From positions 25,484 through 89,483 of the forward strand of contig BGZN01000003.1 in NCBI GenBank assembly GCA_003864455.1: a DNA stretch of 64,000 nucleotides, read 5' to 3'. Below the pieces are notes generated by a model, which saw only the letters and a program-made list of their open reading frames with translations, made no database searches and was not told where the DNA came from. The translations under genes and the position numbers were made by a program. Origin of the DNA: Candidatus Termititenax aidoneus (GTDB taxonomy: Bacteria > Margulisbacteria > Termititenacia > Termititenacales > Termititenacaceae). This document shows, one piece after another, positions 1-64,000 of the stretch (positions are counted from its first letter, which is position 1; each line of letters opens with the position of its first letter).

Positions 1-944
1 ACGCGGAGATCCGCCAGTATGAAAATCTTTCCCTGTCGCCGGCGGCTTTGGTTTTGCATTACGCGCCGGAAGTTTTCGAGGGACTAAAAGCTTACCGCCA
101 GCCGGACGGCGGCGTGGCGATGTTCCGTCCGCTGGATAATTTTCGGCGCATGAATGTTTCGGCGGAACGCGTCTGTCTGCCAGCGCTGGACATTGATTTT
201 GCGCTGTCCGCTTTGACCGAACTGGTGCGGCTGGAGCAAAATTGGGTGTCCTCGGACGCTGGCGCTTCTTTATATATACGCCCGACGCTGATCGGCATTG
301 ACCCTTATGTCGGCTTGAAAGCGCCGGAGGAAGCGCTTTTCTATATTATTCTTTCGCCGGTGGGCGCTTATTACGCGCAGGGTTTTGAGCCGGTGTCTAT
401 CATGGTCGAGGACAAATACGTGCGCGCGGTGCGCGGCGGCCTGGGCGCGGCCAAGACCGGCGCGAATTATGCCGCGTCAATACTGGCCGGACAGTTGGCC
501 AAGAAAAAAGGTTTTGATCAAGTGCTCTGGCTGGACGGCATCGAACAGCGTTATGTCGAGGAAGTCGGCTCGATGAATATCTTTTTTGTTTATGGTGAAA
601 AGATCGTCACTTCCGCGCTCAATGGCTCGATCCTGCCGGGCATCACGCGGGATTCGGTCTTAAAATTGAGCAAACACTGGGGACTGGAAGTCGCGGAGGA
701 CAAGTTAGATATTGATCAGGTCATCGCGGATATTGCGTCAGGTAAGATTACGGAAATTTTCGGTTCAGGCACGGCGGCGGTCGTCTCGCCGGTGGGCGCG
801 CTTTATCACGAAGGCCGGGAATACGCGGTGGGCGGCGCTAAAACCAAAGTCGGCGCGTTGACGCAAAAGCTTTACGACAATCTGACCGGCATTCAATACG
901 GCAAAATTCCCGACCCGTTTGGCTGGCTGGTCAGAGTTTTATAA
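1..944 (+). CDS. ilvE: Branched-chain amino acid aminotransferase, 5'-truncated by the window edge (reading frame begins at nt 3)
   Basis: Translation from nt 3 reads ...IRQYENLSLSPAALVLHYAPEVFEGLKAYR... and matches the class IV aminotransferase (BCAT) fold throughout. The ORF is open to the window start. Confidence 0.85.
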   Translation, partial: AEIRQYENLSLSPAALVLHYAPEVFEGLKAYRQPDGGVAMFRPLDNFRRMNVSAERVCLPALDIDFALSALTELVRLEQNWVSSDAGASLYIRPTLIGIDPYVGLKAPEEALFYIILSPVGAYYAQGFEPVSIMVEDKYVRAVRGGLGAAKTGANYAASILAGQLAKKKGFDQVLWLDGIEQRYVEEVGSMNIFFVYGEKIVTSALNGSILPGITRDSVLKLSKHWGLEVAEDKLDIDQVIADIASGKITEIFGSGTAAVVSPVGALYHEGREYAVGGAKTKVGALTQKLYDNLTGIQYGKIPDPFGWLVRVL

Positions 945-1241
945 CAAATTATTTCTTGGACTTTTTCAGCCTTTTGTGAAACAAACGATTGACGCCGAAA
1001 GCGACAATCAGCTTTTCGGTTTCCTTCTTGGTTGTGTAAATATTTTTCAATAAACTAGCAGACATCATACCCCTCCATTTGCCATGGTTACCGAACGTAT
1101 ACCCATTTTTTGCCAATATATACGCGCGTATGCAGCGAAAAAAATTGTTACATTTATGTTGGGTAAGAGTTAAAAAATGGCTTGCTTTTTGCAATGGCCA
1201 AATGTTAGAGTACCGCATCATTTTTTGGGTGGTGTACTATT

Positions 1242-3689
1242 ATGACTAATTACGGTTATTTTGACGATAAAAATAAAGAATACGTGATTACCGATCCCAA
1301 AACTCCGCTCAAGTGGATTAATTATATCGGCACGCTGCAATTTGGCGGTTTTGTCGACCATACCGGCGGCGCGCTGCTTTGCAAAGGCGATCCAGCGCTC
1401 AATCGCATTACCAAATATATTCCGCAAATGCCGGCCGCGGAATTTAAAGGCTCTACATTATATTTGCGGTTTAAAACCAAGGACGGGTATAAGGTTTTTT
1501 CGCCGTTTTTTGTGCCGACGCTGGATAAATATGATTTGTTCGAATCGCATGTCGGTTTGAGTTATCAGAAAATCGTTTCGGAATTTTACGGCATTCGCAC
1601 CGAAGTTACGATTTTCGTGCCCAATGGCGAGCCGGTAGAGATCCGCGATATCACGATCACCAATAAATCCGGACAGCCGCTGGAGATCGATGCGGTGTCT
1701 GTCGTGGAGTACACGCATTTTGATGCGCTGAAACAATTAACCAATGCGGACTGGGTGCCGCAGACTATGACCGCCCGCCTCAATGACCGGCACGGCTTCA
1801 AGATCGTAACGCAATATGCGTTTATGAAAAAAGACACGGCGGTTAATTATCTGACTTCCAATTATCCGATCTCTTCTTTTGAGACCGACCGCAAGAAATT
1901 TTTGGGCGACAATGAATACGGCACTTGGACTAATCCGCTCGCTCTGCAGAACGCCGAGCTGTCCAATTACGAAGCCAATCGCGGCAACAATATCGGCGCG
2001 CTGCTCCAGCGTCTCGGGGTCTTGAAAAACGGCGAGAGCAAACGGCTGGTTGTTCTGCTCGGCCAAGATGAGTCTGTCGAAAAAGCCCTGCCGCTGATCC
2101 AAAAATATCAAGATGTCCGAAATGTCGACGCGGCTTTTCAGGCGCTGGCGGATTTTTGGGACAAATATTTGGCGATCCTGCAAATCGAGACTCCCGACGC
2201 CGGATTTAATTCTATGGTCAATGTGCATAATCCGCGGCAATGCCATGTAACTAAAAATTGGTCGCGCGATCTGTCCTACAATCAACTGGGTTTTGGCGGC
2301 CGCGGCATCGGTTACCGCGATTCGTCGCAGGACATTATCGGCGTCATGGCGCATATGCCAGAGGAGGGCATGACGCTGCTGCGCCAGATTTTGAGCGTGC
2401 AAAAACCTGACGGCTCGGCCATGCATCAGTTTTACGCTTCCACTATGGAGGCCAACGCCGGCGACAGCCGCGAGGAAAAAGGCCACGACTGGTATTCGGA
2501 CGATCATCTCTGGCCGATTTATCCGGTAACCGCGTATATCAAAGAAACCGGCAATACCAAAATTCTTGACGAGGAAATTACTTTTTACGATAAAACCAAG
2601 CCGCTCGAGCAGCGTGAAAAAGCCACGGTTTTTGAGCATCTGGACCGTGCGCTGGAGTTTACGCGCACCCATGTCGGACAGCACGGCCTGCCTTTGCTGG
2701 GTTTTGCCGACTGGAATGACACAGTCAATCTAAAAGGCGACGCGGAATCCGTGTTTACCTGCTGTCTGTACGGCCGCGCTCTGCTCAAAATGATCGAGCT
2801 GTGCGAATTTTTGCAGAAAAAAGATTACGTTGCCAAATACAAAAAATATTACGCGGAAATGAAACAGGCTTTTCAAAAATCAGCCTGGGACGGCGAATGG
2901 TTTGTGCGCTGGTTTGAGGCGGACGGCACGCCGCTCGGCTCGCACAAAAATGACGGCAGCAAACTTTTTGTCAACGCGCAGTCCTGGCCGCTGCTGGCCG
3001 GTTTTGCCGAGCCGGAAAAAGCTAAAATTGCTCTGGAGAGTCTGCGCCAGAAACTCAACACCAAATACGGCGTGAAAATCAGTTGGCCGTCTTACAACGG
3101 TTTTGACTGGCGCAAGGGCGGCGTAACCACTTATCCGCCGGGCGCCAAAGAAAACGGCGGCATTTTCCTGCACACCAATCCATGGGTCATGTTTGCCGAG
3201 ACGCTGATGGGACGCGGCGACCGGGCGTTTGAATACTACAATCAAGTCAACCCGGCCGCCAAAAATGAGATTATCGATATTTTTGAAGCCGCGCCGTACA
3301 ACTATCCGCAGAATATTTTAGGCGACGATCATCCGCAGTTTGGCCTCGGCCGCAATAGCTGGCTGTCCGGCACGGCGTCGTGGATGTACACAGTCAGCAC
3401 GAAATATATTTTGGGCGTGATACCGACTTACGCTGGTTTGCAAATCAACCCTTGCATACCGCAGTCCTGGCCGGAATTTAAGATGACCAGGGTTTACCGC
3501 GGCATTGCTTACCAAATCACAGTTAAGAATCCGGAAAAAGTCAGCAAAGGCGTGAAAAAGATTTTGGTCAACGGCCAGGAAATTAAAGGCATCGTAGTGC
3601 CAGTCCAGTCTCGCGATGCGGCGGTCGAGGTCATTATGGGCCAAGGCGGAGAGACTGACGAACTGTCTAAGATTTACTGGCCGGGCTGA
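1242..3689 (+). CDS. GH94-family glycoside phosphorylase (cellobiose/cellodextrin/chitobiose phosphorylase-like), 815 aa
   Basis: The N-terminus MTNYGYFDDKNKEYVITDPKTPLKWINYIG resembles the conserved N-terminus of cellobiose phosphorylases. The ~815 aa length fits, and an RBS lies upstream. Confidence 0.7.
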   Translation: MTNYGYFDDKNKEYVITDPKTPLKWINYIGTLQFGGFVDHTGGALLCKGDPALNRITKYIPQMPAAEFKGSTLYLRFKTKDGYKVFSPFFVPTLDKYDLFESHVGLSYQKIVSEFYGIRTEVTIFVPNGEPVEIRDITITNKSGQPLEIDAVSVVEYTHFDALKQLTNADWVPQTMTARLNDRHGFKIVTQYAFMKKDTAVNYLTSNYPISSFETDRKKFLGDNEYGTWTNPLALQNAELSNYEANRGNNIGALLQRLGVLKNGESKRLVVLLGQDESVEKALPLIQKYQDVRNVDAAFQALADFWDKYLAILQIETPDAGFNSMVNVHNPRQCHVTKNWSRDLSYNQLGFGGRGIGYRDSSQDIIGVMAHMPEEGMTLLRQILSVQKPDGSAMHQFYASTMEANAGDSREEKGHDWYSDDHLWPIYPVTAYIKETGNTKILDEEITFYDKTKPLEQREKATVFEHLDRALEFTRTHVGQHGLPLLGFADWNDTVNLKGDAESVFTCCLYGRALLKMIELCEFLQKKDYVAKYKKYYAEMKQAFQKSAWDGEWFVRWFEADGTPLGSHKNDGSKLFVNAQSWPLLAGFAEPEKAKIALESLRQKLNTKYGVKISWPSYNGFDWRKGGVTTYPPGAKENGGIFLHTNPWVMFAETLMGRGDRAFEYYNQVNPAAKNEIIDIFEAAPYNYPQNILGDDHPQFGLGRNSWLSGTASWMYTVSTKYILGVIPTYAGLQINPCIPQSWPEFKMTRVYRGIAYQITVKNPEKVSKGVKKILVNGQEIKGIVVPVQSRDAAVEVIMGQGGETDELSKIYWPG

Positions 3690-3694
3690 TTTTT

Positions 3695-4807
3695 TTAGCT
3701 AAGTCTGGGCAGGTTTAATTCATAGCGCACGCTGCGTCCCTGGCCGAATTGTTTTAATATTTTCTGGCGGTAGAGATAAGCGATCTCGCGGGCGGAGGTG
3801 GCCGGGCTGGTTTTGGTCATGGCCGTGTATTTGCGCGTGGTCAGGCCGCCTTCAAATTTTCCCAAGTCCAGCATTTTTTGAATAACTTTTCGCTGCCGGC
3901 TGTTGAGCACGGTATCTTGGATTGTATTCCAAAAAGCGGCCTTGCGGAAAGCGGCGGAAATTATTTCCTGCGAATTTTGCAAAGCGTTGTAGAACATTTT
4001 TAAGAACCATTCACGCCAGTCGTCCAGCCGCTGCGTGCCGCGCTGCGTGTTTTCCAGTATTTGATAATAAGCCTGGCGCTCACGCATGATCTGTGCGGAC
4101 AGGCTGTAGGCGCGAAAGGTAGCGTTTTCGTCCTGCGCCATGGCCAGGTCCGTGATTACGCGCGCCAGACGGCCGTTACCATCGTCATAAGGATGAATAG
4201 TTATAAATTTGAAATGCGCGTCGGCTGCGCGCAAAAGCCCGTTGCTTTGTCCAGCGCTTTGTTTAAACCATTTAAAAAAAACGGCCAACTCTTTTTTAAC
4301 TTGTTTGGCCGGCGGCGCTTCGTAATGGATTTTTTCATGCCCCAGATAGCCGGACACGACTTGCATACCGACCTGACGCGGCGCGCCGGCGGAGATCCGG
4401 CGCAAACCGGAAAACCCCGTTGGAAAAAGCGCCGCATGCCAGCCATTCAGTCTGGCCAAAGTCAGCGGCTGCGCGTGCTGCCGCACGGCGTCCAACAGGA
4501 CTTCCACTAAGCCGTCAACACTGCGGTCTATAGGCCGGCCAAATCCCTGCGGCAGACCGAGCCGGGCTGCCACGGATGAACGCACGGATTCAATGTTTAA
4601 TTCCAGACTTTCGATTTTAGCAGTTTGTAAAGTTTCGGCCAGCAGCAGTTCGCCCTGCGCTTCGGTCTGCAAGCGTAGATTTAGAGCGGATATTTTGCCC
4701 AGCAGTTGTCCCTGCAAAAACCGCGCTTGCGCCACTAGCTCAGCTAATTCCTGGCCGGCCGGCCTAAAATTTTGCCAATTTTTGTTTTGCCAGATATACC
4801 GACGCAT
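3695..4807 (-). CDS. Fic/DOC family protein (AMPylator-type) with an N-terminal Fic-associated domain
   Basis: Canonical Fic motif HPYDDGNGRLAR (HPFx[DE]GNGR) is present. The 370 aa protein is convergent with the GH94 gene. Confidence 0.8.
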   Translation of the reverse strand: MRRYIWQNKNWQNFRPAGQELAELVAQARFLQGQLLGKISALNLRLQTEAQGELLLAETLQTAKIESLELNIESVRSSVAARLGLPQGFGRPIDRSVDGLVEVLLDAVRQHAQPLTLARLNGWHAALFPTGFSGLRRISAGAPRQVGMQVVSGYLGHEKIHYEAPPAKQVKKELAVFFKWFKQSAGQSNGLLRAADAHFKFITIHPYDDGNGRLARVITDLAMAQDENATFRAYSLSAQIMRERQAYYQILENTQRGTQRLDDWREWFLKMFYNALQNSQEIISAAFRKAAFWNTIQDTVLNSRQRKVIQKMLDLGKFEGGLTTRKYTAMTKTSPATSAREIAYLYRQKILKQFGQGRSVRYELNLPRLS

Positions 4808-4916
4808 GTATTCTCCTTGATATGATTAGCGGCATAATCATATCAAAATATGATGTGATTAGCAAGTATAATAGTATCAATTTTTGAGGTGATTATGCCT
4901 TTAGCTTTGGCGCGGG

Positions 4917-5255
4917 TTAGCCGGCGCGCAGCGCGCGCAAAAGCCGGAGCGAAATATTCCTTTTCTCAGGGTTGAGTTTGCGAAACTCAGTCAGGAGTTT
5001 TAACTCAGTCAAATTCTTTTTATGAGGTTTGTCAAAATCCTTGAAAAAATAGTCCAGCGGAACGCCGTAAAATTCTGCCAGCTTAAACAGAGTTTCTAGT
5101 TTGGGCGCACCTTTTTGGCCTTTTTCTAAATATAAATAATTGGGAAAAGCCATGTCCAGCCCCAAAGCAGCGTCCTGTATAGTCAGCTTTTGGCTGACCC
5201 GCAATTCCTTTAAAAGCTGGCCGATATGTGTTTTCAGTTGGCTTAGGTCTCCCAT
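4917..5255 (-). CDS. XRE-family helix-turn-helix transcriptional regulator
   Basis: N-terminal HTH_3-like segment (LKELRVSQKLTIQDAALGLDMAFPNYLYLEKGQKGAPKLETLFKLAEFYGVPLDYFF). Divergent from the tail-collar gene. Confidence 0.6.
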   Translation of the reverse strand: MGDLSQLKTHIGQLLKELRVSQKLTIQDAALGLDMAFPNYLYLEKGQKGAPKLETLFKLAEFYGVPLDYFFKDFDKPHKKNLTELKLLTEFRKLNPEKRNISLRLLRALRAG

Positions 5256-5400
5256 AAAATTTTCCGTTTCTTTTCAAAGTTTTATTCTGTGTAGTTTATG
5301 ATTATGTTGTCCAAAAATATATTTCTTATAATTAATAATACTATTGCTTATAGTTAATAATAGTGGTATAATAGGTATATCAAACACAGGGGGTATGTAT

Positions 5401-6486
5401 ATGGCAAACGCAACAGGCAGTTACTCGGACAATTTTGAAGAGACGCCGTACTATATTAAAAGAGGCGAGCCGCTTTCGGCGGAGGGCATGAACGCCGCGC
5501 TGAATACCAGAGAAAAGATCACCCACAAAGAGGTATACAATACAGAGGCTGATGTTTTGAGCGCCAGCAATGATTATTATCCGTCATCTAAATTGGTTAA
5601 AGAAAGTCTGAGCGCTGCAAAAATGGCTTTGGAGGAGAGTATTGACGCATTGAGTGCTACTGTCAGTTCCAAAGAAGACGCCAGTAATAAGACAGGTGAT
5701 CTTGATTCAGGCGGAAGTAATGCCGCTTTGTATCCCACAGCCCAGGCGGTGAAAACCGCGCTCGACGGAAAAGAGAACGCGAGCAATAAAGCCGCGATAA
5801 TTACCGACGTCAATAAAGATGATGCGGTCAAATATCCAACGACTGGAGCGGTAACGGCCTGGGCAGAAAACAGCAACAATAAAGCCACATCGATTACTAC
5901 TGCCAATAAAGATGATGCGGTCAAATATCCAACGACTGGAGCGGTAACGGCTTGGGCGGCTACTGCGTTAATGGACATTCTTTTGCCAAAAGGAATGATA
6001 ATCGCTATGGAAAATGCGACTTATTACAACAACGCCAGCGCCGAGTTCAAGGCCAAATGGAAAATCTGCGACGGCGGCAACGGCACGCCGGATCTGCGGC
6101 ATAAATTCCTACGCGGCTACCAATCCGGCGATGTTGCTGCCGGCGGCGCAGATAGCCGAAGTTTTGGAATAGGCACAAACAATCTGCCCAATCATAATCA
6201 TACATTTAGCGGTACTACAGCGACTGGCCGCCTCCCTTGTTTGGGCAGTATGCATTATCGAGATGTGGGCGCTAATGGGCGGCCGCCTTCGGGTGTTTTT
6301 AGCGAAGGCAGTCGTGATGGTTATGTTGTTGGTTTTGAAAAATGGTTTCCAAATGAGCCAGGTCTCAGTTTTTCCATGACGCCTCAAGGCAGCGTTACAG
6401 GCGGCGGTAGCACGACGCCGGATAGGATTACGGTAGAAACAGTGCCAAGTTATTATACAGTGATCTACGTAATGAAAGTGGCTTGA
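5401..6486 (+). CDS. Phage tail-collar domain protein (tail-fibre-like) with an internal 31-aa tandem repeat
   Basis: C-terminal region ICDGGNGTPDLRHKFLRGYQSGDVAAGGADSRSFGIGTNNLPNHNHTF matches the phage_tail_collar signature (DGS...PDLRGxFxRG...NxxPxHxH). RBS acaggggg lies 7 nt before the ATG at 5401. The ORF track starts earlier, at 5344. Confidence 0.65.
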   Translation: MANATGSYSDNFEETPYYIKRGEPLSAEGMNAALNTREKITHKEVYNTEADVLSASNDYYPSSKLVKESLSAAKMALEESIDALSATVSSKEDASNKTGDLDSGGSNAALYPTAQAVKTALDGKENASNKAAIITDVNKDDAVKYPTTGAVTAWAENSNNKATSITTANKDDAVKYPTTGAVTAWAATALMDILLPKGMIIAMENATYYNNASAEFKAKWKICDGGNGTPDLRHKFLRGYQSGDVAAGGADSRSFGIGTNNLPNHNHTFSGTTATGRLPCLGSMHYRDVGANGRPPSGVFSEGSRDGYVVGFEKWFPNEPGLSFSMTPQGSVTGGGSTTPDRITVETVPSYYTVIYVMKVA

Positions 6487-6526
6487 TAAAAACACCCGCT
6501 GAAGATATTGCCTGCGGAGGCCTTTA

Positions 6527-6703
6527 CTAAGTGGAAGGTTCTCGTTTAGTATCGTGTTTCTCGACGAATTGCTTAATTTCTTCAATTGCCCCGAGCACTT
6601 TTTTGGCTTTGGCGAGGCCGAAAGAAAAAGGAAAACGGTCGTTTTCGTCGTTTTTGAGGCTAAGCATTGGTTTGCCCATGTATTCAGTTTCTTCGATCAG
6701 CAT
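6527..6703 (-). CDS. Small hypothetical protein, 58 aa (MLIEETEYMGKPMLSLKNDENDRFPFSFGLAKAKKVLGAIEEIKQFVEKHDTKREPST); below the ORF-track size cutoff
   Basis: Strong RBS (AAGGAG) 6 nt upstream of the ATG. It sits between the tail-collar gene and rho. No homology recognised. Confidence 0.3.
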   Translation of the reverse strand: MLIEETEYMGKPMLSLKNDENDRFPFSFGLAKAKKVLGAIEEIKQFVEKHDTKREPST

Positions 6704-6824
6704 GGCGCTCCTTACGGGTTTGATTATACCATGCCGGTTGCGCGTTTTGCCAGCCCGTGTTATACTACACTCATATTTCAGCTAATTTTAGTCTTTTTAG
6801 AAAATTTCACTTGAAGGAGAAATT

Positions 6825-8204
6825 ATGGCAGGCAGACCACCCAAAGAACAGGATAGTCCTGTGCCGGAAAAGAAAGAAATAAAAGAAGAATTCCCCAAAA
6901 CCGAAAGAAATAATGAAAGACCTGCCGAAAAGAATGGCGATAAAAGCAACGAAAAACTGATTGCCTCGCTGGATATTCCGGCGCTGCAGCGCATGAAAAT
7001 TTCTGAATTGTACGCAATTGCCAAAGAATTGAAAATCGAAGAAATGACCACGCTGGAAAAAAGCGACTTGATTTATAAAATCATGCAGCTCAAAACCGGC
7101 GACGAGGGCGCGGTGGCCTGCGAAGGCGTACTGGAGCGTTTGCCGGACGGCTATGGTTTTCTGCGCGTCAACAATTATCTGCCGTCCAGCGAGGATATTT
7201 ATGTGTCCTCGGCGCAGATTCGCCGTTTTTCGCTGCTGACCGGCGACCGCGTGAGAGGCCTGGGACGCAAGCCCAAAGAAGGCGAAAAATATTTTTCACT
7301 GGCGCGTGTGGACGAAATCAACGGCTTGACGCCGGAGGGCGCGCGCAAACGCACTTTTTTCAGCAATCTTGTGCCGATTTTCCCCGACAAAAAAATGAGC
7401 CTGGAGTCCAGCCAGCACAATATCACGACGCGTTTGATCGACATGGTCGCGCCGATCGGTTTTGGCCAGCGCGCGATGATCGTGTCTCCTCCCAAGGCCG
7501 GCAAAACGACGATACTGAAAGACATCGCCAAAAGCATCGAGCTCAATCACCCGGAAGTGGTAATCAAAGTGCTGCTGGTCGATGAACGTCCCGAGGAGGT
7601 TACCGACATGCGCCGTTTTGTCAAAGGCGAGGTGGTGGCTTCGACTTTTGACGAGCCGCCGGAACAGCATGTCAAAGTTTCGGAACTGCTGCTGGAGTCC
7701 GCCAAGCGTTTGGTCGAGCATGGCCGCGATGTGGTGATCCTGCTGGACAGCATTACCCGTCTGGCGCGCGCGCACAATATCGTGGTAGCGCCGTCCGGCC
7801 GCACTTTGTCCGGCGGTCTGGACCCGGCCTCGCTGCACAAACCCAAAAGATTTTTTGGCGCGGCGCGCAATATCGAGGGCGGCGGTTCGCTGACGATTAT
7901 CGCCACGGCTCTGGTCGACACGGGCAGCCGCATGGACGATGTGATTTACGAGGAATTCAAAGGCACGGGCAACATGGAACTGCATCTTGACCGCAAGCTG
8001 GCCAACCGCCGCGTTTATCCGGCTATCGATGTGGTCAGTTCCGGCACGCGCAAGGAAGAACTGCTGCTGGCCGAAGATGTTTTGAAGAAAACAATTATGC
8101 TGCGCAAGAGCATTGATTCCGAGAACGCCACCGAGGAGTTGGTCAATCTGCTCAAGAAAACTAAAAATAATCATGAGTTCCTCAATTCGGGTATTTTCGG
8201 CTAG
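6825..8204 (+). CDS. rho: Transcription termination factor Rho with an extended K/E-rich N-terminal region
   Basis: Rho N-terminal domain (MKISELYAIAKELKIE), RNA-binding OB (GVLERLPDGYGFLR), and a RecA-like core with Walker A (PPKAGKTTILKDIA). Confidence 0.92.
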   Translation: MAGRPPKEQDSPVPEKKEIKEEFPKTERNNERPAEKNGDKSNEKLIASLDIPALQRMKISELYAIAKELKIEEMTTLEKSDLIYKIMQLKTGDEGAVACEGVLERLPDGYGFLRVNNYLPSSEDIYVSSAQIRRFSLLTGDRVRGLGRKPKEGEKYFSLARVDEINGLTPEGARKRTFFSNLVPIFPDKKMSLESSQHNITTRLIDMVAPIGFGQRAMIVSPPKAGKTTILKDIAKSIELNHPEVVIKVLLVDERPEEVTDMRRFVKGEVVASTFDEPPEQHVKVSELLLESAKRLVEHGRDVVILLDSITRLARAHNIVVAPSGRTLSGGLDPASLHKPKRFFGAARNIEGGGSLTIIATALVDTGSRMDDVIYEEFKGTGNMELHLDRKLANRRVYPAIDVVSSGTRKEELLLAEDVLKKTIMLRKSIDSENATEELVNLLKKTKNNHEFLNSGIFG

Positions 8205-8207
8205 GCC

Positions 8208-8615
8208 ATGAATGTCCTGATCGTCGGCTGCGGCAGGGTAGGCGCGGAGTCGGCGCAGATTTTGAGCGCGGCTGGCTGTAATGTCATAGTGCTGGACAAA
8301 AACGAAAGTTCTTTGCAAAGGCTGGGCGCGGATTTCAACGGCTTGACGCTGGTCGGCAACGGCATTGATATGGAGACGCTTCGGAAGGCCGGCGTGGAAA
8401 AATCTGACGCCGCAGTCGTGGTAACCAATGGCGACAACACCAATGTGGTAGCCGCGCAAGTTATCAAAAAAATATTTAAAGTGCCAAAAGTAATGACGCG
8501 GGTGTACGATCCGCGCCGCGCTTATATTTACAAACAAATGGGACTGGACGTAGTCAGCGGCACGACTTTGTTTGCGGCGCTGATTCGCGACCGGATTTTA
8601 GAGGAGCGGAAATAA
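8208..8615 (+). CDS. TrkA-N (NAD-binding) domain protein, 135 aa; first of two split trkA genes
   Basis: Rossmann motif VLIVGCGRVGAESA. The stop overlaps the next start (TAATG). Confidence 0.75.
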   Translation: MNVLIVGCGRVGAESAQILSAAGCNVIVLDKNESSLQRLGADFNGLTLVGNGIDMETLRKAGVEKSDAAVVVTNGDNTNVVAAQVIKKIFKVPKVMTRVYDPRRAYIYKQMGLDVVSGTTLFAALIRDRILEERK

Positions 8616-9280
8616 TGTTTATCGTGATCGCCGGCGCGGGCAATGTCGGCCGGCAGTTGGCCGCCAATCTGCTCAAAGAAAAACATTCACTGGTGTTGCT
8701 TGACCGCCGGCCGGAAGTCTGCGCGCAAATGGCCGAAATTTTTCCGGATGCGCTGGTCGTTTGCGGCGATTGCTGTGACCCGAGCATTTTAGAACAGGCC
8801 TGTCTGGACCGCGCCGAAGTGGTGGCCGCACTGACCGGCGACGATGAGGACAATATTGTGATCTGCCAGTTGGCCAAAGAGCGTTTCAATGTGAAACGCA
8901 CAGTCGCGCGGGTCAACGATTCGCGCAATGCCAAAACTTTTGCCGCGCTGGGTGTCGATGTGCCGGTGGACAGCGGCGCGATTATCACCAGTTTGATTAC
9001 GCAGGAAGTTTCTTCGGTGGAGATGTCCACTTTGTTCACGCTGAAACGCGGCAAGATGGCAATCGTGCAGGTTACGGTTTCGCCGTATTCGCCCGTCATT
9101 GCCAAAAAAATCATGGAGTTAACTTTGCCTAAAGACACAGTTTTAATTTCTATTTTGCGCGGCGAAGAGGTGATCGTGCCGCGCGGCGGCACTGTTTTGC
9201 AGCGCGGAGACGATGTGATCGCGCTGACTTCGGACAGCAGCCGGCAGGCTATGCTCGATCTGCTGGGGACTGAAAAATAA
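8615..9280 (+). CDS. trkA: Potassium uptake protein TrkA (TrkA-N + TrkA-C), 221 aa
   Basis: IVIAGAGNVGRQLA Rossmann motif plus a C-terminal TrkA-C-like region. Lies upstream of trkH. Confidence 0.8.
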   Translation: MFIVIAGAGNVGRQLAANLLKEKHSLVLLDRRPEVCAQMAEIFPDALVVCGDCCDPSILEQACLDRAEVVAALTGDDEDNIVICQLAKERFNVKRTVARVNDSRNAKTFAALGVDVPVDSGAIITSLITQEVSSVEMSTLFTLKRGKMAIVQVTVSPYSPVIAKKIMELTLPKDTVLISILRGEEVIVPRGGTVLQRGDDVIALTSDSSRQAMLDLLGTEK

Positions 9281-9282
9281 TC

Positions 9283-10785
9283 ATGCTGATCAAGCCCCGT
9301 CTGGCCGATCACAAAGTCGTGGGTTTTTATATCGGCTCTATCTTGACCGGTCTCGGCGGCGCTATGATTTTGCCGCTGCTGACCGCGCTGATTTTTCGGG
9401 AATGGTCTGCGCTGCTCGATTATCTTTTGAGCGGTTTGTTGACGAGCGGCTTGGGTCTGGCGCTGCGCCTGCTTTGTTTTACCAAAAAAGAAATTGACTG
9501 GCTGCACGGCTTGACTATCGCCGCGCTGTTTTGGCTGGCCGCGGCCGCGGCTGCCGCGCTGCCGTTTTTTCTCGGCGGCAATTACGCCTCGTATCTAGAT
9601 GCTTTTTTTGAAGCGATGAACGCGCTGGCCACGGCTGGTTTTAGTTTGGCGCGTGATCTAGACCATATCTCCGCGGCGGACAATATGTGGCGGCATTTGC
9701 TGATGTTTTTCGGCGGACAGGGCATCGTGGTGATGGCTTTGAGTTTTCTGACGCTGCGCGGCGCCGCCGGTTTTAAACTTTACGCCGGAGAAGCGCGCGA
9801 GGAACGCATCGTGCCAAATATCATCAGCACCGCGCGCCTGATCCTGCAAATCAGTTTGGTTTTTCTCGTGGCAGGCACAGCCGCGCTGACTTTGATTTTG
9901 CGCTGGGACGGCCTGTCCTGGACGCAGTCTTTTTGGCACGGGCTTTGGCTGTTTATGTCCGGCTTTAGCACCGGCGGTTTCGCGCCGCACTCGCAAAATA
10001 TTTTGTATTATCACAGTTGGCGGCTGGAAATAGCCTTGCTTTTCTTAATGTTTTTAGGTGTTTTGAATTTTCGTCTGCACTATGCTGTCTACACCGGCGA
10101 CCGCCGTGAGCTGTACCGCAATATCGAGACTGTGGTTTTGTTTTGTTCGTTTTTGCTGGCATTTTTTTTGGTCTGCGCCGGGTTGCTTTATTTCCGTGTT
10201 TACCCCGGTCTCGGAGCGGCGTTGCGCCAGGGAGTTTTTTTGCTGGGCTCTAGCCATTCGACCGCAGGTTTTATGACGGTCTATGCCGGGCAGTTTTTCC
10301 GTGAATGGCCGCAGCTTTCTCTACTGGCTTTGCTGGCGGCGATGGCGGTCGGCGGCAGCGCTTGCTCGACAGCCGGCGGTATCAAGGCCTTGCGCATCGG
10401 CATTCTTTTTAAAGCTCTGCGGCAGGATATCAAGCGTCTGCTGCTGCCGCCCGGCGCCGTGTCTGCCGAGCGCTACCATCATGTCAAAGATTATTTTCTC
10501 GATGACAAAGTGGTACGCGGCGCGGCGATTGTAACTTTGCTGTATCTGACGGTTTTTGGCCTCGGCGCGCTGGCCGGAGTTTGTTACGGCTATCCGTTTT
10601 TGCCGGCTTTGTTTGAGTCTATTTCGGCCGCGACGAATGCCGGCCTGTCCTGCGGTATTATCACGCCCGGTCTGCCTGTCGGCCTGAAATTGATTTACCT
10701 GCTGGAAATTTGGGGCGGCCGTTTGGAGTTTACCGCCGTGCTGGGTTTGCTGGCCTACGGCTGGGCTTGCCTGAAAGGAAAATAA
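9283..10785 (+). CDS. trkH: Trk-type K+ uptake membrane protein TrkH, 500 aa
   Basis: Polytopic membrane protein with repeated selectivity-filter-like motifs (STGGFAP, CSTAGG, NAGLS). Operonic with trkA. Confidence 0.8.
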   Translation: MLIKPRLADHKVVGFYIGSILTGLGGAMILPLLTALIFREWSALLDYLLSGLLTSGLGLALRLLCFTKKEIDWLHGLTIAALFWLAAAAAAALPFFLGGNYASYLDAFFEAMNALATAGFSLARDLDHISAADNMWRHLLMFFGGQGIVVMALSFLTLRGAAGFKLYAGEAREERIVPNIISTARLILQISLVFLVAGTAALTLILRWDGLSWTQSFWHGLWLFMSGFSTGGFAPHSQNILYYHSWRLEIALLFLMFLGVLNFRLHYAVYTGDRRELYRNIETVVLFCSFLLAFFLVCAGLLYFRVYPGLGAALRQGVFLLGSSHSTAGFMTVYAGQFFREWPQLSLLALLAAMAVGGSACSTAGGIKALRIGILFKALRQDIKRLLLPPGAVSAERYHHVKDYFLDDKVVRGAAIVTLLYLTVFGLGALAGVCYGYPFLPALFESISAATNAGLSCGIITPGLPVGLKLIYLLEIWGGRLEFTAVLGLLAYGWACLKGK

Positions 10786-10788
10786 TTT

Positions 10789-11265
10789 GTGAGAAAGATT
10801 ATATTTATTTTGCTGCTGACCGTTTTGTCCCTGGCCGCACAGGAGCGTTCGTCCGGTGAACTGCTCGCTTTGCCGCGCGAGTATGACAATATTCCTACAC
10901 TTTACCGCGGCGAAGTAATCGGCGATATTCTGGCGCGCGGTGAAAACGTCTGGTTCAATGTCAGCGACGGCGAAAACGCAATCGGTATTTTTGCGCCGCG
11001 GAGATTAGCCGCGGAAATTCAAACTACCGGAAAATATTTACAGCGCGGCGACACTGTGGAAATTTTAGGCAAATTTAGCCGCGCCTGCGCTGAGCACGGC
11101 GGCGAGCTGGATATTCACGCCGCGCAGATCAAAGTGCTGGCTAGAGGATACGCGCTGGCGCGGCCGGTCAGCAAATTTAAAATTATTTTATCCGTACTCC
11201 TGGCCGGCGTTGTTTTATTCTTGGGCAGACTGGATTGGCAAAGACAGGGCAGGTTTATGAAATAA
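10789..11265 (+). CDS. Hypothetical exported protein (signal peptide, C-terminal hydrophobic anchor), 158 aa
   Basis: GTG start after RBS aaaggaaaa. N-terminal signal-like MRKIIFILLLTVLSLAA. No recognised domain. Confidence 0.5.
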   Translation: MRKIIFILLLTVLSLAAQERSSGELLALPREYDNIPTLYRGEVIGDILARGENVWFNVSDGENAIGIFAPRRLAAEIQTTGKYLQRGDTVEILGKFSRACAEHGGELDIHAAQIKVLARGYALARPVSKFKIILSVLLAGVVLFLGRLDWQRQGRFMK

Positions 11266-11280
11266 TTCCGGCGTAAATTT

Positions 11281-11325
11281 AATTGTTTCATAATTTTGTT
11301 ATAATTGTATCATTATGAAACAATT
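11281..11325. repeat. Perfect 14-bp inverted repeat AATTGTTTCATAAT (17-nt spacer) ATTATGAAACAATT
   Basis: Read directly. Located 16 bp after the stop of the 10789..11265 gene, in the long intergenic region upstream of the lipoprotein gene. Confidence 0.6.
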
Positions 11326-11434
11326 TATGACAAGCCTTTTTAGCCTTTTGCCGTCCGGGTTATGGCTATTTATATACCCCCAAAACATGTTATAATTACA
11401 CCTATGGTGGATAAAGACAAAATTGTAACTATTA

Positions 11435-11444
11435 CCCCCCCCCC
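11435..11444. repeat. Homopolymeric C(10) tract about 165 bp upstream of the lipoprotein gene
   Basis: attaCCCCCCCCCCagttt read directly. The antisense G-run produces the spurious poly-Pro ORF 11432..11887. Confidence 0.7.
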
Positions 11445-11609
11445 AGTTTTTGGCGTACCTGCGCTAAAAATCCAGCATTTTCTGTATTTAAACATCTAAC
11501 AAATTTCTCCTGCGTAACGTAATTTTTGCGATGTCTCGTCGGTCTCGACGGTTCGACAGGCTCACCGTCCGAGGCTCGGTCAATACAAAACACACAAAGG
11601 AGAAAAGAT

Positions 11610-12908
11610 ATGAAAAAAATAATTTTAGCGATTTTCACAGTAATGCTGGCGCTGTCCATATTCGGCTGCGGCAAAACGCAGCAGGCGAGCGGTGGCGGTT
11701 CATCGAGCGGAGGAGGAGGTGGCGGTGGAAACACACCGCAGACTTTTTCGATCAGCGGTGAATCAGATTTGTTAAATGGATATGTTTCTGGATTTTCTGT
11801 TATGGCCGCTGATGATTTTTCGGTAACGCTCCATGACCTCTTGACCGGCGCGACGGTGAATGCCAACGTGAAAATAGAGGATGGCAAATATTCTGTTACC
11901 GGTCTGGATGCCGCTAAAGTTTACGAGGTGCGCCTAAGAAAAAATAGCGACGTGCAGAGTAATGTGGCCGCCAAGCCGCGCTTTTCCGATACGGCGACAG
12001 TTAATGTTAGTGAAAATACTACAACTTTTGCGAATAAGATTATAGAAAAGAAAGATGAGATAAAAGACGCGCTGACTGGCGCTAACGCGGCGGCGGGTAA
12101 GGTAAACGAATTGTTCGCTCTGGCCAAAGATAATGAAAGCAAACTCGTTGAATACGCAAGGCAGATAAAAAATTCTAAACAAGACAAGCTCACCGTGCTG
12201 GCCTGGGACACTAAAAACATTGACGGCAGCACAAGCGATTGGAACAAGAATTATACTGTCTTGTTTGACGCTGACCATCCCCTGTCTGACACCGACAACC
12301 GTCTCACATGGAGAGGTATAGGCAAGGCATATAAAGATTGTTTGGTAGTAAAGAACGTCAAAGTGGCTAGGGACAATGACAATCTTTATTTCTTGTGGGA
12401 GCAACAAGGAAATGGATTTTATACTGACGAGGAAAAAAAGGATAATAACAATATTTGGGATAATCGTGGAAAAAATACAGTAGAGTACATGATGGGAATT
12501 TACATTGCCGGCACGGGTTGGGATGCTGAGGACGAGACGCGTCCGCCATCGTATATGGAAACTCCTGTGCTCGCGGAAATGGGGATGAGTAATACAAAAA
12601 TACAAGACGAAGTCCGGTTTAGCGCTCAGATCTGGAGGAAAGAAGATCCGCACCACAACATCGTGATAAACGATAAAATGCAAGGCAAATTGAGCGGCGA
12701 TAAGAAATTTCTGGAAATAGCCGTGTCAATAAATGAAATCCAGGAACATTTGAGAGGCTATTTACTATCAGACTATGATGATGCTTATGTTATTGGCATC
12801 AAGGTTAAAGGTAATTATGAATGGGTTCCGGGGCCCAACGACGGCGAAGGTAGTATGATCGGGGGTAATTATAATTTTATAACCAATATGTTGTTAGTAA
12901 AGTTTTGA
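11610..12908 (+). CDS. Lipoprotein with a Gly/Ser-rich linker, 432 aa, function unknown
   Basis: RBS aaggagaaaag. Signal + lipobox MKKIILAIFTVMLALSIFGC followed by GGGSSSGGGGGGGN. The ORF-track N-terminal extension (11526) lacks an RBS. Confidence 0.65.
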   Translation: MKKIILAIFTVMLALSIFGCGKTQQASGGGSSSGGGGGGGNTPQTFSISGESDLLNGYVSGFSVMAADDFSVTLHDLLTGATVNANVKIEDGKYSVTGLDAAKVYEVRLRKNSDVQSNVAAKPRFSDTATVNVSENTTTFANKIIEKKDEIKDALTGANAAAGKVNELFALAKDNESKLVEYARQIKNSKQDKLTVLAWDTKNIDGSTSDWNKNYTVLFDADHPLSDTDNRLTWRGIGKAYKDCLVVKNVKVARDNDNLYFLWEQQGNGFYTDEEKKDNNNIWDNRGKNTVEYMMGIYIAGTGWDAEDETRPPSYMETPVLAEMGMSNTKIQDEVRFSAQIWRKEDPHHNIVINDKMQGKLSGDKKFLEIAVSINEIQEHLRGYLLSDYDDAYVIGIKVKGNYEWVPGPNDGEGSMIGGNYNFITNMLLVKF

Positions 12909-12945
12909 CGACAAAAGGGACAGGCACGCATCAGGATTAAGCAGG

Positions 12946-13254
12946 TTGATTGAAAACAATCTGGTCGGTACTAATGAACTGATCTTGACCGAATTATTGC
13001 CGGCTGTTTGGCATCAGAAAGAGCACAAATTGGCGGAATTGCTGAACGCTTTGCCAAAGTACCCTCTGCGCATTGATTGGGACGAGCTACGCTCCTGGCA
13101 AGCCCTCAATCTCAAAAAGGGTTTTAACAACATTGGCATTCCAGATTTATTGATCGCTCAAAATTGCTTGCAAAACCATTTGCAGATTTTCAGCCGCGAC
13201 AAACATTTTCGCTGGCTGGCCAAACATTTGCCGTTGGAGTTATACGCCGGTTGA
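12946..13254 (+). CDS. Possible PIN-domain (VapC-like) fragment, 102 aa, TTG start, no clear RBS; may be a gene remnant
   Basis: C-terminal GIPDLLIAQNCLQNHLQIFSRDKHF resembles the C-terminal acidic motif region of PIN domains. The N-terminal catalytic Asp region was not identified. Confidence 0.25.
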   Translation: MIENNLVGTNELILTELLPAVWHQKEHKLAELLNALPKYPLRIDWDELRSWQALNLKKGFNNIGIPDLLIAQNCLQNHLQIFSRDKHFRWLAKHLPLELYAG

Positions 13255-13296
13255 GGTTGTTCGCTCCCTTCGCCAGCGTATCCGCAGGATACAGGC

Positions 13297-14022
13297 TCAG
13301 GGAGCGCAGAGAGCAATGGGGAGCGGAGAGCGTGGCAGGGCTGAATAATTTTTCAACGCCACATTTAAAAACAAACCCTCTAAATAAATTTGCGCCTGCG
13401 AGATAAGCGTGCCGCTGGGTTTGTGGCGCAACTGCAGTCCGTTTTCCGGTGTCCGCTCCAGCACAAAGCCGCGGCTGCCGCCGTGAAAAATATTGTGTTG
13501 ATTTTTCTCAAAAAAGAGCGTTTGTCCCAGCAGTCCCCAATGAAAATTAACTTTGTAAATATTACTCATGGTCAGAGGGTCGCGCTCCGCCGGACTAAAA
13601 ACATGTGGCGGTAATTCCAGGTCGCGCGGCCGTTGCAGCCTGCCGTCCAGTTTGGTTGGAAAAGTTTCTATTACTTTGTACCGGACATTGGGGTCGATTT
13701 TTTGCGCCAGACGCAGCAGGCCAAAATTGGCGGTGTATTCTATGATTATCCCGTCCGCCGTACCCAGCAAATAGCGCAGTATAGCCTGCCCGAAACCGCG
13801 CCGCAGATATTTGTCCTCCAGCCGCCAGAGCGGAATAATGAGCAGGTGATTATCGCTTTTGCGCAGGAAGATTTCTCCGGCTTTGCCGCCCTGGTAAATT
13901 ATCCGGTATTCATTGCCGTTGAGATAAGCGCTGTATTTTTGAAATTCCAGCCGCAGGTCGGCGTTAATAACAACGCGGCCGGCGGGCTGGCGTTTAAAAA
14001 CGGACACAAGTTTGGTCTGCAT
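13297..14022 (-). CDS. GNAT-family acetyltransferase-like protein, 241 aa
   Basis: GNAT motif A-like RRGFGQAILRYLL. The rest is unrecognised. Confidence 0.45.
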   Translation of the reverse strand: MQTKLVSVFKRQPAGRVVINADLRLEFQKYSAYLNGNEYRIIYQGGKAGEIFLRKSDNHLLIIPLWRLEDKYLRRGFGQAILRYLLGTADGIIIEYTANFGLLRLAQKIDPNVRYKVIETFPTKLDGRLQRPRDLELPPHVFSPAERDPLTMSNIYKVNFHWGLLGQTLFFEKNQHNIFHGGSRGFVLERTPENGLQLRHKPSGTLISQAQIYLEGLFLNVALKNYSALPRSPLPIALCAP

Positions 14023-14044
14023 AGTTGTTTATTTATCGGCGCTC

Positions 14045-14238
14045 CGGCGAAATTATTGCAAAATTTTTGGCCTGTGTTATAATGCCCTACCTTTAGGCTC
14101 TGGCGAGTTTGAGGGAATAAACATCGTTCTGTTTCTGTCTTGCGGTTGCCCGTTCGGGGTGGAAAGACAGGTTTAAAAGCGGAGCGAGAAGTAAAAACCG
14201 CCGGAAAATTCTTTTTTTCGGCAAAAAAGGAGTTCAAT
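14045..14238 (+). promoter_or_regulatory. rpsB-tsf promoter (TTGCAA -35 / extended -10 TGTTATAAT) and structured leader
   Basis: ttgcaaaatttttggcctgtgttataat read directly. The leader contains the stem ctgtctt...aagacag typical of S2-autoregulated rpsB leaders. Confidence 0.4.
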
Positions 14239-15051
14239 ATGGCATTTGACGTAAGCATGCGGCATTTACTGGAGGCTGGTGTGCATTTCGGCCACCAGAC
14301 CAAACGCTGGGACCCGCGCATGAAGCCGTTCATTTATACGGCGCGTAACGACATTCACGTGATCGACCTCAAGCAGTCGCTGGAGAGGCTCGAAGCTGCG
14401 TACAATTTTGTCCGCGACCTGGTGTCCGACGGCGGCAAGGTTTTGTTTGTCGGCACGAAAAAACAAGCGCAGGACGCGGTGAAAGAAGAAGCTCTGCGCT
14501 GCAAGATGCCGTATGTTACCAACCGCTGGCTGGGCGGCGCGCTGACCAATCTGTCGACGATACGCAAATCCGTGCGCAAATACAAAAAACTGCTCGAACA
14601 AAAAGAAAAAGGCATTTTTGCCAAACTTCCGGCCAAAGAAGTTTCCAAATTGACCAAAGAAATGGCCAAACTGGATACTAATCTGGGCGGAATTTTGGAA
14701 ATGACCAAATTGCCGGAAGCGATTTTTGTGGTGGACACGGTGAAAGAAAATATCGCGGTGCACGAAGCACGGCGTCTGGGCATCAAGGTCGTGGCTATCG
14801 TCGACACCAACTCCAATCCGCAGCTGGTCGATGTGCCGATCCCGGGCAATGATGACGCGATACGCGCGGTCAAGCTGATCGCCCAGACTGTCGCCAACGC
14901 CTGCAACGAAGGCACGAAAACTTTCATCGAGAAAAACGGCGGCGTTTACGAGGAGAGCGCTTATATGTCACCGGACGACGCGTTGGAAGCCGCGGCCAGA
15001 CTGGAAAAAGAAGAAGAGATTTTAGAAACCGAAGCGATCGAAAAAGATTAA
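14239..15051 (+). CDS. rpsB: 30S ribosomal protein S2
   Basis: MAFDVSMRHLLEAGVHFGHQTKRWDPRMKPFIY... is the canonical S2 N-terminus. RBS aaaaggag. Confidence 0.95.
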   Translation: MAFDVSMRHLLEAGVHFGHQTKRWDPRMKPFIYTARNDIHVIDLKQSLERLEAAYNFVRDLVSDGGKVLFVGTKKQAQDAVKEEALRCKMPYVTNRWLGGALTNLSTIRKSVRKYKKLLEQKEKGIFAKLPAKEVSKLTKEMAKLDTNLGGILEMTKLPEAIFVVDTVKENIAVHEARRLGIKVVAIVDTNSNPQLVDVPIPGNDDAIRAVKLIAQTVANACNEGTKTFIEKNGGVYEESAYMSPDDALEAAARLEKEEEILETEAIEKD

Positions 15052-15061
15052 AGGAGAAAAA

Positions 15062-15916
15062 ATGACTGAAATATCCGCCGCTGTAGTAAAAGAATTGCGC
15101 GAGAAAACTTTTGCCGGCATGATGGACTGCAAAAAAGCTTTGCAGGAAAACAACGGTGATTTTGAAGCGGCCGTCAAGTGGCTGCGCGAAAAAGGACTGT
15201 CCACCGCTGCCAAGCGTTCAGACCGCGCGGCTTCGGAAGGCCTCATCGATGTGAAATTTAACGACGAGCGCAGCCTGGCCGCTTTGCTGGAGCTGAACAG
15301 TGAGACGGATTTTGTGGCGCGCAACGCTAAATTCCGTGCTCTGCTCAATCAACTGCTCGATCAAGTGCTGGCCAAACAGCCCAAAGATATCGCCGAGCTG
15401 GAAAGTCAGCCTTTTTTGGGCGACGAGTCGAAAAAAATCAATGAATTGATCACCGACGCTATTGCGGTGATCGGAGAAAACATCGTCGCGCGGCGTTTTG
15501 CTCTGTACAGCGTGCCGGCCGGCAATGTGCTGGAGAGTTACGTGCACAACGGGCGCATCGGCGTGCTGGTCGAACTGACCGGCGCGCAGGCGGACAGCGA
15601 GTTGGCCAAAAATATCGCCATGCATATCGCGGCGGCTAATCCGGCGCCGCAGTATTTGCAGCGCGCTGACGTGACCGCCGAGCATCTGGCCAGCGAACGC
15701 GAGATTTACAAAACGCAGATTTTGCAGGACGAGAAAAACGCCAAGAAGCCGGCCAATATTATTGAGAAAATAATTGACGGCAAGGTTAATAAATTTTATC
15801 AAGATGTTTGTCTGCTGGAGCAGGGCTATATCCGCGACCCGGACAAAACGATAAAAGATATTTTGCCAGAAGGCGTGTCGATAGTGCGCTTCACCCGTTT
15901 TGAGCTGGGCGCTTAG
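15062..15916 (+). CDS. tsf: Elongation factor Ts
   Basis: AAVVKELREKTFAGMMDCKKALQENNGDFEAAVKWLREKG is the conserved EF-Ts N-terminus. Immediately downstream of rpsB. Confidence 0.95.
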   Translation: MTEISAAVVKELREKTFAGMMDCKKALQENNGDFEAAVKWLREKGLSTAAKRSDRAASEGLIDVKFNDERSLAALLELNSETDFVARNAKFRALLNQLLDQVLAKQPKDIAELESQPFLGDESKKINELITDAIAVIGENIVARRFALYSVPAGNVLESYVHNGRIGVLVELTGAQADSELAKNIAMHIAAANPAPQYLQRADVTAEHLASEREIYKTQILQDEKNAKKPANIIEKIIDGKVNKFYQDVCLLEQGYIRDPDKTIKDILPEGVSIVRFTRFELGA

Positions 15917-15929
15917 TTTTTTCACACCT

Positions 15930-16004
15930 TCCCCGATCGTCTAATTGGTAGGACGACAGATTCTGGCTCTGTTAATCGAGGTTCGACTCCTTGTCGGGGA
16001 ACCA
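15930..16004 (+). tRNA. tRNA-Gln (anticodon CUG), 75 nt including the encoded CCA
   Basis: Hand-folded cloverleaf: acceptor TCCCCGA/TCGGGGA, D-stem GTCT/GGAC, anticodon stem ACAGA/TCTGT with loop TTCTGGC (anticodon CTG), T-stem CGAGG/CCTTG with loop TTCGACT, discriminator A, then CCA. Confidence 0.8.
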
Positions 16005-17555
16005 ATCCACCCTAGTATCCAACCCCGTTGAATTTAGTCTTTGACGATTCACGGAGTCAATCGGCCTTATCTTAATCCGTACTAAAGAGTCTTTGCTGTT
16101 TTCTTGAGGATAGAGCCGTATTTCGTCAATTATATAGCCTAGCAGTTTTTCTTTATCGATAAAACTTAATTCGTCATACATCTCGTAAAATATCCTAAGG
16201 GTGTCTCTTAGGTCATTATCGGTGGCTTTTTCCTGTTCTTTTAAGGCAATCAATTCATCGAAGTTCGAGCTTTCTAGGCCATATTTGGCAATTTCTTGCT
16301 CATACTTGCGGATAAGGTCGGCTAAATCGGGGTCATTTTTCGATAACTTTTGTAACTTATTTTCTACCCCTATTTTTTTGTTTAATATCCCTTGTTTCTG
16401 GTTGCGTAATTCTTGTATTTCTTTGTTCTGCTGCTTTCGTGCGTCAACTAAAACTTTTTCGAAGGCTAGATTATCCTTAAATAAATTCTTTAACTCCTCG
16501 GCTAGATGTTTTTCAATCAATTCGCTGTTAATTCTTATTCTTTTCTTTTTATTATCTTTAATATATGTATGCACATAATAATTGGTGTTGTTTTCCTTGT
16601 TATAGCCCATCTGCTTTTCAGAATCATTGTAAAACAACAAATCACTCAATATTCCCCTAGAAGCAGCAGACCTTCTTAATTCCGGTTTAGTATTGTCATT
16701 AAATATCTCTTGGCACAGGTTAAATACAGACTCGTTGATAATCTGACAAGACGGATTCCAATTAACAATTTTTCCGTCATGTCTGGCTTTACCAATGTAA
16801 TAGGGATTGTTTAGGACATTTTCCACATTATCCCTTTTGAAAGTTCTGTCTTTATTTTTTAAGTTTTGCTTATTCAAAAAATCAGCCACTTTTTTAGCAC
16901 TTTTTAACTCGATATATTTATCAAAAAGTAATTCAACAATAGGCCGTTCATCTTCATTGATTACAAGTTTTTTTCCGTTTTGGTCATATCCAAGGGGGAC
17001 TCGTCCGCCTCTAAATTGTCCTTCCTCAATCATGCGGTTCATACCGGTTTTAGTTCTTTCCGTGATAAGTTCACGCTCATATTCCGCAAAAGTTAAGATG
17101 ATATTCATCATCATTCGTCCTGCTGCTGTAGCAGTAGAAAAATCTTGTGTTATAGAAACAAGCGATATATCTTTGTACTTCAAATAATCGTTTATAAACT
17201 TGTAAAAATCACTAATGCTTCTGGTCAATCTATCAAGTTTATATATGACAATACAATTTATTTTACCTGCTTCAATATCTCTAACCAGTCGCTCATATTC
17301 GGGTCTATCTAAATTGCTCCCTGGCTTCCCTTTTTCGGCATATATTTCAGTCAGCACCCATCGTTGTTTATCGTCTGTGTCGTTGCGTAATGATATATGC
17401 TTTTTACACAGCTCGATCTGATTGTCCACAGAATCATGCTCTTTTAGTTGGCCGTATTTATCTTTGCCTTGTTTTTGGTCGCTAAATCTAGCATAAATTC
17501 CACAGCGTAATATTTTCTGTTCCTCGGTTTGAATAACAGCATTATTATTTTTCAT
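15972..17555 (-). CDS. Large serine recombinase (integrase) of the element; its last 11 codons are encoded by tRNA-Gln sequence
   Basis: N-terminal resolvase catalytic domain (YARFSDQKQ...; IYKLDRLTRS), recombinase domain and a coiled-coil-rich C-terminus; 527 aa. The stop lies at 15972-15974, inside the tRNA. Confidence 0.85.
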   Translation of the reverse strand: MKNNNAVIQTEEQKILRCGIYARFSDQKQGKDKYGQLKEHDSVDNQIELCKKHISLRNDTDDKQRWVLTEIYAEKGKPGSNLDRPEYERLVRDIEAGKINCIVIYKLDRLTRSISDFYKFINDYLKYKDISLVSITQDFSTATAAGRMMMNIILTFAEYERELITERTKTGMNRMIEEGQFRGGRVPLGYDQNGKKLVINEDERPIVELLFDKYIELKSAKKVADFLNKQNLKNKDRTFKRDNVENVLNNPYYIGKARHDGKIVNWNPSCQIINESVFNLCQEIFNDNTKPELRRSAASRGILSDLLFYNDSEKQMGYNKENNTNYYVHTYIKDNKKKRIRINSELIEKHLAEELKNLFKDNLAFEKVLVDARKQQNKEIQELRNQKQGILNKKIGVENKLQKLSKNDPDLADLIRKYEQEIAKYGLESSNFDELIALKEQEKATDNDLRDTLRIFYEMYDELSFIDKEKLLGYIIDEIRLYPQENSKDSLVRIKIRPIDSVNRQRLNSTGLDTRVDWFPDKESNLD

Positions 17556-17648
17556 AATTATAGATACGCTCCTTTATATAAAGATTATTATTTAATCAAA
17601 CTTGGGGCAGAGATGGGTAAAACCCTCTCTGCCAGTTTCACTAAATCT

Positions 17649-18347
17649 TTAGGCTTTCGCTACTAAAGATTCCTGCGGTTCTGCAACCGTTGAAGTTTGT
17701 TCAGCAGTTGCGGTCAAGGTGTTTTGTAAGTCTCTTAATTCTTTAAGAGCTTCCTCGACTTTGGCAATAGCTTCGCTTAATTGGTTTGGGTTTTTGATAT
17801 TCTTTACAACAATATCTTTTTCCCATCTGTTAAGCGAACGGCTGTTCCTGTTTTTGCAATATTTTTTATATATTGCTTCCAGACCTAGGCTGTCCACTTC
17901 AGCCTTTTTGTCGGGATTCTTAGATAGAAAATCACCCACCTTAGCATATTTCGAGACCAGTGCCTCGGACTTGCTTATTGCGGTGGAGACTTGGGCTTGA
18001 GTAATATCTTTATTATCAAGCACGGTCAAAACCGCTTTAGCAAATTCCGAGGGCATCAGATTCTTTCTCTGACAGTTCTCGGTAAGTTGGGTTAAGATGG
18101 TCTCCACACCATCTTTAGTTTCTGTAACAATCACAGGTACAGTTTCTAAATTGGCTAACTTAGCCGCCTCAAACCGCCTATGACCACAGATAACTTTATA
18201 GCCATCCCCCTCTTTTCTGGCACAGATGGGCTGCATAACCCCATAGGATTGGATGCTTGCTTTCAAGCTGTCCAATTTCCCCATGTCGGCACTCCGGATG
18301 TTCGTGCCGTTTGTTAATTGCTCCATAACCATATTGATCACTGCCAT
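17649..18347 (-). CDS. ParB-like nuclease domain protein
   Basis: ParB/Srx motif region MQPICARKEGDGYKVICGHRRFEAAKLANL. Confidence 0.65.
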   Translation of the reverse strand: MAVINMVMEQLTNGTNIRSADMGKLDSLKASIQSYGVMQPICARKEGDGYKVICGHRRFEAAKLANLETVPVIVTETKDGVETILTQLTENCQRKNLMPSEFAKAVLTVLDNKDITQAQVSTAISKSEALVSKYAKVGDFLSKNPDKKAEVDSLGLEAIYKKYCKNRNSRSLNRWEKDIVVKNIKNPNQLSEAIAKVEEALKELRDLQNTLTATAEQTSTVAEPQESLVAKA

Positions 18348-18671
18348 AATTCTTTACCTTTCTGTACAATCATGTACAATTTTATTTGCCAATTATCTGA
18401 CTTTATATCCAGAGTATATTTTTAAGAGATTGGGCTTATTACTCCACCTGCCTTTCAAGCATTTGTGCAGAAAAGTAATTTGCCGTACTAGACCTTGGCG
18501 AGCCTAGCTTAGTTAAATGTTTTCTTGCACAACAAATTTTGAAAGGGGCGTTTTACTTCCGGCTCAAGCTGTGGTTGGTTGTATGGCCGTTATCATTTAT
18601 TTCGCCCTGTTGTTAAACCACAGGTTTGGCAATACTATCAAACTCGCTATTTCTTGTCAACAGATATTTTT

Positions 18672-19358
18672 TCAATTCAACAAACCCTTAATTTTTTTCT
18701 GTGCCGTACCTGCACTTCTAATAAAATAATTTGTATCGCTTTTCATTTTGTTTTTTAGTTCTGCTAAATTTTCTTTCTCTGCTCCTCGGCTTAATCCGCA
18801 TTGTGCCAGTAAGTAACTTGCCGTAAGTGTGTTTGTCAGATTGTCATTTGTTTGTGGTTCTAAATTTTTTGCCAGAAAAACAATCGCTTTTCTAAAATAC
18901 TCCTCGGTATCAAGTCTGTTATCACGGGGCAGTTCTTTATCGGTTTTTTCAGAGCCTTTTTGTAACAGGTTATCAGTTTCATAGAGTTTATCGGGATAGA
19001 TATAATCGTCTTGCAAACCGGCAAAGTCAGCGTAGATCGATGTGTTGCACAAAGGGAATGAATGATAATAAGCCAGCCTGCCACCGGAGTTACAATTACG
19101 GAAGTAGGTCAGCAAAGCCCCTGTACTGCCTGTCATTATTTTACCGCCCATCTCTTTGATTTGCATGTAAGAGCCAAAGAATACATTGTTTTTTATGTTG
19201 TGCTGTCGGCAGTAGATACTCAATAAGGCTTGGTTTAATACGCTGTAATTCTGTTCACTGGCCATATTGCGGTATAGAAATCCTTGATTGAGAAAATCCA
19301 AACCGTTATTTTCTACATATCCTAAAACATAGTCATTTATAATATTTTCAACACGCAT
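18672..19358 (-). CDS. ArdC-N-like (ssDNA-binding, DUF1738-like) protein
   Basis: Architecture and motifs resemble the N-terminal domain of the neighbouring ArdC-like protein (…YRNMASEQNYSVLNQALL…FFGSYMQIKEMGGKI). A weak call. Confidence 0.4.
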   Translation of the reverse strand: MRVENIINDYVLGYVENNGLDFLNQGFLYRNMASEQNYSVLNQALLSIYCRQHNIKNNVFFGSYMQIKEMGGKIMTGSTGALLTYFRNCNSGGRLAYYHSFPLCNTSIYADFAGLQDDYIYPDKLYETDNLLQKGSEKTDKELPRDNRLDTEEYFRKAIVFLAKNLEPQTNDNLTNTLTASYLLAQCGLSRGAEKENLAELKNKMKSDTNYFIRSAGTAQKKIKGLLN

Positions 19359-19596
19359 AAGATTACCCCTTTTTATTTGATGTAAAAGTTTCGTAACAAA
19401 ACTATTGAAAAATTAGCCCTCGCTTAAAGACACCACCCACCTTATTTTTGAATACGGTTTTTTCTAAAATGTGGAGCGTTATTTTTAAGAAAGGACTAAT
19501 TATTTATTCACTAAGATTTAGCGTTTGATTTTTTCTTGTAAGATTTTCCGCAGAAAATCCATCTCTTTTTGGCTTAGATTAGACTTGAGCAATAAT

Positions 19597-20484
19597 CTAT
19601 CTTTGTTCATGGCACACTTCCTTTCCTGCACCCTCATTTAGCTTTCGTCCAAAAATATAATCTGCCGCCTTGCTTGCCTTACTGCTAGCAGACACAAGGG
19701 CTTCTTTTTGATTTTTTAGAAAGTTAGCCCAGTTATTGATATAGGCTTGTGTATTGGTTTTGTTTATAGGCAAGCCTAACTCTTGCATAATAAAACTGCT
19801 AGCCATTTCCGCTATCAATTCCTCTTGGCTGTATGAATTTCTATCTTTATTAAGGCTTTCCAGAGGTCTATTTAATCTTTTTGCATTTCCCGTCCAGTGA
19901 GACAATTCGTGAAAAGTAACACCGTAGTATTCGTTAGTGTTTATAAATGTTTCGGGTTTTTGTATATAAATAGTGTCCTCACTTGGTATATAGTAATTGC
20001 CGGAAACAGATACAATAAGATTAGGGTTGTTTGCTTTTATAACTCCCTCGGCTTTTTCGATAGGGTTAAAATTATTGTGCTGTTTTTCGGGTAACTTCAT
20101 ATTGGTTTGCTCTATGTTAAAAACATTGTAATAGCGTAATATGGGTATCTCTTTTACTTCTTTTAGACCGTTTTTATTTGTTACTTCTTTTTCCGTGATT
20201 GTCCAGTAGATAACCGGCACGGATTTTTCACCGCAATTTACGCTACCGCCTGCGTTTTTAATCTGTAAGAAAGTACCCCAGATATTATGTTTATAGCTTT
20301 TTTTGTTAGCGATATAAGTTAAATATAAATAATTTATACCTCTATAAGTTTTATTAGATTGTAGATTTTTAGGCAGCTCCGCAGCACAGGGGTTTTGCCA
20401 CGGTATAACACCTAACTCCAATCCTTTAATCAGTTCCTCTACTATTGCCTGTTGCTTCTCTTGTGCGATTGTCATGGTCAGCAC
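19597..20484 (-). CDS. ArdC-like antirestriction protein (ssDNA-binding N-domain + zincin-like metalloprotease C-domain)
   Basis: N-terminal …IPWQNP…YRGINYLYL…TFLQIKNAGGSV. C-terminal HExxH zincin motif FHELSHWTGN. Confidence 0.7.
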   Translation of the reverse strand: MLTMTIAQEKQQAIVEELIKGLELGVIPWQNPCAAELPKNLQSNKTYRGINYLYLTYIANKKSYKHNIWGTFLQIKNAGGSVNCGEKSVPVIYWTITEKEVTNKNGLKEVKEIPILRYYNVFNIEQTNMKLPEKQHNNFNPIEKAEGVIKANNPNLIVSVSGNYYIPSEDTIYIQKPETFINTNEYYGVTFHELSHWTGNAKRLNRPLESLNKDRNSYSQEELIAEMASSFIMQELGLPINKTNTQAYINNWANFLKNQKEALVSASSKASKAADYIFGRKLNEGAGKEVCHEQR

Positions 20485-20586
20485 CGCCTTTCATTGGTTA
20501 GTTATCTGCCAACGACAGAGGACAACTCCGAAGTGCGGTGCAAATATTGAAAGGCGGTTATTGAAGACTATGCGGAAGTTTAGTAA

Positions 20587-20826
20587 CTAAAGATTAGCGG
20601 TGTGGTTACTTTCATCTTTAATATTTATATTATAAGTATGATGGTCTTTAGTTTTTACGGTTACTCGCCATAATGTTGCGTCTTTTAATTTCTTTCGCCA
20701 CCAGATTTTTTCAACAATTTCTTTGTTTCCGACAGTTTCAACTATCAGATTTTCTATGTTGTTTCGTAACTTTATGTTTGTTAATTCATTGTCTATATCT
20801 ATTATTTTTCCCATTTCACCAGCCAT
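20587..20826 (-). CDS. Hypothetical protein, 79 aa
   Basis: ORF with an upstream RBS inside the AT-rich element. No recognised domain. Confidence 0.4.
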   Translation of the reverse strand: MAGEMGKIIDIDNELTNIKLRNNIENLIVETVGNKEIVEKIWWRKKLKDATLWRVTVKTKDHHTYNINIKDESNHTANL

Positions 20827-20870
20827 ATATACGCTCCTAAAATATTTTTACCTTCTTTAGAGACTAAAGA

Positions 20871-21293
20871 TTAGTTATTTATTTTTTTTGTTTCTCTGAC
20901 TTTTTCTAATTTTCTTTTAGCGGCATACGCTTGCTTCAAAAATGAGACCGCTTCTTTGTTGGTCGGCTCTAGTTTGACTACTTCCGTAAAATCTTTTATT
21001 GCCTTATCAAAGTTTTTTGTTTGAGCATACGCACACCCTCGAAAGAGATAAGCCGGTGCAACGCTTTTGCCGAATTTAATCGCCTTAGTAAAATCCGCTA
21101 TGGCCTTGCTCCAATTCTTTAGCTCAAAATAAGCAAGCCCACGGCCAAAATATGCCGTTGAGTGATCCGGCTTTAATTTAATGTATTCAGAAAAACTTTC
21201 GATTGCCTTATCCCAGTTTTCTTTTTCAAGGTACATCTTCCCGGTACTTAGGTACGCTTTTTTAGCTTGCCCTTTTGTCGATTTTTTAATCAT
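20871..21293 (-). CDS. TPR-repeat protein, 140 aa
   Basis: Three TPR-like units (W-LG-Y-A-F-P pattern: AYFGRGLAYFELKNWSKAIADFTKAIKF…). Confidence 0.6.
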   Translation of the reverse strand: MIKKSTKGQAKKAYLSTGKMYLEKENWDKAIESFSEYIKLKPDHSTAYFGRGLAYFELKNWSKAIADFTKAIKFGKSVAPAYLFRGCAYAQTKNFDKAIKDFTEVVKLEPTNKEAVSFLKQAYAAKRKLEKVRETKKINN

Positions 21294-21697
21294 CGATATG
21301 CTTCAGGGTCATATCGTATTGGCTCAGTTTCAAAACCTTTAATGATTTCCATTTGCATATTCTCATTTATTTTTACAAGTCCCCATTTACCATTTTTCAT
21401 TAAGGAAAATTTTCCGGTTGTTTGGTATTCACTAAACCAAATGTTATCATACTCAAAATTAACAATAATTTTTCCTTGTTTACTGATAACTCCCCACTTA
21501 CCGTTATATATTGCAGGAAATAAACCATTGTGATACTCATAAATTCTGACTTTGTCAAAAATACGTTCGCTAATTTGCTTTCCATATTCATCAAAAACTT
21601 TCCATTTAGTACTACTTATTCCCACGGCAGTTAGCCCTTTGTATTCTTGAATTTGAGTTCCCTTATCGTACCTTATATTGAATTTTTCACTACTCAT
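21290..21697 (-). CDS. WG-repeat protein, 135 aa
   Basis: Repeated (N/K)GKWG(V/L)(I/V) motifs (YNGKWGVISKQGKIIV; KNGKWGLVKINEN). Confidence 0.6.
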   Translation of the reverse strand: MSSEKFNIRYDKGTQIQEYKGLTAVGISSTKWKVFDEYGKQISERIFDKVRIYEYHNGLFPAIYNGKWGVISKQGKIIVNFEYDNIWFSEYQTTGKFSLMKNGKWGLVKINENMQMEIIKGFETEPIRYDPEAYR

Positions 21698-21720
21698 ACT
21701 TCACTTCTCCCATAATTTCT

Positions 21721-21948
21721 TTAAAGATTGTCCAAATTCTCAATTTCAATTTTGCCTTTGTGTATAGCTTTATGGCATGGCTGACATACGGAAACAATAT
21801 TGTTTGGATGGGATAGGCCGCCTAAGCCACGAGGAATATAATGATGCCCTGCACAGTTACCTTGTCCGCAAATTTCACATTTGTTTCCGGCTAATATTCT
21901 GCCTTCTCTTTGTGCTTTTATATCAATATAAGTTCTTTTTTTTGACAT
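21721..21948 (-). CDS. HNH endonuclease, 75 aa
   Basis: CEICGQGNCAGHHYIPRGLGGLSHPNNIVSVCQPCHKAIH is a classic HNH (CxxC…HH…N…CxxCH). Confidence 0.7.
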   Translation of the reverse strand: MSKKRTYIDIKAQREGRILAGNKCEICGQGNCAGHHYIPRGLGGLSHPNNIVSVCQPCHKAIHKGKIEIENLDNL

Positions 21949-21966
21949 AAATACTCTTGCACCTAA

Positions 21967-22188
21967 TCAAAATGAAGATAACGTCACATCGTCATTAGTA
22001 ATTTCTACCTCTCTATCGCCATAAGTAATAATACATTCAGTATCGTCAATGCTTACCATTCCATCCTTTTCAAAAATTATTTTAAAAATTTCCACCTTGC
22101 CGTTGGAATGTTTAACGACAATTTTATCATCATAGACATTGAGAACCTCATCACCTTTCTTTAATATTTCCAAGGATATTTTTTTCAT
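21967..22188 (-). CDS. Hypothetical protein, 73 aa
   Basis: ORF in the element's minus-strand gene string. No recognised domain. Confidence 0.35.
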   Translation of the reverse strand: MKKISLEILKKGDEVLNVYDDKIVVKHSNGKVEIFKIIFEKDGMVSIDDTECIITYGDREVEITNDDVTLSSF

Positions 22189-22206
22189 GTTGTCTCCTTT
22201 AAGTTA

Positions 22207-22419
22207 TTATTTCCCTTGCCCTGGCAAGAGATTGCGAAAAATCTGTTCGATTACTTTGCCGCCATACACACCTGTTCTGACTCTCATATCGGATTTGTGT
22301 GTTTTTTTATAGTCTTTTAGTACTTTTTTGACTTTTGGCATCACACGCTTAACATCTTTTGTTTTACCCATTATATTAACTGTGGCCGCACTTACCTCAT
22401 CATTGCTCATACAACTCAT
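22207..22419 (-). CDS. Hypothetical basic protein, 70 aa
   Basis: ORF in the element. Lys-rich. No recognised domain. Confidence 0.35.
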   Translation of the reverse strand: MSCMSNDEVSAATVNIMGKTKDVKRVMPKVKKVLKDYKKTHKSDMRVRTGVYGGKVIEQIFRNLLPGQGK

Positions 22420-22581
22420 CCTCTCTTTATGTTGTTTTAGTCAACAGCTCTGCCAGTTAAACTACAAACTCAAAACCATTATCGTTTTATACAGTTTAGT
22501 TAGAATTATACATTTGTATAGCAATAAAAACAATATCCATTCAAAGATAAAATTAAATGTCTCTTATTTAAGGAGGCATTT

Positions 22582-22971
22582 ATGGAAAATAAAACCACAG
22601 TAGAAAAAAGGTTAAAAACGCTGATCTCAACCAAGCTTCAAGAAATCAGAGAAGCGGCAGGCGGTCAATCGCTTGAGAAAATGGCCGAACAATTAAATCT
22701 AAATTATACTGTCCTGTTTCATATTTATTCGGGCAAATATTTGCCCAGATTGACAACCCTTACCCAAATTTTAGATTTTTACAATCTGCCGATAGAGATA
22801 TTTTTCAAAGATTTAACAAACAAAGATAAGGCCACACTTGCCAAAAATGCAAGTCATGCCACGCTAATTAGCGATTTTGATAAACTCGACAAACCAATGC
22901 AGGCCTCTATCCTAAAAATAGTCCGCAAATTAAATCTAAAAGAGAAAAAGCACAGGTATAGCGGTAAATAA
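22582..22971 (+). CDS. XRE-family HTH regulator of the element
   Basis: HTH-like LQEIREAAGGQSLEKMAEQLNLNYTVLFHIYSGKYLP. RBS aaggagg. It is the only plus-strand gene in the element's interior. Confidence 0.6.
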   Translation: MENKTTVEKRLKTLISTKLQEIREAAGGQSLEKMAEQLNLNYTVLFHIYSGKYLPRLTTLTQILDFYNLPIEIFFKDLTNKDKATLAKNASHATLISDFDKLDKPMQASILKIVRKLNLKEKKHRYSGK

Positions 22972-23047
22972 TTCTAAAAAATCTGTAACGGTTAAGTATT
23001 AAAGTCGAAACAGCATAAGTTTAGTGACTAAAGATTAGCCGTTTTTT

Positions 23048-24004
23048 CTATTTCTTTGACTTTCTTTTTTCGGCTTTTGCCTGTTCTAAATATTCATGTG
23101 CCTGTTTGTTATTGGGATTTAGCTCCACTGTTTTAGCAAAATCTTCAATGGCTTTGTCAAAATCGCCTTTACTGGCATACGCACAACCCCGATAAAAATG
23201 TGCCTCATCATAATCCGGTTCTAAGTTTATTGCCTTTGTATAACTTCTTATTGCCTTAATCCAATCACCTTTTTGAAAATAAGCATATCCTCGATATGAA
23301 TATGCTTGGATAGCAAGTCCTTGTCTCTCACGACTAGGATCAGATTTAATTGCCTCGGTATAATCCTCTATGGCCTTATCCCAATTTTCCTGAGCAGCAT
23401 AGGCACGTCCTCTATGCAGATATGTCAATTCATCTCCCGAATATAATTCAAGTGCCTTGTCGTAGTCTTTAATAGCCTTGTCAATATTTCCCTTTTCAAA
23501 ATACGCAATACCTCGATTGCAATAAACCATGTAATCATCATGCGTATAATTTTTATTCATTTTAATTCTTTTAGTGTAATCCTTTATGGCGTTATCATAA
23601 TCTTCCATATCACTATACGCATTTCCTCGCATGAGATATGCAATTTCGTCATTGCTGTCTAGTTTTGTTGCTTTGGTATAGTCCTCTATGGCTTGATTAA
23701 GGTTGCCTTTTTTGGCATATGCTACGCCTCTATTACAATATGCTATTCCATAATTTTTATCCAGCTTAATTGCTTCTGTATAACTTTTAATCGCATTGTC
23801 CCAATCATTTTCTTCACTATAAGCACACCCTTTATTATAAAACTCTACCGCTTGTTCGTCAGTCGATATACTCCTATCCTTAATGCCTAGTCTTTTTTTG
23901 AGATTCTTATAATACCTTTCTGGATTTTCGCAATAATCCCTATAATTAGGATCATCAAATTCTTTGTATTTATCTATAATTTCTTTTAATTCCGATTCGC
24001 TCAT
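23048..24004 (-). CDS. TPR-repeat protein (about 8 TPR units), ~318 aa
   Basis: Repeated AYxxRGxAYxxxGxxDKAIxDYTxAIKL units. Start chosen at MSESELKE (24004) rather than the ORF-track 24064. Confidence 0.65.
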   Translation of the reverse strand: MSESELKEIIDKYKEFDDPNYRDYCENPERYYKNLKKRLGIKDRSISTDEQAVEFYNKGCAYSEENDWDNAIKSYTEAIKLDKNYGIAYCNRGVAYAKKGNLNQAIEDYTKATKLDSNDEIAYLMRGNAYSDMEDYDNAIKDYTKRIKMNKNYTHDDYMVYCNRGIAYFEKGNIDKAIKDYDKALELYSGDELTYLHRGRAYAAQENWDKAIEDYTEAIKSDPSRERQGLAIQAYSYRGYAYFQKGDWIKAIRSYTKAINLEPDYDEAHFYRGCAYASKGDFDKAIEDFAKTVELNPNNKQAHEYLEQAKAEKRKSKK

Positions 24005-24005
24005 A

Positions 24006-24431
24006 TTAGTTATTCCCCTTAGGTTTACGCTGCCAAAAAGCAAGCCGAGGCAAAAACAGTACAAATCTAAGCAACCAAGATTCTGGCCAAGGATAATTAG
24101 AAAATGGCTTTTTGTTTTTTATTCTTTTTTCTTCATCGTCTTGGCTATATATTTTGGTAATGGACAGAAAAAACATATTAGGAGTAAGTTTTCTTATTAA
24201 CCCATTAGAGGCAGAAACTGCACCGCAACAGAAATCAAGGAACGGTTTTTTATCTGCTGCGTCTAATTCTTTAGTGGATAATATCAGCCAACCTTGAATC
24301 TTTAATATTGTGCCTGCTTGATGCATAGAATCTGCATCTGTTTTTTGCGGTGTATATGTAATGTCAGACAAGCTGTCCCTTATTTGTCCCTCATCTAATA
24401 ACTCCGACCCAGTTTTTTTATTTTTCGCCAT
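24006..24431 (-). CDS. Hypothetical protein, 141 aa
   Basis: ORF in the element. No recognised domain. Confidence 0.35.
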   Translation of the reverse strand: MAKNKKTGSELLDEGQIRDSLSDITYTPQKTDADSMHQAGTILKIQGWLILSTKELDAADKKPFLDFCCGAVSASNGLIRKLTPNMFFLSITKIYSQDDEEKRIKNKKPFSNYPWPESWLLRFVLFLPRLAFWQRKPKGNN

Positions 24432-24661
24432 ATATGCTCCTAAAAATTAAGTATATCATATCCTATTGCTTAACAATAATATATATTATTTGTTCTGCAA
24501 TAAACTAAAATGCCAGTATCAAAATCAGGCAAAATTTTGTGTTTGGACTGCTAAAATATTTATGACAAATTACCATACGGAATTTCGTCACGAAACTTTA
24601 TTATTCAAGGCAGACTCATTGTATATTCTTTGATAATAGTTACCCCCATTTACAGATTATT

Positions 24662-25294
24662 TTAGTTAAACCAGTCTAATTCTGTTTTGCCTTTGTAACC
24701 CTTTTCCCAGATAAACCATGCGTAACAAATGGTGCTATTGGTAGGGAAAGTAACAAAATCACCATTTCTGGCACAATTCAGACGTGAGCTTGAGACCCAG
24801 ATTTTCTTGGGCGGATTTTCAGTAAAAATCTTTTTGCGTGTTTTGCTTTCCAGATACCTAATGGGCAAAAACAACGCTAGCTTGCGGTTACAATCAAGAA
24901 TTTCTAAGGCTTTCTTCATAAATTCATTAGCATATTTATACGGTGGATTGGTAATAATATCGCCATGCCATTTCGATATGTAATCCTGTTTGTCTGTAGG
25001 ACTTGCTAAAAAATCATAATGCTTGCCGTACCCGTAATTATATTTATCAGTAGCCAACTTTAGTATGCCCTGCTTTTTTAACACTTTCGCCATGTGTCCT
25101 TGACCACAGGCACATTCCCATACGTCAGAGAAGTTATCTAGTTCTAAAAGTAATTCGGTTGCCTTTGGCTCTGTGGCGTAAAAGTCATGCATCTCACGGT
25201 CATGCAAGGCAAGATTCCGTGAGCCAATGCTCATATGTACGCTGTGTTTATTGCCTGTCCAATCTTTTGGCTTTTGATTTTTCTTGCCAGTCAT
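24662..25294 (-). CDS. Orphan N6-adenine DNA methyltransferase, 210 aa
   Basis: SAM-binding motif I (DVWECACGQGHM) followed by the catalytic motif IV DIITNPPY. No adjacent restriction endonuclease gene. Confidence 0.75.
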   Translation of the reverse strand: MTGKKNQKPKDWTGNKHSVHMSIGSRNLALHDREMHDFYATEPKATELLLELDNFSDVWECACGQGHMAKVLKKQGILKLATDKYNYGYGKHYDFLASPTDKQDYISKWHGDIITNPPYKYANEFMKKALEILDCNRKLALFLPIRYLESKTRKKIFTENPPKKIWVSSSRLNCARNGDFVTFPTNSTICYAWFIWEKGYKGKTELDWFN

Positions 25295-25335
25295 CTATAC
25301 TTAATAAAAGTTTCGCAACTAAACTTCTTTATTAT

Positions 25336-26574
25336 TCAAGGCGGCCTAATGGCATACTCTTTGAGGTCAACCCCTATCATAGAGCTTGTATAATCTATCC
25401 AGTCTATCAATCCGGCAAAAGCAGACATAACAATTTCATATTTATTTATCAACTCATGCCTGAGTTTTGTATAAAGATTATCAGGCAAAAAATCGGCTAC
25501 TTTATTAAACAGGGCATATATGCGTTTTCTTTCCCTGCACTTAGCCGAAGTGTCATTTTTATCGGAAAACCTATCATTAAGATACTGACTTATATTTAGT
25601 GTGTTAATATCTAAAAGCAAGTTTATTTCTTTCCATGATAAATGTTTACTTAACCAATCCCAAGTAAAAGTATTATTCCACAGACTAGGGTAGGGTTTGG
25701 CCTTGACTGGCAAAAAGTCTTTTAATTCTTTAGTGTAAACTTTCGTAAATAAACTTTGTAAGTTCCGTTTGGAGAATAAACTTTCTGCTGTAAACTTTGA
25801 GCCGTGAATTTTGCCAAAACTCTTTATCCGTTTACTGCCTTTGATTCTCAACTCTGCCCTTAATAGATTTATATCGCCAATATCAAAGTCCTGTTTTTCT
25901 CTTAATTCTTTGGCTTTATCATAAACACATAACAAATAACCCCCTTTTTTACTTCTAATATATAAAGAGCCTTTGAAATACCGGATTTGATTAGCATGAT
26001 GTTTTAAGTTTTCCTCAAAGAATACATAATAATCAGGCGGTCGGTTAGGAAGCTCTACATTAAGGGCTATATCTATTCTTGATATTTTTATATCGCTTAA
26101 ATCGACAACAACCCCGTTCTCTGCTAGAAAATCCTTAAACATTTCCCAAAATTTCCGGTATTGCTCATTAGTAGGCAGGGCTATATTATTACTGTTAAAA
26201 CATTTAGGGATATTTACAGTAATAAAAAGATTGCCGCTCCCTTGGCTTAAATTAAAGTGTCCGTCATTAAGCCAAAAATCCTTACACCGCAAAAAACCAG
26301 TACGCCCATCGTCATATAAAAGAGGGATAACATTATTTTTATCTGCCGTATTGCATTTATACTTTGTTAAGCAGGACTGTTTGATCCTGTACTTCTCGTG
26401 CGGCAGATAAAAAACTACGCTATCTGTGCCTACTACATAATCAAGGTTGGCTAAATTTATAAAGTTAGACTGTTGCCAGGCAAGGTTATCAAGATCAGTA
26501 AACATAATAAAATCATCATCAAATAAATCTGCAATCAAAGTCGCCTTATTATTAGCCAACACTGCTATCCTCAA
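25336..26574 (-). CDS. Rep_trans-like rolling-circle replication initiator / relaxase-like nickase, 412 aa
   Basis: Size and motifs (…LLCVYDKAKELREK… candidate catalytic Tyr in a YDK context) resemble the Rep_trans family found on ICE/IME and RCR plasmids. A moderate call. Confidence 0.45.
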   Translation of the reverse strand: MRIAVLANNKATLIADLFDDDFIMFTDLDNLAWQQSNFINLANLDYVVGTDSVVFYLPHEKYRIKQSCLTKYKCNTADKNNVIPLLYDDGRTGFLRCKDFWLNDGHFNLSQGSGNLFITVNIPKCFNSNNIALPTNEQYRKFWEMFKDFLAENGVVVDLSDIKISRIDIALNVELPNRPPDYYVFFEENLKHHANQIRYFKGSLYIRSKKGGYLLCVYDKAKELREKQDFDIGDINLLRAELRIKGSKRIKSFGKIHGSKFTAESLFSKRNLQSLFTKVYTKELKDFLPVKAKPYPSLWNNTFTWDWLSKHLSWKEINLLLDINTLNISQYLNDRFSDKNDTSAKCRERKRIYALFNKVADFLPDNLYTKLRHELINKYEIVMSAFAGLIDWIDYTSSMIGVDLKEYAIRPP

Positions 26575-26611
26575 TTTTCTTTTATAAATTGTCTGTTATG
26601 CGTTCTTGCCG

Positions 26612-26761
26612 TCATTGTTTTTTGTCCTCATTATTATTTGCCATACTTAATCTCATAGCCCGTCTGCGTTTGGCTTCTTTTATTACATTGCGAGCAATAA
26701 TTTCATTTACGGCCGCTGTCCTTTCCTCTAGGGTTGCATTCATTATCCTTAATAGAAACAT
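26612..26761 (-). CDS. Small basic protein, 49 aa (MFLLRIMNATLEERTAAVNEIIARNVIKEAKRRRAMRLSMANNNEDKKQ); candidate RHH/Xis-like regulator; below the ORF-track cutoff
   Basis: RBS GGGAGGTG 8 nt before the ATG. Immediately upstream of the Rep_trans-like gene, and divergent from the XRE gene across a palindromic operator. Confidence 0.4.
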   Translation of the reverse strand: MFLLRIMNATLEERTAAVNEIIARNVIKEAKRRRAMRLSMANNNEDKKQ

Positions 26762-26782
26762 TACAGAATCACCTCCCGTATT

Positions 26783-26812
26783 AAGCGTATGCTAGAATTA
26801 TAGCATACGCTT
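26783..26812. promoter_or_regulatory. Perfect 12-bp inverted repeat AAGCGTATGCTA-gaatta-TAGCATACGCTT in the divergent promoter region
   Basis: Read directly. Lies between the small RHH-like gene (minus) and the XRE-family gene (plus). Confidence 0.6.
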
Positions 26813-26838
26813 GAAAAAGGTCAACGGCTAGTATATAA

Positions 26839-27420
26839 TTGTGTTCTATGGCGATAAAACAGATAAACCCCGAACAGGCTCAACATTTGAAAAACCTGTT
26901 AAAACAAAAACAGATTAGCCTTGAAAAAATGGGTAAGGCTTTAGGTGTTAGCTTTCAGCTTGTTCATCAATACACTACAGGCCGGTGCAATCCATCGCCA
27001 GAAACAATGGCGGAAATGGCAAAGGTCTTAAGTGTTCCTCTTTGTTATATGTATATTGATTGCACGCAAAAAGCCTTAGAAGTTATTAGCAATTATTTTC
27101 AACAGCATGGCTTTTTCGTCAAAAAAGAGGTAGCAAAAACCTATTCTTGCGACCTGCTTTGCTTAAGCCCCATGCAAAACATTATCATAGCGGCAAATGT
27201 TAAAAAAACTTCGACAAAGAAATTTTCGGACTCAGCATTAAATATTGATTTTATAGAGCAATCTCTTAGAAAGACATACAATATAAAAAACTGTGTTTTT
27301 CTAAAGGTTGAAATAACTCCCGAAAAAGTACACATTAACTATGATAAGAAGTTAGAACATTTGCCCAGTTTACCAAAGTTACTTAAAGCTCTCGACAGTT
27401 TGTCGATTGTCTGGCCTTAG
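26839..27420 (+). CDS. XRE-family HTH regulator with a C-terminal extension, 193 aa
   Basis: HTH-like LKQKQISLEKMGKALGVSFQLVHQYTTGRCNPSPETMAEMAKVL. Confidence 0.55.
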   Translation: MCSMAIKQINPEQAQHLKNLLKQKQISLEKMGKALGVSFQLVHQYTTGRCNPSPETMAEMAKVLSVPLCYMYIDCTQKALEVISNYFQQHGFFVKKEVAKTYSCDLLCLSPMQNIIIAANVKKTSTKKFSDSALNIDFIEQSLRKTYNIKNCVFLKVEITPEKVHINYDKKLEHLPSLPKLLKALDSLSIVWP

Positions 27421-27573
27421 ATTTCTAACTACTAATTTTTTTCTATGACCATAAGCCCACATATTATAATGTTTAATACACAACCCTTTTCCGTGGTGCG
27501 GCTCATTACAACCTAATATAGTACAAGTCTTAATATATGGGTTTGGGAATAGGCCTACCCAAATAACGCTCAT
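27379..27573 (-). CDS. Cys/His-rich small ORF, 64 aa, at the right end of the element; in frame with the recombinase across the inferred attP
   Basis: CTILGCNEPHHGKGLCIKHY motif. The minus-strand frame is open from the element boundary (27618) to this ATG and matches the recombinase frame relative to the 10-bp core. Confidence 0.4.
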   Translation of the reverse strand: MSVIWVGLFPNPYIKTCTILGCNEPHHGKGLCIKHYNMWAYGHRKKLVVRNLRPDNRQTVESFK

Positions 27574-27631
27574 GGTATAATTTGTCCTTGCTCCATTCTT
27601 TGTATTGTAGGGTGGAATGGGGAACCAAAGT

Positions 27632-27730
27632 TACTAAAAGTCCTCCTTGCACGTCGCTACGCTTGTTGGTCTCACTTAACTTCGGGCTTACGCCCTTGTT
27701 AAGCTCGACGCGGGTAACCAAAGTGTTATA
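27632..27730 (-). repeat. Single diverged copy of the 104-bp repeat unit also found in tandem at 37032-37289
   Basis: Minus-strand read …GTCGAGCTTAACAAG[GGCGTAAGCCCG]AAGTTAAGTGAGACCAACAAGCGTAGCGACGTG… versus repeat unit …GTCGAGCTTAACAAG[CGAAGCG]AAGTTAAGCGAGACCCACAAGCACGCGAAGCGGGCGACGTG…. Confidence 0.6.
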
Positions 27731-27899
27731 CTTTAGGCTATGCGAAAGACGAAGCCTAAAAAACTCAAAGCGCGCGACGAAATTTTGCTGCGTCATATCA
27801 CTACCGGCAAGATCGGCTGCGGACCGCACAAAAATAAAATAAAATACAGCCGCCAACGCAGCAAACTCGAAACTAAAAATACCGCCGTGGAGGAACAAA

Positions 27900-28217
27900 A
27901 TGCCAAAACTTAAATTTACGCAGAACAGCAAAACTTACGAAGCGTGCGGCACGGATTTTCAAATACGCGTTTGGCAGGAATTGCGCAAGATCCCCAGAGG
28001 GCAAGTTATTACTTACGCGGAATTGGCGCGGCGCGCAGGCCGCCCGCGCTCCGCGCGGGCCGCGGCGAACGCCTGCGGCGCCAATCCGCTGCCGGTCATA
28101 GTTCCCTGTCACCGCGTTATCCGTGGCGACGGAGGTTTGGGCGGATACTCAGGAGTCGGCGGCGTGCGGAGAAAACGCGAATTGCTGCGCAAAGAGGGTT
28201 ATATTTTACTGGCTTAA
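27900..28217 (+). CDS. MGMT-family protein (O6-alkylguanine-DNA alkyltransferase DNA-binding domain only, YbaZ-like), 105 aa
   Basis: Active-site motif PCHRVI and an HTH (TYAELARRAG) are present. The N-terminal Ada/Ogt domain is absent. Confidence 0.8.
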   Translation: MPKLKFTQNSKTYEACGTDFQIRVWQELRKIPRGQVITYAELARRAGRPRSARAAANACGANPLPVIVPCHRVIRGDGGLGGYSGVGGVRRKRELLRKEGYILLA

Positions 28218-31200
28218 TTTTTTCTCGAGGCGTTTGATGTAATGTTCAGACCGGATTTCACAAAATATTTGCAAGGCTTTATCTAATATTTTTATTCTAT
28301 CGAAATAATTTTCATCGCGGCCTGTGGAATTGAACAACGAAGCGTAGTGGTACATAGATTTGCCCAGTTCATATTTACGGCCGATGAGTTTGCAGTGTTT
28401 TATAGACTGCAAAAATAACTTTTTAGCTTTGTCTTTTTTGTTGACCAGAACATTGTATCTCGCCGCCGCACGCAAAGCTCCGCCGTAATGTGTCGGCCAG
28501 TTTTTAGTCTCCCGTAAAGCTCTTTGGCTGGCTGCCTGAATTTGCCGCAGGAAATTTTCGCTGTCCGGAATTTTAGCCGTGTCGTTTTTATATTTTCGAT
28601 AATAAGCGATCAGGATTTCCGCATGATCATTCAAAATATTGATCGAATACTCTTTATTGAAATTCGCGCCTTCCGCGTTGTAATGCTCGATCGCTTCGGT
28701 GATGTAGCCTTTGGCTTTTTCCAGCTCGCCTTTTTCTAGGTAAAGCATGGACAGCTCGGTCAGCACATTGCAAAGCATTTGCTGTTCATCGCGTTTGTAC
28801 AATTCACGGGCATAACCTAAAGCGGTCAGGCCGGATTTTTCCGCTTGTTCCAGACTGCCTGTTTCAGCCCGAAGACTCAATTGCATCAAATTAGCGGAAG
28901 CCAGGCCGTAAGTGTCATTAGCCCTGGTTACGCGCACAAAGTATTTTTTGTTTAATTCATCGGCTGCGGGGTATTTGGCCAGCGCGTAATACACATAAGA
29001 CATGGAGGTTTGCACGCGGGCGATATGCTCGTTGTCGCCGGCTATGGAAAAATATTTAAGGCTTTTTTCCAGATAATGCTGGGCGCGGCGAAAATCCGCT
29101 TTTAGCCAGAGATAATTATAGGCCGAAAACTGATAAAGCTGCCCTAGACCAAAAGCGTTTTTGTTTTTCTCATTTTTTCCATACAGAATCTCAGCTTTTT
29201 CAAAGTATTTTTGCGCGGAATTAAACTTGCCGAGATTGAGCATGATAAGGCCTAGGCCGCAGTAACTTAAAGCTTCTTCACTGGATTTAGGCAGAAAATG
29301 TCTGGCGATGCCGTTCATTTTCAAAATACAATAGGTTAGTTTTAACCGATCGGTCGTGGAATAATTCCAGGCCAGCGTATTATAGAACCAGATTTTTTGC
29401 GCCGCGCGTTCCTTATCTGCCCGGGATTGTTCTGACGGAAAACTGGCCATAACGTCCAGCAACTGCAGGGCTAAATAGCCTTTCGTAACTCTTTCGGGAA
29501 AACTTTCCTCCAAAATTTTTAAACCATTCAGGCCGTAATATTCACAACTGCTGTAATTGGCTTGTTTATAATACGCGGCGCATAAAAAACTGTAAGCTCT
29601 GGCTTTATCCGGCGGTGAATTTAAAAAAGGCATAATTTTGTTGAGCAGATTTTCCGCTGACGCGACCTGTCCGACCACCAAATACAATTCGGCTAATTTT
29701 AAACCGGACTGGATATGTCCTTCTGAACCTTCCTGCGTGCTGGCGACTACAGACTCCAGCACATTGATCGCTTCTGCATAGGCAAAACCTTGAGCATGCT
29801 TCAGCGCGGCAGTATAACCGTGTTTCCAGGATTGATCCAGGATTACGGCGGATTGACTGTTTTGTGCGTGATAATAAAGGTCTTCGGCCTGCTCAGTTTT
29901 CTCTTCTGTGGTCAAACGGCCGTCCAGAAAATTTAAAGCGGCGGCATGTACAACGCTGCGGATTTTTTCCGGCAGATCATTCAAAAGCACCTGCCGGATA
30001 TAGTCATGGACAAAAACGATTTCATTTTGGTCGTTCAAGCGCACCAACTGAGCCTCCACAGCGTTGCGGATCTTAGTGGCGTTTAATTTCGGACATAGCC
30101 TGCTAAGGTCTTCAACAGTCAGGCTTTGCGCGCCGACCGCCGCGGCATAAATTAGCAAAGCTTTAGTCTCATTATCTAAAACATTCAGTTTGTCATGTAT
30201 CGAATCTTTGGTCAGCGGCGCAATAGAGATTCTTTCAGCCCGTTCTTCCGAGAAAGTCCATTGATTGTTTTTTAAGTAAAGAACCGGCGGGTCTATGGCG
30301 TTCTTTTCTGTGTTGGCGCTTTTTAGTTGTTTGACAATCTCCAGCGCATAGAAAGGATTGCCGCCGCTTTTTTTCTGCACCCAGTTGGCCAGGGCGGAAA
30401 TAGAGCTGTTCCTTTGCTGCAGCTCATTGACGATCATTTTTTCCGTGTCCCGTAAATTAAAATTTTGCAGAGCCAATTCTTTGGCGCTGGCCAGTAAATT
30501 TTCCTTGAGAAAATCAAAATTGACATGCAGCAAAGGCTGGATTTCTTTGTAGGTGCAGACCAGCAGCAGATAAGAACTGGCTAACTGTTCGCGGGATAAT
30601 TTTTCCAAAACTTCCTTGGAATATGAGTCGAGCCATTGTAAATCATTCAGCACGATGACCATGCCCTGTTCAGCCGCGGCCAGACAGAGCAAAAACCGGA
30701 TAAATATATTGCAGAATTTAAGCTGTTCGCTGGAAGAGGTGTCCATTTTGACTGAAAAAGACAAATTTTCGTCATTAAGGTTTAGATCGAGCAGTTCGCC
30801 TAATTGCGGAGCAAAACTCTGAATTTCTTTTTCATAATCTATGCCGTAGTTTTCCATCTGTTTTTTTAGCTCGGCTGAAATCGCTGCTTTTTTGTCGTGA
30901 GGATAACTTCTAAAACGTTTGATATACGTGATCAGTATTTGTTTGAAAGCCAGATAAGGCTGTTGCCGGTCGCCTAGTTCGAATCCGCCTTCCATAAACG
31001 GCTTGAGATTTGCTTTGGCAATAGGTTTCAACTGGCCGGCCAGAGCGGTTTTGCCAATGCCGGATTCGCCGCTGATTATATATACGTTGCCTTGTTTTTG
31101 CAGCGCGCTGTGGAAAGCGTTTTTTAATTGTTTTACTTCAGCAAGGCGTCCGACAAAATTTTCTCCGGAAGGAAAAGCGCTAAGGTTAGACGAGACACCC

Positions 31201-31253
31201 TGCGCTAAAAGCTCTCGATTTGAGTGAATTACTTTATGATGCATAACGTACAA
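28206..31253 (-). CDS. STAND-type NTPase (AAA_16 P-loop + long TPR-like helical C-terminus), 1015 aa, no recognisable DNA-binding or effector domain
   Basis: FVGRLAEVKQL…ISGESGIGKTAL resembles the AAA_16/MalT-type N-terminus. The ~900 aa repetitive helical region has TPR character. The gene is lower in GC than its neighbours. Confidence 0.65.
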   Translation of the reverse strand: MYVMHHKVIHSNRELLAQGVSSNLSAFPSGENFVGRLAEVKQLKNAFHSALQKQGNVYIISGESGIGKTALAGQLKPIAKANLKPFMEGGFELGDRQQPYLAFKQILITYIKRFRSYPHDKKAAISAELKKQMENYGIDYEKEIQSFAPQLGELLDLNLNDENLSFSVKMDTSSSEQLKFCNIFIRFLLCLAAAEQGMVIVLNDLQWLDSYSKEVLEKLSREQLASSYLLLVCTYKEIQPLLHVNFDFLKENLLASAKELALQNFNLRDTEKMIVNELQQRNSSISALANWVQKKSGGNPFYALEIVKQLKSANTEKNAIDPPVLYLKNNQWTFSEERAERISIAPLTKDSIHDKLNVLDNETKALLIYAAAVGAQSLTVEDLSRLCPKLNATKIRNAVEAQLVRLNDQNEIVFVHDYIRQVLLNDLPEKIRSVVHAAALNFLDGRLTTEEKTEQAEDLYYHAQNSQSAVILDQSWKHGYTAALKHAQGFAYAEAINVLESVVASTQEGSEGHIQSGLKLAELYLVVGQVASAENLLNKIMPFLNSPPDKARAYSFLCAAYYKQANYSSCEYYGLNGLKILEESFPERVTKGYLALQLLDVMASFPSEQSRADKERAAQKIWFYNTLAWNYSTTDRLKLTYCILKMNGIARHFLPKSSEEALSYCGLGLIMLNLGKFNSAQKYFEKAEILYGKNEKNKNAFGLGQLYQFSAYNYLWLKADFRRAQHYLEKSLKYFSIAGDNEHIARVQTSMSYVYYALAKYPAADELNKKYFVRVTRANDTYGLASANLMQLSLRAETGSLEQAEKSGLTALGYARELYKRDEQQMLCNVLTELSMLYLEKGELEKAKGYITEAIEHYNAEGANFNKEYSINILNDHAEILIAYYRKYKNDTAKIPDSENFLRQIQAASQRALRETKNWPTHYGGALRAAARYNVLVNKKDKAKKLFLQSIKHCKLIGRKYELGKSMYHYASLFNSTGRDENYFDRIKILDKALQIFCEIRSEHYIKRLEKKLSQ

Positions 31254-31311
31254 TCCATTTCTTGCGCTTCATGTTAGCATGATAAGCAAAATAAAAACAA
31301 TGAGTTAAAAA

Positions 31312-32367
31312 CTACAGGCCGAGGAGTTTTGCTATTTCCTGAATGTCCGCGCTGCTTTTGCTGACCGGCGGAGCGACCGCGATGGCGCGGTCCGGGTCTT
31401 TGAGGCCGTGGCCGGTGAGCACACAGACGGCGGTTTCTCCGCTTTGAAAAAATCCTTCCCGCGCTTTTTTGAGCAGACCGGCGATCGAGGCGGCGGAAGC
31501 CGGCTCGCAAAATATGCCTTCGCGCGCGGCCAGTTTGATCTGGGCGGACGTGATCTCCTCGTCGCTGACTTTTTCGATGATCCCGTGCGATTCGTCGCGC
31601 GCGGCCTCGGCTTGTTTCCAGGAAGCGGGATTGCCGATCTTAATCGCCGTGGCAATAGTGCGCGGATCTTTGATCGGGTGGCCGTCGACTATCGGCGCGG
31701 CTCCGGCGGCTTGAAAACCCAGCATTTTGGGCAGAGCTTTTATTTGTCCGGCGGCTTGCCATTCCTGATAACCTTTCCAGTAGGCGGTGATATTACCGGC
31801 GTTGCCGACCGGCAGGCAGTGATAATCCGGCGCGCGGCCAAGCTGCTCGGCTATTTCAAAAGCGCCGGTTTTTTGGCCATCGATGCGGTGAGGATTGAGC
31901 GAATTAACCAGCGTAACCGGATATTTTTCGCTGATAATTTTTACCGCGGCGAGCGCATCATCAAAATTGCCGTCGATAGCGATGACTTTCGCGCCTTGGA
32001 TCATGGCCTGCGCCAATTTGCCCAGCGCGATATTGCCGTCTGGTATCAGGACAAAACATTTCAGACCGGCGCGCGCCGCGTAAGCTGCCGCGGAAGCCGA
32101 AGTGTTGCCGGTCGAGGCGCAGATCACTGCTTGAGAACCGGCTTCCGCGGCTTTGCTAATCGCCAAAAACATGCCGCGGTCTTTGAAAGAGCCGGTGGGA
32201 TTAAGGCCTTCAAACTTCACGTAAACATTGAGGTCTATTTTTAACTCTTGCCGCACAAAATTTTGTAATTTGATAAGTGGCGTGTTGCCTTCGTGCAGCG
32301 TGATATTCGGCGTTTTGTCCGTGACGGGCAGATATTTCCGATATTTATCCAGTAAACCGGTCCACAT
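31312..32367 (-). CDS. thrC: Threonine synthase
   Basis: PLP-lysine motif FEGLNPTGSFKDRGM plus conserved TGNTSASAAAYAARAG. Start chosen at MWTGLLDKY (32367); the ORF-track N-extension looks spurious. Confidence 0.88.
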   Translation of the reverse strand: MWTGLLDKYRKYLPVTDKTPNITLHEGNTPLIKLQNFVRQELKIDLNVYVKFEGLNPTGSFKDRGMFLAISKAAEAGSQAVICASTGNTSASAAAYAARAGLKCFVLIPDGNIALGKLAQAMIQGAKVIAIDGNFDDALAAVKIISEKYPVTLVNSLNPHRIDGQKTGAFEIAEQLGRAPDYHCLPVGNAGNITAYWKGYQEWQAAGQIKALPKMLGFQAAGAAPIVDGHPIKDPRTIATAIKIGNPASWKQAEAARDESHGIIEKVSDEEITSAQIKLAAREGIFCEPASAASIAGLLKKAREGFFQSGETAVCVLTGHGLKDPDRAIAVAPPVSKSSADIQEIAKLLGL

Positions 32368-32581
32368 GGGCGGTATTATAGCAATTGTCCTGATAAAGGG
32401 ACAGGCATAATTTTGGCATAGGCATAATTTTGGGTATAATTTTAAATTTTGGGACACAACTTTAACTTTAGTACCCAATTATGACTAGAACTTTTTTTGT
32501 TTAGATAAGCCAAATTACATAGTTTGGATAATTTTTACGAGATTTTTGCCAACTGGCATTTTTCTTGCTGTTTTCTAAAAT

Positions 32582-33265
32582 ATGGCACGAATTGCAAGAA
32601 TAAAACCTGTAGGACAGATATACTCGGTAGTTACCAGAGTGAATAATTCTGATTTTGCGTTTGCGGATCGCTCTGTATGCACTGCATTTCTCAAGCATGT
32701 AAAAGAAATAAAGGCCGAGCTTGGTTTTAAGCTTTATGCTTTTGTGCTTATGTCTACACATGTGCATCTCTTGATAGAGCCAAACGAGGCAATCGCGGAT
32801 ATTTCAGAAATTATGTGCCGGATCAACGGGCTGTTTGCCAAAAAATACAATGCTTTCCACAAACGTAAAGGGCATTTCTGGATGCAGAGATTTGGTAGTA
32901 AACTGGTGGAAATGGGGCAATATTTTACCAATACAATTGTCTATTTTATGCTCAATCCGGTAAAGGCTGGAATTACAGATAATCCGCTGAAATATGAATA
33001 CAGCAGCATACATAATATTATTTCCGGTAAATTTTCTGATCTGCTGGACAGGCTTCCACAGGCCTGTGTTGAATATATAAAAGATTTTCTGCGTCAGAAA
33101 AATTTTGTAAAAGTATTGAATAAATGCAAACGCTTCTTGCGGCGGTTCAGTTTTAATCTGCGAAAAACAAGGCGAGAGCAAAAGTTCAGGCATTTTATTG
33201 GCGGCCAACAATTCTATGAGCGATGTATGAAGAGATATATAAATCTTTGTGGCCAGAGTTGTTGA
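32582..33265 (+). CDS. IS200-like/REP-associated tyrosine transposase (Y1 HUH transposase, RAYT-like), 227 aa
   Basis: HUH motif LMSTHVHLLIE and the conserved …FWMQRFGSKLV…Y… C-terminal region. No IS terminal structures are evident around it. Confidence 0.75.
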   Translation: MARIARIKPVGQIYSVVTRVNNSDFAFADRSVCTAFLKHVKEIKAELGFKLYAFVLMSTHVHLLIEPNEAIADISEIMCRINGLFAKKYNAFHKRKGHFWMQRFGSKLVEMGQYFTNTIVYFMLNPVKAGITDNPLKYEYSSIHNIISGKFSDLLDRLPQACVEYIKDFLRQKNFVKVLNKCKRFLRRFSFNLRKTRREQKFRHFIGGQQFYERCMKRYINLCGQSC

Positions 33266-33436
33266 GCTGCCACAGGGAAACTAGCGTCCCAAAATAGAAA
33301 ATTTAGTCAAGAGCGACAAAATCAACACGTCAAATTTTCCAAAAAACGCATGATGTATAGTTTTATACAATAAATCTCAGGAAATTTCTGTAATTACGGC
33401 AGAGAAAATCGGGTAAATGTTAATGTTGCTGCGTGC

Positions 33437-33540
33437 CAGTGCCAAATATGCCAATATGCCCAAGTATGCCTGTCCCTTGTCCGTCCCTTGTCCGGGAATG
33501 GGAATGTGCCTGTCCCTTTTCGTCGTCCCTTTTCGTGTGC
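33437..33540. repeat. Cluster of short direct repeats upstream of miaA (ATATGCC x3; GTCCCTTGTCC x2; GTCCCTTTTCGT x2)
   Basis: gccaaatatgccaatatgcccaagtatgcctgtcccttgtccgtcccttgtccgggaatgggaatgtgcctgtcccttttcgtcgtcccttttcgtg read directly. Confidence 0.6.
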
Positions 33541-33560
33541 TTTCTTTGTTAAAATACGCT

Positions 33561-34451
33561 ATGCGGAAAATCACTCTCATCGTCGGTCCTACCGGCGCCG
33601 GCAAATCGGATTATGCGGTATGTCTGGCGCTGGAACAAAGCGCCGCGATTATCTCGGTGGACGCTTTTCAGGTCTATCGCGGTCTGGACATTGGCACAGC
33701 CAAACTGACTTTATCCGAGCGAAAAGGCGTGCCGCATTACGCCATAGATATTGTCGAGCCGGCAGAGGGTTTCTCTGTGGCGGACTACATTACTTATGTT
33801 TCCAGGCTGCTGGCTGGCGAATTGAGGGACAGGCATATTGTTTTTTGCGGAGGTACGGGATTTTATTACAATGCCTTGATAAATGGTCTGTGCCTGTCCC
33901 TTTCTGTGAAAGACGAAACTGTGCGCCGGAGACTGCGTGCGCAGGCCGCGGAAAAAGGACGGGAGTGGCTGTGGGGCGAATTAAAAAAAGTCGATACGGA
34001 AGCCGCCGCGAAAATTCACGCCAACGATTTATTTAGAGTAGTCCGCGCGCTGGAGGTTTATGAGTTGACCGGCCAAAAAATTTCCGCCCAGCAAAAAAAA
34101 CAGCCGTCAATTTTGGGGACAGGCACGACAGGCATAGATGCTCATATCGGCTACCGCATCATCGGCCTGACCATGCCGCGCGCGGAACTTTATGCCAGAT
34201 TGGACGCGCGCGTGGATAACATGTTCGAGCGCGGCTTGCTAGACGAGGCGCGCGGTCTGCTTGCGCGCGGCTGTACAGCCGAGTTATCATCTATGCAGGC
34301 GATCGGCTACAAGGAGGCGTTGCGTTATTTGCAGGGACTGAGCAGCCGAGAAGAAATGCTCGCGGACATTAAACAAAACACGCGCAATTTTGCCAAACGG
34401 CAGTACACCTGGTTTCGCGCGTTTAAAAATGTGGAGTGGCTAGAACTATGA
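33561..34451 (+). CDS. miaA: tRNA dimethylallyltransferase
   Basis: P-loop ITLIVGPTGAGKS and the conserved DAFQVYRGLDIGTAK. Start chosen at MRKITLI (33561). Confidence 0.9.
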   Translation: MRKITLIVGPTGAGKSDYAVCLALEQSAAIISVDAFQVYRGLDIGTAKLTLSERKGVPHYAIDIVEPAEGFSVADYITYVSRLLAGELRDRHIVFCGGTGFYYNALINGLCLSLSVKDETVRRRLRAQAAEKGREWLWGELKKVDTEAAAKIHANDLFRVVRALEVYELTGQKISAQQKKQPSILGTGTTGIDAHIGYRIIGLTMPRAELYARLDARVDNMFERGLLDEARGLLARGCTAELSSMQAIGYKEALRYLQGLSSREEMLADIKQNTRNFAKRQYTWFRAFKNVEWLEL

Positions 34452-35275
34452 ACTTTGTCAAACTCGAAGGTCTGGGCAACGATTTTATTTTGTTTGACGC
34501 GCTGAAAGATGACTTGAGCGCGATTAACTTTCATGAATTAGCGCCAAAACTCTGCAACCGGCATTTCGGCATCGGCGCGGACGGACTGCTCATCGTGCGC
34601 AAATCCGAAAAAGCCGATTTTTATATGCAGGTCATCAATGCCGACGGCTCGGAGCCGCAAATGTGCGGCAACGGTATACGTTGTTTCGCGCGCTACGTTT
34701 ATGAAAATTACGCAAAAAAAAGCGTGATCTCGGTAGAAACTCTGGCCGGTATTATGCTGCCGGTGCTGGACCCCAAAAACAATATTATCGAAGTCGATAT
34801 GGGCGAGCCAATACTGGAGCCGGCGCGCGTGCCGGTCAAATTTTCCGGCGAAAAAATGCTGAATGCGCCGGTGCCGGTTTTAGACCAGACTTTTGCGATT
34901 ACCGCGGTTTCGATGGGCAATCCGCACGGCGTGATTTTTGTCGCTGATGTGTCCGCGGTAAATGTGCCGGTTTACGGTGCGGCTCTGGAGACGCACGAGA
35001 TATTTCCTGAGAAAGCCAATATTGAATTTTGCCAGATACTGTCGCGCGGTGAAATCAAAATGCGCGTCTGGGAGCGCGGCGCTGGCGAAACTCTGGCCTG
35101 CGGCACCGGAGCTTGTGCCGCGGCGGTGGCTGGCGTGCTGACCGGCCGTCTAGACCGCGATGTTACAGTGCAATTGGCCGGCGGCATTTTAAAAATTTCC
35201 TGGGACGCTGACGACAATCGCGTGTCGATGTCCGGCCCGGCTTTTCAGGTTTTTAAAGGAGAAGTGGTTTTATAA
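34448..35275 (+). CDS. dapF: Diaminopimelate epimerase
   Basis: MNFVKLEGLGNDFILFD and the active-site motif CGNGIRCFARYV. The ATG overlaps the miaA stop (ATGA). Confidence 0.9.
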   Translation: MNFVKLEGLGNDFILFDALKDDLSAINFHELAPKLCNRHFGIGADGLLIVRKSEKADFYMQVINADGSEPQMCGNGIRCFARYVYENYAKKSVISVETLAGIMLPVLDPKNNIIEVDMGEPILEPARVPVKFSGEKMLNAPVPVLDQTFAITAVSMGNPHGVIFVADVSAVNVPVYGAALETHEIFPEKANIEFCQILSRGEIKMRVWERGAGETLACGTGACAAAVAGVLTGRLDRDVTVQLAGGILKISWDADDNRVSMSGPAFQVFKGEVVL

Positions 35276-35276
35276 A

Positions 35277-36464
35277 ATGGTCAGCCGCAATCCCAATTTT
35301 GCCAGACTGCAGGCCGGATATTTGTTTCCCGAAATCGCCAGACGCCGCCGCGCTTTGCTGGAAAAACAGCCCGACGCCAAAATCATCAGCCTCGGCATCG
35401 GCAATACTACCGAGCCGCTGACGCCGATAGTCACCAAAGCTTTGACGGAAGCGGCCGCGCGGCTGGGCACGGCGGACGGTTATTCCGGCTACGGCGATGA
35501 ACAGGGGCTGCCAGCCCTGCGCGAGCAAATCGCCAAAGTTTTGTATCAAGACCTGATCCGCGCGGAAGAGATCACTATTTCCGACGGCGCGAAATGCGAC
35601 ATCGGGCGGCTGCAAATTTTGTTTGGCGGCCAAGTGACTGTGGCCGTGCAAGACCCGGCTTATCCGGTCTATGTCGACGGCTCGATTATCGCCGGCGCGG
35701 ACTCCGGTTTGCAATATATGACTTGTCGGCCGGAAAATGATTTTTTTCCGGATCTGGGCAAATTGCCGCGCGTGGACTTGATCTATTTTTGCTCGCCAAA
35801 TAATCCCACCGGCGCGGCGGCTACCAAAGCCCAGTTGGTAGAATTGGTAAAGTTTGCCCAAAAGAATAAATCCATAATAATTTTTGACGCGGCGTACAGC
35901 GAATTTATCACGGACAAGAATTTGCCGCGGAGCATTTATGAAATAGACGGCGCGGACGAGGTGGCTATTGAGGTCAATTCTTTTTCCAAATCGATTGGCT
36001 TTACCGGCGTGCGGCTGGGCTGGTGCATTGTGCCTAAAAAAATAAAATTTGCCGACGGGACGCTAGTCGGTCAGGACTGGACGCGCGTTATCACCACGCT
36101 TTTTAACGGCGCGTCAAATATTGCTCAAGCCGGCGGTCTGGCCGCGCTGACCGCCACCGGGCGTCAGGAAACCAAAACGCTGCTTGCCTATTATCAGGAA
36201 AACGCGCGGCTCATTTGCGAGGGCTTGCAGGCTTTGGATATTCAGATTTACGGCGGGGTTAATTCTCCATATATTTGGGCGCATTTCCCGGCGCAAAAAT
36301 CCTGGGATATTTTTGAGAAAATTCTTAACGAAGCCCACGTCGTAACCACGCCGGGCGCCGGTTTTGGCCCTGCGGGAGAGAATTTTGTCCGGTTTAGCTC
36401 ATTTGGCCGCAGGGCGGATATACAGGAAGCGGTGCGGCGGTTAAGCAATGTGTTAAAAAATTGA
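35277..36464 (+). CDS. dapL: LL-diaminopimelate aminotransferase (DapL pathway)
   Basis: N-terminal …NFARLQAGYLFPEIARRR… is characteristic of LL-DAP aminotransferases. Fold-type I aminotransferase with SFSK lysine. Confidence 0.8.
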   Translation: MVSRNPNFARLQAGYLFPEIARRRRALLEKQPDAKIISLGIGNTTEPLTPIVTKALTEAAARLGTADGYSGYGDEQGLPALREQIAKVLYQDLIRAEEITISDGAKCDIGRLQILFGGQVTVAVQDPAYPVYVDGSIIAGADSGLQYMTCRPENDFFPDLGKLPRVDLIYFCSPNNPTGAAATKAQLVELVKFAQKNKSIIIFDAAYSEFITDKNLPRSIYEIDGADEVAIEVNSFSKSIGFTGVRLGWCIVPKKIKFADGTLVGQDWTRVITTLFNGASNIAQAGGLAALTATGRQETKTLLAYYQENARLICEGLQALDIQIYGGVNSPYIWAHFPAQKSWDIFEKILNEAHVVTTPGAGFGPAGENFVRFSSFGRRADIQEAVRRLSNVLKN

Positions 36465-36507
36465 GACAGTTTCTGGCTTGTAACGATTAAATTACCGGAG
36501 GCGAGGT

Positions 36508-36972
36508 ATGCGAAATATGCGGCGGAAATTTATCGGCGGCTATGCTTATTTTAAAAAAATGAACGATTTGGCGCGTTTTCTTTCCCTGCAAATCCCGGCA
36601 TTAAAAATAGCGGTGCAAGAAATCCTCAACGAAAAATTTACAGAAGAAGAACGGCTGGCTTTTTACAATGGCCGCAAAATCAACGAATACCCGGCTGATC
36701 TGGGCGCGTATGAAGAGCCCAATATGGAAACTCTAAAAAAGCACGCCGAGGAATACCAAAAACTAGTGCAAAAATTTGACCGGCTTTTGACAGCGACCGC
36801 TATAGGCCGGGTTTTTCAGAATTTACGCGCAAACAACGAATTGTTTGATAAGCAGTTAGAAATGTTGGAGGACGAAATGTACCAGAAGGCGGCAGAACAG
36901 GGTTTGCCAGGAGTAGTGCTGCCCTTGAGCGATGAATATCTCGAGATTTACAGGATACTGGGCGGACAATAG
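36508..36972 (+). CDS. Hypothetical protein, 154 aa, immediately upstream of the tandem repeat and the giant operon
   Basis: RBS ggaggcgaggt. Predicted helical. No recognised domain. Confidence 0.5.
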   Translation: MRNMRRKFIGGYAYFKKMNDLARFLSLQIPALKIAVQEILNEKFTEEERLAFYNGRKINEYPADLGAYEEPNMETLKKHAEEYQKLVQKFDRLLTATAIGRVFQNLRANNELFDKQLEMLEDEMYQKAAEQGLPGVVLPLSDEYLEIYRILGGQ

Positions 36973-37031
36973 CAAATACTTATATGCTCATGGTATAAAA
37001 TTGCTGTTTGAGGGTATTCTTTTCCCAGCGC

Positions 37032-37289
37032 GACGTGATAATTTAAAAAAACGTGCAACGATTTTGGGTTGCTTACGAGTCGAGCTTAACAAGCGAAGCG
37101 AAGTTAAGCGAGACCCACAAGCACGCGAAGCGGGCGACGTGATAATTTAAAAAAACGTGCAACGATTTTGGGTTGCTTACGAGTCGAGCTTAACAAGCGA
37201 AGCGAAGTTAAGCGAGACCCACAAGCACGCGAAGCGGGCGACGTGATAATTTAAAAAAAACGTGCAACGATTTTGGGTTGCTTACGATA
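37032..37289 (+). repeat. Tandem direct repeat, 104-bp unit x ~2.5 copies (period 104; the third copy has A8 in place of A7 and is truncated), ending 48 bp before the giant gene's start
   Basis: Unit GACGTGATAATTTAAAAAAACGTGCAACGATTTTGGGTTGCTTACGAGTCGAGCTTAACAAGCGAAGCGAAGTTAAGCGAGACCCACAAGCACGCGAAGCGGGC. Copies begin at 37032, 37136 and 37240. Contains stems GCAAC/GTTGC and GCTTAAC/GTTAAGC. Confidence 0.9.
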
Positions 37290-37336
37290 TATTAGTAAGC
37301 ATAAAACCTGAAACTCGAAAATGTTAGGAGTAAGGT

Positions 37337-40300
37337 ATGTATCAGTATTTGCTTAAAGTGATTTCCGATATAGCAGGCCCGCCGGCTACAGGGAGAATTG
37401 TTAACCCAAATGTCCCGAATCCTCATAATAATGCAGGGCAGCCGGTTTTGGAAACAGCGCTGAGCCCGTATTTGAATGCGCTGGTTAAAGAAAGTAGTTA
37501 TGTTAAAGGTTTTACACTGCAAGAAAATGGAATTGAGCCTAATATTTTCGCCTACAATATAGACGTGTTCGTAGAAGGATTAGGAAACCCTTTTAAAGGC
37601 GTAGTGATTTATCATGATGTTGATGTTGTTGGAGGAAAGAAAGGCGAGCCTTATCTGGCTGTGGTGAGGGACGCCGCCGGAAATCTGAAACTTTATCAGG
37701 CCAGTCCTGAAAATGTGGCAGCCGGAATAGATAGAATAGTTATTGGAGCTGAAATAACGAATAGCAGAGTGGAAACAGGTGCAAATGGGGAGATTACCGG
37801 AGCGGTGGTAGGGGTGGCGGATATTGTGCCGCACAACGATGGTCTGTCTGAAGCTGCCAGAATAGGAACTGGCGCGGCTGAGAGAATTACCGGAATAAAT
37901 TATATCAATAATATTGATGGCGAGGCTCTTAGTGTAAAAGAAATAGAACGGCTGAGAGTTGCCGGACGTTTGGCGGAAATTCCCAATATAAGCGCTTATG
38001 TAGATGATGTAAATAAAATGTTGACGGAAACTCATTCTATTTCACTGCGGCATAGAGAGGGGCCGCTGGGAATAATCGACTGGGCGGAAAACGGATTGGA
38101 AGGCTTAAAAGAATTCTTAGTGCTCACTAAAGCTTATCCGCGCAAAGGAGTATCTTTTTTAGCTAATGCCACGGCCTTTTTGAGCGTGCTGACACCGCAT
38201 CTGTCTATGCTTGGGAATCAGCAAGTCGCTCCTTTCTTTGCCCTTTTGTTCTTTCAATATTTTTATGGTTCGATTAATTATTTTAATAACAGTATGCGGC
38301 TTTTTGAGAAAGATAGTTATGAATCCAATATAAGCTCGGGCGAAAGTTTTGTGCAAAGGTTGAAACTGGACGAAAAAACGGCTGAGTATTTTAAGGATTT
38401 GTTTTCTAATGCCGCGTTAAAAAGCGGGAAATATAAGAATTTTATAAAACTGATAGAACACACCAAAGGAGCTGACGGCAAAGATCAAGTAAACTCTTTT
38501 GGCGAGAATGCCGGCATTACGGTGGAGAAATTTGCGGACGGCAAGATGACTTTAACTATCAATTATGGCATAGCCGACGAGAATAATGAGGTCTGGCGGC
38601 ACTTTATCCAAGAAGATGTCCTGCAGACAGCCAGGGAACAATTGACCGATCTGAAAAGCAATTGGCCAAAATATAATGGCGGAGCAGTCCCTGCTGAGAC
38701 TTCTCCCGAGTATGCGCAATATCTAAAGTCTCCCGAATATAAGGCTTATAAAAAAAGCGCTGAGGGAAAAAAATATAAAAGCCTGGAGGCTATCGTTGGC
38801 ATTATGGAGTCTGTGTATAAACAATCTCAAATTCGCTTTCTCTTGCCGCAGGCCGGCCGCAGGCAGCGCGCGCGCGCTGGTTTTTGGCTTTTTGATTTGA
38901 AAGAGCTTGGCGTAAAAGACGGTTTTCAACTGGCGGGCGACTTGGCCGGCGGTTTGGGCGCTTATATCCATGAGCCTGGTAAAGAAACAGACAATCGGCG
39001 GCTTTTGCAGATCAATTATCATTTGAAAACCGCGGAATTGGAGAATCTAATAAAAGCTTTAAGCGCAAATGGCGCGGATGAAGCGGCGATACAGAAAATA
39101 CGGATTGCTTACAAGATAGTTTCTCAAAACTTCTATGCGGATGCCCAGGGCAATCCAAATTACCAGATACCTGTAGATCAGCGCGCGACACAAGTGGCTA
39201 CGGATCGGCTGACTTTTACTTCTGCTCCGGTGTGGGATGTTCTTCAAGATATTTACACTGCGGCTGAGCAGGAATTTCATACTTTTATGCGCCTGCAAAG
39301 CAATATTCAAAACAACAGCAACAATTCTCTGGATGACGCTCAATCTAGAGGTTTGGAAATAATGGGACGCGACACCGAAGCGTGGAAAAATGCGATGCGG
39401 GCTGTTTTGCTGGAAGGCGGTGTTACGGGAGAGTTGTTTGCGGCGGTGCAGGATTTAAAAAAGCAACTGGCAAATAAAACCGGCTTAACACAGGCTGGCG
39501 TCAATGCGGCTATTGATAGCGCGGCTTTTAAAGACAAGATTCGCGGAATCATAACGAATTATTTTTCAGCTGGCGGCGATCTAAATATCGGGGCTAGAGT
39601 CGACGGCATTTTAAAAGACCTGAAGCAGGAATTTACTATTGATGCAAACGGCAAACTGCAAACTAATGATTATGGCGTAGGGAACACTTTGTTTTATTAT
39701 GTTCTCCTAAATGGCGCGGAAGCCGGACGGGATCTGCGCAGTGTGAACATATTTGAGTTTTTTACGCAGTTGGCTGATGCTTACGGCCGGCATATACCAA
39801 TGTCGGCGATTTTGGCGGAAGCTGTAGCCAAAGCTTTTCCGTCCGATGATTATTCCCGCGATCAGATACGCAAAGCCCTGAATTTTTGTTATCTAAACGG
39901 CAATATGTTGCTGGATGAGCAGTTATACGTAGAGGACGGCCGTTACAAAGGCCGGCAGTTGTGCATAGACCCGCGCCGCGCCGAAGACAGAAATGCCAAA
40001 AAAGCAGATTCGGCGGTGTCGCTGGAGGATTATTTGATGGAGTTCTTCTTCGGAGATGCTGTAAAAGCGGAAGATTATAAAAAGCATCCTGAAAATATGT
40101 ACAGCTTAAACAGGATAGATATTAAGAATTTCGTGAATATTTTAAATCATAAAATAGCTGTTCAAAAACGAGCGGAATACTTTGCCGAACTGACGTTTAA
40201 ATTGAGAACCGGCGACTCGATGAGCCAAACGGAGATCGACAATTTGGTTACTATGCTTACCGAACGCTACAGCATGGAAGAATTTACGGCCAGGCAATTG

Positions 40301-43300
40301 ATCGATTTTCTACAGACAGGGGCTGTGCGCGGCGCTATCGAGACCAGAACAATGGCTTATGAAAATGCTTTCATAGGCTTTGATAGATTAAATAATGTTA
40401 ATTTTATGAGCGATTTCGCTCCGGAAAAGAAGCGGGATATTTACCTCGCTCTGATGGCCTATCAGAAATGGCAGACTGCTAAACATCATAATAAGAAACC
40501 TACTGCCGTGGAAGGGTTGGAAGCGGTTGATCCGGCAAGACTAAGAGACAAAATAGAGAGAGAGAATTTAAAACAAGAGTTAATCCAAGCGTTTGGTTCA
40601 GCAGAAATAGCGGAAGCTATGCTGAGCACAGACTTTTTTAATGCCGATAAAACTTCCGGCGGCATACGGTATACGTTCCGCGCCTCGATAGAGTATGACA
40701 TCAGGCTGGCTTTTTGCCAGGCTATGCAGCGGCTGTATCACGACAATCGGGTGTATGTGCTGGAGCATCCTGCGAATGTAATGAATAAAGAGAAAATAGA
40801 GAAAAAAGAGGTTAAACTTTCGAATCAGGCGATCAAAATAATCAGCGAAAAACCGTTTAAGGGCGAGATAGAATTTGTGCATTCCAAAGATTTAGGAAAT
40901 GGCAAACGTGAGGGCCAATTAATTGTTGCCGCTGCCAATTCCAAAGAGTTTTTGGATTTAATTATGAACCCGGGGTTGACTCCTGATGATCGCAACGAAT
41001 TAATGAGAATCTATGAGGAGTATCATTATTTGAAAGCGGAATATGCGAAAGCGAAAGAGTCCTCAGGCGATAAAACGGTGCCCTTGTCTAAGGGAACGCT
41101 AGAATTGATCCGGAACAAATATAAAGATATTGTTTCTCCCAATGATGATAACAATGATGCAAAAAAAGTAATCTTGTCTTTTACAAATGATTCTTACAGC
41201 ATGATTGCCCTGCTTTGCGATCCGAGCCTGGATAATGTGCAGGATGCGGAAGCGCTGCGCAAAGTGTTTGCGGACTATTTGGAAATAGCCGTGATCAACC
41301 GGACTATTGAGCTGAGCAAGGCGGCTTTTGCTGTGCTGGACGCGCATAGATTTAATGTAGCTGAAATGCGTGAGTACATGGACGAACTGGCGCGGGCAAA
41401 CCCCTATTTGGCTACGCTGGAGCCTAGACTACAGTATCAACACGCCATGCGGGAAATGCATAAAAAAATACGCAATGAACTGGTAAATAGTTTTGGCGAA
41501 TTTTTTGTCGGCCTAGAACAGGAAGCAGAAATGAATAAGCTGGTGGATACGCTGATGGACGCACTGGCTGAAGGCGAAGCGTTTCAAGAAGCTTCGACTA
41601 ATGGCTTGCTGCAACAAACCAATATGCTGGTTTTAAGCGTGGCGCAGTTGCATAACAAAACAATAATGAACACGAACTCTGCTTTGGGAGAGATGACTAG
41701 AACCAGCAGAGATGAAGTCAATAGCTTGTTGAACAACCGTCCTGAAAAGGTAATCGAAACCTCGGAAGGCAAAACAGAACCAAACCCCCAAAGAGAGATT
41801 TTTGATATGTTCTATAACCTGCTTAAATCTTTTGGCGGAAAAAAACTGACCGGACTGGCCACCGGCGCTTACTGGACAGTGCCTTTTGATATCGCGGCGA
41901 AAGGCCTGGCTGGAGATGTGTACCGCGCTATGAATGATGAGAAAAGACACGCTGGTTTTGGCGTAAATCAAGGTGTTCGCGCTGCGTCCGATTTTGGCGA
42001 ATATGTGGCCGAGACTGCTCTCGGCGGCCAAGAAGGGCATAATATGGTTGACATCAAGGGCAATGGAGACAGGCCGATAGCGATATTCTCCCTGGATAAT
42101 ATTGTCGGCGCCAGCAATATTCATCCCGTGCTGCTGGATCTGACCAGCCAAAAATTTATGCAGAACGGCAAAGTGCGTAGTATTTCGGATATGCATACAC
42201 AGGGCTTTATCAGTAATGAAGCTTGGGATATGCAACAAGAGTATGAGGTCTTGCATGATCGGTTTCTGGAATTAACTAATGAGAGCCTCGGCCGTTTTCT
42301 TACTGCAGCAGAAGAGCGGGAATACCTGGATTTAGAGGCTAAATTTGACAGCGGCAAAATATTTGCTGACGCCGCAAAACAGCAGAAATATGAGGATTTT
42401 TTGATTTTGGCCGGAGCTGCCGGAAAAGACTGGAAAGAATTAAACGGTCATGAGACGCGGGTTTTGAATGATTGTGCCGCGCAATATTTGCGTAAGATAT
42501 TTGAGGCCGCCGGCTTGCCGTCTGCTGCGGAAGGGCATTGGAGCGAATATGATTTGCAAAAAATCATTGATAGCGCCAAAGATTTATTGGCTGCGGAGAA
42601 TGATTTCCGGACCGCATTGGATGAGCTTTTGGCTACGCCGGAGATCGGCCTGAATAGAGACACGGCGATGGTAGCTGTGGATATGCTGTATAAAACATTT
42701 TTAGAAGAAGGAAATGACAATAAAGCGCTCAAAGTAGCCGGCAGCAAAGATGATCTTGGCAAACTGCAGTCCGCAGGGTTTATAGCGATAGATCCGCGGT
42801 TGTTTATTACAAAGTATCATGAGTTGCAAAACGGCAAAGGACACAGTATCAAAGGGACAGACAAGGATCAGCCGGATCTAAATTATTTGACGTCAAACAC
42901 TCTAGGTGATTATATTTTTGCGGCGGCGGATCAGGCTGTTAATTCTGGCTGGCAGACGGAGGCAAGAGAGGCCACGGGCGAGCCGGAAACGATGTTTTGG
43001 CTGGACAGACCGGCAGTCTCGATGGACAGCACTTTGAAGCCGGATACTCTGACCATGGCTTTTACCGGACGGACGCCTTTTGAGAATATGCAGAAGTTGA
43101 TTAAAACGGTTATTCAGTACTGGCGTGAACGGAATGGCGCATATGATCTGAAGACAACTTGGAAAAGATATAAAGAAGAAATGATGTACGACACTATCTC
43201 CGCTACGTTCCAGAATATGTGGTATCGCGGCAATCTTTATCCTTTTTTGCCGGTTTTAGATCAAGTGTTTGCTGAAATGGATAAACTCGATATAAAAAAT

Positions 43301-45271
43301 GCGCAAGGCCAGACGGTAAAAATGTTTTCGCAGAATAATTTGCGCGAACTTTTTGATCTGGATAATAATGGAACTTACAACTATAACCATGAGTTGGACA
43401 TGCAGCGCAATGGCAACAAAAAGCTGGATGAGATTTTTAAACAGGTAATGGAAAAAATACTGGATAAGAATAATCCCAATCCTCTATTTGTTGTGGGCAG
43501 CCGGGAATGGCAGACGCTGGTCTTGACCAATGCCGCCGAAGTAACCATCCGGGAAAAAATTGACGCGGTAGTGCAGGGCACTTTGGATAAAGATTTCAAA
43601 ACTTATTTATTTTATCTAGAGGGCGTTTACAATCTCTGGAAGCCGCGCTTGGACGGTACGCTGGTCAATGTCAACAGTATTCTAGCGCAAGCCGAACAGG
43701 AAATGATGTATACGCTTTTCAATAGTCTCCAGCTCGGCGGACATGTGGATATGCAAATGTTTAATTACATTGCCGCTTATGTGCAGGGACAGATGGGCTG
43801 GGAGCAGGACCAGGGCTGTTCCAATTTCCATCTGCTTAAATGGGATGCTTATTTTCATATGACCCGTATGGCTCTGGAGTTTGCCGCGGCGCCGGCAAAT
43901 ACTCCGCCCAATCTGCGAACCAAATTTATGGTGGAGACACTGCCTTATCTGAGCAGCACAGGGATCATGATGGGGCTGGCTTTAGTCTTGTCCGCTCTGA
44001 ACGCGCCAATGCTGCTGAGCGCCGGTGCACTGCCTGTGGCGCTGCATCAGATGCTGACCAAGTTTGTGCCTCGGTTTCAAGATTGGATACGCGCCAAAGC
44101 GAAGACCACTGAATTATCGGTTAATGCTTTTTATCCCAGTGTCTTGCGCTGGACTCTGGATCTCGTAAAAAAATATTCCGCGGTGGAGGATGCGCGTTCG
44201 CAGACAGAGCAAATTAAATGTTATGACGCTTATGGCCGGCATATCTTTACCATACCCGGCGGCGCTATCGCGGAAGGCGATTGGGCAGTGGCTTATGGCC
44301 AAATGTTCCGCTGGTTTGGGGCGGACACCGAGCTGCGGGTCGTGGAAGGAATAGACGGCAAGCGGTATGAATTGCAAATTAAAAGCAAGAGACTATCCAA
44401 CGCTATTTACCGCCGTTATGTGCAGCATTATAAAGAGGCCGAACAGCATGTGCAGTTTCCCTTGTCCACAAACTACAATTTGCGCTTCCCGACCTTGATG
44501 ATGACCACGCCGCTGGTGGGCATGTCGATGTTTAATTTTAAATCTTCTTTCTTGTCCAACGGTTTGGGAGGCGTGTTTGGCGCTTTGGGCGTTTCGCCTG
44601 AATCTTCCCAGCAGTTTGGCTCGTATGGTGCGATAGGTCTGGTTTCCGCTCTGGCCTTGGTTCATTATTATGGGATACAAAATCAGATCAAACAGACTTA
44701 CGCCAGCTCGGGCGTAACAGAACGGGCGGCGCAGATGGCGGAAGACCGCGCCAATCTTAATGACGGCAAAATGATCGACACCCGTCTGGAAAATGTGCTG
44801 GTTTCTTTTTCCAAAGCGGCGTTTAACACTACAGAGCCGCTGGCTATTCCGGAGTACAAATCTTTTGACGAATTTTATCTAAACCGCGCGGAGAATGATC
44901 TGGCAAAACTAAAAGCAGCGGTGAGTGCCCTGAATTTGATGACGGATAATACCGGACATATTGCTGCTCGAGAGGAATTGTTCGGCCATAAGCTTAGCCG
45001 GATACGGCACTGGTGGAAATTGCATGCTCCGAATGGCGCATTTAATGTGTCTGTCGGGCTGCCCATAGCCACCGCGATTGGTTTGGGTATACAGCATTTT
45101 GCTTATGGCACAGAGCCTCTGATGATACCGCTGCTGGCAGCGGGTTTTGCTGTGCCTTGGTTTGCAAAGCTTTCGCAGAAAAAACTCTTTCTAAGTCCAA
45201 AATCCTATATGAATGAACACGGACTGGTAGGCGTGGCAGGCAAGAAAAAATATGAAGGCACAATAGAATAG
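37337..45271 (+). CDS. Giant protein A, 2644 aa, no signal peptide, several C-terminal hydrophobic helices, no recognised domain
   Basis: RBS taggagtaagg. One uninterrupted ORF. C-terminal hydrophobic segments (GIMMGLALVLSALNAPMLLSAGALPVAL; GLGGVFGALGV…AIGLVSALALV; VSVGLPIATAIGLGI…LMIPLLAAGFAVPWF). Confidence 0.8.
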   Translation: MYQYLLKVISDIAGPPATGRIVNPNVPNPHNNAGQPVLETALSPYLNALVKESSYVKGFTLQENGIEPNIFAYNIDVFVEGLGNPFKGVVIYHDVDVVGGKKGEPYLAVVRDAAGNLKLYQASPENVAAGIDRIVIGAEITNSRVETGANGEITGAVVGVADIVPHNDGLSEAARIGTGAAERITGINYINNIDGEALSVKEIERLRVAGRLAEIPNISAYVDDVNKMLTETHSISLRHREGPLGIIDWAENGLEGLKEFLVLTKAYPRKGVSFLANATAFLSVLTPHLSMLGNQQVAPFFALLFFQYFYGSINYFNNSMRLFEKDSYESNISSGESFVQRLKLDEKTAEYFKDLFSNAALKSGKYKNFIKLIEHTKGADGKDQVNSFGENAGITVEKFADGKMTLTINYGIADENNEVWRHFIQEDVLQTAREQLTDLKSNWPKYNGGAVPAETSPEYAQYLKSPEYKAYKKSAEGKKYKSLEAIVGIMESVYKQSQIRFLLPQAGRRQRARAGFWLFDLKELGVKDGFQLAGDLAGGLGAYIHEPGKETDNRRLLQINYHLKTAELENLIKALSANGADEAAIQKIRIAYKIVSQNFYADAQGNPNYQIPVDQRATQVATDRLTFTSAPVWDVLQDIYTAAEQEFHTFMRLQSNIQNNSNNSLDDAQSRGLEIMGRDTEAWKNAMRAVLLEGGVTGELFAAVQDLKKQLANKTGLTQAGVNAAIDSAAFKDKIRGIITNYFSAGGDLNIGARVDGILKDLKQEFTIDANGKLQTNDYGVGNTLFYYVLLNGAEAGRDLRSVNIFEFFTQLADAYGRHIPMSAILAEAVAKAFPSDDYSRDQIRKALNFCYLNGNMLLDEQLYVEDGRYKGRQLCIDPRRAEDRNAKKADSAVSLEDYLMEFFFGDAVKAEDYKKHPENMYSLNRIDIKNFVNILNHKIAVQKRAEYFAELTFKLRTGDSMSQTEIDNLVTMLTERYSMEEFTARQLIDFLQTGAVRGAIETRTMAYENAFIGFDRLNNVNFMSDFAPEKKRDIYLALMAYQKWQTAKHHNKKPTAVEGLEAVDPARLRDKIERENLKQELIQAFGSAEIAEAMLSTDFFNADKTSGGIRYTFRASIEYDIRLAFCQAMQRLYHDNRVYVLEHPANVMNKEKIEKKEVKLSNQAIKIISEKPFKGEIEFVHSKDLGNGKREGQLIVAAANSKEFLDLIMNPGLTPDDRNELMRIYEEYHYLKAEYAKAKESSGDKTVPLSKGTLELIRNKYKDIVSPNDDNNDAKKVILSFTNDSYSMIALLCDPSLDNVQDAEALRKVFADYLEIAVINRTIELSKAAFAVLDAHRFNVAEMREYMDELARANPYLATLEPRLQYQHAMREMHKKIRNELVNSFGEFFVGLEQEAEMNKLVDTLMDALAEGEAFQEASTNGLLQQTNMLVLSVAQLHNKTIMNTNSALGEMTRTSRDEVNSLLNNRPEKVIETSEGKTEPNPQREIFDMFYNLLKSFGGKKLTGLATGAYWTVPFDIAAKGLAGDVYRAMNDEKRHAGFGVNQGVRAASDFGEYVAETALGGQEGHNMVDIKGNGDRPIAIFSLDNIVGASNIHPVLLDLTSQKFMQNGKVRSISDMHTQGFISNEAWDMQQEYEVLHDRFLELTNESLGRFLTAAEEREYLDLEAKFDSGKIFADAAKQQKYEDFLILAGAAGKDWKELNGHETRVLNDCAAQYLRKIFEAAGLPSAAEGHWSEYDLQKIIDSAKDLLAAENDFRTALDELLATPEIGLNRDTAMVAVDMLYKTFLEEGNDNKALKVAGSKDDLGKLQSAGFIAIDPRLFITKYHELQNGKGHSIKGTDKDQPDLNYLTSNTLGDYIFAAADQAVNSGWQTEAREATGEPETMFWLDRPAVSMDSTLKPDTLTMAFTGRTPFENMQKLIKTVIQYWRERNGAYDLKTTWKRYKEEMMYDTISATFQNMWYRGNLYPFLPVLDQVFAEMDKLDIKNAQGQTVKMFSQNNLRELFDLDNNGTYNYNHELDMQRNGNKKLDEIFKQVMEKILDKNNPNPLFVVGSREWQTLVLTNAAEVTIREKIDAVVQGTLDKDFKTYLFYLEGVYNLWKPRLDGTLVNVNSILAQAEQEMMYTLFNSLQLGGHVDMQMFNYIAAYVQGQMGWEQDQGCSNFHLLKWDAYFHMTRMALEFAAAPANTPPNLRTKFMVETLPYLSSTGIMMGLALVLSALNAPMLLSAGALPVALHQMLTKFVPRFQDWIRAKAKTTELSVNAFYPSVLRWTLDLVKKYSAVEDARSQTEQIKCYDAYGRHIFTIPGGAIAEGDWAVAYGQMFRWFGADTELRVVEGIDGKRYELQIKSKRLSNAIYRRYVQHYKEAEQHVQFPLSTNYNLRFPTLMMTTPLVGMSMFNFKSSFLSNGLGGVFGALGVSPESSQQFGSYGAIGLVSALALVHYYGIQNQIKQTYASSGVTERAAQMAEDRANLNDGKMIDTRLENVLVSFSKAAFNTTEPLAIPEYKSFDEFYLNRAENDLAKLKAAVSALNLMTDNTGHIAAREELFGHKLSRIRHWWKLHAPNGAFNVSVGLPIATAIGLGIQHFAYGTEPLMIPLLAAGFAVPWFAKLSQKKLFLSPKSYMNEHGLVGVAGKKKYEGTIE

Positions 45272-45292
45272 ACGGCTTCAGGAGGCAGGACA

Positions 45293-48200
45293 ATGATTGT
45301 CTTTAGAAAATTGATCGGACAAAAAGACCGGCTGCTGCCGGGCGGAAGCGGCAAGCCGCCTTTGGCTGCGGTTGGCGCTGCGTACGCCGCCGCTGCTTTG
45401 GTTGTCAGCGGCTGCTCAAGTGAGGCTGAGGATTCCGCCGCGCTTCAAGATGTATTAAAGATTGAAGTTTTTGACAAACTGTCTCTGGAAAAAGCGTGCC
45501 AGATTTCTTTGCAGGGGACTTGGGATACGGTTGTAAACAATGATTCTAAAGTTAACGGCCTATTGGTGAAAATAAATAACGCCGCCGGCCAGCCTGTCTA
45601 TTTCTTTCGGGAAAGCATAAAAATTTTGGCTGAATTTACTGACGCGGATTCCGCTGCCAGAAAAATCGCGCAGGATGTTGTCTCGGAGGGCAGCGCCTAC
45701 TGGCTGCGCAATGCCGCCGGATTGGTTTATGCCGGAGTGTCTGCCGAAGCCAGCCGGGAATTTTTTATCAGAACAAAACGCGGTATAGATATGCTGACCG
45801 AACTGCCGGGCTGCTCCGGTGTTTTTCCGGCTTGGGCGGCGCGGATTGTGTCTGGAGAAATAACTTTAAATCCGGACAAGCCGGGGCCGCAAAATTCCGC
45901 GTCTGACGCTGATCATGACTATGTGATGGCTTTGCTGGCGGCGAGAGCCAACTTGGAAAATAAAATTTGGCATGAGGATACCGAGCTGAATATTCAGTTG
46001 ATTGATGCTTGGCTTGCGGAATTGCTGCCGGCCTTGTACGACGAATACATTGAGCCGGGTAAGGCGAATGGTCTTTATGTGTTGAAGCCTTCGGAAGATT
46101 ATGGCGAGGATATAACCCAGACAAATTATCGGTTGGATTATCTTTCGCCGGAAACCTGCTTTGCGATCGAAAAATATCTGCGTGATACAGATCCCAAGAC
46201 AGCGGATAAATGGCGGACTATCGGGGAAAACAGCATGGAAATATACCTGACTTGTCTGACCCAGCCAGGATTAGGCGTTGTGCCGGCCGAAGCTACATTG
46301 AGCTGGGAGGCTGGAAAATTAAAGATCGACCCCAATGGCACCTGGCAGACTTGGGACGGCATCCGCGCGCCGAGCCGTATTGCCGCCGCTCTCCCGTATC
46401 TGGGCGAGGAATGGCTGAATGCGCATAGGGCTGTTCTGACCGCTTATTTGCAGCGCTGGAATGACGGCTATACGGTAAAAGAATTGGATGCGTCCGCGTA
46501 CTTGTCCCTGGCGGTGCATCTGGGTGAAAATGAAATAGCCAGGACAATCGCGCAGACCTTGGGCGGCGGTTTCAGCGCAAAAGGTGTTTATGCCGAAACG
46601 CATAAATATTTTGAAACATCTTTGATAACTAAAAATTTGCTAGAGCTGTTTTATCCTTATGGATTGAAAGCCAGAATAGAGCCGCAGATAACTCACAATT
46701 CTGCTGAATTGGACAAAGTGAAACAGGGCAGCTTTGTGGTGGATGAGGCGGAAAGGTTTTATCGTAAATTTGGCGACACTGGATATGTTTACAATAATGA
46801 TCCTGTGCCGGTAGATATGGGCAATGGCTATATGATTTCCCTAAAGGAATTTGTGCCGGCAGGTTACGATCTGATCAATAGTGAAAGCTTGGTTTATGGC
46901 CTGATGGATGCGCTGGCTGATTTTGTGCGGAACGATCAGGATATGAAGGCAGCCGATAGGATAAAAAGTTTAATCAATACAATATATTTATTGTGCCAGG
47001 AAAATCATCAAGAAACCAACACGACTTTGCGGCTGCTGCCCTGGGCGGCTATGTCCAATGGCCTGGATTTTCAGATTATTCAGAGGCCAAATGTGCAGAA
47101 TTACGGCAATGCCTCAGCTTCTGATGCCGACCTGCTGCTGATCGCTACTTTAATTAAGATCAAAGAAATAATTAAGGTCAAAGAAAATAGCGCCAGAATC
47201 GGCCTGGATAAAAATATTCTGGATTACTTTATCCATCGATATACGGATAATTTTGTGGAGCGCGTGCTAAAAACTTATAGAGGCGCGGACAAAAAGCTTC
47301 ATTTTATTATGACCGCCGGCGGCTTGGTTACTGTGGATAAAGACCCTTTGACCGGCGAGCCGCTGTACCGAATCAACACTTCATATATCAATTATGGAGC
47401 TATGCAAGTGATCAAACAATATTTTGCCCAGGAGTCCAGAAATGGTATCTGGACGGCAACCGGTTTGGGACAGGGTAGTCTCGCTGATTATTCAAGCTAT
47501 GCCGAGGTTTTTGCCCAATTAGAAAATGACACTAGAGCGTTAATGGCTTTGCTTACTTCAGACGAAAATTTTCCCTTGTCTTTGGGAAAAGATTTTCCTG
47601 AGGTGGTTTATGTGCGCGCTTCAGCGGCGAACGGCTTGGAGGTATTAAAAGAAGACAGCGCTGAAAAGGACGAGAGGTACAAACCGTATCAGCCGCAAAA
47701 GGACAATGTAGCCGGCTGGCGTCTGGCGCTGAATGGGCTGGTCCCGACAGACAGTGTTTGGGGCGAATCTTTTAACTCTGCGTACGACGGCCAAAGATAT
47801 TACCACTACTATCTGAAAAATTTAATAGACAAACTGGATTTTTCCGGCGGCGCGGCGGGAAAACTGGATTTTACAACTACCAGCGCTCGATACAGCTTGA
47901 ATGACACCATATACAATAACGGCTGGCTGGCCGGAATCCAACATCATATTGTCTCCAATATTATTCCGTTGGGACAATTTTCTCTCAGACGCGACGAAAT
48001 GTTTCCAAGTGTGAATTATAAGCCGCCGTTTGCTTACAGAGAAAACGCGGCGCTGCAAAACTGGTATAGCTCGACCTCGCCGGAAAAACTCTATAAATTG
48101 GGGTTGACTGGCTTGAGAGACGGCATGAAATATGCCATTGATCTGAAAAGCGACACCGCGCATATTTATAAAGGCTTTGAAGTTTATCGGACTATGATTT

Positions 48201-49993
48201 TGGCGGGATTAGAGATGCTGCCTGATAATGCTGACGCTGTTTCTTATATTGGCCAGCAGATTTATATGGTGGATAATTATTTAGAGGCTTTGATCAACCG
48301 CGGCTGGGACGACGACCGGATCATCCAGGAGATAAATGTCCTGCTGGCTATCGCCGATCAAAAAGAAGCGAGCTTGCAGCATCCGATAGTAAAAGCGCTG
48401 TGGGGGCACAAGCTCCTGCGTTACGCTTCTTTGCCTCCTTATGAAAGGGAGCTGCTGAAAACGGCGGCTGTGGAATACGGCTGGGCTGAATTGATTGATG
48501 CTAAAACCGGCCAGCCGCCGACAGAAGCTGCTCGGCCTGAGGATATTGTGGTTCAGCCGAAGCCGGACAGTGTTTATGACCGCCTGCAAAATCCGCCCCA
48601 GGATCAGTTTACCTCTACTCGTCTTTGGCTGGATTGGGAAAGCAAGCATCTCGATACGGCGGCAACCAATGGGCGCGGGGAATATGTTTTGACGCTAAAT
48701 GACCTTAAAGATAAAAATAAAAAAGTCTTTTGGGGCATCGGCCTTAATTTGGCTGGAAGCACGCAGCGGCAGAGAGATTTGCTGGCCGAATATGCAGCCA
48801 GAAGGGATGTCTGGAATATAATCCAGGCCAACTCTCCGGCGGAGACCGAGGAACAGATCAAAAAACTGCAAAAAGAGTTGATGGATTATATAAATAAACA
48901 GCCGCAGGAATCCAGAAAAATTTGTTTAAGTCCGCTTATTTTTCCGGCGGATAGGCCTGACCAGCGCGGTGTAAATTTGATCGACAGTTCGATAAATGAA
49001 TATTTTATTCGAGATGTTCTGGAAAATCCAGCCAAGTATGATCTCCATCCAGAGGAAGAAGGAAAACAAGACATTTACGCTGATATATATAAAATGCTCT
49101 GGGAAGCTTATGTGTTAATACAGTACAGAGCGGTAGATGCTCTGCTAAAACAGTTTAGAGAGAATGCCGATTCGATAACTTCTGACAATGCGGCGGCGCT
49201 GAATCATAATTTGGCCAAGCTGCTGTCCGCACTGGATCTGGCCAAACAGACTGGTGTCAGCGGTTTTGAGGCTTTCTTGTTGCCGGACGATAAAGAGTTT
49301 CTAAATCTTTTTGCCTCCAAACAATATAATGTTTTTCTGGATAAGTATTCAGGCCGATTTGTCAGCGCTTTGCGCGGTATTCTCAATAATCTTTACTGGC
49401 CGGCCAGGAATCTGGAGCAGTTGCTGCGTAAAACGCCGTCTGATCTGTCCAGCCCGGCGGCGCAGGCTGAAGCGGAGAGATATGCGGAATTAGCAGGACA
49501 TCAGGAATTGTACCAAAAAATTAAACCGGCTGTGCTTAATCTGATAAACTGGTATAAAGAACTTAACACTAATTGGGCGGAAAATATCGGCCTGCGCGTG
49601 CAGATGCGCGGTATCGAACTGCGCGAAACGTCAGAGCTGGATATTAACGAGGTTGTGGCGGAACTGCATGAACTGCAAAACATGGCGGATATTTACGGCG
49701 AGGATGAGGCCTATGCGCAGTGTAAGCTCATAGAGGCGGAGTTGTGTTTGAAATCTATTTACACAGGGTCTGACGAGTATGGAAATGAGAAAAACGGGTA
49801 TGATTATTATCTAGATATGGTTGAAGATCCTAAGATGTATAAATATTGGTATATTGAAGACTCACTAACAAATATGGGGCCTTTTATAAAAGGGCAATAT
49901 GAGAAAGGCGAAAGAACAGAAACTGGCTCAGATATAGAGCCAAATGGTGTAAGTATTCCTGATCTTCCGCCGCTGTTAGATATCAGCGATTAG
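45293..49993 (+). CDS. Giant lipoprotein B, 1566 aa
   Basis: N-terminal signal with lipobox …AAAALVVSGCSSEAED. It starts 22 bp after gene A. No recognised domain. Confidence 0.8.
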   Translation: MIVFRKLIGQKDRLLPGGSGKPPLAAVGAAYAAAALVVSGCSSEAEDSAALQDVLKIEVFDKLSLEKACQISLQGTWDTVVNNDSKVNGLLVKINNAAGQPVYFFRESIKILAEFTDADSAARKIAQDVVSEGSAYWLRNAAGLVYAGVSAEASREFFIRTKRGIDMLTELPGCSGVFPAWAARIVSGEITLNPDKPGPQNSASDADHDYVMALLAARANLENKIWHEDTELNIQLIDAWLAELLPALYDEYIEPGKANGLYVLKPSEDYGEDITQTNYRLDYLSPETCFAIEKYLRDTDPKTADKWRTIGENSMEIYLTCLTQPGLGVVPAEATLSWEAGKLKIDPNGTWQTWDGIRAPSRIAAALPYLGEEWLNAHRAVLTAYLQRWNDGYTVKELDASAYLSLAVHLGENEIARTIAQTLGGGFSAKGVYAETHKYFETSLITKNLLELFYPYGLKARIEPQITHNSAELDKVKQGSFVVDEAERFYRKFGDTGYVYNNDPVPVDMGNGYMISLKEFVPAGYDLINSESLVYGLMDALADFVRNDQDMKAADRIKSLINTIYLLCQENHQETNTTLRLLPWAAMSNGLDFQIIQRPNVQNYGNASASDADLLLIATLIKIKEIIKVKENSARIGLDKNILDYFIHRYTDNFVERVLKTYRGADKKLHFIMTAGGLVTVDKDPLTGEPLYRINTSYINYGAMQVIKQYFAQESRNGIWTATGLGQGSLADYSSYAEVFAQLENDTRALMALLTSDENFPLSLGKDFPEVVYVRASAANGLEVLKEDSAEKDERYKPYQPQKDNVAGWRLALNGLVPTDSVWGESFNSAYDGQRYYHYYLKNLIDKLDFSGGAAGKLDFTTTSARYSLNDTIYNNGWLAGIQHHIVSNIIPLGQFSLRRDEMFPSVNYKPPFAYRENAALQNWYSSTSPEKLYKLGLTGLRDGMKYAIDLKSDTAHIYKGFEVYRTMILAGLEMLPDNADAVSYIGQQIYMVDNYLEALINRGWDDDRIIQEINVLLAIADQKEASLQHPIVKALWGHKLLRYASLPPYERELLKTAAVEYGWAELIDAKTGQPPTEAARPEDIVVQPKPDSVYDRLQNPPQDQFTSTRLWLDWESKHLDTAATNGRGEYVLTLNDLKDKNKKVFWGIGLNLAGSTQRQRDLLAEYAARRDVWNIIQANSPAETEEQIKKLQKELMDYINKQPQESRKICLSPLIFPADRPDQRGVNLIDSSINEYFIRDVLENPAKYDLHPEEEGKQDIYADIYKMLWEAYVLIQYRAVDALLKQFRENADSITSDNAAALNHNLAKLLSALDLAKQTGVSGFEAFLLPDDKEFLNLFASKQYNVFLDKYSGRFVSALRGILNNLYWPARNLEQLLRKTPSDLSSPAAQAEAERYAELAGHQELYQKIKPAVLNLINWYKELNTNWAENIGLRVQMRGIELRETSELDINEVVAELHELQNMADIYGEDEAYAQCKLIEAELCLKSIYTGSDEYGNEKNGYDYYLDMVEDPKMYKYWYIEDSLTNMGPFIKGQYEKGERTETGSDIEPNGVSIPDLPPLLDISD

Positions 49994-50010
49994 ATTGTTT
50001 GTAAGGAAGT

Positions 50011-53000
50011 GTGATTATGGCAGATGTTGTGCTCAATAATGATGGTTATTTAAGCAGCAGAGAGTACGAGCTTCTTTTACGACGCCAGAAATTGCCGTCT
50101 GCGGATAAAAATGACGCCGGAAATATTAAAGAACTTACGGGCGGATTAAATTATGATGATTTTATTCAAAGTATTTTTGATGAAGCGAAAAATCTTGATT
50201 TAACAAAAAAAAGAGAATCTCTGACGAATTTAAAAGAGATTTGCGGCAATTCTATGGAGAGTAATTCCCGTTATAATGCAGATCAACGAATTTCGCTTTA
50301 CTATGCTTTAATCAGTTGGACTATGCAGAGCGGCGATTATACGCAAGCCAAGAAACTGCTGCACAATCTTAACCCTGATCTCAAAAAGCTTGAAGAATTT
50401 AATAGTGATGTATTTAATACAGAGGCCAACACATACAATCCGCCCCTTACTCTTCTTAAAAATCTAACTATAGGCGTTGATTCTTATTCTGATAAACAAA
50501 TGTGGTTTGTTTCCATGTTAATAGAATTGGCAGAGAAAGGGCAGATTGCCAGCCTAAATGATGATCTGATTAAAATTTTAAATTCTTTGATAAGAGATGC
50601 CACTGGTGATTTAAAGACTTTCTTTCAAAATGCTAAAGAATATTTACGGCTCAAAATTCAAGTTGATTATGTTGCCGCAGACTGGAGAAATTTGTACGCT
50701 AAGACTATCGTAGTTAGAGATAAACAGGACACCTTGGATTTTTTAAACAAATTCTTGCGCGTGAAAGTTTTGACAGAAATTATGACTAATGACCCAGATC
50801 CTAATCGATACTTCACAGAAACAGAAAATATTAACTTGGGTGATTGGAAAAATAGACTTTCAAATGAAGCGCCAAAGGCTATAAGCAATGCCCAGGAACG
50901 TATAAGAATACTTATCGATTATTATTGGGAAACTATAGGGAATCTAAATAGTAATCAGGCGAGAGAAATGAGAGATACTCTGGTAAGAGAACGAGATAAG
51001 AGTTTGGACAATTTGGCTTTGTGGCAGCAGATAAGCGGCGTGTTGACCCAATATTTTATACTTTTGGCTGAAACTTACAAAACGCAAGGGAATTATACAG
51101 CTCTGGCCACTCATCTCGATTGGGCGGAATCCAAAATTTTTCAGCCTCTGGAGAAAGACAAAGACAGAAGAGTTAAATCCCTGCGGGACAAAGAAGGCCA
51201 CTATATGGCTAAATTTATAGATTTTGCCAGAGTAGATGCTGCCTTGCTGCGCGCCAAAGCAGCGCCTACAGACCAAAATATACCCGCTGTCTTAACACAG
51301 GTGCAGACGTTGGAAGGACAATACCAGTCAACGCTTTTGCCGGCGGATAGACAAAGACTGCATTATGCCCGCGCGGATTATTATCAGCTGTGCATCAAGC
51401 AAGCGGAAAAAGCCGGTAATAAAACGCTGGCCAATAGTTATAGAAATGAGCAGTTAGAACGGCTGACCGGTACTGTATTGACTATAAACGAATCGGTTAA
51501 TAACGTCAGCGCTGTTTTAAATACTAGTTATCGAAAAAATACACAGTCCTTGCTTGGCGAGGATAAGAAATTTTTCTTGAATGCCCTTTGCGAAGCGGCG
51601 GAGCTGCATACAGGGCTGAAAAACAAAGCTACAGCTGAAAAATATTATAATGTAATTTTGAGACAGAGCAGTGAGTTGGCTGGTTTGTTAAATTCTTACG
51701 CCAATAAAACAGCGTTTAGTGAATTAGAATCCCGCTTTCTCATCCTTGCTGCGCAATTTATTGTCCCGTCTAAGAACGCAAGGCCTATTTTGGAGAAAAT
51801 TACCGCGGTTTGCCCGCCTAATTCCGACGCCTATATCGGCGCACAAAAAATGCTGGAAGCTTACAAATTCGTTGACCTTTTGGATAGGTTGGAGATATGC
51901 AAAAAAACCGGAGAGTGGCAGAAAGGTCTGGCTGATATTGACGAGGCGTACCAGAAAAAGATTTTTAATGTGCCTGATAATGCGGACGACGACAGAGCAC
52001 GTAAAGAGGAATTAGTTTTCCAAATCGCCGAGTTTCAGGAGCTGCGCGCCGCGGCTGACCGCACTTATTCTCCGGCTGTGTGGATCGGCGATCTGCCGGC
52101 AAAGATAAACGACACGCTGGGGAATACGACGCTGAATGATATTGGCATAGATAACACTCCGCCCAATCAGCAGCGCAGAATGTATCTCGAGTTATCAGCT
52201 TTGAGCCGCCGGAAAGATTACGCCGGTATTTTACGCCTGCTGAATAAATTTTTTGTGAATGATGTTAACTCCAAAATCTCTTTGCGCGGGCTGGATAACA
52301 TAGGAACGCCAAGTGTTAATTATCTGATAGACGGCAACAATAATAAAAATGAAAACGAAACTCCTGAAGAGCAGAATGCCCGCTTCCGCGACAACCTCGC
52401 CTGCGCCTATCTGGAAGCGCTGAATACTTTGCGAACTTCCGAACAGACTGTGCCGGCCAATGTTTTTGCGCCAAGCGATTTGGCCGCGGCGTTCAGCTCT
52501 CGTTTCTCGACAACGCGTTTATTCGGCGTGAATGGACAAGACGGTATTTTGCACAAAAAAGACGAAACTGGCCAGACGGCGGACTGGACAGATACCGAGC
52601 GGCGGATCATGTTTCTCGCCGCGCAGTGTCTTAAAAATTGGCCAAAAGATATTTCCCAAAAAGAAGTTTACGAGGAAATTATCAGGCGTTATCCGCTGCC
52701 GTCGCCGTTGGGCTACACGCCGGTCAATGGAGTTCTGCAGACTTATTATTACAATTCCGACGCCAAGCGCGCCTACTGGGAAGCCCAAGCCGGTCTGGTC
52801 AATTATTACGCTAAACAAAAGAATTTTGACGAGCAAAAAACAGTGTTTGCTAAAATCGAGGCTGAATACAAAAACCGCGTTAATCCGCAAAGCGTTACTA
52901 GTTATGCCGCTGATGCCGCCTATATCAAAAATCTTTATTTCAATGCGCTGTTGATGCAATGCCTGTCCGATCTGGAGCAAGAAAACCGGGCTGCAGCCCT

Positions 53001-56000
53001 GAAAAATCTGCAAACCTGGAAAACGCTGCGAAATGATGTTGATATTTATAAACAATTAACTGACGCCGACCGCGAACGGCATACTTATACTCTGGTGGAA
53101 ATGCTGACCCGTGCGGCTATGCTGTTGGACACGCAGGAAGACCGGCCGCAGGCTGCGCTCGACGAATTGCTGGGGATTTACAGGAACGAAGAATACAATT
53201 TGTCTCGACCACAAACTGCCGCCGCCAAACTCTGCGCCGACATTATCCGCGGCAATGTCGCGGCGCTGGTCGCTGCGAATAAAGAAAAAACTATTGCGCG
53301 TCAGCGTCTGGTCTGGCCTGAAGGACCTGACGGCATTTCTAGAGATTACTTTACGACTGGTTTGGCGGATAATAATTATGAAAAACTAGAGGATAATTAT
53401 AAGGAACTGACGCATAGTTACGAGAAGCGTTTATTTATCTCTTTTCTGCTCAATCAAGCCAAGCTGGGTGATCAACAAGCGTTTAAGCTTTTGCAGGCTT
53501 TGCTGGACAGGGAACAAACCAAAGAAGACGTCGGAGAAGATTTCTTTAAACAGATTGAGCAGCGCTTTGAGTTAGATACGGCGTGGAATTCTCTGGACGC
53601 TGAATACCGCGGCTATCAGCCTGAAAATATCGATGCTGAAAGTATTGCCAAAAAATATCTGGCTTCCTCGTATTCCGCCAACACACGCGACGAAGCGGAA
53701 GATTTGCTCCGCCTGGCTTGGTCAAAAGGCGCTGATCCGCAGAAAGCAATATTGGACGATGGCCAGACCAGAGGTTATGCCGCGCTAATTGTTGAGCCGA
53801 TAGATTTTGCCGACAAACGTGTGCGCGGCGCTTTGGATAATCTGATTTCGTTGTACGCTTACAAGCCTCAAACACGCGATGCCGAACAAAACAAAGGCAA
53901 ACTAGACGCTTTAGTGAAAAGTTTACAGGCCGCTTATGATAGGGCATCTAACGATTTACGCGGCAAAGAATTGTATGTCAAAGCTCTGCTAGCGCAGGCG
54001 GAAACTTATTATCGGCGGAAAAATATGACTGAAAAGGAAAAAGTACTGGAGATAGAAAAAGCGCTGGATATAGTAAAAAGTCTTTTAGCCGAAGAGATTA
54101 GTATTCCCGAAAAAACCGCGCAGTATTATGTTTACTGCGAACAACGCATCCGTCTATCCTTGAGGCAAGCGCAGGACAGCAATAAAACGCCGCTGGAAAT
54201 TGACCGCGCTTTGGAAACTTTGCGTCAGGAGTTCAATTTGATTAGTCCTGACGATTTTCCGACCAATTTGACCGAAAAATTATTAAATTCTTTTATTACA
54301 ATCAACAAACCTGGCCTTACAGATAAAGAGATTGCCGCTGTCCTGACGGATTTGGGCAAGAATTTCGAAGACTGCTTTAAGGATTTTGGCGAAGACCCCA
54401 AAAAAGACATTGAAGCCTGCCGAGAATTTTTTGAGAATATTTGCCAGACCAATTATCAGCGCCGTTTATTTATCAGCATTTTGTGCAGTCTCGCGAATGA
54501 GACATCTGCGGCGCTTGATCCTGATACCGAGAGTGAGCGTGCGGCTCTCATTCAGCATGGCGACAATGATGTCTATGAGCAGGCCGTCGAAGCTCTGCTG
54601 CTGGATAGTGAATATCTGCCTACAGCCCTGGCGCTGGAACTTCTGGGTTCAGAATTTGCGGAGACGATCAAGCCGCGTCTGCGTCTGAACATGGCCTGGC
54701 GTGGACTGACCGGTGAAAATAAGGAATCTGTCGATCATGTGATCTCACCCGATTGGCTGACGGTAGCTGCTGAAGTGGTTGAAGATATTGATATTTTGAC
54801 CGCGGCCAATCCGACGCTAAAAGCCGAATTGCAAGACGAAGTTAATTCTTTGCGTTATTTTGTCCTGATTAAGAGTAAAGATACCGAGAACATCAATACA
54901 GCTTTGCAAGATTATTACCTACCGCGAATTGCAAATGGTATTGCGGACGCGGACGAAAAAACTCTGGTGATTGGCGCTTATGCCTATGATTTGCGTGATT
55001 ACACTGCGGCATTGAGTTATATTGATAAAAATATTCAATATACTGACGAAAGAGACATTCAATCTGACACCGCGCTTGACCCAATACTTTTCTCTATAGT
55101 GGTGGACTGTTGGAGCAAACAAGAGCCAAAGAAGGACATACCCGAAGCCATGGTGCAGCAATACATCAAGGCCATTCAAACCCGGCCAGAACTTTACGCT
55201 AACGACAAAGCCAAGACCGCGCTGGCCAATATCGTCTGCGCTTATGTTGCGCAACAATTGGAAAACGGCAAGGCAGATGCCGCCGGCTGGCTGGACAGCA
55301 TTCTTACTGATTTGGAACACTCCTCGCTGACGCGCTCATATATTGAAAACAGAATAAAAACGCTTCAAGCCAAAGCGCGGATCATACAAAATAAATATAC
55401 AGAAGCGAGCAAACTTTTGCATGAGGTTTTGGAAAAATTTACAAAACCAGCAGAATTGGAAGCCTATAAGGATAAGTTAGAACCGCAGCCTTTTGCTTAT
55501 ATTCACAACGACGCTCTACGGCAACTGGCGCAGGTCAAAGAAGCGCAAGGTGATTATAAAACCGCGCTGGATTTTCTAGATAAATTGCCAGAGACAGAGG
55601 AAAAATATCCCGGCGATGATCCAAAAGAAAAAACCCGGGCCTGGCTTTATGACCGGCTGCAGAGCGCCGGCATCCTAATGAAGCAGGGCAAATATCCGGA
55701 AGCGGAAACCAAATTGCAGACCGTGCGGGAGCAGAATACTCAATTTACAACCGCGGATGACCGCGGCTTGGTTTATTTTAAATTGCTGGATTTGGCGCTG
55801 GCTGAGGCGCGGCAGGCGGAGACTCGGCCAGGATCAGAATTGCGGAGCGCCGCCGAAGGCTGGCTGGCAGACCTGGACGCTCTCGGCCTGCGCCGGCCGG
55901 AAAATATTTTCTTGCGGGAAATCCAGCGCGCGGCCTGCCGCAAACTGCTGTCGTCCGCCGCGCCGGAGACGCTGTACACCGCGGCGAAAAAAGCGCTGGC

Positions 56001-59000
56001 TGCTGTGCCGGCCGGACCGAAACGCGAGGCTTATGCGGATTTGCTGGACGAGCTGCAAGCCTATGCAGATTTAGAGAGCCGGAGTTATTTGCGGCCGGAC
56101 AGCGGCACGAGCATTGCGCCGGCCGAGCTGCCGGAGTATTTTGAACCGGCGGACGGCTTGGCCGCTGAGGAGCATGCGCTGACTCTGCGGACTATTTATC
56201 TCAACAGTCTGCTCACCGCCGGCGACACCGCTGTTTTAACCAAAATAAACGACGATCTAAGCCGGCTCGAGACCGAGCTTGCCAAAACAGACAGCGCCGC
56301 GGACAGTGAAGGCCTGCGGCTGGCTTTGCAAAAATACCGGGCTGAGCTGAATTTATTGAAATACAGTTTTCTAAAAACCCATTTCCAATACGACAAAGAC
56401 GGCAGGGAAATTACCGAGCGTTGGCCTGAGGAAAAAGTGCGCGGCTCTTGGTCAGAGCTGCCGCCGGTTTTTGCCGTTGATTTTGAAAAACGCTTTGCCG
56501 ATTTGCTGCAAACTTCCGGCAGCGACACGCCGCCGTATAATATTTTGGAAGAAAAAACCAGCGAACGGCTGGCTGATTTTGACCAGGCTGAGGACGACGC
56601 TTCTGCAAAACTGGAGTTCTGGGAGTACAAGAAAAAAATTGACGATTTGTTAAATGATCTTGTGGCTTTGGGCGGCAGTTCGCTGGCGGGTGCGCCGGAA
56701 CTGGCGCAGGCGGTCTGCGCCTTGTACGGCTTTGACCCCGCTCTGGCCGAAGCCGAGATTATAGCAAACGGCCAAGAGCCGCGCGGCGGCATTCTGGCCA
56801 TAGTTCGCGCTTTCCGCGCGCAGTTTAAACCGCAGTTTGACGCCGGATTGGATTTCACCGCTGAGGAAAAAGGCTACGGCTATTATTTGCTTTCGCGGCT
56901 TTTGATTAAAGAAGAGAAAGATGTGTCCCGGCTGCTGGAAATCTTGGTGGACGGACATTATTTAGACGGCAAATCCGGCGGCTATTATGCGGAGTCCGGC
57001 GCGCTGCTGATTGATTTTTGGAATAAACAAATCAAGCGCAACAGCGAAAACAAACTGCCGCAGGCAGAATGGAACGCCGTTTTGTGGGATTTGTCTGTAA
57101 GAAAAAAACAGTCCGGCTCAGACTTTCTGCCGGACATTGAGTACACGCCGCGCGGCGGCAATATAGTTTCCAATTACGGCGAAATGAGCTTGACCAAAAA
57201 TTTAGAAAAAAAGATCAAAATTGCGGAAAGAGAGACAGCGCTTGATCTGCCGTCCGGCTTTGCGGAGTGGAAAGAGAAATACAAAGACCGGCTGACTATG
57301 GCTTTGACCGGCAAATACCAATATACCGCCGGCAAAATGCTGCTGGATTATATTGGCGTTTTGATTCGGCGGCGCGCTGAAGAGCAGTTTGTTCCTAAAC
57401 TGGGCGAATTGCAGCAAAAGATCGAGCTGTTGTTTGATTTTGTAGATGATTTTATCAATGCTTTGCCGCCGGACGAGCTGGCCGCCGGCACGTATTATTA
57501 TTATCAGCTCAGAACGGCGGTCCTGAAAACCCAGTATTCCCTGGCGGCTTTGCCTGACGGAGATCAGACAAATGTTTGGAGCGGATATAAAACTGCTTTG
57601 ACTCAAAATTTAAATGAGGTGCGGACTCTTTTGCTGGACAGAAAAGATGTTCTGGATGCTGCCGCGGTTCAGAACGCGGAAAGCGCTTTGCTGCAGTATT
57701 TGTTGACGGTCTGGGACCAGCCGGCCGCTGCCGAAATTGATTCCAGCCAATTGCCGGAAGAAGCTTACTATCTCTATGTGGATTTGTTCTATCGTTTTAT
57801 CGAGGCGCTGTTGATCCAGTATGGGAAATTGAACAAGACCGAAAAAAATCATCTTGATACAGCGATCTCTGTATTTGGAAGCATACTCCAGGAGGAACAC
57901 ACCGGACTGCCTTATCTGAAAAATAATCTTGGCAATGCGGCGAGCCGGCTGACAATCGGGCTGCGTTATTTGTTCGACTGGATCGAGTCCGGTAGTAAAT
58001 CGACCTGGGATACTATTACGACTAACCCAGGGGCTGCCGATGGCGGACAAAAAAACGAAGGTAATACTTCCGATTCCTCAAGCACAATGCAGATACACAC
58101 TTTGGAGCTTCCCCTGTCTTATACGCCGCTTGATTGGCTGACTTTACGCGCCACCGCCGGCGTTAGTTTCTTTAATACTGACTTCAATGAATCGATGACA
58201 CGATTTGAGCGGCGCGAGGGCATGCCGCAGCCATACCCCGACAACGGCGGGCGTCCTCCGCTTAATCTGGAGGAGTTTAAATTCTCTAAATTTGGGCTGG
58301 GCGTGGATTTGGCTACGCCGACCCTGGGCTGGTGGACAGGTTCGTATAGCGCGGATGTGTGGTGGAATCAGACTCCGCAGCTGCGTTCGCCCATTGCCGC
58401 GCAGCGTTACGGCGAGGATGTTTTCTGGAATCAACAGCTGGGGATTAGCGCTTTTGTGGGCAATAAATTTAACCTTGTGCCGAATTCCTTGACCTTCGAT
58501 ATCGATGAGGCGGCTAGCTTTAATCAAACCGCCCGCATCGAAGCTGTTGAGGATTACCGGGGCTACCGAGAAACAAGGGTTTTGGATTCAGTATTCCAAA
58601 ACCGCCTGACCGGACGCTTGAATTTTTCTTTTGGTCAGGGCTGGTCTGCTTACGCTGGCGGCGGCTGGCTGTTTGAGAACGCTCAGGACAGGCGCAGTCT
58701 TTGGGAAGGCAATATTCGTAACGGCTGGCTGGGGGAGCTGGGCTTGTCTTATTACGGCGAGTCGCTGACCTGGGGGCTGGATTTAAATGCCAGCATGCTG
58801 GGACGGGCTTTGAACGCAGGGCTTGGTCTGCGCCTAGAGCCGTTCAGTTGGCGAGGCGTTAGTTTGTTGGCCGGAGTAAGTTATGGTTACTACCCGGAGG
58901 TTACTCTGAGCAGACAAAACACAATTCTGAATAATGGCATGCCGACAGTTACCAAGACGACGGAAACACAGTCTGCACAAAAAAACTGGAAAGGATTTTT

Positions 59001-59040
59001 GGGTTTTAACTGGAATATTGGCGGCGGCAGAAAAAACTAG
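50011..59040 (+). CDS. Giant protein C, 3009 aa: ~2600 aa alpha-solenoid/TPR-like region plus a ~400 aa C-terminal Gly/aromatic-rich beta-barrel-like domain
   Basis: Long Leu/Ala/Glu-rich helical repeat region. The C-terminal segment shows an alternating-aromatic pattern typical of outer-membrane barrels (…LGLRLEPFSWRGVSLLAGVSYGYY…GFLGFNWNIGG). No N-terminal signal peptide is evident. Confidence 0.8.
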   Translation: MIMADVVLNNDGYLSSREYELLLRRQKLPSADKNDAGNIKELTGGLNYDDFIQSIFDEAKNLDLTKKRESLTNLKEICGNSMESNSRYNADQRISLYYALISWTMQSGDYTQAKKLLHNLNPDLKKLEEFNSDVFNTEANTYNPPLTLLKNLTIGVDSYSDKQMWFVSMLIELAEKGQIASLNDDLIKILNSLIRDATGDLKTFFQNAKEYLRLKIQVDYVAADWRNLYAKTIVVRDKQDTLDFLNKFLRVKVLTEIMTNDPDPNRYFTETENINLGDWKNRLSNEAPKAISNAQERIRILIDYYWETIGNLNSNQAREMRDTLVRERDKSLDNLALWQQISGVLTQYFILLAETYKTQGNYTALATHLDWAESKIFQPLEKDKDRRVKSLRDKEGHYMAKFIDFARVDAALLRAKAAPTDQNIPAVLTQVQTLEGQYQSTLLPADRQRLHYARADYYQLCIKQAEKAGNKTLANSYRNEQLERLTGTVLTINESVNNVSAVLNTSYRKNTQSLLGEDKKFFLNALCEAAELHTGLKNKATAEKYYNVILRQSSELAGLLNSYANKTAFSELESRFLILAAQFIVPSKNARPILEKITAVCPPNSDAYIGAQKMLEAYKFVDLLDRLEICKKTGEWQKGLADIDEAYQKKIFNVPDNADDDRARKEELVFQIAEFQELRAAADRTYSPAVWIGDLPAKINDTLGNTTLNDIGIDNTPPNQQRRMYLELSALSRRKDYAGILRLLNKFFVNDVNSKISLRGLDNIGTPSVNYLIDGNNNKNENETPEEQNARFRDNLACAYLEALNTLRTSEQTVPANVFAPSDLAAAFSSRFSTTRLFGVNGQDGILHKKDETGQTADWTDTERRIMFLAAQCLKNWPKDISQKEVYEEIIRRYPLPSPLGYTPVNGVLQTYYYNSDAKRAYWEAQAGLVNYYAKQKNFDEQKTVFAKIEAEYKNRVNPQSVTSYAADAAYIKNLYFNALLMQCLSDLEQENRAAALKNLQTWKTLRNDVDIYKQLTDADRERHTYTLVEMLTRAAMLLDTQEDRPQAALDELLGIYRNEEYNLSRPQTAAAKLCADIIRGNVAALVAANKEKTIARQRLVWPEGPDGISRDYFTTGLADNNYEKLEDNYKELTHSYEKRLFISFLLNQAKLGDQQAFKLLQALLDREQTKEDVGEDFFKQIEQRFELDTAWNSLDAEYRGYQPENIDAESIAKKYLASSYSANTRDEAEDLLRLAWSKGADPQKAILDDGQTRGYAALIVEPIDFADKRVRGALDNLISLYAYKPQTRDAEQNKGKLDALVKSLQAAYDRASNDLRGKELYVKALLAQAETYYRRKNMTEKEKVLEIEKALDIVKSLLAEEISIPEKTAQYYVYCEQRIRLSLRQAQDSNKTPLEIDRALETLRQEFNLISPDDFPTNLTEKLLNSFITINKPGLTDKEIAAVLTDLGKNFEDCFKDFGEDPKKDIEACREFFENICQTNYQRRLFISILCSLANETSAALDPDTESERAALIQHGDNDVYEQAVEALLLDSEYLPTALALELLGSEFAETIKPRLRLNMAWRGLTGENKESVDHVISPDWLTVAAEVVEDIDILTAANPTLKAELQDEVNSLRYFVLIKSKDTENINTALQDYYLPRIANGIADADEKTLVIGAYAYDLRDYTAALSYIDKNIQYTDERDIQSDTALDPILFSIVVDCWSKQEPKKDIPEAMVQQYIKAIQTRPELYANDKAKTALANIVCAYVAQQLENGKADAAGWLDSILTDLEHSSLTRSYIENRIKTLQAKARIIQNKYTEASKLLHEVLEKFTKPAELEAYKDKLEPQPFAYIHNDALRQLAQVKEAQGDYKTALDFLDKLPETEEKYPGDDPKEKTRAWLYDRLQSAGILMKQGKYPEAETKLQTVREQNTQFTTADDRGLVYFKLLDLALAEARQAETRPGSELRSAAEGWLADLDALGLRRPENIFLREIQRAACRKLLSSAAPETLYTAAKKALAAVPAGPKREAYADLLDELQAYADLESRSYLRPDSGTSIAPAELPEYFEPADGLAAEEHALTLRTIYLNSLLTAGDTAVLTKINDDLSRLETELAKTDSAADSEGLRLALQKYRAELNLLKYSFLKTHFQYDKDGREITERWPEEKVRGSWSELPPVFAVDFEKRFADLLQTSGSDTPPYNILEEKTSERLADFDQAEDDASAKLEFWEYKKKIDDLLNDLVALGGSSLAGAPELAQAVCALYGFDPALAEAEIIANGQEPRGGILAIVRAFRAQFKPQFDAGLDFTAEEKGYGYYLLSRLLIKEEKDVSRLLEILVDGHYLDGKSGGYYAESGALLIDFWNKQIKRNSENKLPQAEWNAVLWDLSVRKKQSGSDFLPDIEYTPRGGNIVSNYGEMSLTKNLEKKIKIAERETALDLPSGFAEWKEKYKDRLTMALTGKYQYTAGKMLLDYIGVLIRRRAEEQFVPKLGELQQKIELLFDFVDDFINALPPDELAAGTYYYYQLRTAVLKTQYSLAALPDGDQTNVWSGYKTALTQNLNEVRTLLLDRKDVLDAAAVQNAESALLQYLLTVWDQPAAAEIDSSQLPEEAYYLYVDLFYRFIEALLIQYGKLNKTEKNHLDTAISVFGSILQEEHTGLPYLKNNLGNAASRLTIGLRYLFDWIESGSKSTWDTITTNPGAADGGQKNEGNTSDSSSTMQIHTLELPLSYTPLDWLTLRATAGVSFFNTDFNESMTRFERREGMPQPYPDNGGRPPLNLEEFKFSKFGLGVDLATPTLGWWTGSYSADVWWNQTPQLRSPIAAQRYGEDVFWNQQLGISAFVGNKFNLVPNSLTFDIDEAASFNQTARIEAVEDYRGYRETRVLDSVFQNRLTGRLNFSFGQGWSAYAGGGWLFENAQDRRSLWEGNIRNGWLGELGLSYYGESLTWGLDLNASMLGRALNAGLGLRLEPFSWRGVSLLAGVSYGYYPEVTLSRQNTILNNGMPTVTKTTETQSAQKNWKGFLGFNWNIGGGRKN

Positions 59041-59100
59041 CCGCGGCTGCAATAAAGGGCAGCTAATTACGATATCTATATAGATAGAAAGAGAGGGAAT

Positions 59101-61023
59101 ATGTTATTACTTAAACTTATAGCTGATAAAGGCCAACCGCACAATACGCCCGCTGCGCCGGGCGGCAATCCGGATCCGCCCAAAAAATCAAACGTGGTGA
59201 AAGCGGCTGAAGCGGCTGTTTTTGCTGCTTTGGCGGGAACTACAATTAGCTGCACTAATGTTTTGGGGCAGGAAGAAGAGATCTATAATGCGCCGCCTGA
59301 AACCACTGGATATGCCGATCAGGGCTTACCTTACGGCAGTATCGAAATCAAGACGGCCGAAGGCGCTAACAACGCGTTTATTGTAACCGTGCGCAACAGC
59401 CGCAAGCAGGAAGATGAGAATACTCCGGAGAAAGATGTAACCGGCTTAAAAATTCTGCTGAATGAGTTTTATAAAAAATATCCCAATGCGGAAAGCATTA
59501 CTTTTACATTTGAGGATCTGGGCAATTTTGATTTTACCCGGCTGATAGTCAGTCTGCTGGATAAAAACACCAGAGATTATGAATATCTGGGCGATAACAG
59601 CCGTCCGGAGTACGAACAAGTCATGCAGGGCGCGATTTTTGCGGCGCTTTACAAAATGGACTTAAACAGCGGGGGGCTTAATCCGGTCAGCGCTGAGCCT
59701 TATGCCTGGAATAATCCCGCGACTTACGGCATCGCTGTGAATACGGCCGACAAATCCGTAACTTTGGATTTGCGTAAACGCGCCGTGCTTATCCATAATT
59801 TGGAGCATAGAGACCCCCTCACACAGCAGTCCAATGTGGTCATTGCTGATGTGCTGGACAATGCGGGTGAAAGAACTGTCCGGTTTGGGCTGTTGTCCAC
59901 GGAAGGCTTGCCAAAAGACCAGCGCTGGTCGTACCTGGGCTTTAATCTGGAAGACCTGATCGATAAAAACGGCGTGCCAATGAGCGTGAACGGCAAAGTG
60001 TCCTTTAAACTTAGCGGCGCGGCGGGAGCGGCTTTACCGGCGGATTTTGAGTATCGGGTAACGGCCAAAAATACGGACGGCCAAGACCTGGTGTTTTATC
60101 CTGAGGAGCATCTCGGTTTTACCGAACTGCTGTGGAGTGATTTTCATGAAAGTTTTTATCAAACGGCGCATGCAGCCGCAGCGCAGTATCAAAACGACGC
60201 GCTGACGCTGAATTTTGCCAATATAAACTCTTATGTTACAGTCAGCGATGAAACCCCGAAGCTTGATCCTCAGGCGGCTTTGGCTAAAATCAATCTTTTC
60301 GCCAATTATTACAACGCTGCCGGCGGAGAATTGTCTTTGCAGGTCGAGGGCACTGCGGATTTTGATGTGCAAAAATTCCTCAAAGATATTCGGCTGACTC
60401 TCAACTGTGAGGACAGCGGCGGCGGGGCAGTTTATTATTCGCTAGACAAGCAGTTTGCCTATTCCGAGGAGGAATTAAAAAAATTGAGCGGTTTGGCCGT
60501 ATACAATGACGCCGGATACTGGGACATTCGTATCCCGCTGAGTTGCGTAAATACGGAAAAAGGCTTGCCTGCTGGAGAGCTGACTGTTACAGGCGTCTCT
60601 TTTGGCGTGAATAAAGATTCTTTTACTCCTGCTGCGGAAAAAAGCTATGATTATGCTGTCCGCCAAATTGCTATTAAGGCTGAGGCTAATTCGGAGAAAC
60701 ACATTTTTCCGTTCTATAGCGTGGGCAAAACGACGCCTTTAAAATCCATCGGTATTGCCATGCAATGCCAAAACGGAGACACTGTGTCCGGTTTGCAGTT
60801 GAGTGATTTTACTTTGTGTTCAGACGGTGCGGAAAAACCGCTGCCTTATTTGCGCCAGCAGAGCAATTTGCAAAGCGAGGGGCAGGCTGTGAGTTTCGTG
60901 GTGCATACCGGCACACATATTAATGAGGACACGCCGGATGAATATTTTGTGCCGTATCCGGAGGACAAATTGCCGATTAAATATAAAATAACAGCCAGCG
61001 GTGATATTATTAATGTATATTAG
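59101..61023 (+). CDS. Paralog D, 640 aa, Pro/Lys-rich N-terminus then a hydrophobic segment ending in Cys (AAVFAALAGTTISC)
   Basis: RBS agagggaat. Architecture and N-terminal organisation parallel gene E. No recognised domain. Confidence 0.75.
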   Translation: MLLLKLIADKGQPHNTPAAPGGNPDPPKKSNVVKAAEAAVFAALAGTTISCTNVLGQEEEIYNAPPETTGYADQGLPYGSIEIKTAEGANNAFIVTVRNSRKQEDENTPEKDVTGLKILLNEFYKKYPNAESITFTFEDLGNFDFTRLIVSLLDKNTRDYEYLGDNSRPEYEQVMQGAIFAALYKMDLNSGGLNPVSAEPYAWNNPATYGIAVNTADKSVTLDLRKRAVLIHNLEHRDPLTQQSNVVIADVLDNAGERTVRFGLLSTEGLPKDQRWSYLGFNLEDLIDKNGVPMSVNGKVSFKLSGAAGAALPADFEYRVTAKNTDGQDLVFYPEEHLGFTELLWSDFHESFYQTAHAAAAQYQNDALTLNFANINSYVTVSDETPKLDPQAALAKINLFANYYNAAGGELSLQVEGTADFDVQKFLKDIRLTLNCEDSGGGAVYYSLDKQFAYSEEELKKLSGLAVYNDAGYWDIRIPLSCVNTEKGLPAGELTVTGVSFGVNKDSFTPAAEKSYDYAVRQIAIKAEANSEKHIFPFYSVGKTTPLKSIGIAMQCQNGDTVSGLQLSDFTLCSDGAEKPLPYLRQQSNLQSEGQAVSFVVHTGTHINEDTPDEYFVPYPEDKLPIKYKITASGDIINVY

Positions 61024-61040
61024 TAGAAAGGAGAGCCATT

Positions 61041-63011
61041 ATGCTGTTAAAAAATATAAATTTTGAAGATAAACCGAAAACCGGCGGCGGTGTTCCGCCC
61101 AAAGATCCGGCATTGCCTGCTGTGGCTAAAGCGGCTATCGGAGCGGCTGGCGGAGCGATTATGAATAGCTGCGGTAATCCTTTTGATCCCATTGTGGTAG
61201 ACCTTGGCTCGACGACGACCGAAATACCCTCGGATAAACCGGAGGAGAATACGCTGGAATGGTGGAAAGATCAGTATCCGGGTTACCATGTGGATTATAC
61301 GACGGGCGAGCCGCTTTTCCCCCAAATGTCCGGACCGTCTATACCGCCCGACGTGAAAAGCCATGTTGTGGTTTGGGGCAATGCAGGCAACATAATTTTT
61401 GATGATTACACGACAGAAATCTTGATTAGAGACAGCCGTTATCACCCGACGGACAAAAATCAATTGGCGGCGATGAAAGTTAATTTAGCTTATTTTTATG
61501 AACAATATCAAAAAACGCATGGCGTAACGCCGACCGAGATTACCTTTACGATTACGGACATCAAAGGACAAACGCCGCTGCAGGAGTTTCGGTTTTACCT
61601 TTTGGATTCTGTCAGCAGCAAGGAAGCGGAATTAGCCCAGACCGACGAGTACAAGAATGATCCGGAGGGATTAAAAGCCCTGATGCAGGCGCACACCATT
61701 TCCGTTAAGCTGGGCGACACCGCTGAATTGGCGAGGGCTGGTTTTACTTTCAACGAGGCGGAGGGAAGCATTACGATAGATTTAACAAAACGCAGTCTGT
61801 ACCCGGATACTGTCATGCTGGACGAAGGCGAGGGTGATGATCCGGCAGACGCGTCTTACATTGACGGTTATTCTATTGGCAGCGCGGGAGAAATTACTTT
61901 TAAACTGAGAGCCAGACCGGACGGCAAAAAAAGCTGGGGTTTTGTAGGCGTTTATACAGCCGCCGGATTCGATTTGACTGCGGATTCTGTGTTCAGCTAT
62001 ACATTGGGAGATTTTCAGCCGCCGATTTATCCGAATTACTCTGTGCAGGACAAAGGTTATCGCGTTGTTTTCAGCTATGGCAGTGAAAAAAACGGCAATT
62101 ACAGAGAATTAATTTACGACCCCAATGAGTTTTCGGACAGCAGCCCGTCTGCCGTGAATGTGCCGGCTGAGCGCGCGCATGAAAAATATTTAGCTTTGCG
62201 CGACGCCGAGGCTTTGGCTTTGGGCAATAATAATCTGAGACTGAAATTTTACGGCAAAGACTCGCGCGTTACGATCAATGATACTGTGGAGAGGCCGGAG
62301 GATAAGTTTAAGTTTGATGTGGATCATGATGATATGAGTGATTCTACACGAATAAGTTATCTGAAATTTAAGGTGCGTAAAACAACAGGGTTGAGCGGCA
62401 AGGCGGATTTTTTCAGCAAAGTCAGAGTTGGCTTGAAACTCGAAGATGTTGCTGACGCAAACCAAGATGCGAGTTGTCCAGTTGCCTTGAATGGAGGACG
62501 TATGAACTATATTCTAGAAGAGGATTTGGATGTTAATTATTATGAAATATCCGTTCCGCTTTTGTTTGTGGAGGGCATTGGATTTGACAGGCAAAATGTT
62601 TTGAGTGGAGTTTATTTTGAAAGCCTTGAGGCCTTGGAGGGTTTGGAAATCAAGGATATACAGATCACGGCCGTCGAGCAAGGAGACAGGTCATTGCCTT
62701 TGGTTCAAGTTGACAGGACGGGATTTAGCGGTTTTGGCGCGGCGCTGGATAATAAAGACGCGCAAGAAGCCGTGATCTTGCGGGATTTGAAAATCGGCGG
62801 CAGAGAAATTCTGCAAAAGATCGATCTGGACAGCAGAGTTGAGGAGATTTCTATACTGGCTCTCACCGGCACGTATGAAAATGATGATATGTTTAACGGC
62901 GAATTTACCTCTACAGGCCAGGTGATATATACCCTGAAAGCTTCAGAGCCTATTGTCAATAGCAAAGCAATTTTTGGCATTCCGGAAGATGAGGAACAAA
63001 CGGATCAATAA
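61041..63011 (+). CDS. Paralog E, 656 aa (N-terminus …PKDPALPAVAKAAIGAAGGAIMNSC)
   Basis: RBS aaaggagag. Shares N-terminal architecture and scattered motifs with D (…TF.D…F.LLD…; …DL.KR…). Confidence 0.75.
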   Translation: MLLKNINFEDKPKTGGGVPPKDPALPAVAKAAIGAAGGAIMNSCGNPFDPIVVDLGSTTTEIPSDKPEENTLEWWKDQYPGYHVDYTTGEPLFPQMSGPSIPPDVKSHVVVWGNAGNIIFDDYTTEILIRDSRYHPTDKNQLAAMKVNLAYFYEQYQKTHGVTPTEITFTITDIKGQTPLQEFRFYLLDSVSSKEAELAQTDEYKNDPEGLKALMQAHTISVKLGDTAELARAGFTFNEAEGSITIDLTKRSLYPDTVMLDEGEGDDPADASYIDGYSIGSAGEITFKLRARPDGKKSWGFVGVYTAAGFDLTADSVFSYTLGDFQPPIYPNYSVQDKGYRVVFSYGSEKNGNYRELIYDPNEFSDSSPSAVNVPAERAHEKYLALRDAEALALGNNNLRLKFYGKDSRVTINDTVERPEDKFKFDVDHDDMSDSTRISYLKFKVRKTTGLSGKADFFSKVRVGLKLEDVADANQDASCPVALNGGRMNYILEEDLDVNYYEISVPLLFVEGIGFDRQNVLSGVYFESLEALEGLEIKDIQITAVEQGDRSLPLVQVDRTGFSGFGAALDNKDAQEAVILRDLKIGGREILQKIDLDSRVEEISILALTGTYENDDMFNGEFTSTGQVIYTLKASEPIVNSKAIFGIPEDEEQTDQ

Positions 63012-63070
63012 AAATTATATTTTCGCTGTAAAAGGGGGGCAGGAATATGTTAAAATAGTTTGGAGACATT

Positions 63071-64000
63071 ATGCGAAAACTATATAAAATTTTAATGATT
63101 GTTATGGTTTTCTTTCTATCTGTTCCTGCCTTTGCTATGCAAGTGAAGATTTCGACCACGGGAGCAAGTCTGACTTATCCTGTTACCTTGTGGTTGGAAG
63201 ATACAAGCGCTTTAGAGATTAAAACTTATTCTTTGGCTAATGCTAGTGGCACTAGCATAAATGAGGGTAATTATCGCTTCAAGTTGTACTCTAGTAATGT
63301 TGTTGCCGCTTATTCTGGGGGAAAACATACTTACAAAACGGCTTCTATAGTTAATGTTCCATTTACTACAATTACAGTTGCCTTTGATATTCCCAGCCAC
63401 ACCCTCACCGGCTACGTCAAAAATGCCAGCGGCGGCGCTATATCCGGCGCGACAGTCCATATTTTCGAGGCGGATTCTGCCGATGATCCCGCGCATTACT
63501 GGCTGGCCTCGACAACGACTGATGGGAGCGGCAAGTATGAATTTAAGGGCGTGTACAGCGATGTGAACTATCACATCAAGGCCGAGAAGAGCGGTTACTT
63601 TCCAATGTTTGCCTCCAAAACAACAGACGGCGGCGAATATAGTCCGGTCAATATCAAGGGCGGCGAAACTGTTAAATATATAACGCTGCGCGCCGCGCAA
63701 ACAATTCAAGGTACGATTACCAATGGCGATGCCAGCACGGAAGTTTCCGCGTTTTTGGCGGATTCGAGCTTATTAAATAATGACCAGTATGTTTGGGTTA
63801 GTAAATTTGAGGGAAGCAATCCCAGTCCTTATACTTTAGATGTTCCTGCCGGCGTGCCGGTAATAATTCAGGCCAAGCGCGGTAATTATATCACGGCCTT
63901 TTATAAAGCGGGCAGCAGTCAATGGTATGATGGTAAAACAGCGTCCTCGGTGCAAGGCGGAGCTGCTGGCGTGAATATTACTCTGGAGCAGGCCGGCAGT
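63071..64000 (+). CDS. Secreted protein with a CarboxypepD_reg-like (transthyretin-like beta-sandwich) domain, 3'-truncated by the window edge
   Basis: Signal peptide MRKLYKILMIVMVFFLSVPAFA. Motif TGYVKNASGGAISGATVHIFEADSA…TTTDGSGKYEFKGV is typical of CarboxypepD_reg domains. The ORF is open to the window end. Confidence 0.7.
   Translation, partial: MRKLYKILMIVMVFFLSVPAFAMQVKISTTGASLTYPVTLWLEDTSALEIKTYSLANASGTSINEGNYRFKLYSSNVVAAYSGGKHTYKTASIVNVPFTTITVAFDIPSHTLTGYVKNASGGAISGATVHIFEADSADDPAHYWLASTTTDGSGKYEFKGVYSDVNYHIKAEKSGYFPMFASKTTDGGEYSPVNIKGGETVKYITLRAAQTIQGTITNGDASTEVSAFLADSSLLNNDQYVWVSKFEGSNPSPYTLDVPAGVPVIIQAKRGNYITAFYKAGSSQWYDGKTASSVQGGAAGVNITLEQAGS

Follow-up and report, generated by a model that had tools for sequence, protein, structure and literature searches.

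The window analysed here, a stretch of 64,000 nucleotides to whose positions all coordinates refer, carries at 16006-27628 what is apparently an intact, self-integrating and non-viral mobile element. This 11.6 kb island of a termite-gut Margulisbacterium is of the integrative rolling-circle kind and probably mobilizable; with its own integrase, a rolling-circle Rep and anti-restriction genes, and no virus-particle genes, it is an unremarkable type of element, found in a host that has been little studied. A sequence-only reading had proposed an integrative element with anti-restriction cargo, and this is borne out by an intact recombinase, perfect att repeats, a full-length ArdC and an orphan methyltransferase; the gene content it listed was found where it had placed it, four corrections aside.

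Borders and integration site

The GC content over 16001-28000 is 0.34-0.39, compared with 0.51 in the left flank and 0.44-0.53 in the right. The integration target is a tRNA-Gln(CTG) gene (15930-16004, + strand; ARAGORN, and Rfam tRNA at 58.6 bits), the 3′ end of which is rebuilt by the core-repeat copy that the element carries. A 10-bp direct repeat, GGGGAACCAA, marks both ends: the attL core (15996-16005) takes in the final 9 nt of the tRNA and one further nucleotide, and is identical to the attR core at 27619-27628. The extent first proposed, 16006-27618, holds at its left end, and its right end moves to 27628 if one GGGGAACCAA copy is counted. Reading of the sequence also reveals a left terminal arm, TCCACCCTA (16006-16014), and a right terminal arm, TAGGGTGGA (27608-27616), which, once attP is reconstructed, enclose the core as a perfect 9-bp inverted repeat. 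MAG L007 has the left-arm junction ATCCACCCT at the same tRNA as well.

Integration is attributable to a large serine recombinase of 527 aa (15972-17555, - strand; Pfam Resolvase 105 bits and Recombinase 51 bits; phrog_95 integrase, 1.3e-85), which is full length, contains the catalytic-serine motif YARFS, and has its final 8 codons read off the antisense strand of the tRNA. Its nearest homologues are about 500-530 aa long and 35% identical. At the right end, a 64-aa ORF with a Cys/His motif (27379-27573, - strand; phrog_5351 N-terminal motif, 1.6e-7) shares a frame with the recombinase ORF when the junction of the reconstructed attP is translated, and may be a piece of a longer HNH-type gene.

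Two related genomes speak for a mobile locus. MAG L006 (about 92% identical) has the same flanks with the island absent between them, and carries a Bro-N gene at the locus rather than a clean empty site; in L007 the identical tRNA junction is occupied by other cargo and by a related recombinase that has decayed to a fragment of 118 aa. Neither an excised circle nor an empty attB was found in metagenomes. The island is about 87% coding and has no obvious pseudogenes.

The replication initiator and its divergent regulator

The gene at 25336-26574 (- strand) encodes a rolling-circle initiator with a confirmed Rep_trans/gpII fold, scoring 26.1 bits to Phage_CRI (above the Pfam cut-off of 21.7) and 27.6 bits to Rep_trans (just below the cut-off of 29.6). 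Its description as Rep_trans-like is right as to fold, but in family it is nearer to inovirus gpII: 24 of 40 family members score as gpII and 8 as Rep_trans, and those BFVD matches that carry a name are Inoviridae G2P. All of the family-invariant residues (Y182, Y218, K220 and E241) are kept, and Y218, in the motif VY218DK, is the putative catalytic tyrosine. Closer relatives of Rep adjoin an integrase or sit within a chromosomal island, and distant ones are on contigs of about 3.2 kb that differ between samples by a circular permutation of gene order, suggesting small circular replicons; no mobilization family was detected on these contigs.

Just upstream of Rep is a 49-aa ORF (26612-26761, - strand) with no family match, and the nearest Rep relatives have an ORF of 50-57 aa in the same place. 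Beyond it lies a perfect palindrome, AAGCGTATGCTA-N6-TAGCATACGCTT (26783-26812; 12-bp arms and a 6-nt spacer), overlying back-to-back divergent promoters that each match at 11 of 12 positions, and then XRE193, a 193-aa XRE regulator (26839-27420, + strand; Pfam HTH_3 34.7 bits) that is transcribed divergently from Rep and has an additional C-terminal domain. The palindrome is a candidate operator of a switch between the Rep operon and XRE193. Three XRE/RHH regulators had been envisaged around a palindromic operator; two of these are HTH_3 proteins, the third (the 49-aa 'RHH') is without family support, and the palindrome, although real, goes with just one of the two XRE genes rather than being shared.

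Anti-restriction and establishment genes

Two ArdC-like genes were predicted, one with an HExxH motif, and both were recovered. The full ArdC (19597-20484, - strand; phrog_7245, 1e-65; PDB 6I89/6SNA, 2e-36) has the Pfam domains ArdcN and MPTase-PolyVal, corresponding to a predicted ssDNA-binding N domain and a zincin metalloprotease with the motif HELSH. The other is a 228-aa protein (18672-19358, - strand) with ArdcN only (29.8 bits, cut-off 22.6), lacking the metalloprotease motif and 27% identical to the ArdC N domain. The known role of ArdC is protection of incoming conjugative ssDNA.

A DNA methyltransferase gene (24662-25294, - strand; phrog_799, 4e-55) has motif I, ECACGQG, followed by motif IV, NPPY, with no Pfam match, and is flanked on both sides by a duplication of about 55 nt of the Rep 3′ end. 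No restriction-enzyme family was found nearby with Pfam or PADLOC, in agreement with its proposed status as an orphan adenine methyltransferase without a cognate REase. Orphan methyltransferases are reported to be enriched in plasmid leading regions (PMC11541004).

These genes had been viewed as a typical mobilizable or ICE toolkit, which fits ArdC in that its relatives occur in 3142 plasmid records, of which 1753 are conjugative, versus 56 phage records; it fits less well in that the highest-ranking individual match to ArdC comes from a tailed phage and the methyltransferase family is phage-biased (409 phage versus 30 plasmid records).

The third gene of this group encodes an orphan ParB (17649-18347, - strand; Pfam ParB_N) with an N-terminal CTP-binding-type domain bearing a GHRRFEA box, and an HTH; ParA is absent. 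It had been called a ParB-like nuclease, but has no nuclease mark and passes TIGR00180, the ParB/RepB/Spo0J partition family, at 90.8 bits (cut-off 58.45), placing it with the partition/CTPase type. The F plasmid leading region encodes one orphan ParB-like protein, YfjB/HerB (PMC13370423). Upstream of parB is a non-coding leader (18363-18540, - strand) that blastn and alignment show to be about 70% conserved with the L007 island at the same tRNA. It includes TGTACA-N4-TGTACA, a promoter scan places a candidate promoter upstream of it at 18660-18632, and no significant ssDNA structure was found in it; this leader is possibly a cis-acting site, either an operator or an origin/oriT.

Accessory genes

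A cargo block of six ORFs without PHROG structural matches (20587-22419, - strand) comprises u79 (20587-20826), the TPR protein TPR140 (20871-21293), a WG-repeat protein (21290-21697), an HNH protein (21721-21948), u73 (21967-22188) and u70 (22207-22419), all on the - strand. Divergent from the string of cargo, ArdC, ParB and recombinase genes is a second XRE regulator of 129 aa (22582-22971, + strand; Pfam HTH_3 23.7 bits, cut-off 23). A second TPR gene (23048-24064, - strand) likely starts at the ATG at 24004, giving a protein of 318 aa, the C-terminal part of which is paralogous to TPR140 (48% identity; BLASTP 4e-35). The HNH, WG-repeat and two TPR assignments all agree with Pfam. Sequence reading identifies a 141-aa protein (24006-24431, - strand) with a good ribosome-binding site, AGGAG, and a stop that overlaps the TPR start; its SepF match is weak and below cut-off, and its AF2 model was not usable. 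In PADLOC this TPR/WG/HNH/small-ORF block gave nothing specific, matching generic TPR and HNH models only.

Nature of the element

The element was proposed not to be a prophage, and in agreement with this none of its 18 ORFs matches a phage structural family (PHROG, Pfam) or a packaging or lysis family, and none has a transmembrane segment. Of the designation 'integrative mobilizable', the integrative part stands, and the mobilizable part is putative: no oriT, nick site, canonical relaxase, coupling protein, T4SS gene or helper system was detected, and the intergenic regions have no significant single-strand structure.

We give about an even chance to an integrative mobilizable element that is excised, replicated as a rolling circle and transferred through a borrowed conjugative pore, with genes for establishment. 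The serine recombinase would excise the island as a circle, and the Rep_trans/gpII-fold initiator would nick an origin to begin rolling-circle replication, with the divergent XRE regulator appearing to control the Rep operon through the 12-6-12 palindrome on the back-to-back promoters. Single-stranded DNA would then pass through a mating pore supplied by a conjugative element in the same cell, and Rep would double as the relaxase, in the manner of the MOBT/RCR-type proteins of streptococcal IMEs; such transfer would make the element an IME. Upon entry, ArdC, the orphan adenine methyltransferase and the orphan ParB may aid establishment in a restricting host, and the TPR, WG-repeat, HNH and small ORFs would be accessory cargo. 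Most streptococcal IMEs have putative RCR-type relaxases, phage-type ones among them, and MOBT proteins act in both transfer and replication (PMC5704250). Observations that run against the IME reading are that no transfer gene or oriT was detected and no helper element is known in this genome, the mainly gpII character of the Rep family, which is without an N-terminal HTH like that of RelSt3, the phage bias of the methyltransferase family and the occurrence of ArdC in tailed phages, together with the negative searches for an excised circle, an empty attB and significant single-strand structure, and the Bro-N gene in L006.

Rather unlikely, in our judgement, is a rolling-circle plasmid or genomic island that integrates but has no function devoted to transfer. 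Its recombinase and Rep would excise and replicate it, its spread would be purely passive (transformation, vesicles or generalised transduction) or nil, and ArdC, methyltransferase and ParB would serve general establishment and maintenance. This reading explains all demonstrated features (integration module, Rep fold, regulators and cargo) without conjugation, and is consistent with the undetected mobilization gene and oriT and with the apparently circular 3.2 kb contigs; it accounts poorly for ArdC, whose known role is to guard incoming conjugative ssDNA and whose relatives are in the great majority on plasmids, over half of which are conjugative, and work cited in PMC5704250 has shown RCR initiators serving as relaxases in ICEBs1-mediated mobilization. 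A phage satellite, induced by a helper and packaged in its particles, with the small ORFs and HNH serving hijacking or packaging, is distinctly improbable. The helper could be tailed, as for PICI-like elements, or filamentous, the latter being conceivable because a gpII-type Rep with a divergent XRE repressor resembles the CTXphi RS1/RS2 module. The Phage_CRI-like Rep family with its Inoviridae G2P matches, the phage-biased methyltransferase, and the satellite-like size and layout (recombinase, divergent regulators, replication module) speak for it, and small HNH proteins accompany cos-type packaging; XRE193 also matches RstR, but at 29 bits (cut-off 80), no better than a generic HTH. Against a satellite, none of the families for terminase small subunit, capsid remodelling, coat, Zot-like ATPase or primase was found in the island, which has no transmembrane protein, and no relatives were found of Rep in IMG/VR or GenBank phages or of the recombinase in IMG/VR. 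A remnant of a prophage or of some other element, decayed and no longer mobile, is very improbable: decay of the L007 sister island and the possibly truncated 64-aa ORF point that way, and are opposed by the full-length recombinase with its catalytic motif, perfect 10-bp repeats and 9-bp inverted arms, the retained Rep residues and ArdC HExxH, and the high coding share free of obvious pseudogenes.

Comparison with known systems

Among the closest parallels to the mobilizable reading are streptococcal IMEs with putative relaxases of the RCR-initiator type (Coluzzi et al. 2017, PMC5357655; Guedon et al. 2017, PMC5704250). Those are elements of Firmicutes, whereas the island, for which transfer is a prediction, is in Margulisbacteria; its Rep belongs to a divergent gpII/Phage_CRI-like branch below the Rep_trans cut-off, and it has no TcpA/FtsK-type coupling protein. 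In the description of Guedon et al. (2017, PMC5704250), IMEs with serine recombinases insert inside genes, which are thereby disrupted, whereas the island's serine recombinase targets a tRNA 3′ end and restores it.

The ArdC of IncW plasmid R388 (PDB 6I89, 6SNA) is matched over its full length and has ArdcN and an HExxH zincin in common with that of the island, which is only about 35-40% identical to its best matches in the plasmid collection (R388 itself not among these), lies on an integrated island beside a second, ArdC-N-only protein, and has a predicted anti-restriction role. In Vibrio CTXphi RS2/RS1, rstR is divergent from rstA, which encodes a gpII-type Rep, and integration is by XerCD/dif; an integrated XRE-type repressor opposite a gpII-superfamily initiator is common to both, but the island has no RstB, RstC, coat or Zot genes and uses a serine recombinase. 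Tn4451/TndX-type IMEs of Clostridia likewise have a large serine recombinase as sole integration/excision enzyme and a very short crossover repeat. Tn4451 is a small mobilizable element that, unlike the island, has a canonical Mob relaxase and oriT (RSA) and a different target preference, and the island recombinase has no kinship with TndX beyond the family level, its best homologues found anywhere being those at 35% identity.

The MOBT relaxase RelSt3 has an N-terminal HTH, which is not detectable in Rep. RelSt3 of ICESt3, NicK of ICEBs1 and Orf20 of Tn916 are dual replication/transfer nickases of integrated elements (PMC6499999), and have in common with Rep the Rep_trans fold and, in the active site, a conserved Tyr-x-Lys motif. 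Rep differs from them in its sub-threshold Rep_trans score and in the absence of an accompanying T4SS or coupling protein, and it has an additional helical C-terminal domain of about 160 aa.

Island boundaries and integration site

The 11.6 kb island (16006-27628) lies in the tRNA-Gln(CTG) gene and is sharply set off from its surroundings. The GC content drops from 0.51 to 0.34-0.39 exactly over 16001-28000, where the sign of the GC skew also flips, and the island is flanked by two identical 10-bp sequences in direct orientation (GGGGAACCAA; 15996-16005 and 27619-27628). On the left this repeat consists of the final 9 nt of tRNA-Gln (15930-16004) plus one base, so the tRNA remains intact (Rfam 58.6 bits). 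A 9-bp arm lies just inside each repeat (TCCACCCTA, 16006-16014; TAGGGTGGA, 27608-27616); the two arms are perfectly inverted and make the reconstructed attP an imperfect palindrome around the core, as for a serine-integrase site; the predicted attP and attB junctions are ...TTGTAGGGTGGAATGGGGAACCAATCCACCCTAGTATCC... and ...CTTGTCGGGGAACCAAAGTTACTAAAAG..., respectively. The surroundings look chromosomal, with tsf (EF-Ts, 15062-15916) and the tRNA to the left, and an MGMT-type DNA-binding-domain gene (27900-28217) and an AAA_16/TPR gene to the right. About 87% of the island is coding, and all of its 18 ORFs except the two XRE regulator genes are on the minus strand.

The element has thus inserted site-specifically at tRNA-Gln through the 10-bp core, and it has an integration module of its own, composed of an intact large serine recombinase, the att repeats and the inverted arms. 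The recombinase (15972-17555, minus strand) is 527 aa long and was assigned to the large serine type by family searches. Its ORF crosses attL (ORF end and attL within 15972-16005), so that the last eight residues are translated from the strand antisense to the tRNA; the tail, RVDWFP, corresponds to the inverted arm and core. In the reconstructed circle the ORF is open in frame, with no stop, into a 64-aa ORF with a Cys/His motif (27379-27573), which gives 599 aa compared with 527. Recombinase homologues measure ~500-530 aa, and the extension is matched by none of them; a functional 599-aa recombinase spanning attP was therefore set aside, and the read-through is probably a coincidence. Searches of IMG/VR with the recombinase and the ParB protein yielded nothing informative.

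The attR junction (27624-27640) recurs over 17 nt at 27372-27388, the shared sequence, ACCAAAGTTACTNAAAG, taking in half of the core and chromosomal flank. The inner copy, displaced 252 nt into the element, falls within the 3′ end of the gene for the regulator XRE193. Chance would yield no such pair, and the inner copy may represent a pseudo-att site or be left over from an earlier event.

The tRNA-Gln locus in related genomes

The 25-nt 3′ half of the tRNA was found in two further Margulisbacteria MAGs. In the first (L006, JAISEH010000108.1) the tsf-tRNA flank is ~92-93% identical and the right flank 89% identical, and the island is absent between them; a 288-aa Bro-N-domain gene (complement of 3287-4150) stands alone between tRNA-Gln and the right flank, and the 104 nt at 27629-27732 of the window have no counterpart. 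In the second (L007, JAIRZV010000069.1) the tRNA is followed by the identical junction, GGGGAACCA/ATCCACCCT, and by a second island (2100-6753) with different cargo, including an 824-aa ResIII/DEAD/Helicase_C_2 protein that may be defence cargo. The recombinase relative in this island is decayed: 118 aa are left of the protein, the nucleotide sequence is 67% identical across the first 675 nt, and the RVDWFP tail is kept. Together these comparisons indicate that the recombinase lineage targets tRNA-Gln, that the locus is a variable hotspot, and that the copy in the window is apparently intact. The exact empty attB (28 nt, reconstructed) had no match in metagenome contigs. Separately, L007 has ~1.5 kb inserted between tsf and the tRNA, with putative NfeD-like and band-7-like genes as read from their translations.

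The two islands also share a non-coding stretch of ~180 nt upstream of parB (18363-18540), which is ~70% conserved with L007 3134-3330; the L007 copy is inverted relative to the recombinase remnant and the rest of that island is different. This leader contains the motif TGTACA-N4-TGTACA, and is a candidate for a cis-acting site or oriT.

Gene content and regulation

The gene content listed in the sequence-only reading is real, with the genes recovered by family searches at the expected positions. Both ArdC-like genes were found, one encoding a full ArdC and the other the N domain only. The full protein has ArdcN and zincin metalloprotease domains that both exceed the Pfam cut-offs, retains an HELSH motif, and aligns end to end with R388 ArdC, whose structure is solved (PDB 6I89, 2e-36). 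The orphan methyltransferase likewise holds up: motifs ECACGQG and NPPY are read in the sequence, phrog_799 matches at 4e-55, and its neighbours are Rep and a 141-aa ORF (u141, 24006-24431, minus strand), with no restriction-enzyme family nearby. N6-adenine is the probable target base, as judged from the motif. A 75-aa HNH protein and a WG-repeat protein are also present, as are two TPR proteins that are paralogous (48% identity). The protein proposed to be a ParB-like nuclease has no nuclease mark and passes the TIGR00180 partition model (90.8 bits, cut-off 58.45) with a GxRR box; it is better described as a predicted ParB of the CTPase/HTH type, unaccompanied by ParA. PADLOC returned only generic TPR and HNH matches for the cargo block, and a defence role is neither supported nor excluded. 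Single-sequence AF2 modelling of u141 gave a pLDDT of 44.9 and was unusable.

Of the three XRE/RHH regulators that had been proposed around a palindromic operator, two could be confirmed. These are HTH_3 proteins – XRE129 (22582-22971) and XRE193 (26839-27420), both on the plus strand – but the third, a 49-aa ORF upstream of Rep (u49, 26612-26761, minus strand), has no family support; a 50-57-aa ORF is also found upstream of Rep in the two closest Rep relatives. The palindrome is perfect (12-6-12, 26783-26812) and is tied only to the XRE193/Rep-operon switch. It lies between XRE193 and the Rep operon on back-to-back promoters, each with 11/12 consensus positions, and is operator-like. An inverted repeat around XRE129 (22490-22509 and 22968-22987, 17/20 complementary) was considered as an invertible switch and discarded because it is one of 39 such pairs and within chance for AT-rich DNA.

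Two repeats were noted within the cargo. The methyltransferase gene is bracketed by a duplicated Rep 3′ end (24583-24640 and 25305-25364), in which ~55 nt at ~80% identity, comprising the last Rep codons and the downstream hairpin, recur just after the methyltransferase gene; this flanking duplication suggests a cassette-like acquisition behind Rep. A 21-nt hairpin motif, AGTTTAGTNACTAAAGATTAG, occurs three times (20577-20597, 20854-20874 and 23018-23038) and nowhere else in the 64 kb, directly 3′ of the 79-aa ORF u79, of TPR140 (20871-21293, minus strand) and of TPR318 (23048-24064, minus strand), respectively; it could act in termination or mark cassette boundaries.

The Rep protein and its relatives

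Rep (25336-26574, minus strand), the protein on which an understanding of the element chiefly turns, is identical to the hypothetical protein NO1_0347 of Candidatus Termititenax aidoneus. Its earlier description as a Rep_trans-like initiator is right as to the Rep_trans (TBP-like) fold and the conserved catalytic tyrosine, but the Rep_trans model scores 27.6 bits, 2 below its cut-off of 29.6, and it is Phage_CRI that passes (26.1 bits, cut-off 21.7). Among 40 Rep family members taken from the HMMER matches given below, Phage_CRI matches 24 and Rep_trans eight, and Y182, Y218, K220 and E241 are invariant in the 40-member alignment. We conclude that Rep is predicted, on its sequence features, to be a rolling-circle nickase of the Rep_trans/gpII superfamily that has stayed catalytically intact; it lies nearer to gpII than to MOBT, and no N-terminal HTH was found.

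By sequence Rep is nearly an orphan. Searches by tblastn found no match in 72,556 plasmids (PLSDB) or 50,697 phages (GenBank), comparison with the PDB by sequence found none either, and a word-indexed protein search retrieved only the query itself, or five proteins when the 40-sequence profile was used. A pairwise Rep alignment gave no confirmed locus in genomes or IMG/VR. An exhaustive HMMER search of 1.84 billion representative proteins gave 90 matches, one of them (P0122) at 33% identity and the remainder distant, at ~340-350 aa.

These relatives occur in three settings, and virion genes were seen in none of the neighbourhoods. One consists of ~3.2 kb contigs from several samples (L001-L004, with the distant Rep relative P0212), bearing six co-directional genes of which none has a structural-protein match; from sample to sample the order of these genes differs by circular permutation, suggestive of a tiny circular replicon. 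In the second the relative (P0125) adjoins a tyrosine integrase, and in the third (P0126) it is located in a decayed chromosomal island.

Nature of the element

That the element is not a prophage was borne out, in that no structural, packaging or lysis family of PHROG or Pfam was found among the 18 ORFs, tailed-prophage genes (terminase, portal, capsid, tail) included. Phage structural homologues among the unknown ORFs, set beforehand as the finding that would count against this view, were absent at HMM sensitivity; six small ORFs have no family. None of the 18 ORFs has a transmembrane-compatible hydrophobic stretch (maximum 19-residue Kyte-Doolittle mean 1.18) or a Pfam match to the pI/Zot morphogenesis ATPase family, which speaks against the presence of holins, mating-pore components and inovirus coat proteins. 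An inovirus prophage is accordingly a poor fit: the gpII-like Rep is present, but the pI/Zot ATPase and transmembrane coat proteins are lacking. Nor does the island resemble an ICE, as no VirB4-type ATPase, coupling protein or mating-pore family is encoded in the 18 ORFs and 11.6 kb is too small.

The proposal of an integrative mobilizable element stands in part: there is an integration module, no T4SS or T4CP family and hence no complete mating pore in the 18 ORFs, and a predicted RCR nickase, but an oriT, a nick site, a canonical relaxase and a coupling protein were not found. No canonical MOB relaxase family is present in any of the 18 ORFs, and a search for an oriT identified no site in the island. 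Three long intergenic regions folded as ssDNA were not significant (z -0.8 to -1.3), an Rfam scan for origin or oriT structures returned only the tRNA, and the island shares no non-coding k-mers with the contigs of the Rep relatives.

Weighing the points for against those against or missing, we consider conjugative mobilization of the island to be evenly balanced. In its favour, the integration module is autonomous with no mating pore of its own, and an RCR-type nickase, putatively acting as the relaxase, is the sole DNA-processing enzyme. Streptococcal IMEs are similar in this respect, with putative relaxases related to RCR initiators, phage-type included, in 118 of 144 (PMC5704250), and in ICEBs1 and Tn916 the MOBT protein functions in replication as well as in transfer (PMC5704250, PMC6499999). 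ArdC relatives are found in 3142 plasmid records (1753 predicted conjugative) versus 56 phage records; the leading regions of conjugative plasmids are reported to be enriched in a set of families that includes orphan methyltransferases (PMC11541004), and the F plasmid leading region has one orphan ParB-like protein, YfjB/HerB, which is zygotically induced (PMC13370423). Against it, the methyltransferase family is mostly phage (409 phage versus 30 plasmid records), the best single ArdC match comes from a tailed phage, where a KorB-domain gene adjoins it, Rep is closer to gpII than to MOBT with no N-terminal HTH found, and the intergenic ssDNA structure is not significant.

These opposing points leave some room for other readings. 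A passive island that integrates and replicates by rolling circle would need no oriT or relaxase; with the ArdC records pointing to conjugative plasmids, we find this doubtful. The phage leanings of the methyltransferase and of Rep would suit a phage satellite, but the replication protein is an RCR initiator and not the primase of PICIs and known satellites, and no packaging or capsid-redirection family (terS, cpm, sis and similar) was found in the Pfam and PHROG searches, small unassigned ORFs aside, making this improbable. A further reading, in which the element moves not by conjugation but with an ssDNA (filamentous) phage of Margulisbacteria as its satellite, or by another route, and/or has an attP-spanning recombinase whose C-terminus switches with integration state, we hold to be very unlikely. 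If it were true, recombinase directionality or stability would follow integration state through the C-terminus, in a possible analogy with the integration-dependent immunity of some mycobacteriophages. A decayed remnant, as seen for the L007 recombinase, is scarcely credible for the window copy with its intact recombinase, Rep and ArdC.

The element is thus an integrative rolling-circle island, probably mobilizable, from a phylum that has been little explored. It is of a kind already known and leaves current concepts unchanged. Margulisbacteria (Termititenax) live as ectosymbionts on termite-gut protists and have not been cultured, and a full-text literature search found Termititenax named in seven papers, in none of them in the title or abstract; an apparently intact self-integrating element gives the study of gene flow in this group something concrete to work with. 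Through it, the combination of serine recombinase, gpII/Rep_trans-fold initiator and ArdC is seen outside the Firmicutes as well, and the tRNA-Gln 3′ end stands out as a recombinase-specific hotspot at which cargo changes among related genomes. The element could also be developed into a vector backbone, since it brings a small Rep, a simple switch of XRE regulator and operator, and a serine integrase whose tRNA-Gln attB is defined.

Proposed life cycle

We propose that XRE193 represses the operon u49-Rep-methyltransferase-u141-TPR, that XRE129 would control a second string, u70-u73-HNH-WG-TPR140-u79-ArdC-ArdcN, and that parB and the recombinase gene would then be read from a further promoter near 18660. 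Upon derepression the recombinase would excise a circle, Rep would nick its origin to begin rolling-circle replication, and the displaced strand may leave via a helper pore. After entry into another cell, ArdC and the methyltransferase, perhaps together with ParB, would protect and establish the DNA, and the recombinase would insert the element into tRNA-Gln.

Other features of the window

Further GC dips occur beyond the island, at 50001-51000 (0.355), 5001-6000 (0.423) and 12001-13000 (0.417). Three giant ORFs of 2644, 1566 and 3009 aa follow one another on the plus strand at 37337-59040, and may encode adhesins or surface proteins of the ectosymbiont.

Follow-up and report, generated by a model that had tools for sequence, protein, structure and literature searches.

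A dispersed family of short structured hairpin repeats in termite-gut Margulisbacteria, found beside tRNA genes and in a gene leader

The DNA analysed here, referred to below as the window, is a stretch of 64,000 nucleotides from Candidatus Termititenax aidoneus. TRF finds in this 64-kb window a 104-bp unit in 2.5 copies with 99% matches at positions 37030-37287, and the minus strand of positions 27632-27730 can be aligned to that unit. A sequence-only reading of the DNA had taken the second sequence for a diverged copy of the unit at the right border of an integrative element, and had regarded both loci as 5' cis-regulatory RNA or operator modules of a dispersed family, standing in the same orientation to the gene downstream. 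What, then, is the sequence that recurs at these two places, how far does it extend, and is it a regulatory module?

The blocks that are common to the two loci are GTCGAGCTTAACAAG, GAAGTTAAG[C/T]GAGACC[C/A]ACAAGC and GCGACGTG. In the window only three sites have the two-part pattern GAGCTTAACN{8,20}GTTAAGYGAGAC, namely 27669-27706 on the minus strand and 37082-37114 and 37186-37218 on the plus strand, where 0.00 would be expected by chance (100 shuffles), and the 23-mer GAAGTTAAGYGAGACCMACAAGC from the 3' block is found at those three sites alone even when 3 mismatches are allowed. The alignment, the pattern scan against shuffles and the 23-mer scan thus agree with the description of this sequence as a diverged copy of the 104-bp unit, and its similarity to the unit is real and non-random. 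The true copy is, however, the core only, which we term copy B; its limits could be set because filled and empty sites were compared in relatives. The remainder of 27632-27730 is flank that goes back to duplication of the tRNA-Gln 3' end (27640-27649 and 27710-27723). The parts of copy B are as follows.

27650..27709, minus strand: copy B of the element, 60 nt (covariance model 78.6 bits, E 1.7e-21)
27709-07, 27706-05 and 27704-27698, minus strand: 5' hairpin arm of copy B, made up of GUC, GA and GCUUAAC, then AA
27695-84, minus strand: apex of copy B, GGGC-GUAA-GCCC, then GAA
27680-74 and 27671-69, minus strand: 3' hairpin arm of copy B, GUUAAGU, then GA, then GAC
27668-61 and 27657-50, minus strand: tail of copy B, with linker CAACAAGC, then GUA, then GCGACGUG

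In the predicted folds of both loci the 7-bp stem GCUUAAC/GUUAAGC is retained, with a G-U pair in copy B, and is bordered by GUC/GAC and a GA/GA internal loop. On this one stem the tandem unit carries the apex AA-GC-GAA-GC-GAA and copy B the apex AA-GGGC-GUAA-GCCC-GAA, and the earlier observation that the stem had been kept while the loop was replaced (GC-GAA-GC against GGGC-GUAA-GCCC) is correct. Unlike the tandem-unit copies, copy B is without a second small hairpin.

The tandem copies lie at what we call locus A, ahead of a giant gene.

36991..36999, plus strand: TGGTATAAA, an extended -10-like site (consensus match only)
37030..37037, plus strand: isolated element 3'-end fragment GCGACGTG, which opens the array and is missing from the empty site at locus L029
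37038..37078, plus strand: segment S of the giant gene's native leader, also at 37142-37182 and 37246-37287, and single in L029
37079..37141, plus strand: element copy A1, 63 nt (covariance model 86.4 bits), consisting of the P1 hairpin (37079-37119), linker CCACAAG, the P2 hairpin CACGC-GAA-GCGGG and the end GCGACGTG
37183..37245, plus strand: element copy A2, identical to A1

The array therefore runs GCGACGTG, leader segment, element, leader segment, element, leader segment and then TATATTAG, where the conserved leader resumes; the -10-like match TGGTATAAA would put all of it in the leader 5' of the giant-gene ATG (37337). This gene encodes NO1_0359 of T. aidoneus, and the only homologue found for the protein, at 32% identity, is encoded at the syntenic locus L029. 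The leader there is strikingly similar to that in the window; the segment GTGAATAG...TTACTTACGA is present once and the element is absent. The locus-A array is thus a lineage-specific insertion followed by tandem amplification, very recent because the units are 100% identical, and not an ancestral regulatory module. A larger unit shared by the two loci, extending upstream through the similarity TTTGG(G)TT.C..CG that had been counted as part of the element, was rejected, as this stretch at locus A is native leader that is also present in element-free L029. The motif GCTCATGGTATAA upstream of both loci was likewise rejected as shared homology, the alignment being weak outside the 13-mer; TGGTATAAW has 5 occurrences in the window where 1.05 would be expected, and GCTCATGGTATAA is most simply read as a promoter -10 consensus.

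The surroundings of copy B, locus B, contain an integrated island and pieces of tRNA.

15930..16004, plus strand: tRNA-Gln(CUG), whose 3' end bears the attL-side GGGGAACCAA (15996-16005)
15972-17555, minus strand: large serine recombinase, island gene
16006..27618, no strand assigned: integrated island of low GC, separate from the element
16006-22 and 27600-27617: terminal inverted repeats of the island, TCCACCCTAGTATCCAA and TTGTATTGTAGGGTGGAA respectively, just inside the GGGGAACCAA copies
25336-26574, minus strand: Rep_trans/G2P-like initiator, island gene
26839-27420, plus strand: HTH protein, island gene
27379-27573, minus strand: Cys/His small ORF, island gene
27619..27628, plus strand: attR-side 10-bp direct repeat GGGGAACCAA, which bounds the island
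27640..27649, plus strand: left half of a decayed tRNA-Gln 3'-end duplicate, GTCCTCCTTG, where the tRNA has GACTCCTTGTC
27710..27723, plus strand: right half of the same duplicate, GCGGGTAACCAAAG, where the tRNA has TCGGGGAACCAA
27900-28217, in the window: MGMT-like protein, 100% identical to the protein of Candidatus Termititenax aidoneus

It can be seen that the island ends at about 27618-27628 and that copy B, 22 bp past the attR repeat, belongs to the host DNA. The halves GTCCTCCTTG and GCGGGTAACCAAAG around copy B are a duplicated tRNA-Gln 3' end (GACTCCTTGTCGGGGAACCAA) that has decayed and is split by the element. A cleaner arrangement is seen at the orthologous locus of another MAG (L018), where tRNA-Gln is followed by GTCGTCCTTGT, the element on the minus strand and TCGGGGAACCAA. 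In the pre-island state the element followed tRNA-Gln at a distance of a few dozen bases, lay on the other strand and pointed at the tRNA-Gln 3' end. Since the island stops at about 27618-27628, the Cys/His ORF is island DNA and copy B is host DNA, and the two are adjacent because the island inserted there. The proposed position of copy B at the island's right border consequently fails, as the copy is outside attR and has an orthologue behind tRNA-Gln in L018, and so does the shared orientation to a downstream gene, as the adjacency of the Cys/His ORF was made by island insertion.

That the element is dispersed, as proposed, was confirmed by a pattern scan (one genome per species) and by a covariance model built from five copies and run over loci reached via MGMT and NusG orthologues, which together gave 6 full copies and 1 truncated copy beyond the window, in five other Margulisbacteria assemblies. 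The pattern scan returned 2 true copies, both in the Margulisiibacteriota MAG JAITIE01: one straight after the CCA of tRNA-Trp and ahead of secE-nusG (L001), the other with divergent genes on either side (L002). A copy in T. persephonae (L017) lies 26 nt past tRNA-Ser and has a 67-nt insertion in its apex, the L018 copy at tRNA-Gln, orthologous to copy B, was found with the covariance model, and a further copy occupies a tRNA-Trp trailer after a second, duplicated CCTGCCA (L025). Locus L026 has 1 full and 1 truncated copy, each within a duplicated tRNA-Gly 5' half. The genes downstream of the copies are unrelated in function. In all, the element-positive assemblies gave about 10 copies over about 170 kb, or about 1 per 20 kb of DNA seen, which is far sparser than classical REPs and in that respect counts against mobile DNA. 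Over the whole bin101 MAG the strict pattern gave 2 copies only; it misses variant types.

Among relatives further off (L019-L023 and L029-L033), about 130 kb of DNA yielded no copy, and none lies upstream of the T. persephonae 57-aa ORF-MGMT pair; the weak hits at L022 4040-4100 (E 0.05) and L018 970-989 were unconvincing. None of the Rfam 15 covariance models matched either locus at the gathering threshold, and at E up to 10 they gave only a meaningless rli37 fragment. A blastn search of plasmids and phages with the unit gave no match and a viral pattern scan gave 0 matches. A degenerate stem-pattern scan of metagenomes was discarded, all 13 loci being chance matches in high-GC coding sequence, as was a chance pattern match within a Paenibacillus coding sequence. 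Among the Pfam-annotated neighbours at L017-L033 there was no transposase, RAYT, TnpA or TnpB near the copies.

The copies share a common fold, which comprises, from 5' to 3', a GUC/GAC stem, a tandem GA/GA loop, the 7-bp stem, an AA/GAM loop and a variable apical hairpin, followed by the single-stranded linker CCACAAGC, an optional second 5-bp hairpin and the end GCGACGTG. The GA/GA loop is invariant and AA/GAM nearly so. When a model-guided alignment of 9 copies (8 distinct) was scored over the three helices and the second hairpin, standard pairs were present in 96.9% of cells and 7 pairs were changed on both sides among the 8 distinct sequences, counts that are biased towards the proposed structure because the alignment was fitted to the model. 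None of 500 shuffles equalled the observed pairing values, and slid controls gave 19-38% paired cells. Pair 1 of the 7-bp stem is G-C, G-U or A-U, and A·A in type II copies (see below), and pair 5 changes from A-U to C-G; the apical helix has 2-6 bp, with sequences unrelated among copies. The second hairpin, which is absent from copy B and from the L018 copy, takes the forms CACGC/GCGGG, CCUGC/GCAGG and CACAC/GUGUG, with co-variation at three positions. The distance between the 7-bp arms is 12, 17, 20 or about 83 nt. Covariation had been proposed as a check on the claim of a structured element; that check has now been run, and the claim is upheld by compensatory changes in copy B and seven more copies.

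The strands of the element are not equivalent, as folding of the sense strand is favoured over that of the antisense by about 4 kcal/mol and it is on the sense strand that the G-U pairs lie. About half of the hairpin caps fit GCGNAGC or GCGNNAGC, which are exceptionally stable DNA mini-hairpin motifs (Kimoto and Hirao review, PMC13037366). These matches hint, and do not prove, that a single-stranded DNA form matters.

The ends of the element are most clearly seen in the tRNA-Trp trailer. The empty site in T. persephonae reads CCTGCCA/AGCGCG and the filled site in L001 reads CCTGCCA/GTCGAGC...GCGAAGTG/AGCGTG, the 3' end also being given as GGCGAAGTG. This trailer is filled in 2 assemblies (L001 and L025) and empty in 4 (L024, L026, L030/L031 and L033), with a tRNA-Trp-secE gap of just 17-28 nt in L026, L030/L031 and L033. 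The element thus spans GTCGAR to GYGMMGTR, with a terminal inversion of 4 nt (GTCG/CGAC) and no target duplication at the filled tRNA-Trp site. Its borders are sharp, and its presence or absence differs at orthologous sites (the tRNA-Trp trailer and the giant-gene leader), a pattern that could partly mean loss instead of gain. The 5' flanks end in CGA, CGC, CCA, TGC, TGT or CGT according to the copy, so there is no constant target motif. Both orientations occur among the copies, and no rule was found that relates orientation to GC skew. A position in a tRNA trailer or a 5' leader makes 6 of the 7 loci compatible with sense transcription, an observation that goes against the element being mobile DNA.

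Contacts with tRNA are of several kinds: the element lies directly after the tRNA-Trp CCA, 26 nt after tRNA-Ser, in tRNA-Gln 3'-end duplicates (in 2 genomes) and in tRNA-Gly 5'-half duplicates. At 4 of 6 independent loci there is such contact with a tRNA gene or fragment, neighbourhoods that make up <2% of the DNA examined. Ascertainment of this association was imperfect, but the tRNA-Ser and tRNA-Gly copies were found incidentally. The element itself does not have a tRNA origin, as 6 copies compared with 9 tRNAs in both orientations gave local alignments at chance level (best z 2.6, 108 tests), and the apparent tRNA similarity of element regions is confined to the flanks.

There are also signs of change at the DNA level. 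In one copy (L026b) the sequence is cut short precisely between two GCGACGTG repeats. In two genomes the element has a second module nested in it, about 62 nt long and with hairpins GYCRGCT-YGGTY-AGCYGAC and GGCGGCTTGARGCCGC, in the apex in L017 (ACTTCAC/module/CAAGCGC) and in the linker in L002 (GACCCA/module/CAAGCC); each time the module lies directly 5' of CAAGC, at differing positions of the element. The copies can be sorted by their 7-bp arms as follows.

Type I, GCTTAAC/GTTAAGY: T. aidoneus and the distant bin101
Type II, ACTTCAC/GTGAAGA: T. persephonae and L018
Type I' (ACTTAAC/GTTAAGT) and type II together: L026

Over hairpin plus linker, the T. aidoneus locus-A copy is 97% identical to that of bin101 L001, and copy B is 83% identical to its positional orthologue in L018; NusG of bin101 and of T. 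persephonae are 55% identical. As judged from these sequences, the element types are discordant both with phylogeny and with position. Across the distance marked by about 55% NusG identity the core is conserved unusually strongly for selfish DNA, an observation that speaks against a mobile origin and would equally suit a functional RNA or a protein-binding site.

Several simple readings could be set aside. The copies are not intrinsic terminators, there being no consistent U tract after them, and they do not code for a peptide, since the 104-bp period and a 5-nt loop indel break every reading frame. An rrn boxA-like antitermination signal (TTAACAA) was rejected, as the motif is paired, co-varies and is TTCACAA in type II, and so was a tandem RNA of the type III antitoxin kind, for which a toxin gene is absent and which does not agree with the single copies elsewhere.

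Nor do the comparisons bear out the proposal of a 5' cis-regulatory RNA or operator. The element is absent from the giant-gene leader in L029 and the tRNA-Trp trailers are empty in four assemblies; the occurrence of both orientations, the sites in tRNA fragments, the truncation, the nested insertions and an arm spacing that ranges from 12 to about 83 nt are further points against a regulatory module. An operator in double-stranded DNA, that is, an inverted repeat to which a dimeric transcription factor binds to control the adjacent gene, would account for 7-bp arms GCTTAAC/GTTAAGC near promoters, at locus A and upstream of the 57-aa ORF, but is scarcely credible: the arms co-vary for pairing and not for sequence (A-U to C-G, G-C to A-U), the asymmetric GA/GA mismatch never varies, the copies stand in unrelated gene contexts, and the dimer operator is effectively refuted because the arm spacing is variable. 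A functional structured RNA is a more serious rival. It could be a hairpin for stability or processing, or else a small RNA that binds protein, made with tRNAs or in 5' leaders, its patchiness reflecting duplication and loss, and would explain why three helices are kept by covariation, why internal-loop and linker bases are fixed across distant genomes and why one strand is favoured by G-U pairs and the GA/GA loop. The sense fit would be expected too, in tRNA trailers (Trp twice, Ser) or upstream of co-oriented genes (the giant gene, the L002 284-aa gene and the L026 NTP-transferase), as would the -10-like site upstream of the locus-A array. However, the tRNA-Gln copies (copy B and L018) are antisense to the surrounding transcription and within a tRNA fragment, the L026 copies are antisense within pseudo-tRNA-Gly halves, the downstream genes have no function in common, orthologous leaders and trailers do without the element, truncated copies and copies with nested insertions persist, and there is no Rfam family match. 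We regard a transcribed RNA role as possible and a primarily RNA function as rather unlikely; RNA function and spread as DNA are not mutually exclusive, as REPs show.

The link with tRNA genes could alternatively mean that the element is an accessory or leftover of site-specific integration, whether as a portion of an att site or as an integrative element's end. Duplicated tRNA 3' ends, which are typical scars of integration, adjoin the element; in L018 the tRNA-Gln duplicate split by the element is followed directly by the island-end-like TCTACCCTGG; copy B is 22 bp from attR; and the terminal GTTCGAC (the reverse complement of GTCGAAC) matches the tRNA-Gln T-loop. Set against this, four tRNA species are abutted, at differing positions in the tRNA and in both orientations, the copies at locus A and L002 have no tRNA or island nearby, the island's own ends have no copy detectable with the covariance model at E up to 10, and the element has no significant similarity to tRNAs in either orientation (best z 2.6, as above). 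We hold this origin to be very unlikely. Somewhat less so, yet still improbable, is a new class, either a mobile hairpin that seeks tRNA flanks and inserts without duplication (as single-stranded DNA through an unrecognised enzyme, or by RNA/cDNA joining at tRNA ends) together with a site-specific sister module, or an RNA class released from tRNA precursors. Two copies start exactly after the tRNA-Trp CCA, as would fit RNA/cDNA joining.

The reading that we favour, to which we give about an even chance, is that copy B and A1/A2 belong to lineage-specific, non-coding, non-autonomous hairpin repeats of about 60-70 nt that spread as DNA in termite-gut Margulisbacteria (Termititenax and relatives). 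Of the sequence-only reading there remain the structure and the dispersed family, and there fall away the island border, the 5' regulatory role and the shared orientation. Spread as DNA would proceed with the sense strand folded as a single strand and, to judge from the filled and empty sites, without duplication; a trans-acting enzyme encoded elsewhere may read the shape and a few fixed bases (GA/GA, AA/GAM and the linker), the closest working models being REP/REPIN with RAYT and the IS200/IS605-type HUH transposases. Gene conversion or horizontal exchange might afterwards homogenise the copies within a genome. Copy B would then have entered a duplicated tRNA-Gln 3' end of the host DNA long ago, and the serine-recombinase island would have arrived later, 22 bp away. 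Because most copies are sense-oriented in transcribed non-coding DNA, they are likely to affect RNA stability or processing secondarily, though such effects would not be the reason for which the family exists.

Margulisbacteria is a candidate phylum known solely from single-cell genomes and MAGs. Through the element the phylum gains a well-defined repeat family backed by structure, for which exact ends, empty-site controls and a reusable covariance model are at hand. Such repeats disrupt assemblies and mislead annotation, as here, where the element was taken for an island border feature and a riboregulator. It marks tRNA-linked hot spots of accessory genes (the island, Fic, MNT/HEPN and AbiE) and is usable as a strain marker. 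Should a new mobilisation mechanism lie behind the preference for tRNA ends and the insertion without duplication, the element would be a compact model for folded single-strand recognition.

How does the element compare with known systems? It can be assigned to no named family because a GTAG head, a constant target flank, a TIR and a TSD are all absent, no RAYT was seen, and it is too short for attC. The integron attC site is approached in the 7-bp inverse cores, which fit RYYYAAC...GTTRRRY in types I and I' (GCTTAAC, ACTTAAC/GTTAAGY) and do not in type II (ACTTCAC/GTGAAGA), and in single-strand folding with a conserved structure and a highly variable apex. Unlike attC, the element has 26-34 nt between core ends in place of at least 57 nt, is without L boxes, extrahelical bases, a cassette array or IntI, and has pairing that extends outside the cores. 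The tRNA-linked tandem repeats of the E. coli tyrT/rtT kind have a counterpart in L024, L025 and L017, where tandem units behind a tRNA carry tRNA 3'-end pieces and the element is located among them; the element differs in being unrelated to tRNA sequence, in occurring away from tRNAs as well and in having no Rfam rtT match. With MITEs (Correia/CREE, ERIC, RUP and BOX) it shares being small, non-coding, dispersed, sometimes nested and lineage-specific, but its TIR is only 4 nt (GTCG/CGAC) and it left no TSD at the filled tRNA-Trp site.

Closer likenesses are found among elements that move as single-stranded DNA. Like the IS200/IS605-derived elements (PATEs) and other HUH systems, the element shows no target duplication (empty against filled tRNA-Trp site), has ends defined by strand-specific imperfect hairpins and not by inverted repeats, and hosts a nested module that adjoins the pentanucleotide CAAGC at both insertion sites. 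It is unlike them in that its 5' flank has no constant tetra- or pentanucleotide, its left end is the hairpin foot in place of one about 19 nt away, no TnpA/TnpB is nearby at the loci seen, and orientation follows no GC-skew rule. As for REP/REPIN sequences (BIME, RAYT/TnpA-REP), REP palindromes have a conserved GTAG (CTAC) tetranucleotide at the head, and a RAYT (Y1 transposase) gene is usually flanked by its REP repeats. The element has no GTAG/CTAC head, all copies opening with GTCGAR at the hairpin foot; its 3' tail, unlike that of REPs, is long and conserved and bears a second hairpin, it markedly prefers tRNA flanks, and there is about 1 copy per 20 kb of DNA seen, where REPs number tens to hundreds per genome. 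The similarities are nonetheless broad. Both are short imperfect extragenic palindromes that form a hairpin with conserved mismatches; all copies of the element are intergenic, and its folded strand would be recognised as that of REPs is. Both lack a TIR and target duplication, occur in both orientations, form mosaics with other small motifs and lie in transcribed intergenic DNA, where they are able to affect RNA stability. The best-supported reading is therefore that the element is REP/REPIN-like in general kind, while standing outside every named family.

In the comparison of the giant-gene 5' leader between the window (36975-37340, T. aidoneus) and L029, a locus in a distant MAG (2925-3090), the leader was found to be far better conserved than the protein, which is only 32% identical. 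The Shine-Dalgarno region and the opening codons (MYQYL) fall within the conserved stretch, and a regulatory function of the native leader in its own right is possible. Three giant ORFs follow one another at 37337-59040 of the window, encoding 2644, 1566 and 3009 amino acids. No Pfam domains were found in the first of these, which has a single distant homologue among 5.8 billion clusters, and the L029 homologue of the second has a weak match to Glyco_hydro_8.

Downstream of copy B of the hairpin element lies a basic 57-aa ORF (window 27740-27913) that runs into the start of the MGMT-like gene. The ORF has no Pfam match and is kept in relatives, with 60 aa in T. persephonae (L017) and 57 aa at the orthologous MAG locus L018. 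A -10-like site, TGTTATACT, would leave the mRNA of this ORF nearly leaderless. Between the MGMT gene and the PALP gene the window also encodes a STAND-type NTPase of 1015 aa (AAA_16/TPR, 28206-31253); as this protein is missing from the equivalent position in relatives L017-L022, its gene may be a defence-type insertion. Elsewhere in the window, the coding region at 5772-5957 contains a 93-nt tandem duplication with 83% identity.

An integrated island of approximately 11.6 kb (window 15972-27628) is located at the 3' end of tRNA-Gln. Its genes are those for a large serine recombinase, an HTH protein and a Rep_trans/filamentous-phage G2P-like initiator, together with a Cys/His-rich ORF of 64 aa. 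The boundaries are marked by the 10-bp repeat GGGGAACCAA and by imperfect terminal inverted repeats, which jointly reconstruct a palindromic attP, and the stop codon of the serine recombinase overlaps the tRNA-Gln 3' end. Several minus-strand island ORFs at 20850-23720 carry diverged internal repeats spaced by approximately 102-120 nt (families D1-D4), and probably encode repeat-containing proteins. At L029, an AbiEii/DUF6088 toxin-antitoxin pair has on either side a direct repeat about 43 nt long (GCCGTGGTAAACTCAGACAATTGGTTCGAATTTGTGTTGTAGG, at 1398-1450 and 2908-2950). The end of this repeat is similar to the inverted repeat at the right end of the window island, and the start of the repeat is similar to a T. 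persephonae junction (L017, about 8873-8890); these resemblances suggest a recombination-site family in common.

A second conserved module, with two hairpins in about 62 nt, is present at L017 829-895 and, on the minus strand, at 5230-5292 of L002 (MAG JAITIE01); in both it is nested inside the main element, adjoining CAAGC. The two copies are 77% identical, with compensatory changes, and the module probably represents a small repeat family of its own. Weak and partial resemblances to the main element (E 0.05-0.2) were also seen at L018 970-989 and at 4040-4100 of L022, a more distant relative; these are a TAACAAGCGTAGCGAAGTTA hairpin ending a small gene and a tail-like stretch, GACCAACAAG-hairpin-CGCAGTG, and may be relics or chance matches.

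Duplications were also noted at tRNA genes. Upstream of the real tRNA-Gly gene of L026, the stretch 2948-3200 contains two pseudo-copies in tandem, each made up of the promoter and the tRNA-Gly 5' half and each broken in the D-arm region by the main hairpin element in antisense orientation. Tandem duplications in tRNA trailers, comprising the tRNA 3' end and a GC-rich hairpin trailer of approximately 50-85 nt, were seen at the following positions:

L024 9593-9740, tRNA-Trp trailer
L025 2929-3115, tRNA-Trp trailer
L017 7661-7765 and 8890-8985

In one example, tRNA-Trp of T. persephonae has three downstream units, each starting CCTGCCA. The trailer duplications resemble the tyrT/rtT repeats of E. 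coli.

Follow-up and report, generated by a model that had tools for sequence, protein, structure and literature searches.

A short motif was found to flank, in inverted and inward-facing orientation, the gene of a Y1/HUH protein in a 64-kb window (the whole stretch of DNA that was analysed) of Candidatus Termititenax aidoneus (Margulisbacteria), and it is probably the cognate flanking repeat of this single-copy protein, the arrangement being that of a TIRtron with a TIRYT-type relative of the RAYT proteins. Extra copies and partial tandem duplications of the motif were found to build up near the gene, at distances of up to a few kb. By in-frame insertion, copies had come into coding DNA, at site 3 of miaA and in an XRE regulator gene of the homologous locus L001, and had also been formed by the perfecting of existing near-matches at constant length, at sites 1 and 2 of miaA.

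The decamer GGGACAGGCA, or its complement TGCCTGTCCC, was found in seven exact copies in the window, starting at 12917 (+), 32398 (+), 33467 (-), 33507 (-), 33826 (+), 33891 (-) and 34116 (+), the last of which had been placed at 34115 in the first-pass annotation. The clustering reported there, with six of the seven copies inside 1.8 kb (about 3% of the window), proved to be real; chance clustering of this kind was put at about 3e-9 by a binomial estimate, and the seven copies stand against an expectation of 0.05 per window from dinucleotide-preserving shuffles, none of 100 of which contained seven or more. With low-complexity sequence excluded, no repeated 11-mer or 12-mer in the window ranked above the motif. 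Allowing one mismatch in GGGACAGGCA gave just three more matches, which were scattered. The other 62 kb contained a single GGGACAGGCA copy, located directly 3' of the stop codon of ORF 11526-12908 and directly 5' of a 5'-truncated PIN-domain ORF (12946-13254); judged from 64 kb, a dispersed repeat family in the Ca. Termititenax aidoneus genome is weakly indicated.

The longer form of the motif was approximately AAAGGGACAGGCA[T/C]A, with a length of about 13-15 nt and no palindrome. The sequence flanking the motif differed between copies and was A-rich on the 5' side, and neither GTAG nor GTGG was found adjoining any motif copy. Single copies with their flanks folded into hairpins to the same extent as shuffles (z -1.14, +0.33 and -0.31), and the inverted doublets folded as DNA hairpins (z -6.5 and -5.0). 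An Rfam search of positions 31000-36000 gave no match at E<=1. The features of the window are collected in Table 1.

Table 1. Motif copies, duplications and genes around the Y1 gene of the window
Feature	Position	Strand	Remarks
Isolated copy AAAGGGACAGGCAC, B-type	12914..12927	+	Intergenic
Left flanking copy AAAGGGACAGGCATA, A-type	32395..32409	+	184 nt 5' of the Y1-gene ATG, inward-reading
Tandem partial duplications of the motif 3' half	32403..32443	+	AGGCATAATTTTGG x2, 17-nt period, then GGTATAATTTT
Gene of 227-aa Y1/HUH protein	32582..33265	+	RAYT-like, probably TIRYT-type
Conserved post-stop segment CACAGGGAAACTAGCGTCCCAAAATAGAA	33268..33296	+	DNA-level conservation across homologous loci
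Right flanking copy, A-type	33465..33492	-	Plus strand TATGCCTGTCCCTTG
Second right flanking copy, B-type	33505..33536	-	Plus strand TGTGCCTGTCCCTTT
miaA (tRNA dimethylallyltransferase)	33561..34451	+	296 aa from the start common to homologues
miaA site 1, AGGGACAGGCATA	33825..33837	+	Codons RDRH; length as in orthologues
miaA site 2, plus strand TGTGCCTGTCCCTTT	33889..33903	-	Codons CLSL; no length change in the window
miaA site 3, motif and 27-nt in-frame insertion	34116..34148	+	At ancestral TTGGGACAGGAT

The direct repeats noted earlier beside the copies were recovered as GGCATAATTTT three times, GTCCCTTGTC twice with an 11-nt period and GTCCCTTTTCGT twice with a 13-nt period. The left array of duplications was found to begin precisely at GGGAC^AGGCAT (^ marks the break) and to yield a sigma-70-like TTGGCA-16-TATAAT promoter (11/12) pointing at the Y1 gene. 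On the right, the A-type copy was followed by an 11-nt-period duplication of the motif 5' half (GTCCCTTGTCC twice), the unit of which ended in GGGAC^ on the motif strand, and the B-type copy by the 13-nt-period duplication (GTCCCTTTTCGT), the unit of which again ended in GGGAC^. About 7 of 12 tandem-duplication breakpoints beside the motif coincided with GGGAC^AGG or were 1 nt off, in a set selected for overlap with the motif, and some others were found at motif positions 2, 3, 7 and 8. Nine of the 12 came from a scan and those at 32403 of the window and at AGGCAT of L002 were found by eye, one further scan case being outside the tally. Since the tandem partial duplications mostly break there, the shared breakpoint GGGAC^AGG suggests a candidate nick site. 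The conserved post-stop segment was partly complementary to 32438-32463, giving an inner inverted repeat TTTTGGGAC / GTCCCAAAA. Upstream of the Y1 gene, a conserved sigma-54-like TGGCAT-N5-TTGCT was also present, with one match per 64 kb against 0.23 expected, which alone is not significant.

The Y1 protein was found to contain HVH at residues 60-62, Tyr121 in YFMLNP and an SS tail motif at 141-142. The HUH, Y..LNP and SS motifs were invariant in 22 homologues (H60-V-H62; Y121..N125-P126), in the form of YF[AM]LNP and YSSI with the HuH context (S/A)THVH, accompanied by a W motif WM[QE]. The protein matched Pfam Y1_Tnp with E 1e-10, NCBIfam REP_Tyr_transpos (NF047646) with 78.9 bits (cut-off 80; 74-76 bits for two homologues) and the IS200 model (NF033573) with 20.3 bits (cut-off 55). 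E. coli TnpA-REP (4ER8) was the best PDB-sequence match by profile search, and 4ER8_A was the top Foldseek match (E 9e-8, TMt 0.73) of an AlphaFold model with a pLDDT of 85.6. Every homologue was found on one contig only, and the Y1 gene appears to be single-copy and domesticated-looking. No HTH was matched in residues 141-227 by Pfam, even at E<=1. The AlphaFold model of the isolated C-terminus was unusable (pLDDT 52.8); because the C-terminal helices were confidently placed against the core in the full-length model, they probably do not make up a domain of their own. Weak HTH-family matches were found at 213-258 in a 283-aa clade of about 40% identity, within which only L020 reached a Pfam cut-off (HTH_IclR, 22.8 bits against 22).

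The scan of genome contigs with the Y1 protein returned one locus, L001, and the homologous loci compared encoded proteins of 50-85% identity to that of the window. The inverted layout about the Y1 gene was also present in L001, and the loci of the homologues L002, L004, L005, L006 and L007 were found to contain plus-strand copies of G[G/T]GACAGG[C/T][A/G] upstream, minus-strand copies downstream, or both, as far as each flank was covered, the layout of L007 being seen on the downstream side. The inverted copies were separated from the gene by 44-184 nt on its upstream side and by about 150-210 nt on its downstream side, and the motif variants CA, TA, TGC and GTGACAGGTAC were distributed by lineage. 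In L001 (77% identity, other neighbours), 12 exact copies of GGGACAGGTA and one of GTGACAGGTA were found, all within 4 kb around the Y1 gene, followed by no further GGGACAGGTA copy elsewhere in its 19.5 kb; a 118-nt segment between motif copies was duplicated 1.5 kb off. The neighbours of the Y1 gene varied among distant lineages, and relatives at 85% identity had kept the order thrC / Y1 / miaA with altered repeat arrays. L009 is without the Y1 gene, yet a motif copy was retained at the homologous site beside thrC. No motif copy was found in L010, which has no Y1 gene beside miaA, and no decamer in the 12.9 kb of the T. persephonae miaA locus. When metagenomes were scanned with the family alignment, most matches were distant relatives of at most 43% identity, which were taken as negative controls, and in about 50 such loci the 8-nt core occurred at chance level only. 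At the level of sequence, gene and motif were thus seen to travel together across lineages.

The gene miaA is of the essential type and was found to contain three motif copies in different frames and orientations, by which a codon- or protein-level cause was ruled out. The translations LRDRHIVF, GLCLSLSV and LGTGTTGIDA given in the first-pass annotation were correct, and its view that the copies lie in miaA with no insertion held for sites 1 and 2, the length of which is unchanged, but not for site 3, which contains 27 inserted nt (9 codons) that most orthologues lack. The motif residues in MiaA were derived and confined to the window, L007 and L008, the motif codons being lineage-specific by orthologue comparison rather than shared with unrelated taxa. 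All eight of eight motif codons were identical in the three lineages, against 66-71% of same-amino-acid codons gene-wide. The public-record annotation of miaA was over-extended owing to the repeat array.

At site 1 the motif was common to the window, L007 and L008 only, and L009 contained ACGGAACGGAAT, an 8/12 match. Site 2 was identical over 15 nt to 33505-33519, and L009 contained there a near-match of 8/12 to 9/12, depending on the register. Only six regions of the L009 miaA matched the 12-mer at 8/12 or better, three of which underlie the three sites of the window. Sites 1 and 2 differed by about four clustered substitutions each and were found to constitute a conserved inverted doublet of 11-12 bp around a 55-nt spacer encoding conserved MiaA residues. 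From the alignment of these loci, sites 1 and 2 are taken to have formed at ancestral near-matches with no length change. At both sites, stepwise point mutation under selection would look the same as a templated event, and in these variable loops an insertion offset by a deletion of exactly equal length may be a further route.

The insertion at site 3 consisted of approximately three 9-nt units, GACAGGCAC / GACAGGCAT / AGATGCTCA..., adding nine codons with ambiguous exact boundaries, and the double GACAGGCAC/GACAGGCAT seen earlier was confirmed at 34118-34135. It was present in the window and L007 and absent from L008, L009, L010 and more distant MiaA. The intragenic copy in the XRE regulator gene of L001 likewise coincided with six added residues (+6 aa) in a variable linker.

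In the proposed explanation, the Y1 protein would recognise the motif, probably as single-stranded DNA at the replication fork like its solved relatives, would nick and rejoin at or near GGGAC^AGG, and would work preferentially in cis. Through cleavage, rejoining or slippage, a local 'stutter' could then arise, with new copies and duplications of motif-bounded segments. The substitution-only sites of miaA would most likely reflect short templated events, by template switching or short-patch conversion, in which a nearby repeat was copied onto a near-cognate site, the sites thereafter being kept homogeneous. We infer the motif binding, the strand preference and the nick site alike. More speculatively, and with considerable doubt, a TIRYT-type enzyme, or the replication or repair events provoked by it, may 'write' the motif onto nearby near-cognates in short templated patches, preferentially in cis, and may nick GGGAC^AGG. 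If this is true, a domesticated Y1 transposase seeds and homogenises its own site inside an adjacent housekeeping gene at constant gene length, and the conserved inverted doublet of miaA is not debris but a functional unit of the REPIN-like sort that is being maintained. The local mutational or recombinational footprint considered in the first-pass annotation is right only in part, for the tandem partial duplications and the conversion of ancestral near-matches, and the RAYT-associated REP-like family considered there is in essence correct, in that the motif follows the Y1 orthologues and is inverted about the gene, the repeat being of the TIR type and not a REP hairpin.

It is unlikely that the copies are instead an operator array, in which a transcription factor (possibly the domesticated Y1 protein) controls the Y1 gene and miaA-dapF with no mobility, and in which copies arise by ordinary mutation under selection. 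Copies were present in both promoter regions, that of the Y1 gene and that of miaA, the left array being a near-consensus sigma-70-like promoter, but they were also present downstream of genes and as in-frame insertions within coding DNA, in both orientations. A regulator would suit a short motif that is no palindrome and has its half-sites directly repeated at a spacing near one turn of the helix (11 and 13 nt), and the core of the motif was conserved among proteins only 50% identical, beyond what is usual for REPs; the catalytic HUH and Tyr were, however, invariant, which would be needless for a pure DNA-binding regulator, and the variation of neighbours by lineage would leave only the Y1 gene as a common target. 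The formation of the miaA doublet by substitution at near-matches, with conserved synonymous positions, agrees with such an array, whereas the 118-nt motif-bounded duplication and the unlike arrays of close relatives point to DNA turnover and not to a fixed layout. Regulator binding, as suggested earlier, may be a secondary role of the motif, but would leave the travel with the Y1 gene unexplained.

Still less probable is an active insertion sequence of about 1.1 kb, IS200/IS605-like or other, of which the remaining copies would be solo ends or footprints of insertion and excision. Inverted terminal copies were found at a roughly constant distance from the Y1 gene, but subterminal hairpins were absent, and footprints would not account for multiple intact copies in both orientations or for the tandem half-motif duplications. 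The genomic context was unlike between distant lineages, as expected of an active element; against this, thrC / Y1 / miaA synteny was kept at 85% identity despite the changing arrays, and each homologue was present on a single contig. Group 1 RAYTs are described in the literature as the most IS-like of the RAYT groups, but the score with the IS200 model was far under the cut-off and Y..LNP was found instead of Y...Q. Chance, or a genome-wide oligonucleotide or codon bias that would make the cluster meaningless, was rejected as a practically negligible explanation: seven copies were reached in 0 of 100 shuffles, the miaA copies differ in frame and strand, the motif clusters at orthologous Y1 genes in unrelated contexts, and the decamer is not common, with one copy in the rest of the window, none in the T. 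persephonae locus and the core at chance level in the controls.

The preferred reading, of a motif cognate to a TIRYT-type protein, adds another example to a kind of repeat system that is already known, though poorly understood. TIRYT, or subclass 2.1, proteins are the largest group of RAYT-like proteins. Within the literature searched, the term TIRYT was met only in two survey papers. New here are the in-frame insertion at miaA site 3 and the formation of sites 1 and 2 with no length change as a conserved inverted doublet. The Y1 clade offers an unusually clean handle on the target, cut site and function of TIRYT proteins by its very short, strongly conserved, non-palindromic cognate motif, the lineage-specific variants of which can be swapped in experiments, and by duplication breakpoints that give a candidate nick site. 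The three related lineages are a dated natural experiment in which the motif came into miaA by insertion and by near-match perfecting, and the case bears on the birth of repeat families, the 'de novo formation' question of PMC3733652.

Among known systems, likenesses were found to mutation by template switching, to intragenic palindromic elements, to REPs and to TIRtrons. Quasi-palindrome, or template-switch, mutation leaves clustered substitutions that perfect an imperfect repeat. Sites 1 and 2 are similar in that near-matches were perfected into copies of a repeat that lies a few hundred nt off and are now a perfect inverted pair at constant length; template switching is, however, only an inferred mechanism here. 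Because site 2 resembles the direct copy at 33505-33519 (15 nt) more than the reverse complement of site 1, short-patch conversion fits site 2 no less well than does an intramolecular template switch. Rickettsia palindromic elements (RPEs) and intragenic REPs are likewise short in-frame repeats in loops or linkers of intact genes, as are the insertions at miaA site 3 (+9 aa) and in the XRE regulator of L001 (+6 aa), sites 1 and 2 of miaA not being among them. RPEs differ in being long palindromic insertions that have no dedicated transposase, and of the three copies in miaA only that at site 3 is an insertion.

Canonical REP/REPIN-RAYT systems share with the present one a single-copy gene between inverted cognate repeats (the REPtron layout), E. 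coli TnpA-REP as the best structural and sequence match, inverted doublets able to form long hairpins as in REPINs, and in-frame intragenic copies, which are known for REPs. REPs are imperfect hairpins of 20-40 nt with a 5' GT[AG]G tag and are dispersed in hundreds, whereas the present unit is no palindrome, is free of such a tag and, over 64 kb, is apparently few in number and local; the position of the GTAG-reading Q95 of E. coli TnpA-REP (WQ) is WM here. A canonical REP was ruled out, as no single copy folds as a hairpin.

The names TIRYT/TIRtron (Di Nocera et al. 2013, PMC3733652), TnpA-Y1 subclass 2.1 (Quentin et al. 2018, PMC6006769) and RAYT group 1 (Bertels et al. 2017, PMC5581495) were taken to correspond. 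TIRYT genes are flanked by TIRs with a shared GGGGWSAS, the families of which are moderately abundant and occur as dimers and clusters (PMC3733652), and subclass 2.1 proteins are of about 238 aa with a Y[IV].LNP-type motif, a proximal-tail SS and an NHVH-type HuH (PMC6006769). The present system was found to share a RAYT-like Y1/HUH protein, about 230 aa long and low in copy number, that contains Y..LNP and an SS tail; a gene between inverted repeats other than REP hairpins; the GGGGWSAS core, as GGGGACAG at 34115-34122 (8/8) and AGGGACAG at the other copies (7/8); and moderately abundant repeats present as singles, dimers and clusters. It differs in the absence of a detected C-terminal HTH (Bac_DnaA_C, HTH_23, HTH_28), in the HuH context THVH instead of NHVH, in a very short conserved unit of 13-15 nt, in copies gathered within a few kb of the gene and inside a housekeeping gene, two of them with no length change, in partial tandem duplications with a common breakpoint, and in a host phylum new for the TIRYT kind, the Margulisbacteria. 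Because its single copies are non-palindromic and carry no GTAG tag, the system appears to fit the TIRYT/TIRtron kind, subclass 2.1, better than canonical REP/RAYT, as judged by published motif descriptions and not by a tree.

The decamer GGGACAGGCA or its complement was found as seven exact copies in the 64-kb window, six of them within 1.8 kb (see table). Allowing one mismatch added just three scattered matches, and its 11-12-nt extension AAGGGACAGGCA was the most repeated word of the window outside low-complexity sequence. The first-pass annotation had located all the copies, its sole coordinate slip being 34115 for the copy at 34116; the direct repeats it described beside them are present, and its translations of the copies within miaA are correct.

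Coordinates of genes, decamer copies and other features in the window
Feature	Position	Strand or orientation
Isolated decamer copy	12917	+
Region of isolated copy and PIN-domain ORF	12914-13254	
Gene for 1015-aa AAA_16/TPR (STAND-like) ATPase	28206-31253	
thrC	31312-32367	-
Decamer copy	32398	+
Sigma-70-like promoter	32413-32440	
Sigma-54-type match, TGGCATTTTTCTTGCT	32554-32569	
Y1_Tnp protein, 227 aa	32582-33265	+
Conserved segment past Y1 stop, CACAGGGAAAYTAGYGTC...	33268-33296	
Decamer copy	33467	-
Decamer copy	33507	-
miaA	33561-34451	+
Decamer copy, miaA site 1	33826	+
Decamer copy, miaA site 2	33891	-
Decamer copy, miaA site 3	34116	+
2644-aa ORF	37337-45271	
dapF (same gene neighbourhood as miaA)		

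In L001, a Margulisiibacteriota MAG locus with a 77% identical Y1 protein and wholly different neighbouring genes, the variant AAAGGGACAGGTAAA was found 12 times without mismatch and GTGACAGGTA once in the 4 kb around the Y1 gene, with zero copies in the remainder of the 19.5-kb locus. The copies were in + orientation upstream of the Y1 gene and in - orientation downstream. This layout recurred in L002 and L003 (Y1 85% identical, thrC / Y1 / miaA synteny as in the window), L004 (58%, variant GGGACAGGTGC), L005 (51%, variant GTGACAGGTAC), L006 (59%) and L007. The copies contained an A-rich 5′ flank and pointed inward, towards the Y1 gene, the nearest lying 44-184 nt ahead of its start and ~150-210 nt past its stop. 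In ~50 metagenomic control loci (Y1 relatives of at most 43% identity) the 8-mer core was found at chance frequency only, and the T. persephonae miaA locus, without a Y1 gene beside miaA, contained no motif copy. Since the motif clusters around this Y1 clade and its core is at chance level in the control loci, the decamer is specific to the clade and is not a genome-wide bias. The locus L009 lacks the Y1 gene, yet one copy was retained, in a position homologous to that of the window copy 32398. There, a nucleotidyltransferase/HEPN toxin-antitoxin pair (L009 5065-5911) fills the thrC-miaA gap, with the motif copy beside thrC, and gene turnover appears to be frequent at this intergenic site, as in a hotspot.

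The Y1 protein scored 78.9 bits against the NCBIfam REP_Tyr_transpos model (cut-off 80). With a profile built from 22 homologues, its closest solved relative was found to be E. coli TnpA-REP (4ER8), and 4ER8_A was also the top Foldseek match (E 9e-8, TMt 0.73) of its confident AlphaFold model (pLDDT 85.6). About 30 full-length homologues of 49-86% identity, one contig apiece, were set off by a clear gap from the next relatives (at most 41%). Conserved among the 22 profile homologues were the HUH motif (H60-V-H62), followed by Tyr121 in YF[AM]LNP and a YSSI tail motif.

The window MiaA was 100% identical to the annotated protein of Candidatus Termititenax aidoneus, a member of Margulisbacteria. 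In the public record this protein (P0048) has 344 aa counted from an ATG at 33417, so that its ORF traverses the entire right-hand repeat array; all relatives start at the equivalent of 33561 (MRKITL...), which makes the first 48 aa of the annotation (33417-33560) probably spurious. An alignment with 11 relatives, together with a codon alignment of four loci, showed the motif codons to be lineage-specific, as the encoded residues were derived and were found only in the window, L007 and L008. The earlier impression that the copies lie in miaA without obvious insertion held for sites 1 and 2, where length is unchanged, and failed for site 3. The latter lies in an in-frame insertion of 27 nt, made up of roughly three units of 9 nt, (G)ACAGGCAN, and found in the window and L007 only. 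The insertion sits at an ancestral TTGGGACAGGAT, itself a 9/12 match to the motif (8/10 core bases). Sites 1 and 2 differed from L009 by ~4 substitutions each, through which imperfect matches (8/12 to 9/12) became exact motif copies, and site 2 shared 15-nt identity with the flanking copy 33505-33519. On both strands of L009 miaA just six regions match the 12-mer at 8/12 or better, and the window sites occupy three of these. Together, sites 1 and 2 make up an inverted doublet of 11-12 bp whose 55-nt spacer encodes conserved MiaA residues; the doublet had a DNA folding z of -2.1, the corresponding segment of L009 one of +0.09. The motif codons were identical in the window, L007 and L008 (8/8) as against 66-71% of same-amino-acid codons gene-wide, which suggests that they are maintained or still being homogenised. 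A second in-frame case was found in an XRE-family regulator of L001, where a variable linker is longer by 6 aa at the place of a copy. Further insertions of copies were found in L007, at the 3′ end of the aminotransferase gene and past it.

Many copies were adjoined by tandem duplications of part of the motif and neighbouring bases. The 5′-side units terminate in ...GGGAC (window 33476 and 33516; L002), and the 3′-side units start with AGGCA or AGGTA (window 32403; L002, AGGCAT x2; L001, AGGTAAATC x3). Of 12 breakpoints, from a scan and from reading by eye, ~7 coincided with GGGAC|AGG or lay 1 nt from it. We infer a preferred break-and-join point within the motif, as expected of an HUH nickase. 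The arrays of the window and L002 differ strongly in alignable surroundings, and L001 contained a 118-nt non-coding segment twice (8226-8343 and 9719-9836; 1.5 kb apart, 81% identical), with motif copies at either end and next to genes whose products are rich in repeats and weakly similar to phage-baseplate/YmaF proteins.

Other elements were found near the copies. The sigma-54-type -24/-12 match (TGGCAY-N5-TTGCW, perfect) stands 13 nt upstream of the Y1 ATG and recurs in L001 and L002. The window has no other such match, against 0.23 expected, a count not significant by itself; a short inverted repeat, TGCCA-AC-TGGCA, overlaps it. The near-consensus sigma-70-like promoter (TTGGCA-16 nt-TATAAT, 11/12), which faces the Y1 gene, is built from half-motif repeats of the left array. 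The segment past the Y1 stop is conserved across homologous loci with varying protein C-termini; its complementarity to 32438-32463, upstream of the gene, amounts to 81% over 26 nt, with an inner inverted repeat TTTTGGGAC/GTCCCAAAA. The isolated copy adjoins a PIN-domain ORF without the first ~30 profile positions (match to Pfam PIN 30-117 of 120), and the repeat may mark the truncation point of a toxin-antitoxin locus. The ATPase gene and the 2644-aa ORF stand on either side of the motif cluster.

In a TIRtron, a RAYT-like gene lies between terminal inverted repeats (TIRs) that are not of REP type, and its protein is a TIRYT (PMC3733652). The best supported reading is that the Y1 enzyme is of TIRYT type and that its gene is flanked by copies of its cognate site of 13-15 nt. 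Such an enzyme would act chiefly in cis, and its activity would give rise to local motif copies, to duplications of parts of the motif and, now and then, to insertions in frame. At sites 1 and 2, short templated events from a nearby copy to a near-cognate site, by template switch or short-patch conversion, are favoured over stepwise selection, the data being compatible with both. A domesticated DNA-binding protein with the motif as its operator array is unlikely. The Y1 protein scored only 20 bits against the IS200 model, and an active IS with the copies as solo ends is more doubtful again. Chance is negligible, with 0.05 decamers expected from dinucleotide-preserving shuffles of the window and none of 100 shuffles reaching seven. 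The in-gene copies and the breakpoint pattern render the mechanism testable.

Single copies were not palindromic, were no more stable as folded DNA, flanks included, than shuffled sequences (z -1.1, +0.3 and -0.3) and contained no GT[AG]G tag, and a canonical REP was therefore rejected. Inverted doublets formed strong hairpins (z -6.5 in L005, -5.0 in L001). The proposed RAYT-associated REP-like family was right in kind, the motif being tied to the Y1 gene, and wrong in detail, the repeat being of TIR type. A 283-aa Y1 clade of ~40% identity (L012, L013, L016, L017, L018, L020), with weak HTH-family C-terminal matches, was found to contain a palindromic ~29-nt repeat, GGAACGGAGGGGACGACCCTTTTCGTTCC, that flanks and accompanies the Y1 gene in a REPtron-like layout and has a GGGAC core in common with the window motif; subclass 2.1-like proteins, in contrast, have been reported without REP-like sequences.

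Most TIRYTs belong to TnpA-Y1 subclass 2.1, with a median of 238 aa, Y..LNP, an SS tail motif and, often, a C-terminal HTH (PMC6006769). The window protein fits this subclass in length, Y motif and SS motif, and has THVH where the subclass has an NHVH-type HuH motif. No HTH was detected in it, and its C-terminal 92 aa modelled alone gave no usable model. The subclass corresponds to Bertels group 1, with flanking 16-mers at ~12 per replicon (PMC5581495). TIR repeat families are moderately abundant, as singles, dimers and clusters, and have GGGGWSAS in common (PMC3733652); the motif core A/GGGGACAG fits this consensus at 7-8 of 8 positions. Judged from these published descriptions, with a gene likewise flanked by non-REP inverted repeats, the repeat is, on its sequence features, a new case of the known, uncharacterised TIRYT/TIRtron kind.
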